Part shown: positions 1 through 32,000 of the stretch, piece after piece
How positions within the stretch are numbered: position 1 is the stretch's first letter
Layout of the letters: each line of letters opens with the position of its first letter
DNA from: Desulfatibacillum aliphaticivorans DSM 15576
GTDB taxonomy: Bacteria; Desulfobacterota; Desulfobacteria; Desulfobacterales; Desulfatibacillaceae
Reading direction: 5' to 3'
NCBI RefSeq assembly: GCF_000429905.1
Contig: NZ_AUCT01000030.1
Location: 16,899 to 48,898, forward strand
Length of the DNA stretch: 32,000 bases
Translations under genes and position numbers: made by a program
Notes under the pieces: generated by a model
Databases searched by the model: none
Told to the model about the DNA's origin: nothing
The model's input: only the letters and a program-made list of their open reading frames with translations

Positions 1-159
1 GGCGGTCTCGACCGGCCGGCCGTCCTGTTTACCGGACGCCTGGTCGGTCGCGGAGCCAAAAAAAAAGAACAATGGCGTTGTTCGTTTAAAAACAAACCAC
101 AGTATCTATTCAATGTCAATAAAAAATGTCCGGGCGATCAAATTTTATATTGACGGAGC

Positions 160-375
160 ACTGACGCCCATGTCCGGAGAGAGGGTTTTCATGAAGCATT
201 GCCTGAGCCGCCGGAACCTTTTTGGCTCCATGCCTTCCCTTGGCGGGCAACATTCTTCCTTGGATAAAAAAAACAGATGCAGCGTCACAACCCTCAGGGC
301 GCCATAATAACCTGGACGCCCCCCCCAACCAGGGCGGTCGGGAAAAGCGGACCGCCCCGGCAAGGATGATGAACT
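160..375 (+). repeat. Partial, degenerate copy (locus A) of the ~340-bp structured intergenic repeat family
   Basis: Aligns by eye with units at 5757-6395 and 13928-14981. Shared stretches are GGTTTTCATGAAGCATT-GCCTGAGCCGCCGGAACC, CGTCACAACC, CCATAATAACCTGGACGCCCCCCCCAACCAGGGCGG. The 27-nt H1 hairpin is deleted. The H2 position holds a different 8-bp hairpin (332-339 / 350-357). Confidence 0.6.
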
Positions 376-392
376 TACTAAGTGCGTGCAAC

Positions 393-3300
393 CTACGGCA
401 GCCAGGAATAGGCGCCGTAGGGGTATACATAATCGATGGTCAGGGCGTTTCCGTCGTAGGCTCTCAGGAATATCAACGCATAGAACCCTTCCTGGGTTCT
501 GACAAACTGAATCCGTTTCCCCGCGTCATTATGCACATTCCATGCGATGGTGTACGGAATGCACTCATCAAAAACTTCCTTGGAAACGCACATGGCCTCA
601 AAATCCTCTTGGGACAGCAAATAGTGGCATTCCATGCCGCCGCCGGAAACGAGGCCGAAGAGATTGCATTCCACAAAGGGGTTGTCATTCTGCACCAGAA
701 GGTCAGCCTGGCTGGCGGGATTTACTTCGCCTGTTGAAAAATCCAGGCTTTGGTCGTCAAGCAAAGCGACGGTTCGAATGGGCTCCGGCCTGTCCACGCC
801 CGCCTCGTGATTCATGACAATCAGGGCGTCGGCCAGCCCAAGGCTTCCGTCCCCGTCGCAGTCGCTAAGGGGACCGGGGGTGTATGCTTTGGACGTCCTG
901 GTTGCTATTTGCATGGCTGCGGCCGCATCAGACACGCCCACGGAGCCGTCGCCGTTAACGTCCCCCCATTGGCCGGCGACCAGGGTGATTTTCAAGGCGC
1001 CTGCGCCGTTATCCAGTGTATTCGTTCCGCCGGGCATGGAAAACAGGGCGTAGCCCGGCCCCGTGGTCCATGCGCCATGGGCGTCGGGGGCGCTTTTCAT
1101 AAATTCCGGATGATCGAGAGAGGATGTGCTGAAACACCTTCCGTCTTCCTCGGCGAAGTGAGCGCGTGCAATTTCATCAGTAAAGGCGTCCAGATAGAAG
1201 CGGGGCGCCTCCCCCCAGACAATGAGAATGGCGGTGTAGGCTTTGTCCACGGCCATGGTTTGGGTGGATTTTCCCTTGCCCAACAAGGTCCATCCGTCGC
1301 CCCACGGGACTGCGTCCACCCCGCCTTCCGTGCATTCAGCCGTGCTCCAGGTTGTGCTGCCGTACACCCGGTAGACCTCGCCGTCGGTCCAGATATCGTT
1401 TTCGTCCAACAGGTCGTCCAGATTAATGACAATGCCGGAAACCGTTCCGTCCTGGGTTACGATGGTCTGGCTCAGGGAGTCGCCTTGGATGTCCCCGATA
1501 TTTTTTACGCCGGTTCCGTCCGAATCGTAAATCGCATAAAGATACACGTCCTGGCCGACGGGCAGGCCTTCCAGGGTGTAAGCTCCGGCGCCGTCCACAT
1601 AGGCGCTGGCGAGAAGCGCGGCGGTGGAAAGGTCGTCGCCGGAATAGGCGTAAATGTATATCCTGCCTTCAGCGGATTTTCTTGCGCAATCGTCGCACGT
1701 AATTTCCCCTGTAATAACGCCGTTGGCATCCACGCGGACGTGCGTGTTGTTATCGTCCGAATAGATAGCCGCCCGCAGCGTGGAACCGCTGACGCCTCCG
1801 GAGATATTGTCCAAAACTGCCAGCGGCGCCCGGAATTCAATGAACGAGTCTCCGGCGGCGGCCTCATAAGGTCCGGTCCCGAGGTAACCGAAATACCGGG
1901 AGCAATAGGCGCGCCATGCAATCACTCCCGCGTCATTGTTACGGTCCGCATACAAGCAGGCGGAAACATTTGTGACCGGGTTGATGAAGGCAAGCCTGTA
2001 ATTGTACCCGATGGGACTTCCGTCATAGGTGGTCATGGCGGCGCACAAATTCCCGGCGCCGTCATAGGCAAGGTAGACGTCTTTCAGGTCCGTCCCGGCG
2101 GGGCTGTTTCCATCTCCCGAGGGGTCCGTAAAGACCAACGCGTCCTGGGTCCAATCGCCGGGGTCTCCGTCAATGACAATGGGCAGGGTTGGAATGGTGA
2201 AGTCTCCTCCCGGCTGGAGTTCCAGCAGATTGGTCAAGTCTTCATTGGTGAGCATGTCGCGCAGGATGCCGTTTAAAACCGGGTCTCCGCCAAAACTGCC
2301 TCCAATCAAATCATTGCTGGAATCCCATTTGGGAAGCGAATCCCGAATGTCGAGGGGATCCTTGCCCGTGTTTCCGAATAGCCTGTTCAGGTCAAAAGTC
2401 CGGGTTTCGGAGTCTTGGGAAACGCGGGTCCCCTGGATGACTCCCTGACAGGGCAGCCATTCGCCGCCGCCAAAGGTGTAGGTTCCGGTAAAACTGTCGG
2501 CGGCGACGCTTGTCGCTGCAATTTCCACATAGGGAATTGAGTCGCCGTTGGTCATGATGGGATCAGCGCCGTTCGGGTCAAAGTGATATACGTCGTCATG
2601 ATGCCAGTGGAGGAACATAAAGGGTCTTGTAAAGTTGCCTTCGGGGCTGATCCCTTTGCTCCAGGCAAGCATATACTCGGTCGTACAGGACTTGGTATCG
2701 ACGGCGACATGATATACAACTCCCGCCTCGGCCGTGAAGCTCACCACGGATTCTTCCCACCAGGGATTGTCGCTGGAGACGATTTCCGTCAGGCCGCCCA
2801 CATCTCCGCCCGTGTACACGGCCAAAACAGTCTCGCAATAGTTGTCATATAGGTTAAAAAAATAAACGCCGGCTTCGGGCGCGGTCCAGTTCCACCAGGC
2901 CGAGGCGTTCAGGGTTCCCGCTTGGGCCGGCTCACCCGCCTCGGAGGCAGCGTTGGCGTTATGGCCCCAGGCGGCGCCGGATGTTCCTGAGAGAGTCAGG
3001 GCATCTGCGAAATCGTCATTGGGTGGAGGGTCGTCCATGTCAGCGCCGAATTGACTGATATGGGAATCGCCGGATATCAATACTCCGTCCTGATCCCTTT
3101 CGACTTCCAGGCTAAGCTCCCAGCCCGGCCATTGCCGGGAGTCGGTCAGGGTCCACTTTTCCATGTTTTGGGTGTAGACGAATTCCGTGTTGTCGAGCAG
3201 CGAGTCTTTCAGGTCCTGAATGGCCTTGTCGCCCATTTCCAGCAAGCGTTTATCTTCGTCCGAGCCTATAAAAAGAAATTCGTCGGCCTGATCGTCAACC

Positions 3301-4181
3301 CCGCCTTCGTACTCCGCAAGAATAAAGGCGTGGGCTTCCTGGGCCGCGTTCAAGCCCGCCAGAAATGACGTCTTGGCCCGGGCGAGGATCGCTTCTCCAT
3401 CCGCCGAAACCGCGCCCGCGGGAAGCAACTCCCCAAAATTTTGACAGGCGTCCACCACGTCCCTTTGAAACTGAAAAATTCCGGCGTTGCTGAGGGCAAC
3501 CAAAGCCCGAATGTCCACATCCATATTGTAGGCGGAGGCGATCAGCAGCACGGACTTCATCAGGTTCAGCCCCGCCTTGAAGGCCAGGACGTCTCCATAG
3601 TCCATTTCGCAGCCCAGGCCCGTGGGATCGCCCAATTCATCAGGCGTTAACTCGACCACAAGAGAGGAGTCAATGGCATCCAAGTCCGCCAAGGAAGCGT
3701 CGATCGTTCCCACAAAGGCGTCATGGAGGAAAAGGCGAAGATCCTCCCCGCCTGGGGCGCCGCGGGGCAAAAACACGCCTTCCTCCGTTTCAACGCCGGG
3801 GGACAGGCTGTAGGGAATTTCACCCGCCTCATCCTCGCTGTTGCGATACAGGCCAAAGGCTTCGGCCAAATCATGCAGAGTTTCCAACCCGCTCCCGCTC
3901 CCCTGGTCCAGCAGGAACGACGCCAGCCTGGACCCGCTGAGAAACAGCCGGGCTTCCTGGTTTGTGGAGTCCGCGGCGACGGCAGCCTCGAACTTTTCGT
4001 GAGCCGCCAGAACTTTGGAATACTCCAGGTCTCCCTGATTGAAAAACAGCGCCCGCCCCTCTTCCGTTAAAGCCTGGGAATTCCCGGAAGCTTCGGCCCA
4101 TGCGCAAAAAGGATTCGCCAAAATGAGTAACATAATGAATAAATTGGCTATTGTGTTGCACAAAACTCGATTCTCAATCAT
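393..4181 (-). CDS. Large secreted multidomain protein (1262 aa) with dockerin/EF-hand-like Ca-binding repeats; function unknown
   Basis: Dominant ORF of the region with an ATG start at 4181. The N-terminus looks like a signal peptide (LFIMLLILANPFCAWAEA). Two dockerin-like repeats, GDVNGDGSVGVSD and DCDGDGSLGLAD, are encoded around 800-961. Other modules are NDDFADA..GEPAQAG..WWNWTAP..LAVYTG and a carboxypeptidase-regulatory-like stretch (YTLEGLPVGQDVYLYAIYDSDG). Confidence 0.8.
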   Translation of the reverse strand: MIENRVLCNTIANLFIMLLILANPFCAWAEASGNSQALTEEGRALFFNQGDLEYSKVLAAHEKFEAAVAADSTNQEARLFLSGSRLASFLLDQGSGSGLETLHDLAEAFGLYRNSEDEAGEIPYSLSPGVETEEGVFLPRGAPGGEDLRLFLHDAFVGTIDASLADLDAIDSSLVVELTPDELGDPTGLGCEMDYGDVLAFKAGLNLMKSVLLIASAYNMDVDIRALVALSNAGIFQFQRDVVDACQNFGELLPAGAVSADGEAILARAKTSFLAGLNAAQEAHAFILAEYEGGVDDQADEFLFIGSDEDKRLLEMGDKAIQDLKDSLLDNTEFVYTQNMEKWTLTDSRQWPGWELSLEVERDQDGVLISGDSHISQFGADMDDPPPNDDFADALTLSGTSGAAWGHNANAASEAGEPAQAGTLNASAWWNWTAPEAGVYFFNLYDNYCETVLAVYTGGDVGGLTEIVSSDNPWWEESVVSFTAEAGVVYHVAVDTKSCTTEYMLAWSKGISPEGNFTRPFMFLHWHHDDVYHFDPNGADPIMTNGDSIPYVEIAATSVAADSFTGTYTFGGGEWLPCQGVIQGTRVSQDSETRTFDLNRLFGNTGKDPLDIRDSLPKWDSSNDLIGGSFGGDPVLNGILRDMLTNEDLTNLLELQPGGDFTIPTLPIVIDGDPGDWTQDALVFTDPSGDGNSPAGTDLKDVYLAYDGAGNLCAAMTTYDGSPIGYNYRLAFINPVTNVSACLYADRNNDAGVIAWRAYCSRYFGYLGTGPYEAAAGDSFIEFRAPLAVLDNISGGVSGSTLRAAIYSDDNNTHVRVDANGVITGEITCDDCARKSAEGRIYIYAYSGDDLSTAALLASAYVDGAGAYTLEGLPVGQDVYLYAIYDSDGTGVKNIGDIQGDSLSQTIVTQDGTVSGIVINLDDLLDENDIWTDGEVYRVYGSTTWSTAECTEGGVDAVPWGDGWTLLGKGKSTQTMAVDKAYTAILIVWGEAPRFYLDAFTDEIARAHFAEEDGRCFSTSSLDHPEFMKSAPDAHGAWTTGPGYALFSMPGGTNTLDNGAGALKITLVAGQWGDVNGDGSVGVSDAAAAMQIATRTSKAYTPGPLSDCDGDGSLGLADALIVMNHEAGVDRPEPIRTVALLDDQSLDFSTGEVNPASQADLLVQNDNPFVECNLFGLVSGGGMECHYLLSQEDFEAMCVSKEVFDECIPYTIAWNVHNDAGKRIQFVRTQEGFYALIFLRAYDGNALTIDYVYPYGAYSWLP

Positions 4182-4236
4182 AATTTTTCCCGTTCCCTCT
4201 TTGCATTGAAAAGCCGTATGAATAATTAACGCCTGA

Positions 4237-4926
4237 TCATGATGAAAACCAATCGCCTTGGAGCAAAACGTCGGTTTTAAGGCAATCTCCGGAGCAGGCT
4301 CCCTGCGCGGTCCTGAGTTGGTAGGGCCCCGGAATGAAAAGCTCGCCCGTCTCCGGCGAAAACTCCGCTCTCTCGGCGGTCAGCCTTCTTCCTTCCGAGC
4401 GAACCACCACGCGCTTTGAAAAAGCCACAACCCGCCGGTCCATATCCAGAACGGCCGATCCGGCGGAGATGCCGGCCATGGGAATTTCGCCGGAATAAAA
4501 ATCCATGCGCAGGGGTTTGAATATTAAAGGGACAGCTTTTGCAGACCCGGTAAGCTCTTTGGATGGGTCCGTGGAAAACAGGCCTGAAAAGCAGGGCCGC
4601 CGCCCTGCTTGAACCTTGTCCTGATTGAAGCCGCCGAAAACCTTGATTCTGGCGTTCTCCAACCGGGCGATGCTCATCAGTCCAAAGCGCATAGGGCCAA
4701 TTTGTATCTTTTCCATAACAACCCTGTCCGCCGATATGGAAACGATGTGCTCGCCGGAAATGCCGGCTTCCATTGAGACGCCTTGCATTTGTTGCACAAT
4801 CGAAGGGTTGGAGGATTTTAAAGGGACGGGCGCCTCGTGTGAACTGGCGGCGAAAATCCCCCAGCACAAATACGCGCACAACATCGCAAGGCCTGCGCTC
4901 CATACTATTTTCGCTTTGGTGAACAA
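4237..4926 (-). CDS. Membrane-anchored hypothetical protein (229 aa), likely co-transcribed with the large secreted protein
   Basis: ORF on the same strand, 55 nt upstream of the 393-4181 gene. It has an N-terminal signal anchor (KAKIVWSAGLAMLCAYLCWGIFAASS). The start is a TTG with a weak RBS, so the start is uncertain. I recognised no diagnostic catalytic motif. Confidence 0.5.
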   Translation of the reverse strand: MFTKAKIVWSAGLAMLCAYLCWGIFAASSHEAPVPLKSSNPSIVQQMQGVSMEAGISGEHIVSISADRVVMEKIQIGPMRFGLMSIARLENARIKVFGGFNQDKVQAGRRPCFSGLFSTDPSKELTGSAKAVPLIFKPLRMDFYSGEIPMAGISAGSAVLDMDRRVVAFSKRVVVRSEGRRLTAERAEFSPETGELFIPGPYQLRTAQGACSGDCLKTDVLLQGDWFSS

Positions 4927-5215
4927 TGGCAGCAGCCGCCCAAAAATGTTATTTTTTACTGTTTAAATTGGTATTAGATTGTCTTTAACACAATATACGC
5001 CTCCGTGGCAAGGCCATTCAACATACTAATAAATCCATTTGAATTTAAATAGTTACAATAATATACATTCAAAAAATATTTTTACATAAAAAATTGGAAT
5101 TAATTGGGATTTGATTCAGGCTTCGCCGAATTTTACGGAAGGAATGTTGATTACCTTACGCCGCCAGGAGCGCCGGCGGTTTGAAAGTCGCCGGCGCTCC
5201 CGCAATCAAGGCATA

Positions 5216-5533
5216 CTAACGATGGCGCCCGTTATACTTTTTCCGGGCGATGTTTGCACTTGCCCGCTGCTGCATGTGATGCAAAATGGCCCGCTCTCTA
5301 TGGTCCAGGCGCCCGTCGCAAAGGAAAGCTCTTTTGGTTTGCCTGATCACCCTTTGCTGATGAGCCAACGCCCTGGTTTCACCGGGCGTCAACTGCCCGG
5401 ACTTCACTCCCTGGTGAATTCTGCCCATTTGTCTTGCCTGGACTTTTCCCACCGGACCGGCGCAAGCGTTTCCTGCGGCCAGCGCGATAGCGCATACCAT
5501 GGCCAGCCCCGTCATTTTCCATTTTCTCTGCAT
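5216..5533 (-). CDS. Small secreted basic protein (105 aa), function unknown
   Basis: ATG at 5533 is preceded by GAGAGGTG. The signal peptide is MTGLAMVCAIALAAGNACAGP. The mature part is rich in R/Q/H with an LTxxE.. helix-type repeat (SGQLTPGETRAL). Confidence 0.6.
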   Translation of the reverse strand: MQRKWKMTGLAMVCAIALAAGNACAGPVGKVQARQMGRIHQGVKSGQLTPGETRALAHQQRVIRQTKRAFLCDGRLDHRERAILHHMQQRASANIARKKYNGRHR

Positions 5534-5756
5534 GGTTCACCTCTCAGTATTTCAGTTTTGGAACGAAATCTCTGGGATTGAATGCACTCGATTTTTTTCA
5601 AAGGCCGCGGCCGCGCTTCCTGCCTTGCACAGCTAACCGGTTTTGACTGATATGACGAGGGGAAAGGAAAAAAAGTCGACAAAAAAGTTTTCAGAGAATG
5701 TGAGGCCATTTTCTTTGAATGAATAAGCAAATGCGGCTGCATAACCCTACTCCGCA

Positions 5757-6395
5757 CTATGGCGGTAAACTGCACTGCCTGAGCCGCCCGGAACCTTTTG
5801 GGCTGCATCCATCCTCTGTGGTGAACAACAACCTTTCTTGAGTCAAAAAATCAAACACAACTTCAAAGCCGTCATCATTGCATAACCTCCTGGGCGTCCC
5901 CCAACCAGGGTGGCCCAGGCAAGGCTTTTTTTGCCTGGGCGCGCAAGCGCAAAAGGCGCGACCTGGAAAGATAGTCGAAATCAGGCGTGGCAGGCGGGCG
6001 GATGGAAATTTTTGAAGCCCTGCCTTTCCCGGCATTGCCGGTTCAAGAAAAACTTTGGCTTCCATAAGCGTTTCCTCAAGCCTTCTGTGCTTCGCACTCA
6101 GGCAGTAAACTGCACTGCCTGAGCCACCCGGAACCTTTTGGGCTGCATCCATCCTCTGTGGTGAACAACAACCTTTCTTGGGTCAAAAAAATCAAATACA
6201 ACTTCAAAGCCGTCATCATTCCATAACAACCTGGGCGCCCCCCAACCAGGGCGCCCCCCAACCAGGGCGCCCCAGGAAACTCGTTTTCCTGGGCGCGCAT
6301 AGACGCCGTTTTGTGAAGCGGGGGGAGACCATTTCATCGAAGCGCAATAGGCGCGACCGGAGGGGATAATCAAGGTCTGAGTTGACCGGCGGGCG
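5757..6395 (+). repeat. Two head-to-tail units (B1 5757-6096, B2 6097-~6395) of the ~340-bp structured repeat family (locus B)
   Basis: H1 hairpins at 5757-5783 (degenerate) and 6097-6123 (perfect CTCAGGCAGT-N7-ACTGCCTGAG) give a period of 340 nt. H2 hairpins lie at 5914-5939 and 6271-6293. The region sits between two minus-strand genes and has no frame-conserved ORF. Confidence 0.85.
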
Positions 6396-6433
6396 AAGAG
6401 CGTTGTTTAAGGCCCTATTTTCAAACAAGAGTC

Positions 6434-7609
6434 TTAAACGACCTGTTTTCCTCGCACCATGACGCCAACGGGTTGCTGCAGGCTGGCGGGCAGGTCCTGG
6501 GGCGAGCCCTTGACCATAACCAGGGTTGCGGCCTTGCCGGGAGCGAGGGTTCCCAGATCTTTCAGCCCCAACAGGTCAGCGCCGTTACCGGCGGCCGCCT
6601 TGACGACTTCCTCCAGACTAAACCCCGCCTTCATAAACAAAGCCATCTCACGCCATAGGGATCTTCCGTGATGCACGCCGGTGCTGCCTGCATCCGTGCC
6701 CAGGGCCAGGGTGACGCCCAGTTCCCGGGCCTGGGAGATGAGCTCCATCTGGGCTTCCAGGTTTTTCAGGGCGCCGGCCTTTTTCGGGTCGTCGTCCGGG
6801 ATGGATTGGGCGTAGCCTTCCATGGTGACGGCCGTGGGGACCCACACGGTTCCATGTTCGGCCATGCGTTTCAGGTTGTCCCGGCCCATAAAAAAGCCAT
6901 GCTCCACGGACTGGCATCCGGCTTCCACGGCGATACGCACGGGCTCGTCCCCATTGGCGTGGATCATGATTGCCAGGCCCAGCTTCTTTGCCGCCTGCAC
7001 AGCCTGGGATAGTTCCTGCCGGGAAAACTGGGGCGGAGTTTGCTTGCCGAACTCGATCAGGCTGTTGAGTCCCGAGCCCACCACCTTGATGAAATCCGGG
7101 TTTTGGCCGTCTTCGGCGATGGCCCGGGCCAGGGTTTGGCCCTCTTTAGGGAAACGCCCCACCAGCTTGCCGTAGCGTTTGTCCGCCCTCCACGCCTTGC
7201 CCGCGCATTTGGCGATGACCGGAATGTCTGCATCCTCCCTGGCAAAACGAAGGGCGTGGCCGCCCCAATCGCCTCCGTCGCGAATGGAAGTCACGCCGCT
7301 TTTCAAAGATTCCTCAAGGTGTCTTTGGATGACCGGCGCGGATTTTTCGTAGGGAACGAAAAGCTGGGTTTCCCGGATTTCCATGTCCGTGGTTCCAGAC
7401 ATAACCAGATGCACGTGGGCGTCCGTCAGACCCGGCAGGATGGTGCAATCGGAATAGTCCAGGATGGAGGCGGATTGGGCTGTCTCAGGACCGGCGGGCG
7501 CCAGGCTTTTGATCACGCCGTTTTCAATGGTTAAAATAATATTTTCAGCGGCCGGAGCGCTTGTTCCATCGATTATCCAGCCGGCTTTTATTTTTAAAAA
7601 GGAGTTCAT
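6434..7609 (-). CDS. Metal-dependent amidohydrolase family protein
   Basis: ORF of about 391 aa. Motifs include GLTDAHVHL (the HxH metal site), IMIHANGDE and SVEHG, and LGTDAGS near the C-terminus, which together are typical of the amidohydrolase superfamily. The ORF track starts at a TTG (7624). I prefer ATG 7609, which is preceded by GGGAAGAA. Confidence 0.8.
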   Translation of the reverse strand: MNSFLKIKAGWIIDGTSAPAAENIILTIENGVIKSLAPAGPETAQSASILDYSDCTILPGLTDAHVHLVMSGTTDMEIRETQLFVPYEKSAPVIQRHLEESLKSGVTSIRDGGDWGGHALRFAREDADIPVIAKCAGKAWRADKRYGKLVGRFPKEGQTLARAIAEDGQNPDFIKVVGSGLNSLIEFGKQTPPQFSRQELSQAVQAAKKLGLAIMIHANGDEPVRIAVEAGCQSVEHGFFMGRDNLKRMAEHGTVWVPTAVTMEGYAQSIPDDDPKKAGALKNLEAQMELISQARELGVTLALGTDAGSTGVHHGRSLWREMALFMKAGFSLEEVVKAAAGNGADLLGLKDLGTLAPGKAATLVMVKGSPQDLPASLQQPVGVMVRGKQVV

Positions 7610-7927
7610 TGATTCTTCCCGCAAAATATAAAAGGATGTTCAGCCCCGGTCCTGGGACGGCTTTTGCCGCCCGGGCCATGAATTTATTTTTTTTCACGCC
7701 CCTGCCGATAAGTCAATATATGGACAAGTTGTGATTGTAAATCCATTGCTTCTTGTGATACTGTGCAGGTTAGCTTTTCAAACGCAACATGCTGTTTTCA
7801 ATCTCATATTCTTATCGCTGTTAAGCTGCAATTCCTATCCCATTCAATCGCAGTGGATTCTATCGGCCGCAAATGATTCCGGGTGGAGGACTGGCGCTGC
7901 TTTGCACATCAACGACAGGAGCAGTGT

Positions 7928-10900
7928 ATGAAGATTTCGCGCAGGGGGTTTTTCAAGACCGCTGGAGCTGGGGCGGCGGCGGGCGTTCTGACCGGAAAGG
8001 CTGACAAGTCTCTTGCGGCCCTGCCGACTCGGGAAGACCCTTTTGCCAATGCGGTTTCCACGACCTCCGTATGCCCTTTCTGCGCCGTGGGCTGCGGCTC
8101 GATCATCAAGGCCCTGGACGGAAAAGTCGTGCAGATCGAAGGAGACCCGGAGCATCCCATCAACCAGGGGGCCTTGTGCTCCAAGGGCCTGGCGTTTTCG
8201 CAAACGGTCAACAGCCCGGGCAGGCTGCAAAAGGTTATGTATCGGGCGCCCGGCAGTGATCATTGGGAGGAGAAATCCTGGGAATGGGCCTTGCCCCGCA
8301 TGGCCGCGCTGATCAAGAAGACGCGGGACGCCTCCTTTGTGCAGGAAAAGGACGGCCGCACGGTCAACCGGACCGAAGGCCTTGCCTGCCTGGGCGGCGC
8401 GGCCCTGGATAATGAGGAGTGCTACCTTTACGCCAAGCTGGCCCGGGCTTTGGGAGTCGTCTACCTGGAGCATCAGGCGCGCATCTGACACAGCGCCACC
8501 GTCGCCAGTCTGGCGGCAACGTTTGGAAGAGGCGCCATGACCAACCATTGGATCGACATGGCCAACGCCGACGTGGTTATGGTCTGCGGCTCCAATGTGG
8601 TGGAAAACCATCCCATAGCCAGCCGGTGGCTGCAAAAAGCCCGGGAGCGAGGGGCCATAATCCTTTCTGTGGATCCCCGATACACCCGAACATCCTCTTT
8701 CGCCGACCATTATTGCCGTCTGCGAAGCGGCACGGACATCGCCTTTGTGGGCGGCATGATCCGCTACGCCCTGGAGCACAACCGAATTCATCGCGAATAC
8801 GTGGTCAACTATACCAACGCTTCGTTTATTATCTCGCCCGACTTTGAATTCCACGAAGGCTTGTTTTCAGGCTACGACCAGGAAGCCCGAAGCTACGACA
8901 AGTCCTCCTGGGCCTACGAATGCGACGCCTCGGGCGCTCCCCTCCGGGACGAAACCCTGACCCATGAACGCTGCGTGTTCCAGTTGCTGAAAAAGCATTT
9001 TGACCGGTACGATCCCCAGACCGTTTGCAGCATCACCGGCGCTCCGCAGGACGCCTACGAAAAGATTTGCGACCTGTACACATCGTCAGGCCAGGCGGGA
9101 AAAGCCGGAACCTGGCTGTACGCCATGGGCGCCACCCAAAGCACCCACGGCGCCCAGAACATCCGCACATACGCCATGCTGCAGCTTTTGCTGGGCAATA
9201 TCGGCGTGGCTGGCGGGGGCGTAAACGCCTTGCGGGGGGAGTCCAACGTTCAGGGCTCCACGGACATGGCTTTGCTCTTCCATATTCTGCCGGGCTACCT
9301 GAAAAACCCCAACGCGTCCGACCAAAGCCTGGAGCAATACCTCAAGCGATGCACGCCCGTCTCAAACGATCCAAAATCCGCCAACTGGTGGGGCAACACC
9401 CCCAAGTACATGGTTTCGCTGCTCAAGGCCTGGTTTGGAGATCACGCAACCCCGGAGAACGATTTCGCCTTTGACTGGCTGCCCAGGCACAGCGTGAACA
9501 GCTCCTATATTCCCTTGTTTGAAGCCATGCATAAGGGAGACGTCCAGGGCCTGATTTTGTTCGGGCAGAACCCGGCTGTCAGCGGCCCCCATGCTGGCAG
9601 GGAGCGGGAAGCGCTTTCCCGGCTGAAATGGATGATCGCCGTGGATCTTTTCGAGACTGAAACCGCCGGGTTCTGGAAGCGGCCGGGCGTGAACGCAAAG
9701 GACATCGACACCGAGGTTTTTCTACTGCCTGCGGCCGCCTCCGTAGAAAAGGAAGGCAGCATCACCAACAGCGGCCGCTGGGCCCAATGGCGGTATAAGG
9801 CAGTCGAGCCGCCCGGGGACGCCCGTCCCGACCTCTGGGTGCTGAATTCCCTGTTTAACGCGGTAAGAAAGGAATACCAGGCCGGCGGAGTCTTCCCGGA
9901 GCCCATTGTGCACTTGAATTGGGATTACGCCTTGGAAGGCGATCCCCACCATGAGCCCGATCCCCACATAGTCGCCAAAGAGGTGAACGGATATTTCACC
10001 CGCGAGACCACGGTCAAGGGCAAAACCTTTGCCAAGGGGGATCAGGTTCCGTCCTTCGCCTATCTGACGGACGACGGCGCCACTTGTTCGGGCAACTGGC
10101 TTTATTGCAACGCCTACACCGGCCCGGAAAAATCAGACAACCGCATGGCCCGCAGGGGAAGGGATGACGCCCCCAGCAACATCGGCCTGTTTCCCGAGTG
10201 GACCTGGTGCTGGCCGGTCAACCGGCGCATTCTATACAACCGGGCCTCCGTGGACCTGGAAGGCAGGCCCTGGAACCCGGAGCGCTTCGTTATCAGATGG
10301 AATCCCGAAGAATCCTCCTGGGAGGGGGACGTCCCGGACGGGGGATGGCCTCCGGGGTCAAAGCATCCCTTTATCATGCAGCCGGACGGCCACGGCCAGC
10401 TTTGGGCCAGATTTTTGGCCGACGGCCCCCTGCCCGAGCATTACGAGCCCTTTGAAAGCCCCATTGTCAACCCCATGTCCCGCAGCCAAAACAACCCGGC
10501 GGTTAAAATCTGGCGCGAAAAGCCGGGCGATAAGAACCCATTCGGAGATCGGGAGAAATTTCCCATCGTGGCCACGACCTATCGCATGACCGAGCATTGG
10601 CTGGGCGGCGCCATGACCCGCAACACGCCCTGGCTGGCGGAGCTGGTTCCCAACGTGTTTGCGGAAATCGGGACAGAGCTTGCGGAAGAGCACGGAATTT
10701 CCAACGGCGATAAAATCATTATAGAGTCGGCCCGGGGCGAAATCGAGGTCTACGCCCTGGTGAGCTCCCGCATTCCCTCCTTCAAGCTGGAAGGCCGCAC
10801 CGTGCATCAGGCGGGGCTGGTCTGGCATTTCGGATACCAGGGGATCGCCAAGGGGGACAGCGCCAACATGCTCACCCCCAACGTGGGCGACGCCAACACC

Positions 10901-10963
10901 ATGATTCCCGAATTCAAAGCCTTTTTATGCCGAATTAAAAAGGCGGAAAGGAGCCCGGCATGA
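7928..10963 (+). CDS. fdhA: Formate dehydrogenase catalytic (alpha) subunit, Mo/W-bis-PGD enzyme, selenocysteine-containing, Tat-exported
   Basis: ORFs 7883-8488 and 8537-10963 are in the same frame and are interrupted only by TGA at 8486-8488. Read-through gives LEHQARI-U-HSATVASLAATFGRGAMTNHW. From memory this is the FdnG/FdhA selenocysteine active-site context. The twin-arginine signal is MKISRRGFFKTAGAGAAAG. The N-terminal Fe-S motif is CPFCAVGCG..C. AGGAG lies 7 nt upstream of ATG 7928. The product is 1011 aa with U at residue 187. Confidence 0.9.
8493..8535 (+). promoter_or_regulatory. Candidate bacterial SECIS stem-loop directing Sec insertion at UGA 8486-8488
   Basis: The apical hairpin is GUCGCCA-GUC-UGGCGGC at 8501-8517. 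Its apex lies about 22 nt 3' of the UGA and the loop contains GU, as I recall for E. coli fdhF/fdnG SECIS. A lower stem pairs GCGCC (8493-8497) with GGCGC (8531-8535). I did not compute a fold. Confidence 0.5.
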
Positions 10964-11751
10964 AAGCATTGCTCATGGATACCACGCTTTGCATAGCCTG
11001 CCGGGGATGCCAGGTGGCCTGCAAGCAGTGGAACCGTCTGGACGCCGAGCAAACCTCCTTTTTTCACGGGGGCGGCTACCAGAATCCGGCGCACCGCTCG
11101 ACCCGGACCTGGAACCTCATCACCTTCAATGAAGTGGAAAACGGCCATGGCATGGACTGGGTGTTCGGCAGAAGGCAGTGCAACCATTGCATAGAACCCG
11201 CCTGCGTGACCGCATGCCCTGTCGGAGCCTTGACGAAAACCGCCGAAGGCCCGGTGCATTACGATGAATCCCGGTGCTTCGGCTGCCGGTACTGCCAGGT
11301 GGTCTGCCCGTTTAACGCCCCGCGTTTTGAATGGAACGATCCCAACCCGGAAATCCGCAAATGCACCATGTGCGCGGACCGCATCGCCATGGGCTCGGAA
11401 CCGGCTTGCTCCCAGTCGTGCACAACCAAGGCTTTGATCTTCGGCGATCGTGAAGAACTGCTGTCCCTGGCCAAAGAGCGCATTGCCAAAAGCCCCAACC
11501 GGTATGTCTCCCATATTTACGGAGAAAAGGAAGCGGGCGGCGCCTGCGTTTTGTATCTGGCCAAGGCGCCGTTCGAAAAAATGGGCTTTGCAACCGGACT
11601 TCCGGACAAACCCTTTTCCAGCGAGGTCAAAACCGCCATGGCCGCCATCCCCTTCGCCATCACCGGCAGCGCCCTGGCCTTGGGCGCTTTATACTGGGTT
11701 ATCAATCGCAGGCTGGAATCATACAAGGAAAGCTCCGAGGACGAATCATGA
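10960..11751 (+). CDS. fdhB: Formate dehydrogenase iron-sulfur (beta) subunit, 4x[4Fe-4S] ferredoxin-type with C-terminal membrane anchor
   Basis: ATGA start/stop overlap with fdhA, and AAAGGAG lies upstream. Four Cys clusters are present (CIACRGCQVAC, CNHCIEPACVTACP, CFGCRYCQVVCP, CTMCADR..C..SC). The C-terminal hydrophobic helix is AMAAIPFAITGSALALGALYWVI. Confidence 0.85.
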   Translation: MKALLMDTTLCIACRGCQVACKQWNRLDAEQTSFFHGGGYQNPAHRSTRTWNLITFNEVENGHGMDWVFGRRQCNHCIEPACVTACPVGALTKTAEGPVHYDESRCFGCRYCQVVCPFNAPRFEWNDPNPEIRKCTMCADRIAMGSEPACSQSCTTKALIFGDREELLSLAKERIAKSPNRYVSHIYGEKEAGGACVLYLAKAPFEKMGFATGLPDKPFSSEVKTAMAAIPFAITGSALALGALYWVINRRLESYKESSEDES

Positions 11752-13001
11752 ACCGAAAAACCGCTCCCATCCACCCCGGCCCGGCGCTTTTAGGCGGTTT
11801 GGCCTGCCTGGGCCTGTCCGCCGTCATCTATCGTTTTTGGGCGGGCATCGGCGCGGTCAGCAACCTGACCGACGGGCATCCCTGGGGATTTTGGGTGGCC
11901 ATAGACATTCTGGCGGGGGTGGCCCTGGCCGCCGGCGGCTTTGTGACGGCCGGGCTGGTGTATATTTTCGGAGGAAAACGGTTTGCGGAACTGGCCAGAC
12001 CTGCTGTTTTGACCGCGTTTTTGGGATATGTGATGTTCGTCCTGGGGCTGATCGTGGACATGGGCAGGCCCTGGCACATGCTGTACATTTTCGTGGGCAA
12101 CCACAACTCGCCTTTGTACGAAATAGGCTGGTGCGCGTCCCTGTACACCCTGGTCCTGGCCCTGGAGCTTTTGCCGCCGGTGTTTGAAAAACACTCCATG
12201 GACCGGGCGCAGCGCCTGTGGCGCAGCCTGTCCCCTTGGCTGGTCATTGTCCTGCTTTCCGTCTTCACCCTGGCCATGACCTATTCCTGGATCTGGCTTG
12301 CCATCGTCGCCAGCCTTTTATTGGCCTGGGAAATCCTCATGAGAAAAGGAGTCATGGGGCGCCAAAGACAAACGCCTATTTTGCTGATCGCGTCAGGCGT
12401 GATGCTGTCCTTTTTGCATCAGTCATCCTTGGGCAGTTTGTACTTAATGACCGCCCACTCCCTGAACCCCCTGTGGCACTCGCCGTTGCTGCCCATCATG
12501 TTTTTGATTTCCGCCATTGCAGCCGGGATGGCCATGGTTGCCTTGGAATCCCTGGCCGGGGAGCGTTTCCTGGGGCATAAGGCGCCCTTTTCCCCTTTGG
12601 TGGACATGGCCCGGATCGTTCCGGTTTTCCTGATTATCTACCTGGCCATAAAAGCCGGAGACATCCTGGCCTACGGGGATTGGCGCGGCTTGTTAAGCCT
12701 CAACCTGCAGTCCTTCATGTGGTGGGTTGAAATGGGCGCGGGCGTTGCTGCGCCGCTTATCCTGTATCTCACCCCCGGCTTTGTGCAGAAAAAAAGCGGG
12801 CTGGCCCTGGCCTCCGGCCTGGTGGTTGGCGGGCTTATCATCAACCGGGTGAACGTGGCCGTTATCGGCCTGCAGGTTCAACGCTGGCAAAGCTACTATC
12901 CCCACCCATTGGAAATCCTTATCACGATGGGAATCGTCTCAGCGGGCCTCCTGACCTACGCCTGGGCCATCGCCAATCTGCCAATCCACCCTCGGGAATA
13001 G
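11748..13001 (+). CDS. NrfD/PsrC-family polytopic membrane subunit (quinone-interacting anchor) of the formate dehydrogenase
   Basis: ATGA overlap with fdhB. The 417-aa protein is very hydrophobic with about 8-10 predicted helices. Its sequence style (GHPWGFWVAIDILAGVALAAGG, SPLYEIGWC) is typical of NrfD/HybB/PsrC-type subunits. Confidence 0.8.
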   Translation: MNRKTAPIHPGPALLGGLACLGLSAVIYRFWAGIGAVSNLTDGHPWGFWVAIDILAGVALAAGGFVTAGLVYIFGGKRFAELARPAVLTAFLGYVMFVLGLIVDMGRPWHMLYIFVGNHNSPLYEIGWCASLYTLVLALELLPPVFEKHSMDRAQRLWRSLSPWLVIVLLSVFTLAMTYSWIWLAIVASLLLAWEILMRKGVMGRQRQTPILLIASGVMLSFLHQSSLGSLYLMTAHSLNPLWHSPLLPIMFLISAIAAGMAMVALESLAGERFLGHKAPFSPLVDMARIVPVFLIIYLAIKAGDILAYGDWRGLLSLNLQSFMWWVEMGAGVAAPLILYLTPGFVQKKSGLALASGLVVGGLIINRVNVAVIGLQVQRWQSYYPHPLEILITMGIVSAGLLTYAWAIANLPIHPRE

Positions 13002-13055
13002 GGCTTCGCCTCCCTGATCGCCCGCCTTGACCGGGCGCCTTCGGTGTATATATTA

Positions 13056-13097
13056 TTGGTTCTTATTATCGAAATTGTGGTAATAAGCTAGAACCAA
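13056..13097. promoter_or_regulatory. Imperfect 42-bp inverted repeat between the fdh operon end and the thioesterase gene (operator or weak terminator candidate)
   Basis: TTGGTTCT (13056-13063) pairs with AGAACCAA (13090-13097). An inner pair is TATTA (13064-13068) with TAATA (13081-13085). The element lies in an AT-rich spacer 28 nt upstream of ATG 13125. Confidence 0.3.
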
Positions 13098-13124
13098 AGA
13101 ATATAGAAAGGCGGAAAAATTATT

Positions 13125-13916
13125 ATGCACCGATTTGACGAAGATATTGCAGTCTCCCCCAAAGAGGGTTCCACATATGCAGCCAAGGTGACGGACAACT
13201 GGTCCATCATGGGCATTCCCAACGGCGGATACCTGATGGCCCTGCTGACCAACGCCATGCTCCAGCAAAGCAAAAACGAAAACATCCTGGTGGTGACCGC
13301 CACCTATCTTTCCAAACTAAAACCCGGACCTGCGGATCTTGTTGTGGAGAACTTCGCATCGTCCCTGAACCTGGACAGGTATCAAACCCGGTTGATCCAG
13401 GACGGCCGGGAATGCATTCGCGCCATGGGAACCTTCCGGCCCTCCAACATGGACCGGAGCGAAGACCGGTGCGAAAAGCAGGCGCCCGAACTGGCGCCCG
13501 TGGAGCAATGCGTCCAGGTCCCGGTCATGCCCAACTTCACCTTGTTTGACAACATGGACGAATACCTGGACCCGGATTCAGCGGGCTGGATGTCGGGCAA
13601 TCTGTCGGACGTCTCAGAGATAAAAGGCTGGATCAAATTCAAGGAGGACCGGCCTTTTGACCATCTGTCCGTGCTGCTTATGGCGGACTCATTTCCTCCT
13701 CCCATCATGGCGACCAAAGGCATGGCCGGATGGGTGCCCACGGTGGAGCTTTCCGTGAACGTGTACGAGATTCCCGCCACCCCATGGCTGAAATGCCGGT
13801 TTCGCACCGACTTCATGAGCCGGGGCTTTTTGCAGGAAGACGGAGAGCTTTGGGACGAAAACGGTACCCTCATCGCCGTCTCCCGCCAAGTGGCCCAATT
13901 CAAACGCGCCAAATAG
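13125..13916 (+). CDS. Acyl-CoA thioesterase-like (TesB/4HBT_3 hot-dog fold family) protein
   Basis: 263-aa ORF with an ATG start. The N-terminal region WSIMGIPNGGYLMALL resembles the thioesterase-like superfamily. This call is from memory of the family pattern only. Confidence 0.6.
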   Translation: MHRFDEDIAVSPKEGSTYAAKVTDNWSIMGIPNGGYLMALLTNAMLQQSKNENILVVTATYLSKLKPGPADLVVENFASSLNLDRYQTRLIQDGRECIRAMGTFRPSNMDRSEDRCEKQAPELAPVEQCVQVPVMPNFTLFDNMDEYLDPDSAGWMSGNLSDVSEIKGWIKFKEDRPFDHLSVLLMADSFPPPIMATKGMAGWVPTVELSVNVYEIPATPWLKCRFRTDFMSRGFLQEDGELWDENGTLIAVSRQVAQFKRAK

Positions 13917-13927
13917 GAATTTATTGT

Positions 13928-14981
13928 GGGCAGCCCAGGTGCATGCCTTCCCTGGGCTGCCCCGAACTATCCGTTTCGGGCTTCAACCATCTGTTTTGGT
14001 GACCAACACTCTTCCTCAGAAAAAAAATCAAACACAACTTCAAAGCCGTCATCATTCCATAACAACCTGTGCGCCCCCCAACCAGGGTGGCCCAGGCAAA
14101 TCTTTTTTTTGCCTGGGCGCGTAAGCGCAAAAGGCGCGACCCGTGGGGATAATCGGATTCTGGTATGGTCGGCGGGCGGTTGGTTTTTCAGGAATCCCAG
14201 CCTCTTTCGGCATTGCCGGTTAAAAAAAAACGAAGGTTTCCATAAGCATTTCCTCAAGCCTTTTGTGCTGCGCACTCAGGCAGTAAACTGCACTGCCTGA
14301 GCCACCCGGAACTTTTTAGGCCGCAATCATCATTTTTGGTGACCAACTATCTTCATTGGATAAAAGGCCAAATATTGGGGCGTCACAACCGTCTTCACAC
14401 CATAACAACCTGGGCGCCCCCCAACCAGGGCGGCCCAGGCAAGGCTTTTTTTGCCTGGGCGCGTAAGCGCAAAAGGCGCGACCAGAGAAAATAATCAAGG
14501 CCTGGCATGGTCGGCGGGCGATCGGATATACATGAAACCGGCCTATTCAGGCGACACTGGTTCAGGAAAAATATTGGTTTCTGTAATCGCTTCCTCACGC
14601 CTTCTGTGCTTTGCACTCAGGCAGTAAACTACACTGCCTGAGCCACCCGAAACCTTTTGGGCTGCAACTATTTGTTTTGGTGACCAACACTCTTCATTAG
14701 ATAAAAAGCCAAATGCGGCGTCACAACCGTCATCACTCCATAACAACCTGTGCGCCCCCCAACCAGGGTGGCCCAGGCAAGGCTTTTTTTGCCTGGGCGC
14801 GTCAGCGCAAAAGGCGCGGCCTGGAAAGATAGTCGAAATCGGGCGTGGCAGGCGGGCGGTTGACTTTGCAGTAATCCCTGCTTTATCGGCCGACAGCAAT
14901 TCAGGAAAGGCACTGGTTTCTGTAATCGCTTCCTCACGCCTTCTGTGCTTTGCACTCAGGCAGTAAACGACACTGCCTGAG
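13928..14981 (+). repeat. Head-to-tail array (locus C) of three ~340-bp structured repeat units (13928-14274, 14275-14615, 14616-14954) closed by a terminal H1 hairpin (14955-14981)
   Basis: Perfect 10-bp-stem hairpins CTCAGGCAGT-N7-ACTGCCTGAG lie at 14275-14301, 14616-14642 and 14955-14981, giving periods of 341 and 339 nt. H2 hairpins CCCAGGCAA(A)-loop-(T)TTGCCTGGG lie at 14091-14117, 14434-14459 and 14772-14797. A conserved core TGGTGACCAAC...CCATAACAACCTGNGCGCCCCCCAACCAGGG is shared. Indels between units break every reading frame. Confidence 0.9.
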
Positions 14982-15043
14982 CCGCCCACTGCTTTTTAGG
15001 CGATACTATTTGCTGCGGAGAGCCTGTCTAAGCAGTTAAGTCA

Positions 15044-15074
15044 GCCGTCCTCGGACGGCTCTCTCCATTTTTTT
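15044..15074 (+). terminator. Candidate intrinsic terminator on the + strand just after the repeat array
   Basis: GCCGTCC (15044-15050) and GGACGGC (15054-15060) form a stem with a tight tcg loop, or a shorter stem with a larger loop. A T7 run follows at 15068-15074. The 7-nt gap between stem and T-run is longer than ideal. Confidence 0.45.
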
Positions 15075-15172
15075 CGCTGCGAGCAAGGGGTTGTATTTTT
15101 AAGCGCTTTGCCGTAAAGCCATTGGACAAAGAGGGGGAGGCAAAACTCACAAAAGCGGGAAGAGGTTCGCCC

Positions 15173-15574
15173 ATGGATTATTGCAAAGGAAAAATAGCCA
15201 AGCTGCTCACGGATTTTTTCGAGGAAGACTTTCGCAGGATCAATCACGCCCTGGAAGTGCTGAAATACGCGGAAAAAGCTATGGGAAAGTACGAAGACGC
15301 GGACGAAGAAATCGTCATCGCCTCGGCCCTGCTGCACGACGTGGGCATCAAGCCCTCAGAGGCCAAACTGGGTTACAACAACGGCAAGACTCAGGAGGAT
15401 TTCGGCCCGCCCGCGGCAAAAGAACTGCTTGGACGCATTGACTTCCCCGCGGATAAAACCCAAAAGGTTTGCGAGATTATCGGCAATCATCATTCCCGGT
15501 CCCGTTACGATTACGTGGAGTTGAAAATCCTGAAGGAAGCGGACCTCATCGTCAACAGGATGGAAGGGGATTGA
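15173..15574 (+). CDS. HD-domain metal-dependent phosphohydrolase (small, single domain)
   Basis: H...HD signature is present (INHALEVLKYAE ... ASALLHDVGIK ... IIGNHHS). The track ORF begins at TTG 15122 with no RBS. ATG 15173 is preceded by GGGAAGAGG, so I prefer it. Confidence 0.7.
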   Translation: MDYCKGKIAKLLTDFFEEDFRRINHALEVLKYAEKAMGKYEDADEEIVIASALLHDVGIKPSEAKLGYNNGKTQEDFGPPAAKELLGRIDFPADKTQKVCEIIGNHHSRSRYDYVELKILKEADLIVNRMEGD

Positions 15575-15585
15575 ATCATCGTCCC

Positions 15586-17142
15586 ATGAATTCCAAAGCC
15601 GACAACTCCCCCGCTTCGCTGGTCGTTTTTGAAGACGTCAGCCTGCAAGCCAACGGCAAAACCTTGTTTGACGGCCTCAACTGGACCCTGGAAGCCGGTC
15701 AAAACTGGACGGTTTTCGGCCCCAACGGCTCGGGCAAGTCCTTTTTGGCCAAGGCCTTGTTCCGAAGCATCCCGCTTGTCCGGGGGCGCATCCTGTTTTA
15801 TTTTGACGGCCCGGACGCCAAGCCGCGCACCTATCTCAGGCCCAACGAAATCGTAAGCATTTCCCAGGACGATCAAAAAGGCCTCATGCGCCGGTACGCC
15901 TCCTACCATCAGGCCCGGTGGCAGAGCTTTGAACAGGACGCGCCCACGGTGGAGGATTACCTCAGGGGCAAGGCGCGGGCCAATCGGTTTCAAATGCGGG
16001 AAACGGGCGAACCCGCGCCTGATATTCCCCGGGACGCCTGGGAACAGGCCCTGGCGCTTTTCAAAATTGAATATCTGCTGCCAAGGCGGCTTATCCATAT
16101 ATCCAACGGAGAGGCACGCAAAGTCCTGATCGCCCGGGCTTTGCTCAAACATCCCAAATTATTGATCCTGGACGATCCTTTCACCGGCCTTGACGCAGCC
16201 TCCCGCGACGCTCTGGCCCAAGCCCTCAATGGCATGGCCCGGGCCGGAACTTTGCCCTTTGTGATGCTGACTTCCCGGGAGGACGAAATCATGGACTGCA
16301 GCGGCCATGTTCTTTGCGTGGAGGACAGCCGGGAGGTTTTTCAGGGGCCCAAGGAAAAAATGCCGGCCGCCGCCGGCGCCTTATCCATAGCCTCTTCGCC
16401 CCAGCCGGAATTCAAGTTTCCGGCCCCAAAGGAAAATCCGGCAGCCGGGTTTAAAACCCTGGCGGCCATGAAAAAGGTTACCATATCCTACGGCGGGGAA
16501 AAGGTGCTGGATCAGGTGGACTGGGTCATGAAGCCGGGGGAGCGTTGGGCGCTGCTGGGGCATAACGGCGCCGGCAAAAGCACCTTGCTGAGCCTGGTTC
16601 TGGCGGACAATCCCCAGGCCTACGCCAATGACATCAGCCTGTTTGACGTAAAACGGGGATCGGGCGAAAGCATTTGGGAGATCAAGCGGCGCATCGGATG
16701 CGTGTCTCCGGAATCGCAGATTTACCACGGCCCGGGCGTCACCTGTCTTCAGGCGGTCTGCTCGGGATTTTTCGACACCGTGGGCCTGTACCACGCATGC
16801 AGCCCCGAACAGGAGCAAACCGCCCGCCAGTGGCTGGAGGGATTCGACCTGGAACATTTGGCGGATCGTTCCTTTTTGGCGGTGTCCACGGGGGAACGGC
16901 GTTTGACCCTGCTGGCCAGGGCTTTGGTGAAAAATCCGGCCCTGCTGGCCCTGGACGAGCCCTGCCAGGGGCTGGACGCCAGGCATCGCGCCCGGATCAT
17001 CCGCATTCTGGATGAATTGTGCGCCCAATCCTCCATGAGCATGATTTTCATCTCCCACCATGTGGACGAAATGCCCAAGTCCATCACCCATGTGCTGCGG
17101 TTGGAAAAAGGCCGGGTTGTGGAGTGCGGCAGGCGCGCATAA
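15586..17142 (+). CDS. modF: ModF-like soluble ABC ATPase with two nucleotide-binding domains and no transmembrane domain
   Basis: Two Walker A sites (GPNGSGKS, GHNGAGKS), ABC signatures (ISNGEARK, VSTGERR) and Walker B sites (LLILDDP, LLALDEP). The second half (GDNPQAY.NDISLF..KRGSGESIWEIKRRIG.VS) closely recalls E. coli ModF as I remember it. ATG 15586 lies 12 nt after the HD gene stop. Confidence 0.75.
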   Translation: MNSKADNSPASLVVFEDVSLQANGKTLFDGLNWTLEAGQNWTVFGPNGSGKSFLAKALFRSIPLVRGRILFYFDGPDAKPRTYLRPNEIVSISQDDQKGLMRRYASYHQARWQSFEQDAPTVEDYLRGKARANRFQMRETGEPAPDIPRDAWEQALALFKIEYLLPRRLIHISNGEARKVLIARALLKHPKLLILDDPFTGLDAASRDALAQALNGMARAGTLPFVMLTSREDEIMDCSGHVLCVEDSREVFQGPKEKMPAAAGALSIASSPQPEFKFPAPKENPAAGFKTLAAMKKVTISYGGEKVLDQVDWVMKPGERWALLGHNGAGKSTLLSLVLADNPQAYANDISLFDVKRGSGESIWEIKRRIGCVSPESQIYHGPGVTCLQAVCSGFFDTVGLYHACSPEQEQTARQWLEGFDLEHLADRSFLAVSTGERRLTLLARALVKNPALLALDEPCQGLDARHRARIIRILDELCAQSSMSMIFISHHVDEMPKSITHVLRLEKGRVVECGRRA

Positions 17143-17214
17143 GCGCTCAAACGCCAAACGTCGATTTGAACCCATTACCTCCACATTTTCTGATAGGCGG
17201 GCGCCGAAAAAACT

Positions 17215-17342
17215 CCCTCCCCCTTGACGGGGGAGGGCTGGGGTGGGGGTGACGTTCCTTCGGCGAGGAAACCTCGCAACTACGGCGCGGGGACCGCGCC
17301 ACTACTCCCCCCATCCTGTCCTTCCCCCTCCAGGGGGGAAGG
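17215..17342. repeat. Cluster of G/C-homopolymer-rich hairpins downstream of modF-like gene (REP-like element or terminator region)
   Basis: The hairpins are CCCTCCCCC-ttgac-GGGGGAGGG (17215-17237), GGCGCGG-gga-CCGCGCC (17284-17300) and CCTTCCCCC-tccag-GGGGGAAGG (17320-17342). The overlapping 68-aa ORF (17224-17430) is low-complexity and not credible. Confidence 0.4.
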
Positions 17343-17638
17343 GACCATGACTCATCTGCTTCTTAACAAACTTAGTTCATCGACTTCCCTGTCTCCTGAA
17401 TTTCAGGCAATTTTCAACCTCATAGGATAAACTGAATATCAATATTCCTCTCGACCGTCATATGGGCCTGACTTGGATTTTTATTGCTATTTGCCTTTGC
17501 ATCTGGCAGATTGCCATTCAAAAATAGGGCGGCCGTCCAATGCCGGGCGGGTGATTACCTTAAAAGATTTTCCGACAAATAGACCCGTTGCAAGCGGGCC
17601 GGACAACCAGGCGGAATCCGGCAGGGGTGTGATCGACA

Positions 17639-18577
17639 GTGTTATTTGACATCTTGAAGGTATCTTTAGGATTCGTTTGTCTATATTTTGGGGCTCAGTG
17701 GACCGTAACCGGAGCGATTAGAATCGGGAACGCCCTGAACTTGGCCAAGGCGTTTTTAGGGCTTACCGTGGTGGCTTTCAGCACCAGCTCCCCTGAGCTG
17801 ATGGTCAACCTTCTGGCCGCCTCGCGCGGATACACGGCGTTTTCCCTTTCCAATATTTCGGGCAGCAATTTGGCGAACCTGTGCGTGGGCTTTGGCTTGT
17901 GCGGGCTGTTCAGCAGGCTGGCCGTTTCCCGGGAGGTTTTCCGGGCGGACCTGATTTATTTTTGCATCGGCCCTATTTTGATGCTTCTGTTTTTCTTTTT
18001 CACGCCGGATCATTCCCTGCCCTTATTCGCGGCCGTTCCCCTGCTCTGCCTCATCGGCGCCTATCTTTACTCCAAAAAATCCACCATTAACAGCGCCGAC
18101 GTGGAAAGCAACGAACCCAAGCGCCTGGGATCCGGGATATTTCTTTTAATTCTCGGAGCCGCCCTGCTTTATCTGGGCGGGGAACTGGTCTTAAGGGCCG
18201 CCGTCTCCATAGCCGGAACCCTGGGCATTTCCGACGCTATCATCGGATTCACCATCGTGGCTGTCGGCACCTCCATCCCGGACATCATGGCCAGCATCAT
18301 CGCCGCCCGCAGGGGCGAAAACGCCATCGCCGTCGGCAATCTGCTGGGCAGCAATATCTTCAATATATTCCTGGTGATCGGCGGAACCCTGATCGTTTAC
18401 GGCAACGGCCTGACCACGGATTCCGGCATCCTCATGGACTACTGCCTGGTCGCCGCATGCTCGGTGCTGTTTTACGCCCTAATCAACTGGACCAGGCTGA
18501 GCCCTCGCATCTGGGGCGGCGGTCTGTTAGGCATTTACCTCGTGTACACCACCATCCGGGTGATCGCCGGAACCTGA
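17639..18577 (+). CDS. CaCA-family cation/Ca2+ exchanger (YrbG-like Na+/Ca2+ antiporter)
   Basis: 312-aa polytopic membrane protein. The two alpha-repeat signatures are AFSTSSPELMVNL and AVGTSIPDIMASI, followed by GNLLGSNIFNIFLVIG. The start is a GTG. Confidence 0.8.
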   Translation: MLFDILKVSLGFVCLYFGAQWTVTGAIRIGNALNLAKAFLGLTVVAFSTSSPELMVNLLAASRGYTAFSLSNISGSNLANLCVGFGLCGLFSRLAVSREVFRADLIYFCIGPILMLLFFFFTPDHSLPLFAAVPLLCLIGAYLYSKKSTINSADVESNEPKRLGSGIFLLILGAALLYLGGELVLRAAVSIAGTLGISDAIIGFTIVAVGTSIPDIMASIIAARRGENAIAVGNLLGSNIFNIFLVIGGTLIVYGNGLTTDSGILMDYCLVAACSVLFYALINWTRLSPRIWGGGLLGIYLVYTTIRVIAGT

Positions 18578-18996
18578 ACGCCGGTTTGACAATGTTGGAT
18601 GAACCTGCGCACGCCCTTTTGGGGCGTCCAAACGGCCTGCACAAGTTCACGCAACCCATCTCTAAAAAAAATGTCTTGCGCAGAACCATCCAACCTACAT
18701 ATCCACCTAATATAATGTGCTTTTCCATGTAGGTCGGGTGGTTCTGCAATAATACTTTTTTTGAAATCCGATTTCATTGCATCTCCTAATATCATGATGT
18801 CAGCCATAGACCTCAAGGCAGGTTCACCCGACGACTCACTTTTTTATGTTCCACTAAAAAAATGAATAATTAGTGGACGAACTTCAAAAAAGGCGGTATT
18901 CCTTTACACAGTTGTATAGCCTTCAAAAAGCCCGAAAGATTAATGTTCCGCCATTGTTCACGTTGTGCAAACCTCAATTTCAACGGGGGGAGTTTA

Positions 18997-19668
18997 ATGA
19001 ATCCGCAAAAAGAACACTTGCAGCCCACGCCCATCATCAATTCCGATCATGAATCCGTCATCGCTTTCGCCCGGGAAAACGCGGGGAAATCCGAAAACCC
19101 CGTGGACCAGGCAATCAGCCTGTATTACGCCGTCCGGGACGGCATCCGGTACAATCCCTACAAATTCGTCCTGACCGTGGAAGGCTTGAAAGCCTCCACC
19201 ACCCTGGAGGTGGGCGAGGCCTGGTGCGTACCCAAAGCCGCCCTGCTGGCCGCCTGCTGCCGGGTCATGGGCATTCCGGCCCGGGTGGGTTACGCGGACG
19301 TACAAAATCATCTTTCCACCAAACGCATGCGCGAGCAAATGCAGACCAACGTGTTTCACTGGCACGGGTACAACACCATTTATCTGAACGGAAAATGGGT
19401 GAAAGCCACGCCTGCGTTCAACGTGGAGTTATGCGAAAAATTCCGCCTGAGAACCCTGGAGTTTGACGGGGAGAACGACTCCATTTACCATCCCTTTGAT
19501 TTGGACGGGAACAAGCACATGGATTACATCAACTTCCGGGGCGAATACGACGACGTTCCCCTGGCCGAGATGATCAAGACCTTTCAGGGCCTGTACGGAG
19601 AAGACGCCTTCGCCAACGTGGACGAGGACTTTGACGCGGACGTGGCTAAGGAAAATCCCGGCGCCTGA
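18997..19668 (+). CDS. Transglutaminase-like (papain-fold Cys-His-Asp) superfamily protein
   Basis: The core is GEAWCVPKAALLAACCRVMGIPARVGYADV ... HWHGYNTIYLNGKWVKATP, which matches the transglutaminase-like pattern of a Cys nucleophile and then His. I prefer ATG 18997 (preceded by GGGGGGAG) over the track start 18943. Confidence 0.65.
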   Translation: MNPQKEHLQPTPIINSDHESVIAFARENAGKSENPVDQAISLYYAVRDGIRYNPYKFVLTVEGLKASTTLEVGEAWCVPKAALLAACCRVMGIPARVGYADVQNHLSTKRMREQMQTNVFHWHGYNTIYLNGKWVKATPAFNVELCEKFRLRTLEFDGENDSIYHPFDLDGNKHMDYINFRGEYDDVPLAEMIKTFQGLYGEDAFANVDEDFDADVAKENPGA

Positions 19669-19705
19669 TAATTTTCGGTCCGCTAAAAATGAAGGGGGGG
19701 AGAAA

Positions 19706-20821
19706 ATGATCGCAAAAAACCGGGTGATGATTTTGGATGCGGCCTACGACGAGGAATCCCTAAAGGATGCGGTGGAGGCCGTGTTCCGGGAATTCCCCCT
19801 GGATTTGGACGGGAAGACCGTTCTGGTCAAGCCCAACATCCTGGCCGGAGAGCCGCCGGAAAAAGGCGTGACCACCCATCCCATGCTGGTGAAGGCGGTG
19901 GTGGACAAGCTCAAGGCCCAAGGCGCCAAGGTGATGGTGGGCGACAACCCCGGCGTGTTCGGCTACGGCAGGTCGGAAAAAGCCGCGGAAACCGCCCGGA
20001 TTTCAGACGCCGTGGGCGACGCCTTTGTGCACCTGGGCCAGAGCCCGGTCAAAACCAGCCTGCCGTCCCAGGACGTCCCCTGCGTCATGATCTCCAACGA
20101 GGTGCTCACCGCTGATCTGGTGATCAACCTGCCCAAGCTCAAAACCCACGGCCTGACCTTTTACACCGGCGCGGTGAAGAACACCTTCGGCTACGTGGTG
20201 GGCGGGGATAAAATGCGGGTCCATTCCCAGGCGGTGACGCCCAAGCGCTTTTCCCAGGCCCTGGTGGATATTTTTTCGGTCCGGCCGCCGGACTTGACCA
20301 TCATGGACGCCGTGGTCGCCATGGAAGGCGCCGGCCCCCACCACGGAAGCCTGCGGAACGTGGGAAAAATCCTGGCCAGTAACAACGCCGTGAGCCTGGA
20401 CGCCGTTGCCGTAACCATGATTGGGGGAAATCCCAGATCCATCCTGCACCTGGACATCGCCGCGGAAAAGGGCCTGGGCGCCATCGACCTGGATCAAATC
20501 TCCCTGAACACGGAAATCGTCCCCATCCCCGATTTTAAAATGCCCGTGACCTTTGTCCCGGGCGTCATGGGCATGGTCTTGAACCGGTTTTTATCCAAGT
20601 GGATCAACTGCCTGCCCCAAATCCAGGAAGACAAATGCAAGCAGTGCGGCCTGTGCGTCAAGCACTGCCCTACCAAAGCCATGACCATGGCGAAAAAATC
20701 CTATCCCAAGGCGGACAAGAACGTCTGCATCAATTGCTATTGCTGCCAGGAAATGTGCCCGGAAGACGCCATCGTCCTCAAGGGCCGCACCCTGAACTTC
20801 ATCAGGGGCTCCTCCCGATAG
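19706..20821 (+). CDS. DUF362-domain protein fused to a C-terminal 2x[4Fe-4S] ferredoxin domain
   Basis: The N-terminal pattern (VLVKPNIL ... LPKLKTHGLT...GAVKN.FG) is typical of DUF362. The C-terminus has CKQCGLCVKHCP and CINCYCCQEMCP. ATG 19706 is preceded by GAAGGGGGGGAG. Confidence 0.7.
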   Translation: MIAKNRVMILDAAYDEESLKDAVEAVFREFPLDLDGKTVLVKPNILAGEPPEKGVTTHPMLVKAVVDKLKAQGAKVMVGDNPGVFGYGRSEKAAETARISDAVGDAFVHLGQSPVKTSLPSQDVPCVMISNEVLTADLVINLPKLKTHGLTFYTGAVKNTFGYVVGGDKMRVHSQAVTPKRFSQALVDIFSVRPPDLTIMDAVVAMEGAGPHHGSLRNVGKILASNNAVSLDAVAVTMIGGNPRSILHLDIAAEKGLGAIDLDQISLNTEIVPIPDFKMPVTFVPGVMGMVLNRFLSKWINCLPQIQEDKCKQCGLCVKHCPTKAMTMAKKSYPKADKNVCINCYCCQEMCPEDAIVLKGRTLNFIRGSSR

Positions 20822-20857
20822 GCGGGCCTGTTTGGGAGGGCTCAGGACTTGGATCGT

Positions 20858-23800
20858 TTAGCTTTCCAAGGCTTTTCTGACCTGTTCGGCCAGCTTGTTT
20901 TGGGAAAACGGTTTTTCCAGAAAGTGCACATCCTTCTCCAGGACGCCGTGCCGGGCGATAAGGTCGGCCGTGTACCCGGACATAAACAAGACTTTCAGGG
21001 ACGGGTGGCGGGATTTGAGCTCCTCGGCCAAATCCTTGCCGTTCATGCCGGGCATGATGACATCCGTAATGAGCAATTGGATGCCGTCCTGGAACTCGTC
21101 AACCAGATTAAGGGCCTTCTGGGGAGAGGAAGCAGTCAGCACGCGGTAACCGGATCTTTCCAACATGCTTTTAGCCATGGAAATGATGGCTTTTTCATCC
21201 TCAACCAGCAGTACGGTTTCCCCTTTTCCCTCAAGGGGTTCAGCCGCCTGCAAAGCCTCTGACGCAGTCTCCGGCGAGCCATGCCTGGGCAGATAGATTT
21301 TAAACAAGGCGCCTTTCCCCGGCTCGCTTTCCACCAAAACGGCGCCATCATTTTGTTTGACGATGCCGTATATGGTGGACAGTCCCAGACCGGTCCCCCG
21401 GTCCGGCTTCTTGGTCGTGAAAAAGGGTTCGAAAATATTGGCCATGGTTTCCCGGTCCATGCCGCAGCCGTTATCTTTCACGCTCAAAAGCACATAATCG
21501 CCGGGTTTGAGATCCGGGGTGGGAATGCAGGCCTCTGGTGAAACTATTTCATTATGGACGCTTATGCATATTTCCCCGCCGCTGGAAATAGCGTCCCTGG
21601 CGTTGACGCACAGGTTGGCGAGCAACTGATCCAATTGGGACGGGTCCATGCGCACAAACCATGTCTCGCTCCCGGGTTTCCAGATCATCCGGATGTCCTC
21701 CCCAATCAGCCTGCGCAGCATTTTCAGCATGCCTTCCAAGGTTTCATTCAGATCCAAAACCCTGGGGGCGATGGTTTGTTTTCGCGCAAAAGCCAGCAAC
21801 TGCCGGGTGACTTCCGAGGATCTCATGGCGGCGTCCAGGATTTCCCTGAAGCTTTCATAAAAGGGATGGGCAGGGGGCATGCCGTCCAAAGCCAGCTCCG
21901 AGTATCCGATGATCACATTCAACATGTTGTTGAAATCATGAGCCACTCCGCCCGCCAACCTGCCCACGGACTCCATTTTTTGCGCTTGCGTCAATTGGGC
22001 ATGGAGTTGTTCCCGCTCGGCCTCGGCCTGCTTGCGCTCGGTAATATTGCGCGTAATGGTTGCCAAGTCGGTCATGTCGCCGGTGGCAATGTCTTCGGTA
22101 TGGAAAAGGTCGTAAAGAACGGGAATCGCTTCACCCGTTTTGAAATGGCGAAAGCGAAACTCCCCCGCCCATCGTCCATCCCGCATAACGGCGGGAAGAA
22201 TGGTGTTCCGGAGGTACGGCAAGTCATCAGGCAGGAAGTAATCTTCGATCCTGGTCTGCGCGACCGCCTCTTCCCCATCCAGCCCCACCATCGCCTGCCC
22301 GGCTGGATTCACGAAGTAAGCCGCCTGGTCCGTATCCGCCACGCCAATGAAATCCTGACTGCGTTTGATAATATTAGCCAGGACCTGATTGCGCCGTTCC
22401 AAATGCTTGCGTTTGGTGATGTCTATGGCAATTTCAAAGCGGACGTCCCTGCCATCCGGCCAACTGATGATGCGATCCGCTATCGCGTAATGCCGGTCAA
22501 CATGCTTGTTATGGAATTCCCAGTGATGGGAAGCGGGTTTTTGCTTCAATATAATATCGTTGGTGCAGAAAGGGCATGGCGAATCCAGGTTTTGTATGAT
22601 TTTGTAACATTTTGCGCCGAGGCAATCGGGCGGCAGCATTCGCTGGAAATAGCTGTTGACATACAACAACTCATGGGTTGCCGGGTCGGAGATGTAGATT
22701 ACCTCGTCAATGCTGTTGAATATGGCGAGCAGTTGCTCCCGTTCTTCCCGCAGCTTTTTTTCGGCCAGTTTATGTTCGGTGAGATCAATATCAATGCAGA
22801 ATAACTCGGGCTCGCGCCCCGGCAGGCGGACCAAGGCGTGGGATGAATAGACCTGGATGGGCGAACCGTCCTTGCGCATCAATTCCAGCTCGGACGGCGG
22901 GATCGCCTCTCCGGTTTCGGCCATTTGGCGCATCTCCGTTTGCACGGCTTCGCGCATGGCGGGAGGAATGATCAAGTCTATCAGGTTTTGGCCAAGGGCC
23001 TCTTCCTCGGTGTAGCCGTAAAAGGTTTCCGCGGCATGGTTCCAATAGCTTACCGCGCCGTCCAGGGCGTACCCCTGGACAGCCACCGAGGTCACATTCC
23101 GCAGCATCTCCTTGAAACGCATTTCGCTGGCTTTCAGCGCTTCTTCGGCTTGCTTTGCTTCGGTCACATCGCGGGCAATGCCGACATAACCCGTGACTTT
23201 CCCGGACTCATCCCTGTTGGGGGACCCCTTGGACATGTGCCACCGCCAGGACCCGTCGTGATGCCGGACCCGATATTCCAGACCGCCTTGTTTGCCGCCG
23301 TTCATCACCGTTTTTTCCAGGAAGGCGCGGCACAGGTGGACGTCCTCAGGGTGGACATAAGGCTCAAAGGACTTTCCCACGGCTCGTTCCGCCGGTTCGC
23401 CCAGGAACTCCAGCCAATTTGGGGAAACATAGGTAAACCGGCCTTCGGCGGAAAGGGCGTATACAATGTCGTTGGCATTCTCCACGAAAGAACGGAACAA
23501 CTGCTCGCTTTGACGCAAGGCCTCGCTGGTCCGCGCCAGTTTGATATGGGCGTAGGACATGCGGGAGATAAGATTGATGAGATTGCAGTAAAAGGTCATC
23601 ACCTGATCCACCGTTTTACGCGACCAGCGAGGGACGGATAGATAGGCCTTAAGATATGCCTCCTCGTCGAATCCATAACGGCGGGCCTGTTCCCGGAAGG
23701 CCGCGACGTCGGGCGTTTCATCCTCAAAGAAAAACTGACCGAGGAAGAGGTTGCCGGCGTGTCTCCCGCCAATGACAATCGGGGTCGCCATATCCCACAT

Positions 23801-25156
23801 GTTGTTCTTGCATTTATACAATTTGAAGGTTCCCGGCTCCACGGTGGATGCGAGAAGCGTGTCGCTTTCACGGCAATTTAAGGCGGTTTCGGGATGAACC
23901 CGGTGGAATTTGGTGCAGACATCCTGCCAGCCTGTCCCGACAAGGACATTTCCCTCCAGGTCGATAATGCCCACTCCGATGTCCGTCAATGCGTGAAAAT
24001 CGTCCATCAGGGATTGTATTTGATCAACGTCCAAAACGTCGGCGAGATTCAAACGCCCAATATCGCCTTCCGGATCAAGGAGGGCGTTCAGCTTGGTCCG
24101 CACCCTGCTTTCACTCTCCCGCAGGGCCTCTTCGGCTTTCTTGCGTTCCGTAATGTCGGCGGCGACGCTTAAAATGGCGGGCTTGCCGTCCCACTCAATG
24201 AATCTTGCCAGCACCTCCAGGGGAAAAGTGGATCCGTCCTTTCGGTGGTGAAGGACTTCAAAGCGCGCTTCCCCCTTCTCCCGGATTTTCCGGTAACGCT
24301 CCGGCAGCATGGCCCGGGTCTCCGGAGCGTCCAGGTTATGCAAATCCGTGTTCAAAAACTCTTCCTCGTCAGCGTAGCCGTGCAAGGTGTATGTGGCTTG
24401 GTTTCCATAATGAAACCGGCCCTTGAAGTCATGGATGGTTATGGAGGCCGGAGCCAGGTCCAGCATGCGCCCCAACAGGGCTATTCGTTTTTCAGCCTGT
24501 TGTTGGGCCGCCATTTTGTCCAGGGCGAACCCTATGTCATTGGCAAGCTCCCTGAACAGGACTTGCTCCTCCTGATTGCCGGCCAGTTCCTCTGGAACGG
24601 AGACGGACAACACGCCGTGGATGCGATCCTTGTACCCCAAACGGCAAGTAAAGACCGCCCATCCCCCGTACTCCCGCGTCAGCGGACACTCGGGACAATC
24701 CCGCCGGGCGTCCCGGACCACCGTCACCTCATCAGCCAGGAAAGATTGCCGCACACAGCGGGGATATGCACCCTGCATCAGTTGCCGCTCCAGCTGCAAA
24801 AAGCCGCCGCTGGCCCGGCCGGATTTAACGGCCGTGACCTGATGGGTTTGGGAGTCCGCCAGGGCGATCCAGGCGTTCTGGTAGCTTGGACCGGCCGTGA
24901 GTTGAATGCAGGCCTTTTCTATCAGGCTCAGGGGAGTCTCCTCGGAAACCAAAAGTTTGTTCACGCTGCGAATGGTCAGCAAAACATTCTTGATGTGCGC
25001 TTCCCGGGCCTCCGCCTCCGCCAGACGCACCACCAGGGTGTGATTATTCCCCACAATGGCGTCCACCTGACCGTCCCGAACGGCCTGCAGGGCGTCCTCA
25101 GCGCGTTTTAGCCTCTTTTGCAGTTCCTCATAGGACGGCGGCGTCTTGAACGTCAT
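20858..25156 (-). CDS. Hybrid sensor histidine kinase with a multi-sensor N-terminus (GAF, about 5 or more PAS, PocR-like domain), HisKA, HATPase_c and a C-terminal receiver
   Basis: H-box GGVAHDFNNMLNVIIGYSE. The ATPase N/G boxes are NLCVNARDA, DNGCGMD and GTGLGLS. The receiver is VLLVEDE...LLITDVIMPGMNG...KVLFMSGY. Several PAS-type modules are present (repeated ITERKxAEEAL linkers). ATG 25156 is preceded by GGAGAG; the track start 25171 is a TTG. Confidence 0.9.
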   Translation of the reverse strand: MTFKTPPSYEELQKRLKRAEDALQAVRDGQVDAIVGNNHTLVVRLAEAEAREAHIKNVLLTIRSVNKLLVSEETPLSLIEKACIQLTAGPSYQNAWIALADSQTHQVTAVKSGRASGGFLQLERQLMQGAYPRCVRQSFLADEVTVVRDARRDCPECPLTREYGGWAVFTCRLGYKDRIHGVLSVSVPEELAGNQEEQVLFRELANDIGFALDKMAAQQQAEKRIALLGRMLDLAPASITIHDFKGRFHYGNQATYTLHGYADEEEFLNTDLHNLDAPETRAMLPERYRKIREKGEARFEVLHHRKDGSTFPLEVLARFIEWDGKPAILSVAADITERKKAEEALRESESRVRTKLNALLDPEGDIGRLNLADVLDVDQIQSLMDDFHALTDIGVGIIDLEGNVLVGTGWQDVCTKFHRVHPETALNCRESDTLLASTVEPGTFKLYKCKNNMWDMATPIVIGGRHAGNLFLGQFFFEDETPDVAAFREQARRYGFDEEAYLKAYLSVPRWSRKTVDQVMTFYCNLINLISRMSYAHIKLARTSEALRQSEQLFRSFVENANDIVYALSAEGRFTYVSPNWLEFLGEPAERAVGKSFEPYVHPEDVHLCRAFLEKTVMNGGKQGGLEYRVRHHDGSWRWHMSKGSPNRDESGKVTGYVGIARDVTEAKQAEEALKASEMRFKEMLRNVTSVAVQGYALDGAVSYWNHAAETFYGYTEEEALGQNLIDLIIPPAMREAVQTEMRQMAETGEAIPPSELELMRKDGSPIQVYSSHALVRLPGREPELFCIDIDLTEHKLAEKKLREEREQLLAIFNSIDEVIYISDPATHELLYVNSYFQRMLPPDCLGAKCYKIIQNLDSPCPFCTNDIILKQKPASHHWEFHNKHVDRHYAIADRIISWPDGRDVRFEIAIDITKRKHLERRNQVLANIIKRSQDFIGVADTDQAAYFVNPAGQAMVGLDGEEAVAQTRIEDYFLPDDLPYLRNTILPAVMRDGRWAGEFRFRHFKTGEAIPVLYDLFHTEDIATGDMTDLATITRNITERKQAEAEREQLHAQLTQAQKMESVGRLAGGVAHDFNNMLNVIIGYSELALDGMPPAHPFYESFREILDAAMRSSEVTRQLLAFARKQTIAPRVLDLNETLEGMLKMLRRLIGEDIRMIWKPGSETWFVRMDPSQLDQLLANLCVNARDAISSGGEICISVHNEIVSPEACIPTPDLKPGDYVLLSVKDNGCGMDRETMANIFEPFFTTKKPDRGTGLGLSTIYGIVKQNDGAVLVESEPGKGALFKIYLPRHGSPETASEALQAAEPLEGKGETVLLVEDEKAIISMAKSMLERSGYRVLTASSPQKALNLVDEFQDGIQLLITDVIMPGMNGKDLAEELKSRHPSLKVLFMSGYTADLIARHGVLEKDVHFLEKPFSQNKLAEQVRKALES

Positions 25157-25460
25157 CGTGCTTCTCTCCAAACAGGGCTAGGATTTTTTCCTTATCGCTC
25201 AAGTTGCCGTAAACCAGGGATTCCATGCCGTGAGCCTCGATCTCCAGGGCGGGCGTAAGATATATTCCTTTTTCCAGGGCGACTTCAGGGGTTGCAACAA
25301 CATCCACGATGGCTACTTTCAAATTCCATTGTGATATATTTTCCTGGATCATTTTGATGTTTTGCAAAGCGATACGGGAGTTGGGGGCGTCTCCGGCAAT
25401 GTAAAGCACGGCCCGGCAATCCGGCAGGCCGGAGCCGCAATTCTGGTCATGAGCCGTCAT
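25128..25460 (-). CDS. kaiB: KaiB-family protein (thioredoxin-like fold clock/timer component)
   Basis: LYIAGDAPNSRIALQNIK...LKVAIVDVVATPEVALEKGIYLTPAL...GNLSDKEKIL parallels Synechococcus KaiB (LYVAGNTPNS...ATPTL...GDLSDREKVL, from memory). ATG 25460 is preceded by AGGGAGG. The gene overlaps the kaiC stop by 14 nt. Confidence 0.85.
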   Translation of the reverse strand: MTAHDQNCGSGLPDCRAVLYIAGDAPNSRIALQNIKMIQENISQWNLKVAIVDVVATPEVALEKGIYLTPALEIEAHGMESLVYGNLSDKEKILALFGEKHDDVQDAAVL

Positions 25461-26916
25461 CTGAGGCCTCCCTTTCAATTACCTTCACACCATGGCTGGT
25501 AATCCTGAAGTCATGAATCATGTTGGAATGGCTGCGGCCGCGTGATTTCAGTATAACGAGTTTTCTTTCGTATCCCCGGTCCGTTTCCACATTGCGCAGC
25601 AAAATCACCGTGTCAATAATGGATGAAAGATCCAGGCCGGTTATCTCTCCCTCCCTGGGGGACGGCGAGGACAGGTTCGTAAGCAGGACCGTTATTCCCT
25701 GCTTCTTGCAATGGGTGACCAGCCTGAGAAGATAATCAAAGGCGGAATGCTTGGAGCCCATCCGGCGGCAGGCCGAAATGGCGTCCAGGATCAAATGCCG
25801 GGGCTGGAAATCCTCGATGGCCTTGAAAGCCTGGATCAGGTGTTCTTCTATCCCCTGGGACTCCGGCATGGAGGAAATGAACTTTAGATGGCCGGTGTCC
25901 AGAGCCGCGTTCATGTCCAGGCCGGGGCTGAGCATGCAGCTTGCCAGCGCGTCCCAGGACTCCTCAAAATCCAGGTATAAAACCTTTTCATGCAAGGATG
26001 TTATGGCTCTGCAATAGGAACAGGCAAAGGTGGTTTTGCCGGTCCCGCTGGCGCCGGTGATCAACGTGCAGGAATTACGGCGATATCCCCCGGAAATCAG
26101 GGCGTCCAGGTCTTTAACCCCTGAAGTGATGGACTCTCCAAACGCCCGGTGCTGTAAATCGGCCTGGGTTACGGGGATGATCCACAAACCTCTGCCGGTA
26201 ATCCCAAAAGGATATTCGTTCCTTCCATAGGAGGAACCCCGATATTTCACCACGCGCAAGCGCCTTGTGACCACCTGTTCCGAAACCCTTTGGTCCAGGT
26301 GCACGACGCAGTCAGCCATATATTCCAAAAACTCATGATGCCGAAAGGTCCGGGCGCCGGCGTTCGCCTTGACCGTCACCATGGCGGTCAGTCCGGAATC
26401 CAGAATCCACTCATGAAGCAAATGGAACTCCCCCCGCTCCCTGGCCTCGTCTCCAAGGAGCCTCAACAGGACGTCCGGTGCGTCAATGACAATATTCTCA
26501 GCTTTCATCTCTGCGATTTTATTCTCCAGGATGCCCAGCAAGCCCTGCAGATCGAAGTCTCCGCTAAACACAGCGTCCGGTTTAATGCGCGCGCTTATAA
26601 GACTGAGGCGCCCTTGCTCCTCCAGGGCCTTGACGTCCCACCCAAAAGAGCTCGCGTAGCGTCGCAGGGCGTCCTTCCGCTCCTCAAAGGTCAGTAGAAT
26701 TCCGGGGCCCCCGTTCACTGCGCCCCTGACGAGAAACTCCAGGCCGAACATGGTCTTTCCCGTACCCGGCCCTCCCACAAGCAACGTCATGGCCCCCTTG
26801 GGGACGCCCCCCATGAGAACTTCGTCAAACCCCTTGATTCCGGTAGCTTCCTTGGGCGCCTTCCCCGTACAGGCGGAGGCAGGGCCCTGCAATTCGTTAG
26901 ATTCCATGGGCATCAT
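25447..26916 (-). CDS. kaiC: KaiC-family double RecA-like ATPase / autokinase
   Basis: Two duplicated domains, each with a Walker A (GGPGTGKT; GASGTGKT) and catalytic EE pair (LLTFEERKDAL; YLDFEESWDAL). The C-terminal motif EITGLDLSSIIDTVILL aligns with the KaiC phosphosite region. The start is ambiguous among ATGs 26916/26913/26907 after AAGGAAG; the track start 26973 is a TTG. Confidence 0.9.
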   Translation of the reverse strand: MMPMESNELQGPASACTGKAPKEATGIKGFDEVLMGGVPKGAMTLLVGGPGTGKTMFGLEFLVRGAVNGGPGILLTFEERKDALRRYASSFGWDVKALEEQGRLSLISARIKPDAVFSGDFDLQGLLGILENKIAEMKAENIVIDAPDVLLRLLGDEARERGEFHLLHEWILDSGLTAMVTVKANAGARTFRHHEFLEYMADCVVHLDQRVSEQVVTRRLRVVKYRGSSYGRNEYPFGITGRGLWIIPVTQADLQHRAFGESITSGVKDLDALISGGYRRNSCTLITGASGTGKTTFACSYCRAITSLHEKVLYLDFEESWDALASCMLSPGLDMNAALDTGHLKFISSMPESQGIEEHLIQAFKAIEDFQPRHLILDAISACRRMGSKHSAFDYLLRLVTHCKKQGITVLLTNLSSPSPREGEITGLDLSSIIDTVILLRNVETDRGYERKLVILKSRGRSHSNMIHDFRITSHGVKVIEREASDDGS

Positions 26917-27001
26917 CACTTCCTTTATTCCGATCTTGCGGAATAGAGAGGGATCATTCTTCCTGGGCCGCAAGCACAGTGGGTGAAATCAACAGCGGCA
27001 G

Positions 27002-27031
27002 GATGAAAACAGGATGCATCCTGGATTCATC
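27002..27031. promoter_or_regulatory. 30-bp near-perfect palindrome upstream of kaiC (operator or leader hairpin candidate)
   Basis: GATGAA-aac-AGGATG|CATCCT-gga-TTCATC, with a perfect 14-bp core CAGGATGCATCCTG at 27010-27023. It lies about 86-115 nt upstream of the preferred kaiC start. An AT-rich stretch beyond it (27060-27240) contains a possible TTGGGG-N17-TATTAT promoter on the minus strand. Confidence 0.35.
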
Positions 27032-27396
27032 GCCGTCCCTTCCGTCTGACGCATCGCCTGAAGGAGACACATTAATCTATTGATATAATACAAAAATAAT
27101 GCTCCATCCCCAAAATAAAAGGCGGCTGTCAGCGCTCTGCGGGACGATCTCGCAATCATAAATCCTATCCACGGGAATTATCCCTTACATAATCTTAACA
27201 TCCGTAATCTTTTCTGATCAAGATTAAATATACGGCGTCTGTTTGCCGTCGGCATTGATTGGCCGGCTGCGCACGATTGCGAAACCGCCTGCTCCTGTTT
27301 GCAGGAGCCGCGAACCACTCTTGGTGAAACTCCAAAGGCTGTGAGATATCCAAAAGAGGCCCATGGGCGTGATTATTGTTTTTTTTGCAGGAATTC

Positions 27397-30189
27397 TTAC
27401 CGCGTCAGGGTCCGATAAATTCTGGGCAGTTTGTGGGGCAGTTCGCGGACGTCGGAGATGAGGTTGTGGTGCACTCCCCCGTAGATGAGATCCAGGTTGA
27501 TGCTGGTCTGCAGGTTGACCGTAATGGCGTGCACGTGGACCTGCTGGGACCTCGCTTCGGCGATGGCCTTGCGGGTGTCGGCAATGCTGTATTGGCCCTT
27601 GTACTCCAGGTCGTTGGGGAAACCGTCGCTCAGCACGATCATCAAACGCACCTTGGAGGGAACCTGGGAAAGCACGTGGGCTGCATGGCGGATGGCCGGC
27701 CCCATGCGGGTGTTGCGGGAAGGCGCCATGCCGCTGATGCGCTGCTTGACCTCCGGGGTCATGGCCTCTTCAAAATCCTTGATCCGGGTGTAATCCACCC
27801 TAAGCCTGCCGGCGCCGGAAAAGCCTGCGATTGCAAAGGAGTCCCCGACGGCGCCCAGGGCTTCGCAGAACAGGACGATGGCTTCCTTTTCCACGTCCAG
27901 GACGCTTTTTTCGGAGCCCGCCGCCAGGTTGCTGGTGGAGCGGGAAAGGTCCACCAAAAGCAGCACGGACACGTCGCGGATTTGCTTGACCCGTTTGATG
28001 TACAGCCTTTCGGACGGGGTTCTGCCCATCCTGCGATCCACGGCGTAGTCGATCAAGGCCCGATAGTCGAAGTCGTCCCCTTCCACCCAGTGGCGGAGAA
28101 TGGCCAGCCCCTGGGGCCGGAGCAACTCAAAACTCTTTCGGATGTTTTTCACCAGCCCGGAGTGCTCCTTGAGCGAGGCGTCGTAAAACTCCCCATGGCT
28201 GGGCAGGCCGGGCGAAGCCACCACCCGGCAGTAGTCGGGCAAATAATCCTGGGAATTGTGGTCCCATTCCTTGTACCAGAAGACCGGGGCGTTCAGGTCG
28301 TCGTCCTGGGGCAGGGAGTGGGCCAGGTCGCCCGAGTCCCTGAGGGAGGAAAAATCCATGCGCTCCTCCTGCCCGGGCTCCAAAGGCTGGGGCTCGGTCG
28401 CTCCCTGCTCCGGAGGCTGCACGATGAGGTCGCGCAAATCCTGTTCGGTCAGGGTTCCGTGCTGGGAGTCCATGCGTTTTTTCAAATCGGACCGGAGGGC
28501 GTAGACGCCCATTTGCGACAGCTTGGCCATCAACTGGGCCGCCCGGCGGTCGTTTTCCGGCATGGGCGCGTTTCCGCCCGCCAGGATGGTTCGGCCGAAG
28601 GGTACCTGCATGGGCTGGTATTCCCTGACCAGATCCTTGGCCATCATGACGCCGTACCAGGACTGCAAAAATCCCAGCCACGGGCCGTAAAGATCCGCAG
28701 TCAGGGCCGCGCTTTGATGCACGTCCGGCGGATCGCCTTCCATGGATTGAAAGGCGTTTAAAGAAGTTTGGATGATCCGTGCAACATCGTCATCCAGGTG
28801 GAATTTTTCCATATCCATACCCAGCGCTGCGGGGGCGTAAAGCCAGGTCATGGGAGGCGCGCCCTGCTCCAGGATGCGCTCCATTTCCGCGATCATATAG
28901 GGAAATGCGCTCTTGGCGAAGCCGGGGTATTTTTCCAAAAGCAGGCGCCCTACCCTGGCGTGCTCCAGGGCGACGAACAGGTCCCGGGCGATCTGAAAGG
29001 CGTCGAATTCCGATAAAAACAAAAACAGGTCCGAGTATTGGGACTGGGTTTCGGGCAGGCTGAATTCCAGGCCCCGGGCCCGGCATGCAAACACAGCCTT
29101 TGTCAGGTCGAAATCATAGGTTTCGAACTCGCACAGCCCGGCTTCCAGGCGGGCCAGGGCTTTGTACAGGGCGGTGTTGTTCTCCTTATCCGGGAAAAAG
29201 CCCATTTCCCCGGGAAGATACACGGCCCTGCCGTCGGTGATTGACAGGGTGTGACGGCCCACGCCCCGGTTGTGAAGAGGCTCGATGGGCTTGACGTTCA
29301 GTCCCTTGCCGGTCCTGGCGCGCAAATACCGGGTGATGACCTGGCGATTGGATTCCAGGGAAACCGTAACCTGCAGGCTGGAAAAGGCGTCAGCGCCCAG
29401 CTTGGATTCCAGGCGCAAAAACTTCATGGCCGCGTCCCGGCTGTGGGAAAGCCGGCCCAGGCCTTCGTCCGTAAAAATCTCCAGGGCTTCTTTGTCCAGA
29501 AGGTGCACGCCTTTTTCCAGCCCATCGCACAGGGGCTCGATGCAATCCAGGCTGACCTTGCCGACCTTGGCCAGGGCCTGCATCTGAAAGCATCGCCTGG
29601 CTTTGGGCAGGTTTTTGGCGGCCTTTGGCAATAATTGAGAAAAAAGCAGGCGCTGATGGTAGGTCATGCTTTGATGGAACACAACGCGGACCAGGTGCAG
29701 GTAGGCCGCAGCGGCGTCCGGGTCGTCCCGGTGCATGAGCCAGGAAAAAGCCTCCAAGGGCCGCTCCATGGCGTGGGCGCTCCATTTTTTGACGGAGTAA
29801 ATGGCGCCGATCAACCGGGCGCCCATGTTTTTTTTGCCCGAAAGAATCGCCAAAGGCATGGATTCGGCCACCAGCTTGCCCAGGGTGGCGCCTTCCCGGC
29901 CCGCATGATTGACCAGGTTGCAATACAGGTTGAATCGCCGGTCCGGCTCGTCCAGAATCCGGGCCATGCCCAGGCAATACGCCTTGCCGAAGGCGGTTTC
30001 CGAAGCCAGGGCCTTAATGCCGTATTCCGCCAGTCGGGGAATGCGTTCCAGTCGGGTCTTGGAAAGGAGAAGGCCTCGCACCAGTTCCGCGGTTTCGGGA
30101 TCAGCGATGGAAAGGGGCTCCATCAAGGCCCGAATCCTGGCCAGATTCTCCTGTGCATTTACGCCGGGCTGACCCATGGCTGGCCCCAT
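27397..30189 (-). CDS. NorD/CbbO-like protein: long helical N-terminal region plus C-terminal von Willebrand factor A domain
   Basis: 930 aa. The C-terminal VWA domain has a MIDAS motif (LLLVDLSRSTS ... GFSG ... IVLSDGFPND). The start lies 3 nt after the stop of the NorQ/CbbQ-like ATPase, which is the classic MoxR-class AAA+/VWA pairing. Confidence 0.8.
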   Translation of the reverse strand: MGPAMGQPGVNAQENLARIRALMEPLSIADPETAELVRGLLLSKTRLERIPRLAEYGIKALASETAFGKAYCLGMARILDEPDRRFNLYCNLVNHAGREGATLGKLVAESMPLAILSGKKNMGARLIGAIYSVKKWSAHAMERPLEAFSWLMHRDDPDAAAAYLHLVRVVFHQSMTYHQRLLFSQLLPKAAKNLPKARRCFQMQALAKVGKVSLDCIEPLCDGLEKGVHLLDKEALEIFTDEGLGRLSHSRDAAMKFLRLESKLGADAFSSLQVTVSLESNRQVITRYLRARTGKGLNVKPIEPLHNRGVGRHTLSITDGRAVYLPGEMGFFPDKENNTALYKALARLEAGLCEFETYDFDLTKAVFACRARGLEFSLPETQSQYSDLFLFLSEFDAFQIARDLFVALEHARVGRLLLEKYPGFAKSAFPYMIAEMERILEQGAPPMTWLYAPAALGMDMEKFHLDDDVARIIQTSLNAFQSMEGDPPDVHQSAALTADLYGPWLGFLQSWYGVMMAKDLVREYQPMQVPFGRTILAGGNAPMPENDRRAAQLMAKLSQMGVYALRSDLKKRMDSQHGTLTEQDLRDLIVQPPEQGATEPQPLEPGQEERMDFSSLRDSGDLAHSLPQDDDLNAPVFWYKEWDHNSQDYLPDYCRVVASPGLPSHGEFYDASLKEHSGLVKNIRKSFELLRPQGLAILRHWVEGDDFDYRALIDYAVDRRMGRTPSERLYIKRVKQIRDVSVLLLVDLSRSTSNLAAGSEKSVLDVEKEAIVLFCEALGAVGDSFAIAGFSGAGRLRVDYTRIKDFEEAMTPEVKQRISGMAPSRNTRMGPAIRHAAHVLSQVPSKVRLMIVLSDGFPNDLEYKGQYSIADTRKAIAEARSQQVHVHAITVNLQTSINLDLIYGGVHHNLISDVRELPHKLPRIYRTLTR

Positions 30190-30192
30190 CCT

Positions 30193-31020
30193 CTAAAACA
30201 GGTCTTCGATGAGATCGAATATGGTTTCTGACAACCCCGGATCATCGGTAATGGGCAGGCACATGCTGGTCAGGCAGGCGTTCTTGGGGGAAATGCCCTG
30301 CCGGATCAACTGGGCCGCGTAGATAAGCAGGCGGGTGCTGGCGCCTTCGGCAAGCCCCTGCTCACGCAGGTTGCGGATGCGATGGGCCAGGCCCACCAGG
30401 GACAAGGCGGTTTCTTCGTCCACGCCCCCTTCCTTTTCCACGATTTTAGCCTCGTCCTCCTGGGAGGGATACTCGAACTCCAGGCACACAAAACGCTGGC
30501 GGGTGCTCTGCTTAAGATCCTTGACCACGGACTGGTAGCCGGGGTTGTACGAAACCACCAGCAAAAAATCCGGGTGAGCTTCCACCACCTCGCCCTTTTT
30601 ATCCAGGGAGAGAATACGGCGGTCGTCGGTCAGGGGATGGATGACCACGGTGGTGTCCTTACGGGCTTCCACCACTTCGTCCAGATAGCAGATGGCGCCC
30701 ATGCGCACGGCCCGGGACAAGGGGCCGTCCACCCACACGGTTTCGTCGTCTTTTAAAAGGTAGCGGCCCAAGAGGTCGGAGGCGAACAAGTCCTCATGGC
30801 ACGAGACGGTGACCAGGGGCCTGCCCAGCTTGTAGGCCATGTGCTGCACAAAGCGGGTTTTTCCGCATCCTGTGGGGCCTTTCAGCATGACCGGCAGCCT
30901 GGCGTTATATGCAGCGGTGAAAAGGGGCTTTTCGTCGCCCACCGGCAAATAAAAGGGCTCGTTGCTGATCATGTAAGCGGAAGAGTCGGGAGTTTGTGTA
31001 TTTTCGAGGGCCTGGCTCAT
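30193..31020 (-). CDS. CbbQ/NorQ/NirQ-type MoxR-class AAA+ ATPase
   Basis: 275 aa. Walker A is [13 protein letters not shown] and Walker B is [13 protein letters not shown]. Other family-typical stretches are [22 protein letters not shown] and STR.LI.AA. ATG 31020 is preceded by AAGGAA. Confidence 0.85.
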
Positions 31021-31178
31021 TATGATATTCCTTTTTTTTCTTTTTTGACGACTTCAAAAGGCGAATATAGTGGAGGACCTTCTTTGGGTCAAGGCGCTAA
31101 AAAAACTTGGCACGGATTGTCTTGCATCCTTTGGGTTTTATGATATGAACAAGCATCTATCGGGTTTGGAGGCGTTCT

Positions 31179-32000
31179 ATGAAATTAAGATGGAAAGTCT
31201 TTCTCCTCTTAATGATTTTTTCCCTTGTACCGCTCATGGTTGTGACCGCCATTAGCCAAAAGGCTACCAAAACGGCGGGGAATATGCTTTCGCACGACAG
31301 CCGCACGGCCCTGCTGGAGCTTTCGGAAAGGGCTCTGGAAGTCACGGTGGGCAACACGGCTGAAATCCAAAAGGGATTGGAAAGCGCTTTGGAGTTCCGC
31401 ATGGCCTCCATGGCGCGCAAGGCGGAATACCTGTACGTCATGCCCGTCCCCGCATCGGACGCCTCTTTGTACTGGAAAAAGGACTTTAACGATCCAGCCA
31501 AAGCCCCGCCTGACCTGGCCCCCCATGACGGATATGAAATACGGCATATGGACGGCCAGGTCACGCCGTATTCCATCAGCCTGGAATATCCCGTCATCGC
31601 CGCGGCGCCGGGGGTGAATCCTGATGAACATCCCGTGGACAAGGCTGTTTTGGCGAGCCTTAGAAACGAGTTTATAAGCGCCTATAGGGACAGCGAATCC
31701 CGTGCAACATCCTGCATAGCCCTGGAAAGCGGCTTGTTTGCAGCCTATCCGGGCCATGGAGAATTTCCCGACGGCTACGACCCCCGGCTTAAGCCCTGGT
31801 ACAGGGCCGCGCTCACCCAAACCAGCCCGGACAATCCCGTGACCTGGACCTTCCCCATGGTGGACGAAGTGACGGGCCAGGTGGTCTTTGCCGCCTCCAC
31901 CCTGATCCACGATCCGGAAGGCAAGGTGGCGGGGGTTCTATGCATGAACGTGCTCTTGGAGGAAGTTCTGAACATGGCGGCCATGCCGTCCTCGTGGATC
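31179..32000 (+). CDS. Sensor protein N-terminus with periplasmic Cache (dCache-like) domain, truncated by the window end
   Basis: This open frame is absent from the ORF track because it has no stop in the window. ATG 31179 is preceded by TGGAGG. The signal anchor is MKLRWKVFLLLMIFSLVPLMVVTAI. The Cache hallmark YDPRLKPWYRAA is present, followed by P.VD..TG..V..AS. The output domain is not visible. Confidence 0.75.
   Translation, partial: MKLRWKVFLLLMIFSLVPLMVVTAISQKATKTAGNMLSHDSRTALLELSERALEVTVGNTAEIQKGLESALEFRMASMARKAEYLYVMPVPASDASLYWKKDFNDPAKAPPDLAPHDGYEIRHMDGQVTPYSISLEYPVIAAAPGVNPDEHPVDKAVLASLRNEFISAYRDSESRATSCIALESGLFAAYPGHGEFPDGYDPRLKPWYRAALTQTSPDNPVTWTFPMVDEVTGQVVFAASTLIHDPEGKVAGVLCMNVLLEEVLNMAAMPSSWI

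Follow-up and report, generated by a model that had tools for sequence, protein, structure and literature searches.

A repeat of about 340 nt at three intergenic loci

The window analyzed here, a stretch of 32,000 nt from Desulfatibacillum aliphaticivorans DSM 15576, contains, around its repeated DNA, chromosomal genes of ordinary kinds, namely those for an amidohydrolase, a molybdopterin oxidoreductase operon, a 4HBT thioesterase, an HD protein, an ABC ATPase, and a KaiBC-histidine kinase cluster. Among the neighboring genes in the window, none encodes a transposase, a reverse transcriptase, or a Cas protein. Positions 5750 to 6430 are filled by two head-to-tail units (B1 and B2) of a noncoding repeat of ~340 nt, individual units of which measure 338 to 343 nt. 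The family has three loci in the window, all of them intergenic: array B, formed by these two units; array C; and a diverged copy, A, which adjoins the downstream side of a gene of 1,262 aa (393-4181, - strand). One unit consists of a palindrome with its head on the - strand (hairpin H1), ~130 nt, a palindrome with its head on the + strand (H2), and ~170 nt. The arrays are alternating palindromes and two conserved linkers, which bear further small hairpins. The features in the window are as follows.

196-345, + strand: copy A, diverged and partial, with the 3' arm of H1, linker 1 with a C-rich-loop hairpin, then an unrelated hairpin (nhmmer E=3e-47)
5750-6089, + strand: unit B1 of array B (nhmmer E=4e-110)
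5757-5783, - strand: H1 edge copy of B1, decayed, head GGGCGG on the - strand
5914-5939, + strand: H2 of B1, CCCAGGCAA/TTGCCTGGG, head AGGGTGG
5937-5963, + strand: H3 region of B1, GGGCGCG...CGCGACC, with an alternative short hairpin GCGC-GCAA-GCGC
6090-6430, + strand: unit B2 of array B, with a 16-nt duplication and a 41-nt insertion; its end falls shortly past CCGGCGGGCG (6386-6395)
6097-6123, - strand: H1 of B2, reverse complement GGGTGG-CTCAGGCAGTG-cagtt-TACTGCCTGAG
6235-6266, + strand: perfect tandem 16-nt duplication, within the C-rich-loop hairpin region of B2
6271-6293, + strand: H2 of B2, CCCAGGAAA/TTTCCTGGG, identical to 7813-7835 of locus L005 in D. alkenivorans DSM 16219
6291-6358, + strand: H3 region of B2, insertion included
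6300-6340, + strand: 41-nt insertion, B2 only, within the H3 loop and the loop of the short GCGC-GNNA-GCGC hairpin
13926-15023, + strand: array C, 3.2 units (TRF period 338 to 341, 3.0 copies, 79% matches)
13926-14267, 14268-14608, and 14609-14947, + strand: units C1, C2, and C3 of array C
13928-13962, - strand: variant palindrome at the H1 position of C1, reverse complement GGGGCAG-CCCAGG...CCTGGG-CTGCCC; the thioesterase stop codon lies 12 nt before it
14091-14117, + strand: H2 of C1; further H2 copies of array C at 14434-14459 and 14772-14797
14275-14301, - strand: H1 of C2; further H1 copies of array C at 14616-14642 and 14955-14981
14948-15023, + strand: terminal H1 of array C plus ~45 nt

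Conserved unpaired motifs (AAAAGGCGCG, CGGCGGGCG, and a C-rich loop) lie in the linkers, together with a GNNA-capped mini-hairpin. A module of ~110 nt, comprising the GGGYRG head, H2, H3 or the GNNA mini-hairpin, AAAAGGCGCGRCC, ~30 nt, and CGGCGGGCG, often stands alone. Array ends differ: they fall past CGGCGGGCG in array B and in L005a, and 45 to 60 nt beyond H1 in array C and in L005b.

Copies in related genomes

The sample comprised ~150 kb from three genomes and contains 8 loci and at least 19 hairpins. Window DNA shares 95.7 to 97.6% identity with strain AK-01 and ~92% with D. alkenivorans DSM 16219, and the next sampled relative stands at 77%; at the protein level, the window oxidoreductase is 95% identical to its DSM 16219 counterpart, and CbbQ is identical to that of AK-01 (CP001322.1). 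Diverged copies of the repeat (~70 to 80% identity) were detected in both strains.

L005 6516-6775 and 7807-8065: DSM 16219 copies, one after each of two duplicated thioesterase genes
L009 9550-9800, 11280-11356, and 15726-16104: AK-01 copies
L010 9184-9781 and 11305-11386: AK-01 copies

No copy of the repeat was found in an 83%-identical relative over the 22 kb surrounding its orthologous operon (L007), in 21 kb of AK-01 (L011), or in the 4.8 kb past the left end of the window (L016). Searches of JGI metagenome contigs with the core and H3 motifs, of viral contigs, and of plasmids (blastn) likewise returned no copy. A pattern scan of genome contigs (GCCTGAGCC-N{100,130}-CCCCCAACCAGGG) gave three matches that we took as chance, two in apparent coding sequence (L001 and L002) and the third in a Streptomyces contig. 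As far as these sequence searches reach, the ~340-nt repeat is seen only in Desulfatibacillum among the DNA searched. Look-ups of proteins encoded near arrays B and C (the Mo-oxidoreductase, the HD protein, an Fe4S4 protein, and a 105-aa protein) yielded nothing but Logan contigs of the window strain, with no identical AK-01 orthologue among them. The Logan short-read assembly of the window strain (SRR896231) is interrupted within both array B and array C, as expected of multicopy DNA.

H1 and H2 as inverted copies of one palindrome

When a profile built from the H2 module was used as the query, the - strand of H1 gave matches at five sites (nhmmer, E=1.6e-4 to 2e-2). When the two hairpins were aligned, they shared the pattern GGGYRGCYCWGGCA...TGCCWGRGYGC, both reading GGGYRG-CYCWGGCA...TGCCWGRG-YGC. 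Judged by this alignment, H1 is the H2 palindrome in inverted orientation, with a GGGYRG head and a stem of 9 to 10 bp, a homology that the preliminary description of the locus had overlooked. H1 spans 27 nt with a stem of 10 to 11 bp and H2 spans 21 to 27 nt with a stem of 9 to 10 bp, dimensions that agree with the definition of REPs as imperfect palindromes of 20 to 40 bp that can fold into a stem-loop. The odd hairpins at the H1 position of C1 and of L005 (6516-6549) are palindromes of the same kind.

The GGGYRG head is conserved in both hairpin orientations. Across 19 hairpins, it reads GGGTGG in 9, GGGCGG in 5, GGGTAG in 2, GGGCGC in 2, and GGTTGG in 1; its final four bases are thus GTGG (9), GCGG (5), GTAG (2), GCGC (2), and TTGG (1). 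A hairpin scan of 6 loci detected no free-standing head-tagged palindromes, all of them lying within larger conserved modules. In the sampled DNA, the H3 region always trails H2, and H1 always stands in its own conserved context. Because the palindromes never occur alone there, the repeated unit is larger than classical REPs.

Compensatory change in the hairpin stems

The preliminary description had taken the variation between B1 and B2 as the mark of selection on a folded single strand and had called for a structural alignment of all copies. We aligned the H2 region of 13 copies drawn from three genomes. All 13 keep the 9-bp H2 core paired, with no core pair broken. Three stem positions vary: at pair 14/34, 10 copies have AU and 3 have UA; at pair 17/31, 8 have CG, 3 have AU, and 2 have GC; and at pair 19/29, 10 have AU, 1 has CG, and 1 has GC. 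Over the whole H2 alignment, 97.7% of cells pair, and 10 cells have changed on both sides, against a mean of 2.5 in shuffled alignments (0 of 500 shuffles reached 10); when the register of the alignment was slid, 28 to 60% of cells paired. Loops vary freely (ggcttttt, ctcgt, cccgc, cttgt, agcagtatc, agccgtatc, and gca). These comparisons support a constraint that keeps the two arms of H2 complementary, that is, one that would preserve the hairpin. This part of the earlier claim stands, given the exchanges of AU with UA, of CG with AU and GC, and of AU with CG or GC; compensatory variation of this kind can stem from gene conversion or template switching at the DNA level as well as from selection on RNA.

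For the other two hairpins, the structural alignment was less informative than for H2. H1 is invariant among the 7 intact copies and therefore gives no covariation signal. H3 (GGGCGCG/CGCGACC) is 91.5% paired across eight distinct variants, and it is kept in the diverged AK-01 copies, including X1; two double changes occur at one of its pairs, along with five cells that form G-U pairs on the + strand, and 19 to 24 of 500 shuffles reached the observed values. Support for an H3 hairpin, as the preliminary description had proposed it, is thus weaker than that for H2. The 5' arm of H3 can alternatively make a 4-bp hairpin capped by GCAA, GUAA, GUCA, or GCCA, for which AK-01 has the counterparts UUGC-UUUA-GCAG, UUGC-AAA-GCAA, and GGCC-GGA-GGCC. 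H3 and this mini-hairpin are mutually exclusive foldings.

Neither strand stood out as the folded one. A further candidate helix, GCGCGRCC/GGYCGGC, has a covarying position compatible with the - strand only; RNAalifold energies were similar for the + and - strands; and whole units folded 0.8 to 3.1 SD below shuffled sequences (z from -0.8 to -3.1), the strands being alike. A helix CCNG/CNGG downstream of H3 was considered and dropped, as its variable position pairs in 5 of 11 copies by eye.

Differences between units B1 and B2

The three differences on which the preliminary description was built are real. In the H2 stem, CCCAGGCAA-ggcttttt-TTGCCTGGG of B1 corresponds to CCCAGGAAA-ctcgt-TTTCCTGGG of B2, with C>A and G>T at mutually pairing positions and unrelated loops. 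The 16-nt sequence GCGCCCCCCAACCAGG is duplicated at 6235-6250 and 6251-6266 (TRF period 16, 2.9 copies, 96% matches). The 41-nt insertion, bounded by 6299/6300 and 6339/6340, does lie inside the H3 loop of B2; it is absent from every other aligned copy, and blast detected no second copy of it in any sampled DNA. Their interpretation changes, however. The H2 allele of B2, loop included, is the hairpin found at L005 7813-7835 of DSM 16219, so that the difference between B1 and B2 reflects two subfamilies placed side by side rather than a double mutation that arose in the array. The duplication and the insertion, each seen a single time, are ordinary products of slippage and indel formation and are no evidence of selection. 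The edge copy of H1 at 5757-5783 (CTATGGCGGTAAACTGCACTGCCTGAG) has two mismatches and one G-T pair, and its inner 6 bp do need the wobble; the argument for a + strand RNA or + single strand that had been drawn from it is not supported, as it depends on that single G-T pair in a decayed copy.

Genomic setting, strain variation, and IS insertion

All 8 loci adjoin the 3' end of a gene, 6 between unidirectional and 2 between convergent genes, with none between divergent genes. The repeat stands in either orientation relative to the adjoining gene. No gene for RAYT or another Y1 transposase (Y1_Tnp) was detected among the called genes of the sampled loci (~150 kb).

The window strain carries 3.2 units at the orthologous thioesterase-HD locus, where DSM 16219 has one unit, a second thioesterase copy, and a partial unit. 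The 4HBT thioesterase genes of DSM 16219 are arranged in tandem (L005 5707-6498 and 6900-7691) with a repeat after each; the window has a single gene (13125-13916). The repeats may have mediated the duplication of the thioesterase gene in DSM 16219.

AK-01 carries three copies of an IS4-family element (transposase P0121; terminal repeat CTTAAGTCAACGGCATTA). Two of the three have 9-bp target duplications on either side, GGGTAGCCC and GGGTGGCCC, located exactly at the head of H2-type hairpins.

L009 9773-9781 and 11283-11291: IS4 site at a hairpin head, AK-01
L010 ~9772-9790 and 11290-11305: IS4 site at a hairpin head, AK-01

The third copy (L011) lies within a PocR-like gene, with the duplication ACCCTGACCC. 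The position of the target duplications suggests that the element targets the repeat in a sequence-specific manner.

Gene order differs around some of these sites. In the 83%-identical relative, SIR2 and amidohydrolase genes are separated by a gap of 19 nt (L007 7058-9013). In AK-01 (L010 8392-9150), a repeat cluster and the IS come after SIR2, and other genes lie beyond them. Array B of the window adjoins the amidohydrolase gene, and the repeat clusters coincide with the break in synteny.

Tests for coding capacity and RNA genes

Ten open reading frames (ORFs) that cross the repeat, searched as a composite query against 5.8 billion proteins, had no homologue at E<=0.001. Rfam 15 gave no match in the window at the gathering score, and in 5500-6500, the only matches were noise (E >=2.5 under a threshold of E<=10). 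A scan restricted to sigma-70-like sites returned 0 in array B and 1 in array C, outside the units, with no excess over shuffled sequences; terminator-like sites were at or under the shuffle expectation.

Several specific candidates were rejected. The T-run of H2 was considered as a terminator, and it sits in the loop and is missing from most variants. For a sigma-54 promoter, the spacing in the TGG-N-GC sequence upstream of H1 was inconsistent (9 or 11 nt, by eye). The arrays have no unique spacers and no RT, Cas, or integrase genes nearby, and whole units repeat; on these grounds, CRISPR, integron attC, retron, and DGR elements were dismissed.

Comparison with known repeat families

The survey of REP families by Di Nocera et al. 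(2013, PMC3733652) describes families in which heads stand beside stems of 6 to 13 bp, subfamilies arise through complementary stem changes, G-T pairs are frequent, and some families accept GYRG or GTGG head variants. In that survey, REP dimers are inverted and 20 to 100 bp apart, clusters are dimers reiterated in tandem with flanking DNA, and sites downstream of genes are favored. IS insertion into REPs is documented in PMC1525189. The Desulfatibacillum repeat resembles the REP/BIME clusters of enterobacteria such as E. coli, and GTAG-tagged REP families, in being made of imperfect palindromes in extragenic DNA, each with a conserved unpaired head beside its stem; in the alternation of palindromes and conserved linkers with tandem reiteration, the mosaic organization of BIMEs that is seen in arrays B and C; in having subfamilies marked by complementary stem changes and G-T pairs; and in lying downstream of genes, between unidirectional or convergent ORFs, and serving as IS targets. 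Compensatory stem variation of the kind noted in the preliminary description is the rule in repeats of the REP/BIME type (PMC3733652).

The differences are also clear. The Desulfatibacillum linkers, of ~130 and ~170 nt, are conserved and structured, compared with tens of nucleotides in REP/BIME elements. PMC3733652 lists AK-01 among the genomes with GTAG REPs, and PMC5217627 reports an intergenic motif CCTAC(N)19TAGGT for AK-01. We found in AK-01 a second palindrome, GTAG-GTTGGGTT...AACCCAAC-CTAC, which forms an inverted pair at L008 5640-5700 (= L010 9415-9475) and is absent from the window. It is probably the motif of PMC5217627 and perhaps the GTAG REP family for which PMC3733652 lists AK-01. 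Because this second palindrome probably fits the reported families better, we treat the ~340-nt family as undescribed. Unlike REPs, the ~340-nt family has no singleton palindromes in the sample, its heads end mostly in GTGG or GCGG, and no RAYT gene accompanies it in the sampled DNA. REPs are dispersed over a genome in tens to hundreds of copies; the ~150 kb sampled here has 8 loci.

REPINs offer a second comparison. They have short spacers and a total length of ~70 to 110 nt. Bertels and Rainey reportedly found in 2011 that REPINs are mobilized by RAYT transposases. The Desulfatibacillum repeat is like REPINs in having two inverted copies of one palindrome per unit and in forming a lineage-specific multicopy family; it differs in that its unit is longer, the sampled DNA holds no hairpin-flanked RAYT gene, and its mobility is putative. 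The NIME of Neisseria are RS units flanked by dRS3 inverted repeats, with repeat bodies of 50 to 150 nt or more, and form strain-variable arrays that act as recombination sites; the dRS3 repeat is 20 bp long and is used by phage integrases. Both systems are intergenic, strain-variable arrays of the form hairpin-body-hairpin-body-hairpin, but the Desulfatibacillum repeat has no sequence relation to NIME, and no link to a phage integrase was seen. BOX of Streptococcus pneumoniae, with its modular A-B-C structure, and ERIC/IRU of enterobacteria, of ~127 nt, are structured and noncoding and vary in module number. They share with the Desulfatibacillum repeat an intergenic location, conserved secondary structure, and the lack of coding capacity; they differ in taxon and sequence, and neither BOX nor ERIC is built from a palindrome and its inverted copy.

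Interpretation

Taking the architecture, the stem variation, and the genomic setting together, we consider it fairly probable that the region is a lineage-specific palindromic intergenic mosaic repeat, the Desulfatibacillum counterpart of REP/BIME clusters. The basic piece is a single palindrome with a conserved G-rich GGGYRG head, a stem of 9 to 10 bp, and a free loop; compensatory change keeps the stems complementary, and loops and array borders drift. Units or submodules, chiefly H2 with the following ~110 nt, would have spread to new intergenic sites downstream of genes, and unequal recombination or slippage would have amplified them locally into tandem arrays. The hairpin would form in single-stranded nucleic acid, where it might be recognized by a candidate transposase or recombinase, or it might serve as the 3'-end hairpin of read-through transcripts; alternatively, template switching within the palindrome or gene conversion might restore complementarity mechanically. 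Set against the REP/BIME reading are the palindromes that are not found alone in the sampled DNA, the GTAG head in only 2 of 19 hairpins, and the lack of a RAYT/Y1 gene in ~150 kb; in addition, the conserved unpaired linker motifs and the GNNA mini-hairpin suit a structured RNA better than a passive spacer.

A structured-RNA family is the main rival. The unit, or else the module of ~110 nt that runs from H2 to CGGCGGGCG, would encode a structured ncRNA (a multicopy sRNA or a cis element), the arrays would be tandem RNA genes, and selection on RNA folding would keep the hairpins. Besides the compensatory change in H2, the double changes of H3 with its five + strand G-U cells, the mini-hairpin after H2 that varies yet persists (AK-01 replacements included), the strong conservation of the unpaired motifs, and the solitary occurrence of the module at several sites in either orientation to neighboring genes are all consistent with this explanation. 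We nonetheless judge it unlikely: promoter- or terminator-like signal does not rise above shuffles, the T-run is confined to the H2 loop of some copies, no Rfam family matches, and arrays are cut at arbitrary positions of the unit and vary in copy number between strains. The modest fold z-scores, the similar RNAalifold energies of the two strands, and the helix that suits the - strand only also weigh against it. It likewise seems doubtful, though conceivable, that the ~110-nt module, alone or in the 340-nt unit, is something new: either a multicopy structured RNA, such as a dispersed cis-acting 3'-UTR or riboregulatory element with the C-rich loop in the neighboring module, or the substrate for an undescribed system of single-strand transposition, one that recognizes the GGGYRG-headed hairpin without a classical RAYT.

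Quite unlikely, in our estimation, is that the arrays are functionless tandem duplications, a selfish or neutral satellite, in which template switching and gene conversion between copies produced the complementarity without selection. The identity of the B2 hairpin, even in its loop, with one at another strain's locus indicates that whole hairpins are copied between units, H2 variants group according to genome or locus, continuing slippage is visible in the 16-nt duplication and the 41-nt insertion, and the edge copy at 5757-5783 has decayed, all of which fit such an origin. Such an origin sits poorly with at least 6 compensatory states at three stem positions and 0 broken core pairs in 13 copies with free loops, with a G-rich head conserved in both orientations, and with the persistence of copies in three genomes whose shared regions have ~92 to 97% DNA identity. 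Finally, a repetitive protein encoded by the long - strand ORFs (5757-6152 and 14543-14989) is extremely improbable, for although ORFs of 131 and 148 aa span unit borders, the periods of 338 to 343 nt are not multiples of three, copies differ in frame through indels, the repeat ORFs lack homologues at E<=0.001, and public assemblies call no gene there except one 44-aa ORF.

Read as REP/BIME-like mosaic repeats, these arrays provide a clear example in a sulfate-reducing deltaproteobacterium of the Desulfobacterota, a group barely described for such elements, with a unit that is unusually large and internally structured. They mark gene duplication, synteny breaks, IS insertion, and breaks in short-read assemblies and are therefore relevant to genome plasticity, assembly, and annotation in alkane degraders. 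The conserved hairpin head is a concrete motif for finding a cognate transposase or binding protein. The finding alone does not open a long-standing question.

Other features of the window

Outside the repeat family, G/C-rich hairpins (CTCCCTCCCCC-ttgac-GGGGGAGGG, GGCGCGGggaCCGCGCC, and CCTTCCCCCTccaGGGGGGAAGG) lie at 17195-17350, between the ABC ATPase and Na/Ca exchanger genes. This stretch may be another multicopy element, as a Logan contig of the same strain (L015) ends there. At 20858-26973, the KaiB-KaiC pair adjoins a PocR/PAS hybrid histidine kinase of 1,437 aa; in AK-01 (L008 14177-16015), KaiC is a fragment of 168 aa, with AbiC-like and zinc-ribbon genes in its place. A 22-nt tandem repeat (28667-28709; TRF, 2.0 copies, 81% matches) lies within a gene encoding a VWA-domain protein of 930 aa.

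Follow-up and report, generated by a model that had tools for sequence, protein, structure and literature searches.

What is the 340-bp repeat that lies head to tail between a thioesterase gene and an HD-domain gene in Desulfatibacillum aliphaticivorans DSM 15576? An earlier note on the 32,000-nt stretch of DNA analyzed here (hereafter the window) had described it as a structured, non-coding unit present at three loci, and had left its class open among a multicopy structured RNA, a REP/BIME-like element served by a distant enzyme, a MITE-like satellite, and an array of recombination sites. The evidence set out below indicates that the repeat is very probably a cluster of REP elements of the BIME type, part of a REP–RAYT system of Desulfatibacillum.

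Architecture of the repeat arrays

The largest cluster, array C (13928-14988, + strand), occupies the gap between the genes for the acyl-CoA thioesterase (13125-13916) and the HD-domain protein (15122-15574), and was recognized by Tandem Repeats Finder (TRF), by its sequence, by nhmmer, and by covariance-model matches on alternating strands. The three head-to-tail units described earlier were recovered, with a period of 341, 3.0 copies and 79% matches (score 1205) at 13974-14987. Hairpin H1, described as a perfect 10-bp stem CTCAGGCAGT-N7-ACTGCCTGAG, was exact at 14275-14301, 14616-14642, and 14955-14981; it was also found at 6097-6123 and, as a degenerate version, at 5757-5783 (five matches, against 0.00 expected from 100 shuffles). 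The conserved core occurred six times, on the + strand throughout (starts 266, 5844, 6185, 14021, 14364, and 14702), and hairpins H2 and H3 and the GGCGGGCG box were found in all full units.

Each unit was resolved into a reverse REP (REPrev), a segment S1, a forward REP (REPfwd), and a segment S2, and array C reads H0 - S1 - REPfwd - S2 - REPrev - S1 - REPfwd - S2 - REPrev - S1 - REPfwd - S2 - REPrev. The reverse REPs (- strand) correspond to H1 of unit C1 (14265-14308, 76.3 bits with the covariance model), H1 of unit C2 (14606-14649, 75.0 bits), and the terminal H1 at the end of the array (14945-14988, 71.8 bits). Read on the + strand, the first of these comprises a mini-hairpin GTGC-TGC-GCAC, the main stem TCAGGCAGT/ACTGCCTGA, and then GCCACCC, the complement of the head GGGTGGC; the minimum free energy fold of the second contains both the mini-hairpin and the main hairpin (z = -2.9). 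The forward REPs (+ strand) correspond to H2+H3 of unit C0 (14085-14128, 69.4 bits with the minus strand of the model), with head GGGTGGC, stem CCAGGCAAA/TTTGCCTGG, and mini-hairpin GCGC-GTAA-GCGC; of unit C1 (14428-14470, head GGGCGGC, 67.2 bits); and of unit C2 (14766-14808, head GGGTGGC, 65.9 bits). From start to start, the REPs matched in array C are about 158-184 nt apart.

Between two REP heads lies S1 (14309-14427, + strand, from alignments), which contains GGAAC, TGGTGACCAAC, an A-run, and the C-rich "core"; its equivalents are at 13963-14084, 14650-14765, 5791-5907, 6131-6264, and about 213-333. Between two REP tails lies S2 (14471-14605, + strand, from alignment), which contains GATAATC, the GGCGGGCG box, a variable linker, and TTCCTCA-GCCTTCTGTGC, with equivalents at 14129-14264, 14809-14944, and 5951-6086 and a truncated copy at 6359-6397. 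Both segments were conserved in the alignment, at ~120-135 nt for S1 and ~135 nt for S2.

The array opens with H0, a REP-like 12-bp hairpin not assigned to a strand (13928-13962), which starts 12 nt past the thioesterase stop codon and has head-like GGGCAGC and GCTGCCC on either side. The earlier note was right about the hairpin itself and mistaken in calling it unrelated to H1: the REP covariance model (R1) scored it at 34.5 bits (+) and 32.1 bits (-), and it aligns with H1, with CCTGGGCTGCCC set against GCCTGAGCCACCC. H0 also shows a compensatory A-T to G-C change relative to Desulfatibacillum alkenivorans DSM 16219.

An nhmmer search of the window with the unit profile returned copies at the three loci named earlier and nowhere else, all on the + strand. 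Array B (5747-6397, + strand; TRF, core pattern, nhmmer, and covariance model) has two units, in the order degenerate REPrev 5747-5790, REPfwd 5908-5950, REPrev 6087-6130, and REPfwd 6265-6358, and is flanked by a 105-aa gene and an amidohydrolase gene, both on the - strand. Its last REP carries a 41-nt insertion inside the mini-hairpin, and a 16-bp micro-tandem (x2.9) is present at 6227-6273; the orthologue in the sister strain AK-01 has one unit, without the insertion. Locus A is a solitary decayed copy (about 195-365, + strand, 138.7 bits with nhmmer) downstream of a 1262-aa gene (393-4181, - strand). What it retains is the 3' arm of H1, GCCGCC, S1, and GGGCGG; the hairpin after that is a different one. 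The locus is orthologous in AK-01, with flanks about 99% identical and S1 far more diverged.

As stated earlier, no reading frame is preserved, because the H2 loop and the linker differ by frame-shifting indels from unit to unit. The longest ORF of the repeat, 14543-14989(-), gave no matches as a protein query, and small + strand peptides such as MRRHNRHHSITT... were discarded, their frames shifting from copy to copy. A sigma-54 or ECF-type promoter reading of TGGTGACCAAC and GGAAC-N16-TC was dropped because, by eye, the -12 GC is missing and the spacing differs among copies. Pairing at long range between the C-run and the GGCGGGCG box was likewise set aside: it showed no covariation, and DSM 16219 alters both partners without compensation.

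Hairpins H1, H2, and H3 as REP elements

The three hairpins are two copies, in opposite orientations, of one ~44-nt element: when H2+H3 is reverse-complemented, it aligns from end to end with H1 plus flanks. Read from the head, the element consists of an unpaired GGGT[G/A]GC, a 9-10-bp GC-rich stem-loop, and a 4-bp mini-hairpin GYGC-N3-4-GCRC. A GTAG-type REP is defined by an unpaired 5' GT[A/G]G head with a GC-rich palindrome directly after it (PMC2817692; also PMC3733652), and the GGGTGG and GGGTAG heads carry this tag of the GTAG-REP superfamily. By count, the head is GTGG in 6/10 and GCGG in 4/10 of the REPs in the window, GCAG in H0, and GTAG in 5/5 at a related AK-01 locus, L130, described below.

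Complementary mutation, a mark of REPs, was found in both REP stems. Stem partners paired in 93.7% of cells versus 80.8% in shuffles, with 0/500 shuffles reaching the observed value, and two-sided changes numbered 29 cells versus 8.2 in shuffles; as a control, sliding the partners by 1-3 columns reduced pairing to 18-46%. Single positions show several pair types, e.g., CG/UA/AU and AU/GC/UA. When whole units were folded with RNAalifold on both strands, the REP stems alone covaried and the covariation term was about zero.

These results bear directly on the notion of a single long structured unit. According to this explanation, the unit would be the gene for a structured small RNA: a C-rich loop in the "core" would serve as its anti-Shine-Dalgarno seed, and H1 or H2 would be the hairpin that terminates or protects the transcript. 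The array as a whole would then be comparable to the multicopy sRNA loci NsiR1 and CcsR1-4. The units are indeed intergenic and non-coding, most window copies have a CCCCCC run between CCTGG and CCAGG, and several hairpin variants keep their pairing on the + strand through G-T, where the - strand would have A-C mismatches. However, all the covariation lies in hairpins explained as REPs on both strands, and S1 appears unstructured, folding no better than shuffles (z = -0.8 and -1.1 on the + strand, +0.4 and +1.35 on the - strand). In the AK-01 and DSM 16219 copies, neither the CCTGG/CCAGG pairing nor the C-run is intact (CATGG, CCAAGG, GTCCCACAG), no hairpin is followed by a T-run, and promoter and terminator signals at 13500-15400 did not rise above the shuffled background. 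Nor is there a match to a described Rfam family: the entire window gave no match at the gathering threshold, and even at E <= 10 the region 13800-15200 yielded nothing beyond one 13.5-bit chance match to a family whose gathering score is 120. We therefore regard an sRNA locus as very unlikely. The mutually exclusive pairings proposed around H2 likewise have a simpler origin, since a palindrome present in both orientations, together with a CCTGG/CCAGG segment, is enough to produce them.

The arrangement of the REPs supports the BIME reading. Inside the arrays they alternate strand strictly, the covariance model found none elsewhere in the window, and 11/11 window matches fall between annotated or Pfam-supported genes. 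Since the unit is REPrev-S1-REPfwd-S2, joined head to tail, with alternating REP strands, conserved S1 and S2, and a period of 341, it matches the published definition of a BIME, whose modules are "connected head-to-tail" and into which a rayt gene can be incorporated (PMC2817692). Within S1, the A-run followed by TCAAA partially resembles WATCAANNNNTTR by eye. In BIME-1 and BIME-2 of Escherichia coli, inter-REP motifs bind IHF or gyrase.

Transposase, integrase, and cas genes were, as stated earlier, absent from the window (Pfam; tblastn with RAYTs), and the same tblastn search found no RAYT remnants there. The lack of an integrase argues against an array of recombination sites, and no paired core sites of the integron attC type were seen by eye. 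In attC arrays, RYYYAAC ... GTTRRRY sites enclose an imperfect palindrome 57-141 nt long, and most cassettes contain ORFs.

RAYT genes and strain variation

The orthologous intergenic array of AK-01 includes a RAYT gene (RAYT-2), whose 159-aa product scored 113 bits with NCBIfam NF047646 (REP-associated tyrosine transposase; cut-off 80) versus 27 bits with the IS200 model (cut-off 55). The REP element also flanks two further RAYTs, one in AK-01 at a distance of about 1.15 Mb (P0021, locus L130) and one in a Desulfatibacillum MAG (P0012, locus L132); NF047646 was applied to the AK-01 array RAYT alone, of which P0021 and P0012 are 60-65% identical homologues. At both loci, hairpins flank the RAYT gene (10001-10525 in each) on both strands, with scores of 56-71 bits (unit profile and REP covariance model). 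At L130 they lie at 9600-9670(-), 9787-9860(+), 10522-10595(+), 10655-10725(-), and 10842-10915(+), and at L132 at 9899-9971(-) and 10522-10592(+). The reverse complement of the first L130 element reads GTCCTTCGGAC-CCAGGCAGC-AAACTAC-GCTGCCTGG-GCTACCC, compared to GTGCTTTGCAC-TCAGGCAGT-AAACTAC-ACTGCCTGA-GCCACCC for H1. L130 comprises three REPtrons in tandem, of which two retain RAYT remnants only, and the REP module beside the RAYT genes at L130 and L132 comes without S1 or S2. Thus, a RAYT-clade Y1 gene bounded by inverted copies of the same REP, the REPtron arrangement, was found in related genomes but not within the window. Together, the inverted REP copies represented by H1 with its flanks and by H2+H3, their homologues beside Desulfatibacillum RAYTs, and the RAYT within the AK-01 array bear out the candidate of a REP/BIME-like element with a distant RAYT.

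A non-autonomous IS200/IS605-type element (PATE) or a classical MITE, mobilized by a transposase of the IS type, would also have hairpin ends and no coding capacity, and a Y1-family enzyme is indeed nearby in AK-01. This Y1 protein is, however, a RAYT by the scores given above; the hairpins are inverted, not direct, and have the GT[A/G]G REP head. Thus, neither the IS200-clade TnpA nor the direct hairpins of IS200/IS605 elements and PATEs were found, and inspection of the array ends by eye revealed no target-site duplication of the kind that goes with a classical MITE. The location of all composite units on one strand, taken earlier as a sign of an autonomous element, concerns three independent loci (P = 0.25 by chance), and each unit holds the palindrome both ways. 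Such an element is accordingly extremely unlikely.

The strains differ in what the array holds. Array C of the window strain has three units and no genes; the AK-01 array has three units, HSDR_N + RAYT, a unit, thioesterase-2, and a unit; and in DSM 16219 a unit and thioesterase-2 are followed by a partial unit. S2 is the slot that holds genes in other strains, as with the AK-01 cargo, and this REP-bounded slot is, depending on the strain, empty, occupied by a RAYT and an HSDR_N gene, or occupied by a thioesterase paralogue with its own promoter. These differences in unit number and cargo point to recombination between units as what probably lies behind them.

In both AK-01 and DSM 16219, the tandem thioesterase paralogues are 73% identical, each followed by a REP-like hairpin or unit, and the window strain has apparently lost the second gene between units. 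This pattern could also reflect a local segmental duplication of the thioesterase gene with its downstream terminator region, followed by deletions and without any transposase. Against this, copies at loci A and B lie beside unrelated genes on the other strand, and the REP module, lacking S1 and S2, lies beside RAYTs both 1.15 Mb off in AK-01 and in another Desulfatibacillum genome. Recombination accounts for array dynamics, not for dispersal, and we consider local duplication as the origin of the repeat quite unlikely.

RAYT-2 itself has several particular features. Together with the HSDR_N gene, it lies in a segment of lower GC content (42-45% vs. about 55%), it has a cognate REP downstream only, and its N terminus is apparently about 15 residues shorter than those of its paralogues. 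CCTAC...GTAGG palindromes were considered as its REP; none flank the gene. Given the lower GC content and the HSDR_N companion, RAYT-2 may be a chance neighbor that arrived together with its segment.

Possible mechanism and relation to known systems

On the REP–RAYT reading, REPs exposed as single-stranded DNA would fold into hairpins, which the RAYT (an HUH/Y1 enzyme) is predicted from sequence to recognize, cleaving and rejoining DNA at or near the head and so possibly seeding REP doublets at new intergenic sites. The mobile doublet might be the head-to-head pair across S1 or the tail-to-tail pair across S2. The REPfwd-S2-REPrev segment shares its geometry with a REPtron, in which inverted REPs with heads outward bound a RAYT gene, and one AK-01 S2 actually holds a RAYT. 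Once at least two units were present, unequal homologous recombination and gene conversion could expand, shrink, and reshuffle the arrays, and the same recombination could delete or trap neighboring genes. Since the clusters sit at gene 3' ends, REP hairpins in transcripts may stabilize upstream mRNA or help terminate transcription. There is an outside chance that REPfwd-S2-REPrev is a cargo-carrying derivative of a REPtron, or that S1, unusually long and conserved, carries a host function (such as a regulatory site or small RNA) co-amplified with the REPs.

RAYT–REP systems are not known to move anything other than REPINs. If a RAYT were to move REP-bounded cassettes in trans, such systems would mobilize or duplicate host genes.

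Linkers in E. coli BIMEs are shorter than S1 and S2. As in known BIMEs (E. coli BIME-2, with alternating Y and Z2 REPs; BIMEs of Stenotrophomonas and Xanthomonas, Nunvar et al. 2010, PMC2817692), two dimorphic REPs alternate in orientation, each module has two intervening segments, modules repeat head to tail at extragenic positions at gene 3' ends, and the sister strain has a rayt gene whose downstream REP belongs to the BIME. Unlike those BIMEs, however, the module is 340 bp long, and its long spacers, conserved from locus to locus, measure about 120-135 nt; the REP tail bears an extra 4-bp mini-hairpin; copy number is apparently low; S2 can hold entire genes in related strains; and the host is a sulfate-reducing member of the Thermodesulfobacteriota, not a gammaproteobacterium. 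The unpaired GT[A/G]G head, the 9-10-bp stem, the loop of 5-8 nt, the head-to-head and tail-to-tail dimers, and the association with a tyrosine transposase gene are shared with the GTAG-tagged REP superfamily (Di Nocera et al. 2013, PMC3733652); unlike in that superfamily, the head lies within GGGT[G/A]GC, about one-third of the copies have GCGG or GCAG, and there is a second small hairpin beyond the main stem.

With REPINs and REPtrons, the clusters have in common a repeated inverted REP doublet and a cognate RAYT flanked by the same REPs, whereas the REPIN doublet is short-spaced and can fold into one long hairpin, in contrast to the long S1 and S2, which are not mutually complementary. What distinguishes a REPIN is that its inverted doublet replicates as a unit, as seen from an excess of doublets and from excision or insertion in populations. 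REPINs and REPtrons are reportedly the subject of work by Bertels and Rainey in 2011 (PMC3116915) and by Ton-Hoang et al. in 2012. The resemblance to IS200/IS605 elements and PATEs extends to the HUH/Y1 enzyme, the predicted recognition of single-stranded hairpins, and the array ends, where no target-site duplication is evident; the differences are that the enzyme belongs to the RAYT clade, that the hairpins are inverted, and that no transposase gene lies between the ends except in one AK-01 unit.

REPs are typically abundant, with tens to hundreds in a genome, and classical REPs are present in more than 100 copies. In about 100 kb of Desulfatibacillum sequence, the covariance model found REPs only in arrays and beside RAYT genes, so the family may be low-copy in this genus; Group 1 and Group 4 RAYTs have low-abundance flanking repeats (PMC5581495). 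Scans of genome contigs and metagenome contigs with the S1 core pattern CCTGNNCGNCCCCCN{0,3}AACCAGGG returned 51 and 72 single matches, respectively, all judged to be chance by blastn against the units, and thus no relatives; this result says little, since AK-01 carries exact matches and was not returned either. The RAYT and REPIN literature that we found makes no mention of the genus Desulfatibacillum, and the repeat, of a known class, is apparently undescribed so far in this sulfate reducer.

A seemingly unclassifiable 340-bp "structured" repeat can thus be assigned, very probably, to a known element type, which would add a REP/BIME–RAYT system for a hydrocarbon-degrading sulfate reducer. 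The comparison of three strains suggests that such clusters drive local genome change, through variation in unit number, loss of a thioesterase gene, and trapping of foreign genes. For annotation, the arrays are best masked as REP/BIME sequence, not treated as ORFs or ncRNAs. As a separate observation, the arrays break short-read assemblies: a Logan contig of the same strain ends within the repeats at both sides.

The repeat unit and its palindrome

Tandem Repeats Finder returned a period of 341 with 3.0 copies over 13974-14987 (79% matches, score 1205), and the H1 hairpin, CTCAGGCAGT-N7-ACTGCCTGAG, was perfect at 6097, 14275, 14616, and 14955 and carried three mismatches at 5757, with 0.00 matches expected by chance from shuffles. 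The core CCATAACAACCTGNGCGCCCCCCAACCAGGG occurs six times in the window, on the + strand in 6/6 cases, and a search with a profile built from 13 units placed unit copies at about 188-431, 5750-6434, and 13920-14989 only, + strand throughout. These searches agree on the array within 13600-15300 that the earlier note had described, and the profile search bears out its composite family at three loci in one orientation. Its view of the repeat as non-coding also stands, as no conserved reading frame was found across units. The shared orientation, which had been read as a sign of an autonomous element, is a weak argument, since agreement among 3 independent loci has a chance of 0.25 and each unit contains both orientations of a repetitive extragenic palindrome (REP). 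When the window repeats were compared with Rfam families, as had been proposed, there was no match at the gathering threshold nor at E ≤ 10. A core-pattern scan of genome and metagenome collections returned chance single matches only; since AK-01 holds exact matches (e.g., 10940-10962 of L125, its orthologous locus) and was not returned either (absent from the collection or masked), negative scans for the 340-bp family are uninformative. Exact protein matches, such as WP_028316125, assign the window to Desulfatibacillum aliphaticivorans, and a short-read (Logan) assembly of the window strain is interrupted exactly at the repeats.

H1, H2, and H3 had been regarded as separate motifs. With its flanks, H1 reads GCCTTCTGTGCTTTGCAC-TCAGGCAGT-...-ACTGCCTGA-GCCACCC, and the reverse complement of H2+H3 reads CGCGCCTTTTGCGCTTACGCGC-CCAGGCAA-...-TTGCCTGG-GCCGCCC; since the two align end to end, H2+H3 is the same element as H1, inverted, and the element is a ~44-nt bipartite palindrome in which a mini-hairpin with a 4-bp stem (GYSC-loop-GSRC) is followed by a main hairpin of 9-10 bp and then by an unpaired, conserved end. 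When this two-helix structure was tested for covariation on 19 REP copies from three genomes, 93.7% of stem cells were paired, compared to 80.8% in column shuffles (0/500 reached the observed value), changes on both sides affected 29 cells compared to 8.2 in shuffles, and register-shifted controls were 18-46% paired. Among the compensatory changes, the mini-hairpin pairing GTGC/GCAC is replaced by GTCC/GGAC or GCGC/GCGC, and the main-stem pairing CCAGG/CCTGG by CCGGG/CCCGG or CCTGG/CCAGG. Read from the head, REP copies begin GGGT[G/A]GC and thus carry the GT[A/G]G head by which classical REPs are defined (PMC2817692; PMC3733652).

A covariance model of the REP gave 11 matches in the window, all (11/11) inside the three-locus family and in strict strand alternation: 5723, 6074, 13910, 14252, 14593, and 14932 on the model's + strand, and 5891, 6248, 14068, 14411, and 14749 on its - strand. 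H0, the 12-bp hairpin at 13928-13962 that had been called unrelated, is a symmetric REP-like variant, matched by the model on both strands (34.5 and 32.1 bits) and carrying, in D. alkenivorans DSM 16219, a compensatory change from A-T to G-C. The 340-bp unit therefore reads REP (reverse, H1)-S1-REP (forward, H2+H3)-S2, repeated head to tail, where S1 (about 120-135 nt, between the two REP heads) holds the C-rich core, and S2 (about 135 nt, between the two tails) holds the GGCGGGCG box and the variable linker. This layout matches the BIME as defined in PMC2817692 and shows an inverted-pair BIME architecture (a mosaic of paired REPs), unusual for its class in its bipartite REP, long conserved spacers, and an S2 slot that holds genes.

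The structured-RNA reading

The earlier note had also considered a multicopy structured ncRNA. S1 did not fold significantly better than shuffles (z = -0.8 and -1.1 on the + strand, +0.4 and +1.35 on the - strand), several copies in AK-01 and DSM 16219 disrupt the CCTGG/CCAGG mini-stem and the C-run, and promoter-like and terminator-like sites over 13500-15400 were not in excess of shuffled background. RNAalifold, run on whole units on either strand, confined covariation to the REP stems. Taken together, these results give no evidence of a structured RNA in its own right, and this candidate is not supported.

A long hairpin at 15020-15078, GGAGAGCC...AGCCGTCC-TCG-GACGGCT-CTCTCC, followed on the + strand by ATTTTTTT, separates the last REP from the HD gene. 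A simple terminator scan missed it; it resembles a Rho-independent terminator that would close the thioesterase/array region.

REPs and RAYT genes

The candidate of a REP/BIME element serviced by a RAYT (REP-associated tyrosine transposase) gained support from related genomes. The 159-aa Y1_Tnp protein encoded in the AK-01 array is a RAYT, scoring 113 bits against NCBIfam NF047646 (REP-associated tyrosine transposase; cut-off 80) and only 27 bits against the IS200 model (cut-off 55). Among its homologues, we compared the neighborhoods of P0021 (locus L130, an AK-01 paralogue ~1.15 Mb away) and P0012 (L132, a Desulfatibacillum MAG); the unit profile has matches on both strands in the sequence flanking each gene, through its H1 part only. 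The reverse complement of L130 9600-9670 holds GTCCTTCGGAC-CCAGGCAGC-AAACTAC-GCTGCCTGG-GCTACCC, which, set beside H1 and its flanks, GTGCTTTGCAC-TCAGGCAGT-AAACTAC-ACTGCCTGA-GCCACCC, is clearly the same element. These comparisons show that the REP is physically associated with RAYT genes in the genus Desulfatibacillum.

L130 9600-10920 contains three tandem REPtrons (REP forward-RAYT or remnant-REP reverse), with the same geometry as H2-S2-H1 in the array. The middle one carries an intact 174-aa RAYT, and in the outer two, all that is left of a RAYT between the inverted REPs is its promoter and RBS region with the initial ~10-13 codons (MTAGDSYKRTHNE..., MAPTESRRWIHDK...); they appear to capture RAYT deletion in progress, with REP doublets left behind. 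Some rayt genes are known to have a downstream REP belonging to a BIME (PMC2817692). By analogy with known RAYT-REP systems (PMC2817692, PMC3116915, PMC3479197, PMC5581495), REP hairpins would form in single-stranded DNA, and the RAYT would bind them and cleave near the head; such cleavage could seed REP doublets at new sites, with recombination afterwards amplifying arrays. Where hairpins lie at the 3' ends of genes, they may increase mRNA stability or contribute to termination. REP/BIME-RAYT is a known class, of which the Desulfatibacillum example is a new member; no mention of this genus was found in the RAYT and REPIN papers searched.

Array variation between strains and other window features

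Orthologous loci, located through the flanking thioesterase in AK-01 (L125, CP001322) and DSM 16219 (L127), hold related units at corresponding positions; the units differ in number and have genes between them, showing that arrays vary between strains. The order in AK-01 is H0, three units, an HSDR_N-domain gene, the Y1_Tnp gene, one unit, thioesterase-2, and a degenerate unit; in DSM 16219, it is one unit, thioesterase-2, and a partial unit. Identity between the two thioesterases is 73%, and the second has evidently been lost from between units in the window strain. Both thioesterase-2 and the AK-01 array RAYT (with HSDR_N) occupy S2 slots. The HSDR_N gene, which encodes only the N-terminal domain of a type I restriction R-subunit, adjoins the RAYT in a segment (L125 11850-13700, orthologous to window about 14190-14950) with a GC content of 42-45% vs about 55%; this segment sits inside an S2 spacer, and the unit upstream is truncated, with a second, degenerate GGCGGACGG box fused to it. 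Given the low GC, this RAYT may have arrived with foreign DNA.

Unit C0, the first of the array, is 98% identical to its AK-01 orthologue, and the best AK-01 match of the inner units C1 and C2 is about 80%; part of C2 is nearest to B1, 8 kb off (86% over 170 nt). Locus A, the solitary decayed copy at ~195-365, has nearly identical flanks in AK-01 and a far more diverged S1. Unit B2 carries a 16-bp x2.9 micro-tandem (CAACCAGGGCGCCCCC, 6227-6273) duplicating the end of the core and a 41-nt insertion (6299-6339) that interrupts the REP mini-hairpin; as the AK-01 orthologue has neither, both are recent and strain-specific. These patterns are consistent with units that frequently undergo unequal recombination and gene conversion with one another. 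Elsewhere in AK-01, a DDE_Tnp_1 (IS4-like) transposase gene (L125 17926-19041) lies between the ABC-F ATPase and Na/Ca exchanger genes and is absent from the window and DSM 16219.

The formate dehydrogenase alpha gene (about 7930-10963, + strand) contains an in-frame stop at 8486-8488 (EHQARI*HSATVASL); some gene calls split it into 186 aa and 808 aa, and the AK-01 annotation gives a single 1011-aa product. The stop looks like a selenocysteine codon; no SECIS element was reported by Rfam. Two CCTAC...GTAGG palindromes lie at 392-421 (CCTACGGCAGCCAGGAATAGGCGCCGTAGG, overlapping the stop codon of the 1262-aa gene and abutting locus A) and at 18694-18733 (also L125 20484-20523). In AK-01, CCTAC(N)19TAGGT, a palindrome other than the array REP, is reported as a 97% intergenic motif in a motif-discovery paper (PMC5217627). 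With the CCTAC...GTAGG palindromes, this genome may have a second REP family, of GTAG type.

Follow-up and report, generated by a model that had tools for sequence, protein, structure and literature searches.

The KaiA-less kaiC-kaiB-kinase operon type is already known from purple bacteria: the order kaiC, kaiB and PAS/histidine kinase has been published for R. palustris and R. sphaeroides (PMC4794148), and it has been noted as a general pattern (PMC9478674). In R. palustris, which we compared by its published description, the three genes lie behind a single predicted promoter, KaiC autophosphorylates, and the phenotype of this proto-circadian timer is tied to light/dark nitrogen fixation (PMC4794148). 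The R. (Cereibacter) sphaeroides KD131 system is an hourglass with the same layout and no KaiA (PMC10076222), and we confirmed its kaiC, kaiB, kinase order on the annotated plasmid pRSKD131A. In Pseudomonas, which has no KaiB, a KaiC gene adjoins a (hybrid) kinase gene, and the KaiC-like proteins bind the N-terminal PAS domain of the kinase and show a stress phenotype (bioRxiv 10.1101/2022.01.26.477890). Legionella pneumophila, a non-phototroph, carries the KaiA-less kaiCB pair Lpp1114/Lpp1115, for which a role in stress resistance is reported (cited in PMC5520375).

Operon layout and host

Here, we analysed a window of 32,000 nucleotides of Desulfatibacillum aliphaticivorans DSM 15576, in which the original prediction had placed kaiC, kaiB and a hybrid histidine kinase gene back to back on the minus strand with overlapping reading frames. 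This layout was confirmed at the coordinates in Table 1, with overlaps of 14 nt (kaiC/kaiB) and 29 nt (kaiB/kinase) read from the sequence and a separate ribosome-binding site for each gene. The kinase gene is the last of the unit, and the neighbour beyond it is convergent. Judging from the gene layout, the only place where a promoter for all three genes could sit would be the AT-rich region upstream of kaiC, where a scan for consensus promoters and terminators gave nothing above chance. The reading of kaiC before kaiB as the reverse of the cyanobacterial order holds, but the order is no oddity, since it is the normal, published arrangement outside cyanobacteria (PMC4794148, PMC9478674).

Table 1. 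Features of the kai module, in window coordinates
Feature	Position	Strand	Remarks
AT-rich intergenic region, 480 nt	26917..27396	-	upstream of kaiC
kaiC	25447..26916	-	489 aa; ATG, AAGGAAG ahead
Codons for KaiC S431 and S432	25621..25626	-	Ser-Ser where Synechococcus has Ser-Thr
kaiB	25128..25460	-	110 aa; ATG 6 nt past GGGAGG
Hybrid sensor histidine kinase	20858..25156	-	1432 aa, counted from the ATG behind GGAGAG
KaiB-linked motif, kinase aa 7-36, PSYEELQKRLKRAEDALQAVRDGQVDAIVG	25049..25138	-	HMM
GAF domain, kinase aa about 50-215	24512..25009	-	alignment, AF2, Foldseek
PAS (aa about 237-337) and PocR sensory domain (aa about 373-535)	23552..24448	-	PocR E 2e-53
Array of about 4 PAS domains	22037..23515	-	one with a C-x4-C-x11-C-x2-C insert
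HisKA, HATPase_c, REC	20879..21964	-	CckA-like core, 418 bits

As had been predicted, neither a KaiA domain nor a SasA-type KaiB-like N-domain on a kinase was found among the scanned ORFs of the window, and no second kaiB or kaiC occurs within it. The flanks of the module share ~94% DNA identity with Desulfatibacillum alkenivorans DSM 16219 (order Desulfobacterales), in agreement with the proposed non-phototrophic anaerobe, and the adjoining formate dehydrogenase gene carries an in-frame TGA within an HQARI*HS selenocysteine motif. No light-related genes were found around the module. The host is a non-photosynthetic sulfate reducer whose KaiA-less operon of kaiC, kaiB and sensor kinase is intact; R. 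sphaeroides is a phototroph, whereas this host is a strict anaerobe.

KaiC and KaiB

The predicted full-length double-domain KaiC was borne out by two Pfam KaiC/ATPase domains (E 1.6e-94) and a score of 461 bits against NCBIfam NF006799 'circadian clock protein KaiC' (cutoff 408), while the protein fell far below the cutoff of the cyanobacterial-type model TIGR02655 (253 vs 546). Its RecA-like domains span about aa 24-248 (CI) and 262-480 (CII). In a residue-by-residue alignment to Synechococcus KaiC (31% identity; reference sequence verified 100% against 1u9i), the Walker A lysines K54 and K294, the catalytic E78/E79 and E318/E319, D145 and D378, the arginine fingers R226 and R459, and T426 were all present, with S431/S432 as the phosphosite pair. 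Ser-Ser phosphosites are a hallmark of the kaiC2 subgroup (PMC10076222; PMC5520375). The window KaiC thus retains the full set of residues with which both CI and CII bind and hydrolyse ATP, and those needed to autophosphorylate the Ser-Ser pair. In the same alignment the C-terminus stops ~10 residues past CII, at about residue 488 of Synechococcus KaiC, and lacks the A-loop, the handle for KaiA; KaiC here offers neither an A-loop or tail for KaiA to pull on nor a coiled coil of the type that joins two R. sphaeroides KaiC hexamers. Cyanobacterial KaiABC shares with the window the double-domain KaiC, T426/S431-equivalent sites, a KaiB of thioredoxin-like binding fold and histidine kinase partners, but differs in having KaiA, the A-loop and the opposite gene order.

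Among solved structures, KaiC of R. sphaeroides (8db3/8dba, 322 bits) is the best match. It has the same Ser-Ser phosphosites and all catalytic residues, although the two proteins are only 37% identical and the R. sphaeroides protein carries a ~50-80 aa coiled-coil tail, which makes it a dodecamer and drives its autodephosphorylation, that the window KaiC lacks. Without the coil (delta-coil mutant), the R. sphaeroides protein still autophosphorylates, at a rate of 5.5 per hour, and what matters for this is an exposed A-loop, not KaiA (PMC10076222). In contrast, autodephosphorylation is nearly abolished once the coiled coil is removed, so a naturally coil-less KaiC may not cycle, barring another route.

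The description of KaiB as canonical was overstated. The protein passed the Pfam KaiB model (35 bits, cutoff 27) but reached only 38 bits against both NCBIfam KaiB equivalogs (cutoffs 110 and 145), which indicates a divergent subfamily of KaiB, whose conserved pattern is LF.AGDAPNS...TPAL...YGNLSD. An AF2 model of low confidence (pLDDT 66, 3-sequence alignment) showed the order beta-alpha-beta-alpha-beta-beta-alpha, and its nearest solved structures were KaiC-bound KaiB-RS of R. sphaeroides (8fwj_M) and fold-switched KaiB (5jyt/5jwo). AlphaFold2 tends toward the fold-switched KaiB topology. The same low-confidence model was also close to Legionella Lpp1115 (4kun), to which sequence similarity is marginal (E 0.008).

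The hybrid kinase and its N-terminal motif

The kinase has the multi-PAS/GAF/PocR architecture that had been proposed, in the order helix motif, GAF, PAS, PocR, PAS array, HisKA, HATPase and REC; its H-box reads VAHDFNN and its receiver keeps the acceptor Asp (LLITDVIMP). The AF2 model of the GAF domain has a GAF fold (pLDDT 88) matched in Foldseek by the GAF domains of NifA, Nlh, DosS and phytochromes, and it belongs to a widespread subfamily (4312 cluster representatives). Four cysteines are conserved in it (C83, C134, C154 and C157, the last two as CxxCP), as are R63 and W96, and this Cys4 GAF domain is probably a metal or redox sensor. None of the kinases examined at other loci had a PocR domain. 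The cyanobacterial kinase CikA has a GAF domain, a kinase core and a C-terminal pseudo-receiver; the window kinase has the corresponding domains in the same order, but its receiver has an intact acceptor Asp. The R. sphaeroides KD131 kinase is a 478-aa PAS-HWE protein, unlike this 1432-aa HisKA hybrid with GAF, PocR and PAS domains, yet both begin with the same N-terminal motif.

This motif lies within the first ~40 kinase residues and follows the pattern YEEL..RL..AE.AL.A.R.G.VDAIVG. An HMM built from the first 53 aa of the kinase was run over all fetched loci and matched kinase N-termini only. The motif stood directly after kaiB in 26 of 31 occurrences, on the second tandem kinase of the same cluster in two and without kaiB in the fetched DNA in three, although some of the motif statistics draw on loci found via KaiC and are to that extent non-independent. 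No kaiB lies immediately upstream of the motif-bearing kinases L028, L030 and L054. In an independent metagenome sample, five of eight motif-bearing loci were KaiB-adjacent versus one of 58 motif-less loci (Fisher p = 3.6e-5). Among the kinases looked up, all three with the motif lay directly after kaiB, and all four motif-less controls lay away from kai genes.

Kinases that carry the motif behind kaiB come from Thermodesulfobacteriota, Anaerolineae-type MAGs and Alphaproteobacteria, and the motif is largely missing from related GAF kinases elsewhere. It is conserved in the kai-operon kinases of R. sphaeroides KD131, Pararhizobium, Rhizobium BG4 and Falsirhodobacter, even though these belong to a different family, HWE, and all 12 plasmid-database matches to the alphaproteobacterial kinase N-terminus were kai-operon kinases. 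In the metagenomic protein P0182, a natural KaiB-motif-GAF-kinase fusion, KaiB runs straight into the motif. In the monomer model of the kinase, the residues around VDAIVG are disordered; this is compatible with a docking element and proves nothing. There is precedent for direct contact of a kinase or PAS domain with Kai proteins, since the PAS domains of KidA bind fold-switched KaiB (PMC9478674) and Pseudomonas KaiC binds the PAS domain of the adjoining kinase (bioRxiv 10.1101/2022.01.26.477890). SasA has a KaiB-like N-domain, whereas in the window kinase contact is proposed through the short motif.

The gene order and the kinase N-terminal region are shared by 11 of 14 reference-genome relatives (L001-L010, L012) and, in frameshifted form, by L014; L013 retains only a kaiCB remnant ahead of an intact kinase, and L011 has a different gene downstream. 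A locus with a coil-bearing KaiC also has this order and N-terminal region. In D. alkenivorans DSM 16219, most of kaiC and kaiB is deleted and a full-length kinase is kept, 92% identical to the window kinase over the first 230 residues. Retention of the kinase evidently does not require KaiBC, and at least this lineage can do without the module.

Working of the module and alternative readings

On balance, we lean towards a KaiA-independent KaiC-KaiB phospho/ATPase switch or hourglass, co-expressed with and most likely docked to the multi-sensor hybrid kinase. By analogy with the biochemistry of the R. sphaeroides system and the A-loop genetics of Synechococcus, the hexamer of KaiC would autophosphorylate constitutively under plentiful ATP, and KaiB in its thioredoxin-like fold would bind the post-hydrolysis CI ring of phospho-KaiC. 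The phosphorylation and nucleotide state of KaiC would hence report the ATP/ADP level or the time elapsed since an environmental reset, which would make the module an hourglass or metabolic switch and not a free-running clock. Comparative genomics suggests that the kinase would dock on KaiB or the KaiB-KaiC complex via its conserved N-terminal ~40 residues. The Kai state could then be merged with the kinase's own sensors, namely the Cys4 GAF (redox or metal), PocR and several PAS domains, and leave by His-Asp phosphorelay via the C-terminal receiver.

The original prediction named the kinase the obvious output candidate. It is the obvious signalling partner, but its role in output is only putative, redox input having also been proposed for the co-operonic kinase (PMC5520375). 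An input role, though unlikely, carries real weight: GAF, PocR and PAS would read redox, metals or hydrocarbon-derived ligands, and the kinase would reset or gate KaiBC by binding or phosphotransfer, with output via unlinked partners. The unusually rich sensor array, Cys4 GAF included, fits this reading, as does the lack, within the operon, of a cognate DNA-binding response regulator or an Hpt protein, and the co-operonic R. sphaeroides kinase has been proposed to transduce a redox signal to KaiBC (PMC5520375; PMC10931921). However, the kinase is complete as a hybrid transmitter and its receiver is intact, which is how a phosphorelay toward output typically begins, and an output role of the kinase itself would more readily explain why it survived the loss of kaiCB in DSM 16219. 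Moreover, SasA and CikA, the cyanobacterial kinases that touch KaiB/KaiC, are output devices.

It is more doubtful still that the module measures no time and serves as a switch for stress responses or energy state, with KaiC-KaiB as an ATP/ADP-sensitive kinase regulator, a role suggested for the KaiC homologues of Legionella and Pseudomonas. Non-cyanobacterial KaiC homologues are tied to resistance against oxidative, salt or osmotic stress (PMC5520375; bioRxiv 10.1101/2022.01.26.477890). A dark-living host without light-related neighbours, the resemblance of the KaiB model to Lpp1115, and a coil-less KaiC that may be incapable of dephosphorylating alone would suit such a switch. Yet it overlaps our favoured explanation and does not exclude it, an hourglass being such a switch with slow kinetics, and diel redox and oxygen cycles do reach sediment anaerobes.

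A self-sustained circadian oscillator like that of cyanobacteria is very improbable: KaiC and KaiB are both present with catalytic residues intact, but there is no KaiA and no A-loop or tail for a KaiA-like activator, the TIGR02655 score is far too low, and the closest characterised system requires an external cue (PMC10076222). That the three genes are unlinked neighbours or a decaying module is scarcely credible, since, despite the kaiCB remnant in DSM 16219 and frameshifts in kaiC or kaiB of L014 and L078, the window ORFs are intact and overlapping, the arrangement is kept across phyla at only 40-65% protein identity, and a KaiB-kinase fusion is known.

New here are the loss of most of kaiC and kaiB in DSM 16219 with the kinase retained, the fusion of KaiB to the motif in a metagenomic protein, and, as far as sequence comparison indicates, a short N-terminal kinase motif that tracks KaiB across distant bacteria.

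Gene layout of the kai module and its neighbourhood

The original prediction placed a kaiC, a kaiB and a hybrid histidine kinase gene back to back on the minus strand with overlapping frames, and the analysis bears this out: the three genes are consecutive in window 20858..26916, with overlaps of 14 nt between the kaiC stop and kaiB and of 29 nt between kaiB and the kinase gene. This kaiC-kaiB-PAS-kinase order on one strand leaves no room for an internal promoter and corresponds to the R. palustris/R. sphaeroides-type operon layout, the sole promoter space for the unit being a 480-nt AT-rich gap upstream of kaiC. Consensus promoters and terminators were as numerous in a scan as expected by chance; judging from the layout alone, the three genes would be co-transcribed. 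No KaiA domain and no second kai gene were found among the window ORFs scanned, and no scanned window kinase carried a KaiB-like N-domain, the N-terminus of the kai-linked kinase consisting of a helix motif and a GAF domain, so that the absence of both KaiA and a SasA-type kinase had been correctly anticipated. Neither an Rfam nor a tRNA scan revealed RNA features in the window.

The kaiC-kaiB-kinase arrangement is already known outside cyanobacteria. According to Ma et al. (PMC4794148), R. sphaeroides has 'a kaiC-B-PAS/HK operon', 'as in R. palustris', for which one promoter is predicted, and the KidA paper (PMC9478674) mentions 'numerous examples' of bacteria lacking kaiA in which PAS genes share an operon with kai homologues. 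On the annotated KD131 plasmid, kaiC is likewise followed by a KaiB-family gene and then by an HWE kinase, and plasmids of Pararhizobium, Rhizobium BG4 and Falsirhodobacter also carry kaiC, kaiB and a kinase in this order. The module had been recognised correctly and interpreted soundly; its arrangement has been described elsewhere (PMC4794148), and its clade is already annotated as KaiC and KaiB in databases. A literature search found no experimental study on the Kai proteins of sulfate reducers.

The window neighbours are not kept beside kaiC in other taxa and lie outside the module. The CbbQ/VWA pair upstream of kaiC was considered as a module part and rejected, as its conservation does not extend beyond the sister strain, D. 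alkenivorans DSM 16219. The gene downstream of the kinase is convergent and encodes a DUF362/4Fe-4S protein. In the molybdopterin oxidoreductase further away, the in-frame TGA within 'HQARI*HS' matches the selenocysteine-type formate dehydrogenase alpha motif.

Features of the window and the altered kai locus of the sister strain
Feature	Coordinates	Strand	Remarks
kaiC	25447..26916	minus	ATG at 26916; 489 aa; AAGGAAG precedes start
kaiB	25128..25460	minus	ATG at 25460; 110 aa; GGGAGG six bases before start
hybrid kinase gene	20858..25156	minus	ATG at 25156; 1432 aa; GGAGAG before start
GAF domain of the kinase	24512-25009	minus	kinase aa 50-215
CbbQ/NorQ-type AAA protein and VWA protein	27397-31020	minus	275 aa and 930 aa; NorD/CbbO-like pair; upstream of kaiC
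Tat-signal molybdopterin oxidoreductase and subunits	7928-13001	plus	in-frame TGA in 'EHQARI*HSATV'
formate dehydrogenase partner, 4Fe-4S subunit	10960-11751	plus
formate dehydrogenase partner, NrfD-like membrane subunit	11748-13001	plus
altered kai locus, D. alkenivorans DSM 16219 (L013)	L013:6794-8429		corresponds to window 25215-27473

The KaiC and KaiB proteins

The window KaiC is a full-length double-domain protein, as had been proposed, with two Pfam KaiC/ATPase domains (PF06745, 316 bits in two stretches, E 1.6e-94) and a score of 461.5 bits against NCBIfam NF006799, 'circadian clock protein KaiC' (cutoff 408), while its 252.8 bits against the cyanobacterial-type TIGR02655 fell below the equivalog cutoff of 546. 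The name 'circadian clock protein KaiC' is also used by NCBI and JGI for its close homologues, among them that of Desulfatiferula olefinivorans. Residues were assigned in an alignment of the window, Synechococcus elongatus and R. sphaeroides proteins with database relatives, using as reference the S. elongatus (Se) KaiC sequence, which is 100% identical to PDB 1u9i. The catalytic sets of both CI (Walker A K54/T55, E78/E79, Walker B D145 and arginine finger R226) and CII (K294/T295, E318/E319, D378 and arginine finger R459) are complete. T426 is kept, and the phosphosite pair S431/S432 is Ser-Ser, in contrast to Ser-Thr in Synechococcus. Ser-Ser phosphosites are a mark of the kaiC2 subgroup (PMC10076222, PMC5520375).

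Within a clade of proteins 470-490 aa long (Desulfobacterales, other Thermodesulfobacteriota and Anaerolineales), identity to the window KaiC is 59-65%; it is 60% to Ca. Sabulitectum (tblastn), 53% to a planctomycetotal relative (P0100, Sedimentisphaera) and 49-52% to a coil-bearing clade. With R. sphaeroides and Synechococcus KaiC the window protein shares 37% and 31%, these two being 38% identical to each other; all three values are pairwise, and the protein is a candidate member of the kaiC2 clade at most. The nearest solved relative is R. sphaeroides KaiC (8db3/8dba, 322 bits). The last residue of the window protein, 489, falls at about Se 488 in the alignment; the protein therefore lacks the A-loop (Se 487-497) and a KaiA-binding C-terminal tail. 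The R. sphaeroides-type, dodecamer-forming C-terminal coiled coil of ~50 aa is also absent from the window KaiC, as from the rest of the 470-490 aa clade; it was found in R. sphaeroides KaiC and in the relatives P0102-P0120 (587-594 aa). The window protein shares its Ser-Ser phosphosites, but not the coil, with R. sphaeroides-type KaiC.

R. sphaeroides KaiC needs no KaiA for autophosphorylation, owing to its exposed A-loop; when its coiled coil is removed, nucleotide exchange and phosphorylation stay as they were (5.5 vs 7.4 per hour) and autodephosphorylation is almost abolished, and Synechococcus KaiC without the A-loop becomes hyperphosphorylated (PMC10076222 and work cited therein). By analogy, the window KaiC, having neither A-loop nor coil, is predicted to autophosphorylate constitutively and independently of KaiA when ATP is available.

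The second protein had been called a canonical KaiB, of which only the family membership stands. It passed Pfam KaiB (PF07689, 35.2 bits, cutoff 27) and scored far under both NCBIfam KaiB equivalogs (NF006798, 38.2 vs 110; TIGR02654, 37.8 vs 145), and it is therefore a KaiB-family protein and not a canonical one. Its full length can be aligned with the KaiBs of cyanobacteria and R. sphaeroides (~30-35% identity), and it shares the subfamily pattern LF.AGDAPNSR...TPALQ...YGNLSD with the KaiBs of related loci. An AF2 model built from a 3-sequence alignment (pLDDT 66) has the order beta-alpha-beta-alpha-beta-beta-alpha of the thioredoxin-like, KaiC-binding topology, and its best structural matches were KaiC-bound KaiB-RS (8fwj_M), fold-switch-stabilised KaiB (5jyt/5jwo) and Legionella Lpp1115. 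This low-confidence model weakly suggests a KaiC-binding fold and bears nothing on fold switching.

The hybrid kinase and its KaiB-linked N-terminal motif

The kinase runs in the order N-terminal helix, GAF, PAS, PocR, PAS array, HisKA, HATPase_c and REC, with HisKA (32.3 vs 26.9 bits), HATPase_c (72.3 vs 26.4) and Response_reg (73.9 vs 30.2) above their Pfam cutoffs, in agreement with the multi-PAS/GAF/PocR hybrid kinase of the original prediction. It shares a GAF domain, a kinase core and a C-terminal REC with CikA; however, its receiver keeps the acceptor Asp (LLITDVIMP), as well as the Ser and Lys, whereas the CikA pseudo-receiver lacks this Asp. A CikA-like pseudo-receiver as the contact to KaiB was rejected, the window receiver being canonical and the R. 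sphaeroides kinase having none. Unlike SasA, which starts with a KaiB-like (thioredoxin-like) N-domain, the window kinase starts with the helix motif and the GAF domain.

Word-indexed homologue searches returned one match for the kinase N-domain and two for KaiB and were replaced by a full phmmer scan and a locus-based analysis. That scan covered 1.84 billion cluster representatives and yielded 4312 relatives of the kinase N-region, and residues 1-230 are 40-52% identical to kinase N-termini in other loci. The AF2 model of the GAF domain (residues ~45-220, pLDDT 88) matched GAF domains of NifA, Nlh, DosS and phytochromes in Foldseek, and in the alignment C83, C154 and C157 (CxxCP) are invariant and C134 is nearly so. 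This conservation suggests that the Cys4 GAF domain is probably a metal or redox sensor, for which an Fe-S cluster, a metal or a thiol would be the candidates. The GAF domain was rejected as a Kai-specific element: domains of this type form a widespread subfamily, often internal, in proteins unrelated to kai genes, and mostly encoded away from kai genes. Further along, a PAS-like domain (window ~22560-22660, minus strand, kinase aa ~830-860) holds an insert of the form C-x4-C-x11-C-x2-C (CLGAKCYKIIQNLDSPCPFC), possibly a metal site.

Residues ~7-40 of the kinase, PSYEELQKRLKRAEDALQAVRDGQVDAIVG, form a motif that is modelled by AF2 as a helix followed by a disordered stretch and has the consensus [PS][ST]YEEL..RL..AE.AL.A[IL]R.G.VD[AT][IV].G. 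In three of three motif-bearing representatives looked up (50%, 31% and 35% identity) kaiB lies directly upstream, whereas none of the four motif-less GAF kinases looked up directly follows kaiB. A metagenome scan was seeded with GAF patterns only; GAF-region alignment A1 was too diverse for search patterns and the narrower A2 was used. It returned 80 loci, and after de-duplication kaiB was directly upstream in 5/8 motif-bearing loci compared with 1/58 motif-less loci (Fisher p = 3.6e-5). At the lone motif-less locus with an upstream KaiB gene (L090:2212-4019), the kinase is a membrane-anchored PAS-GAF protein.

A motif HMM covering the first 53 kinase residues was run against six-frame translations of all fetched loci and matched kinase N-termini only, 26 of them directly after kaiB, 2 in second tandem kinases and 3 without kaiB. 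At the two tandem loci (L002:9756-14963 and L017:2106-7660) both kinases carry the motif and follow kaiB, which suggests that two kinases can share a single KaiBC pair. The motif-bearing kinases without kaiB in the available DNA are those of L028, L030 and L054; at L030:206-780, an RHH antitoxin and MazF/PemK toxin pair occupies the expected kaiB position before the motif kinase, and the contig ends there. One metagenomic protein, P0182 (L024:4001-7990, Logan SRR9030901), carries a KaiB domain fused about ten residues before a motif-GAF-PAS-HisKA-HATPase-REC chain. Around this fusion no kaiC was seen within 4 kb; its upstream neighbours are a CHASE-PAS-HWE kinase and a REC protein.

The motif is found on HisKA hybrids in Thermodesulfobacteriota, Anaerolineae-type MAGs and Ca. 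Sabulitectum, and on HWE kinases in Alphaproteobacteria. In locus L015 it starts the kinase after a coil-bearing KaiC and is followed by PAS, not GAF, and in four kai operons of Alphaproteobacteria it starts the kinase, of HWE or HisKA type; its version in the R. sphaeroides kinase is DELRRRLHEAEETLKAIRQGDVDALVVG. When an 80-aa Rhizobium version was searched by tblastn against 72,556 plasmids, all 12 matches were kai-operon kinases, and a 64-aa Pararhizobium N-terminal peptide searched against plasmids in the same way matched only itself. The motif is absent from the kinases beside differently arranged kai genes in Aquisphaera (kinase-kaiB-kaiC) and Sphingobium (kaiC only). No description of it was found in the papers searched. 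We tentatively propose, as a fair possibility with the doubt slightly heavier, that the motif could be a general, previously undescribed docking element that tethers unrelated sensor kinases to KaiB or KaiB-KaiC in KaiA-less kaiC-kaiB operons.

Conservation, natural loss and possible role of the module

Among the 14 reference-genome relatives, 11 (L001-L010 and L012) have kaiC, kaiB and then a large kinase gene, with overlaps that are usually 4 nt; of the remaining three, L014 has the same order with a frameshift, L013 a kaiCB remnant with an intact kinase, and L011 another downstream gene. The kinases of the relatives are mostly HisKA-HATPase-REC hybrids, whose PAS domains number from one to about twelve, and among the loci examined PocR is limited to the window kinase. 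An Anaerolineae MAG (L011:9702-12175) has a REC-MshEN-T2SSE (PilB/MshE-like) ATPase after kaiC-kaiB and no kinase, and Sedimentisphaera salicampi (L016:8774-14659) has glycosyltransferases there and no kinase; both are partners of another kind within this KaiC clade.

In the sister strain DSM 16219, whose flanks are ~94% identical to the window flanks at the DNA level, the kai genes have been largely deleted. This flank match assigns the window to a Desulfatibacillum, of the order Desulfobacterales in the phylum Thermodesulfobacteriota. One deletion (window 27122-26444) removed the kaiC promoter-proximal region and 5' end, a second (window 26128-25215) removed the 3' half of kaiC and the 5' part of kaiB, and a 168-aa fusion remnant is left. 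An 848-bp insertion with an NYN-domain ORF is also present, together with a flanking 75-bp duplication of the 3' end of the VWA gene. The kinase is full length, with its first 230 residues 92% identical to those of the window kinase, indicating that KaiBC is dispensable in this lineage and that the kinase is not strictly KaiBC-dependent. The frameshifted kaiC or kaiB at L014 and L078 points in the same direction. That the genes are unlinked, or that the window module is itself decaying, is nevertheless scarcely credible for intact, overlapping frames, an order kept across phyla and a natural KaiB-kinase fusion.

We lean, with slightly more belief than doubt, towards the window module being a KaiA-independent KaiC-KaiB phospho/ATPase switch or hourglass docked through the motif to a co-translated multi-sensor hybrid kinase. 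In this scheme, KaiC and KaiB would bind each other and work as the switch or hourglass, the kinase would be co-translated with them, and its N-terminal motif would dock it to KaiC-KaiB, the signal presumably passing to the kinase. The signal may also run the other way, with the kinase as input sensor for KaiBC; its PAS array and putative metal or redox sensor are in keeping with this, its retention in DSM 16219 after the loss of KaiBC fits an output role of its own better, and we regard this direction as unlikely though deserving attention. That the module responds purely to stress or energy state, without any timing function, is a reading which overlaps with the favoured one and seems to us improbable. 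A self-sustained oscillator would find intact catalytic sites in KaiC and no KaiA among the window ORFs scanned, and is very improbable indeed.

The evolution of clocks from simpler timers is a question to which Kai proteins outside cyanobacteria are central, and to our knowledge experiments on these have been confined to a few phototrophs and pathogens. Here, a cultivable sulfate reducer carries an intact kaiC-kaiB-kinase unit, and DSM 16219, which amounts to a natural kaiCB deletion with an intact kinase, forms with it a ready pair for addressing the role of KaiBC in the dark. The window KaiC is a natural 'delta-coil, delta-A-loop' protein, which bears on the published idea that KaiA-independent phosphorylation takes no more than an A-loop that is exposed or missing, and poses the question of how it is reset. 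The motif offers a testable handle on KaiA-less information transfer to two-component signalling. If the docking reading is true, it would be a third solution for coupling clock and kinase, beside those of SasA (a KaiB-like domain) and CikA (a pseudo-receiver), and together with the A-loop-less, coil-less Ser-Ser KaiC it would mark a large uncharacterised clade of Kai signalling in dark, anoxic habitats. Taken together, the leads that go beyond what is known are this type of KaiC, the KaiB-linked motif shared with R. sphaeroides, the KaiB-kinase fusion and the natural kaiCB-deletion strain, and with them the role that KaiBC plays in dark anaerobes can be tested directly.
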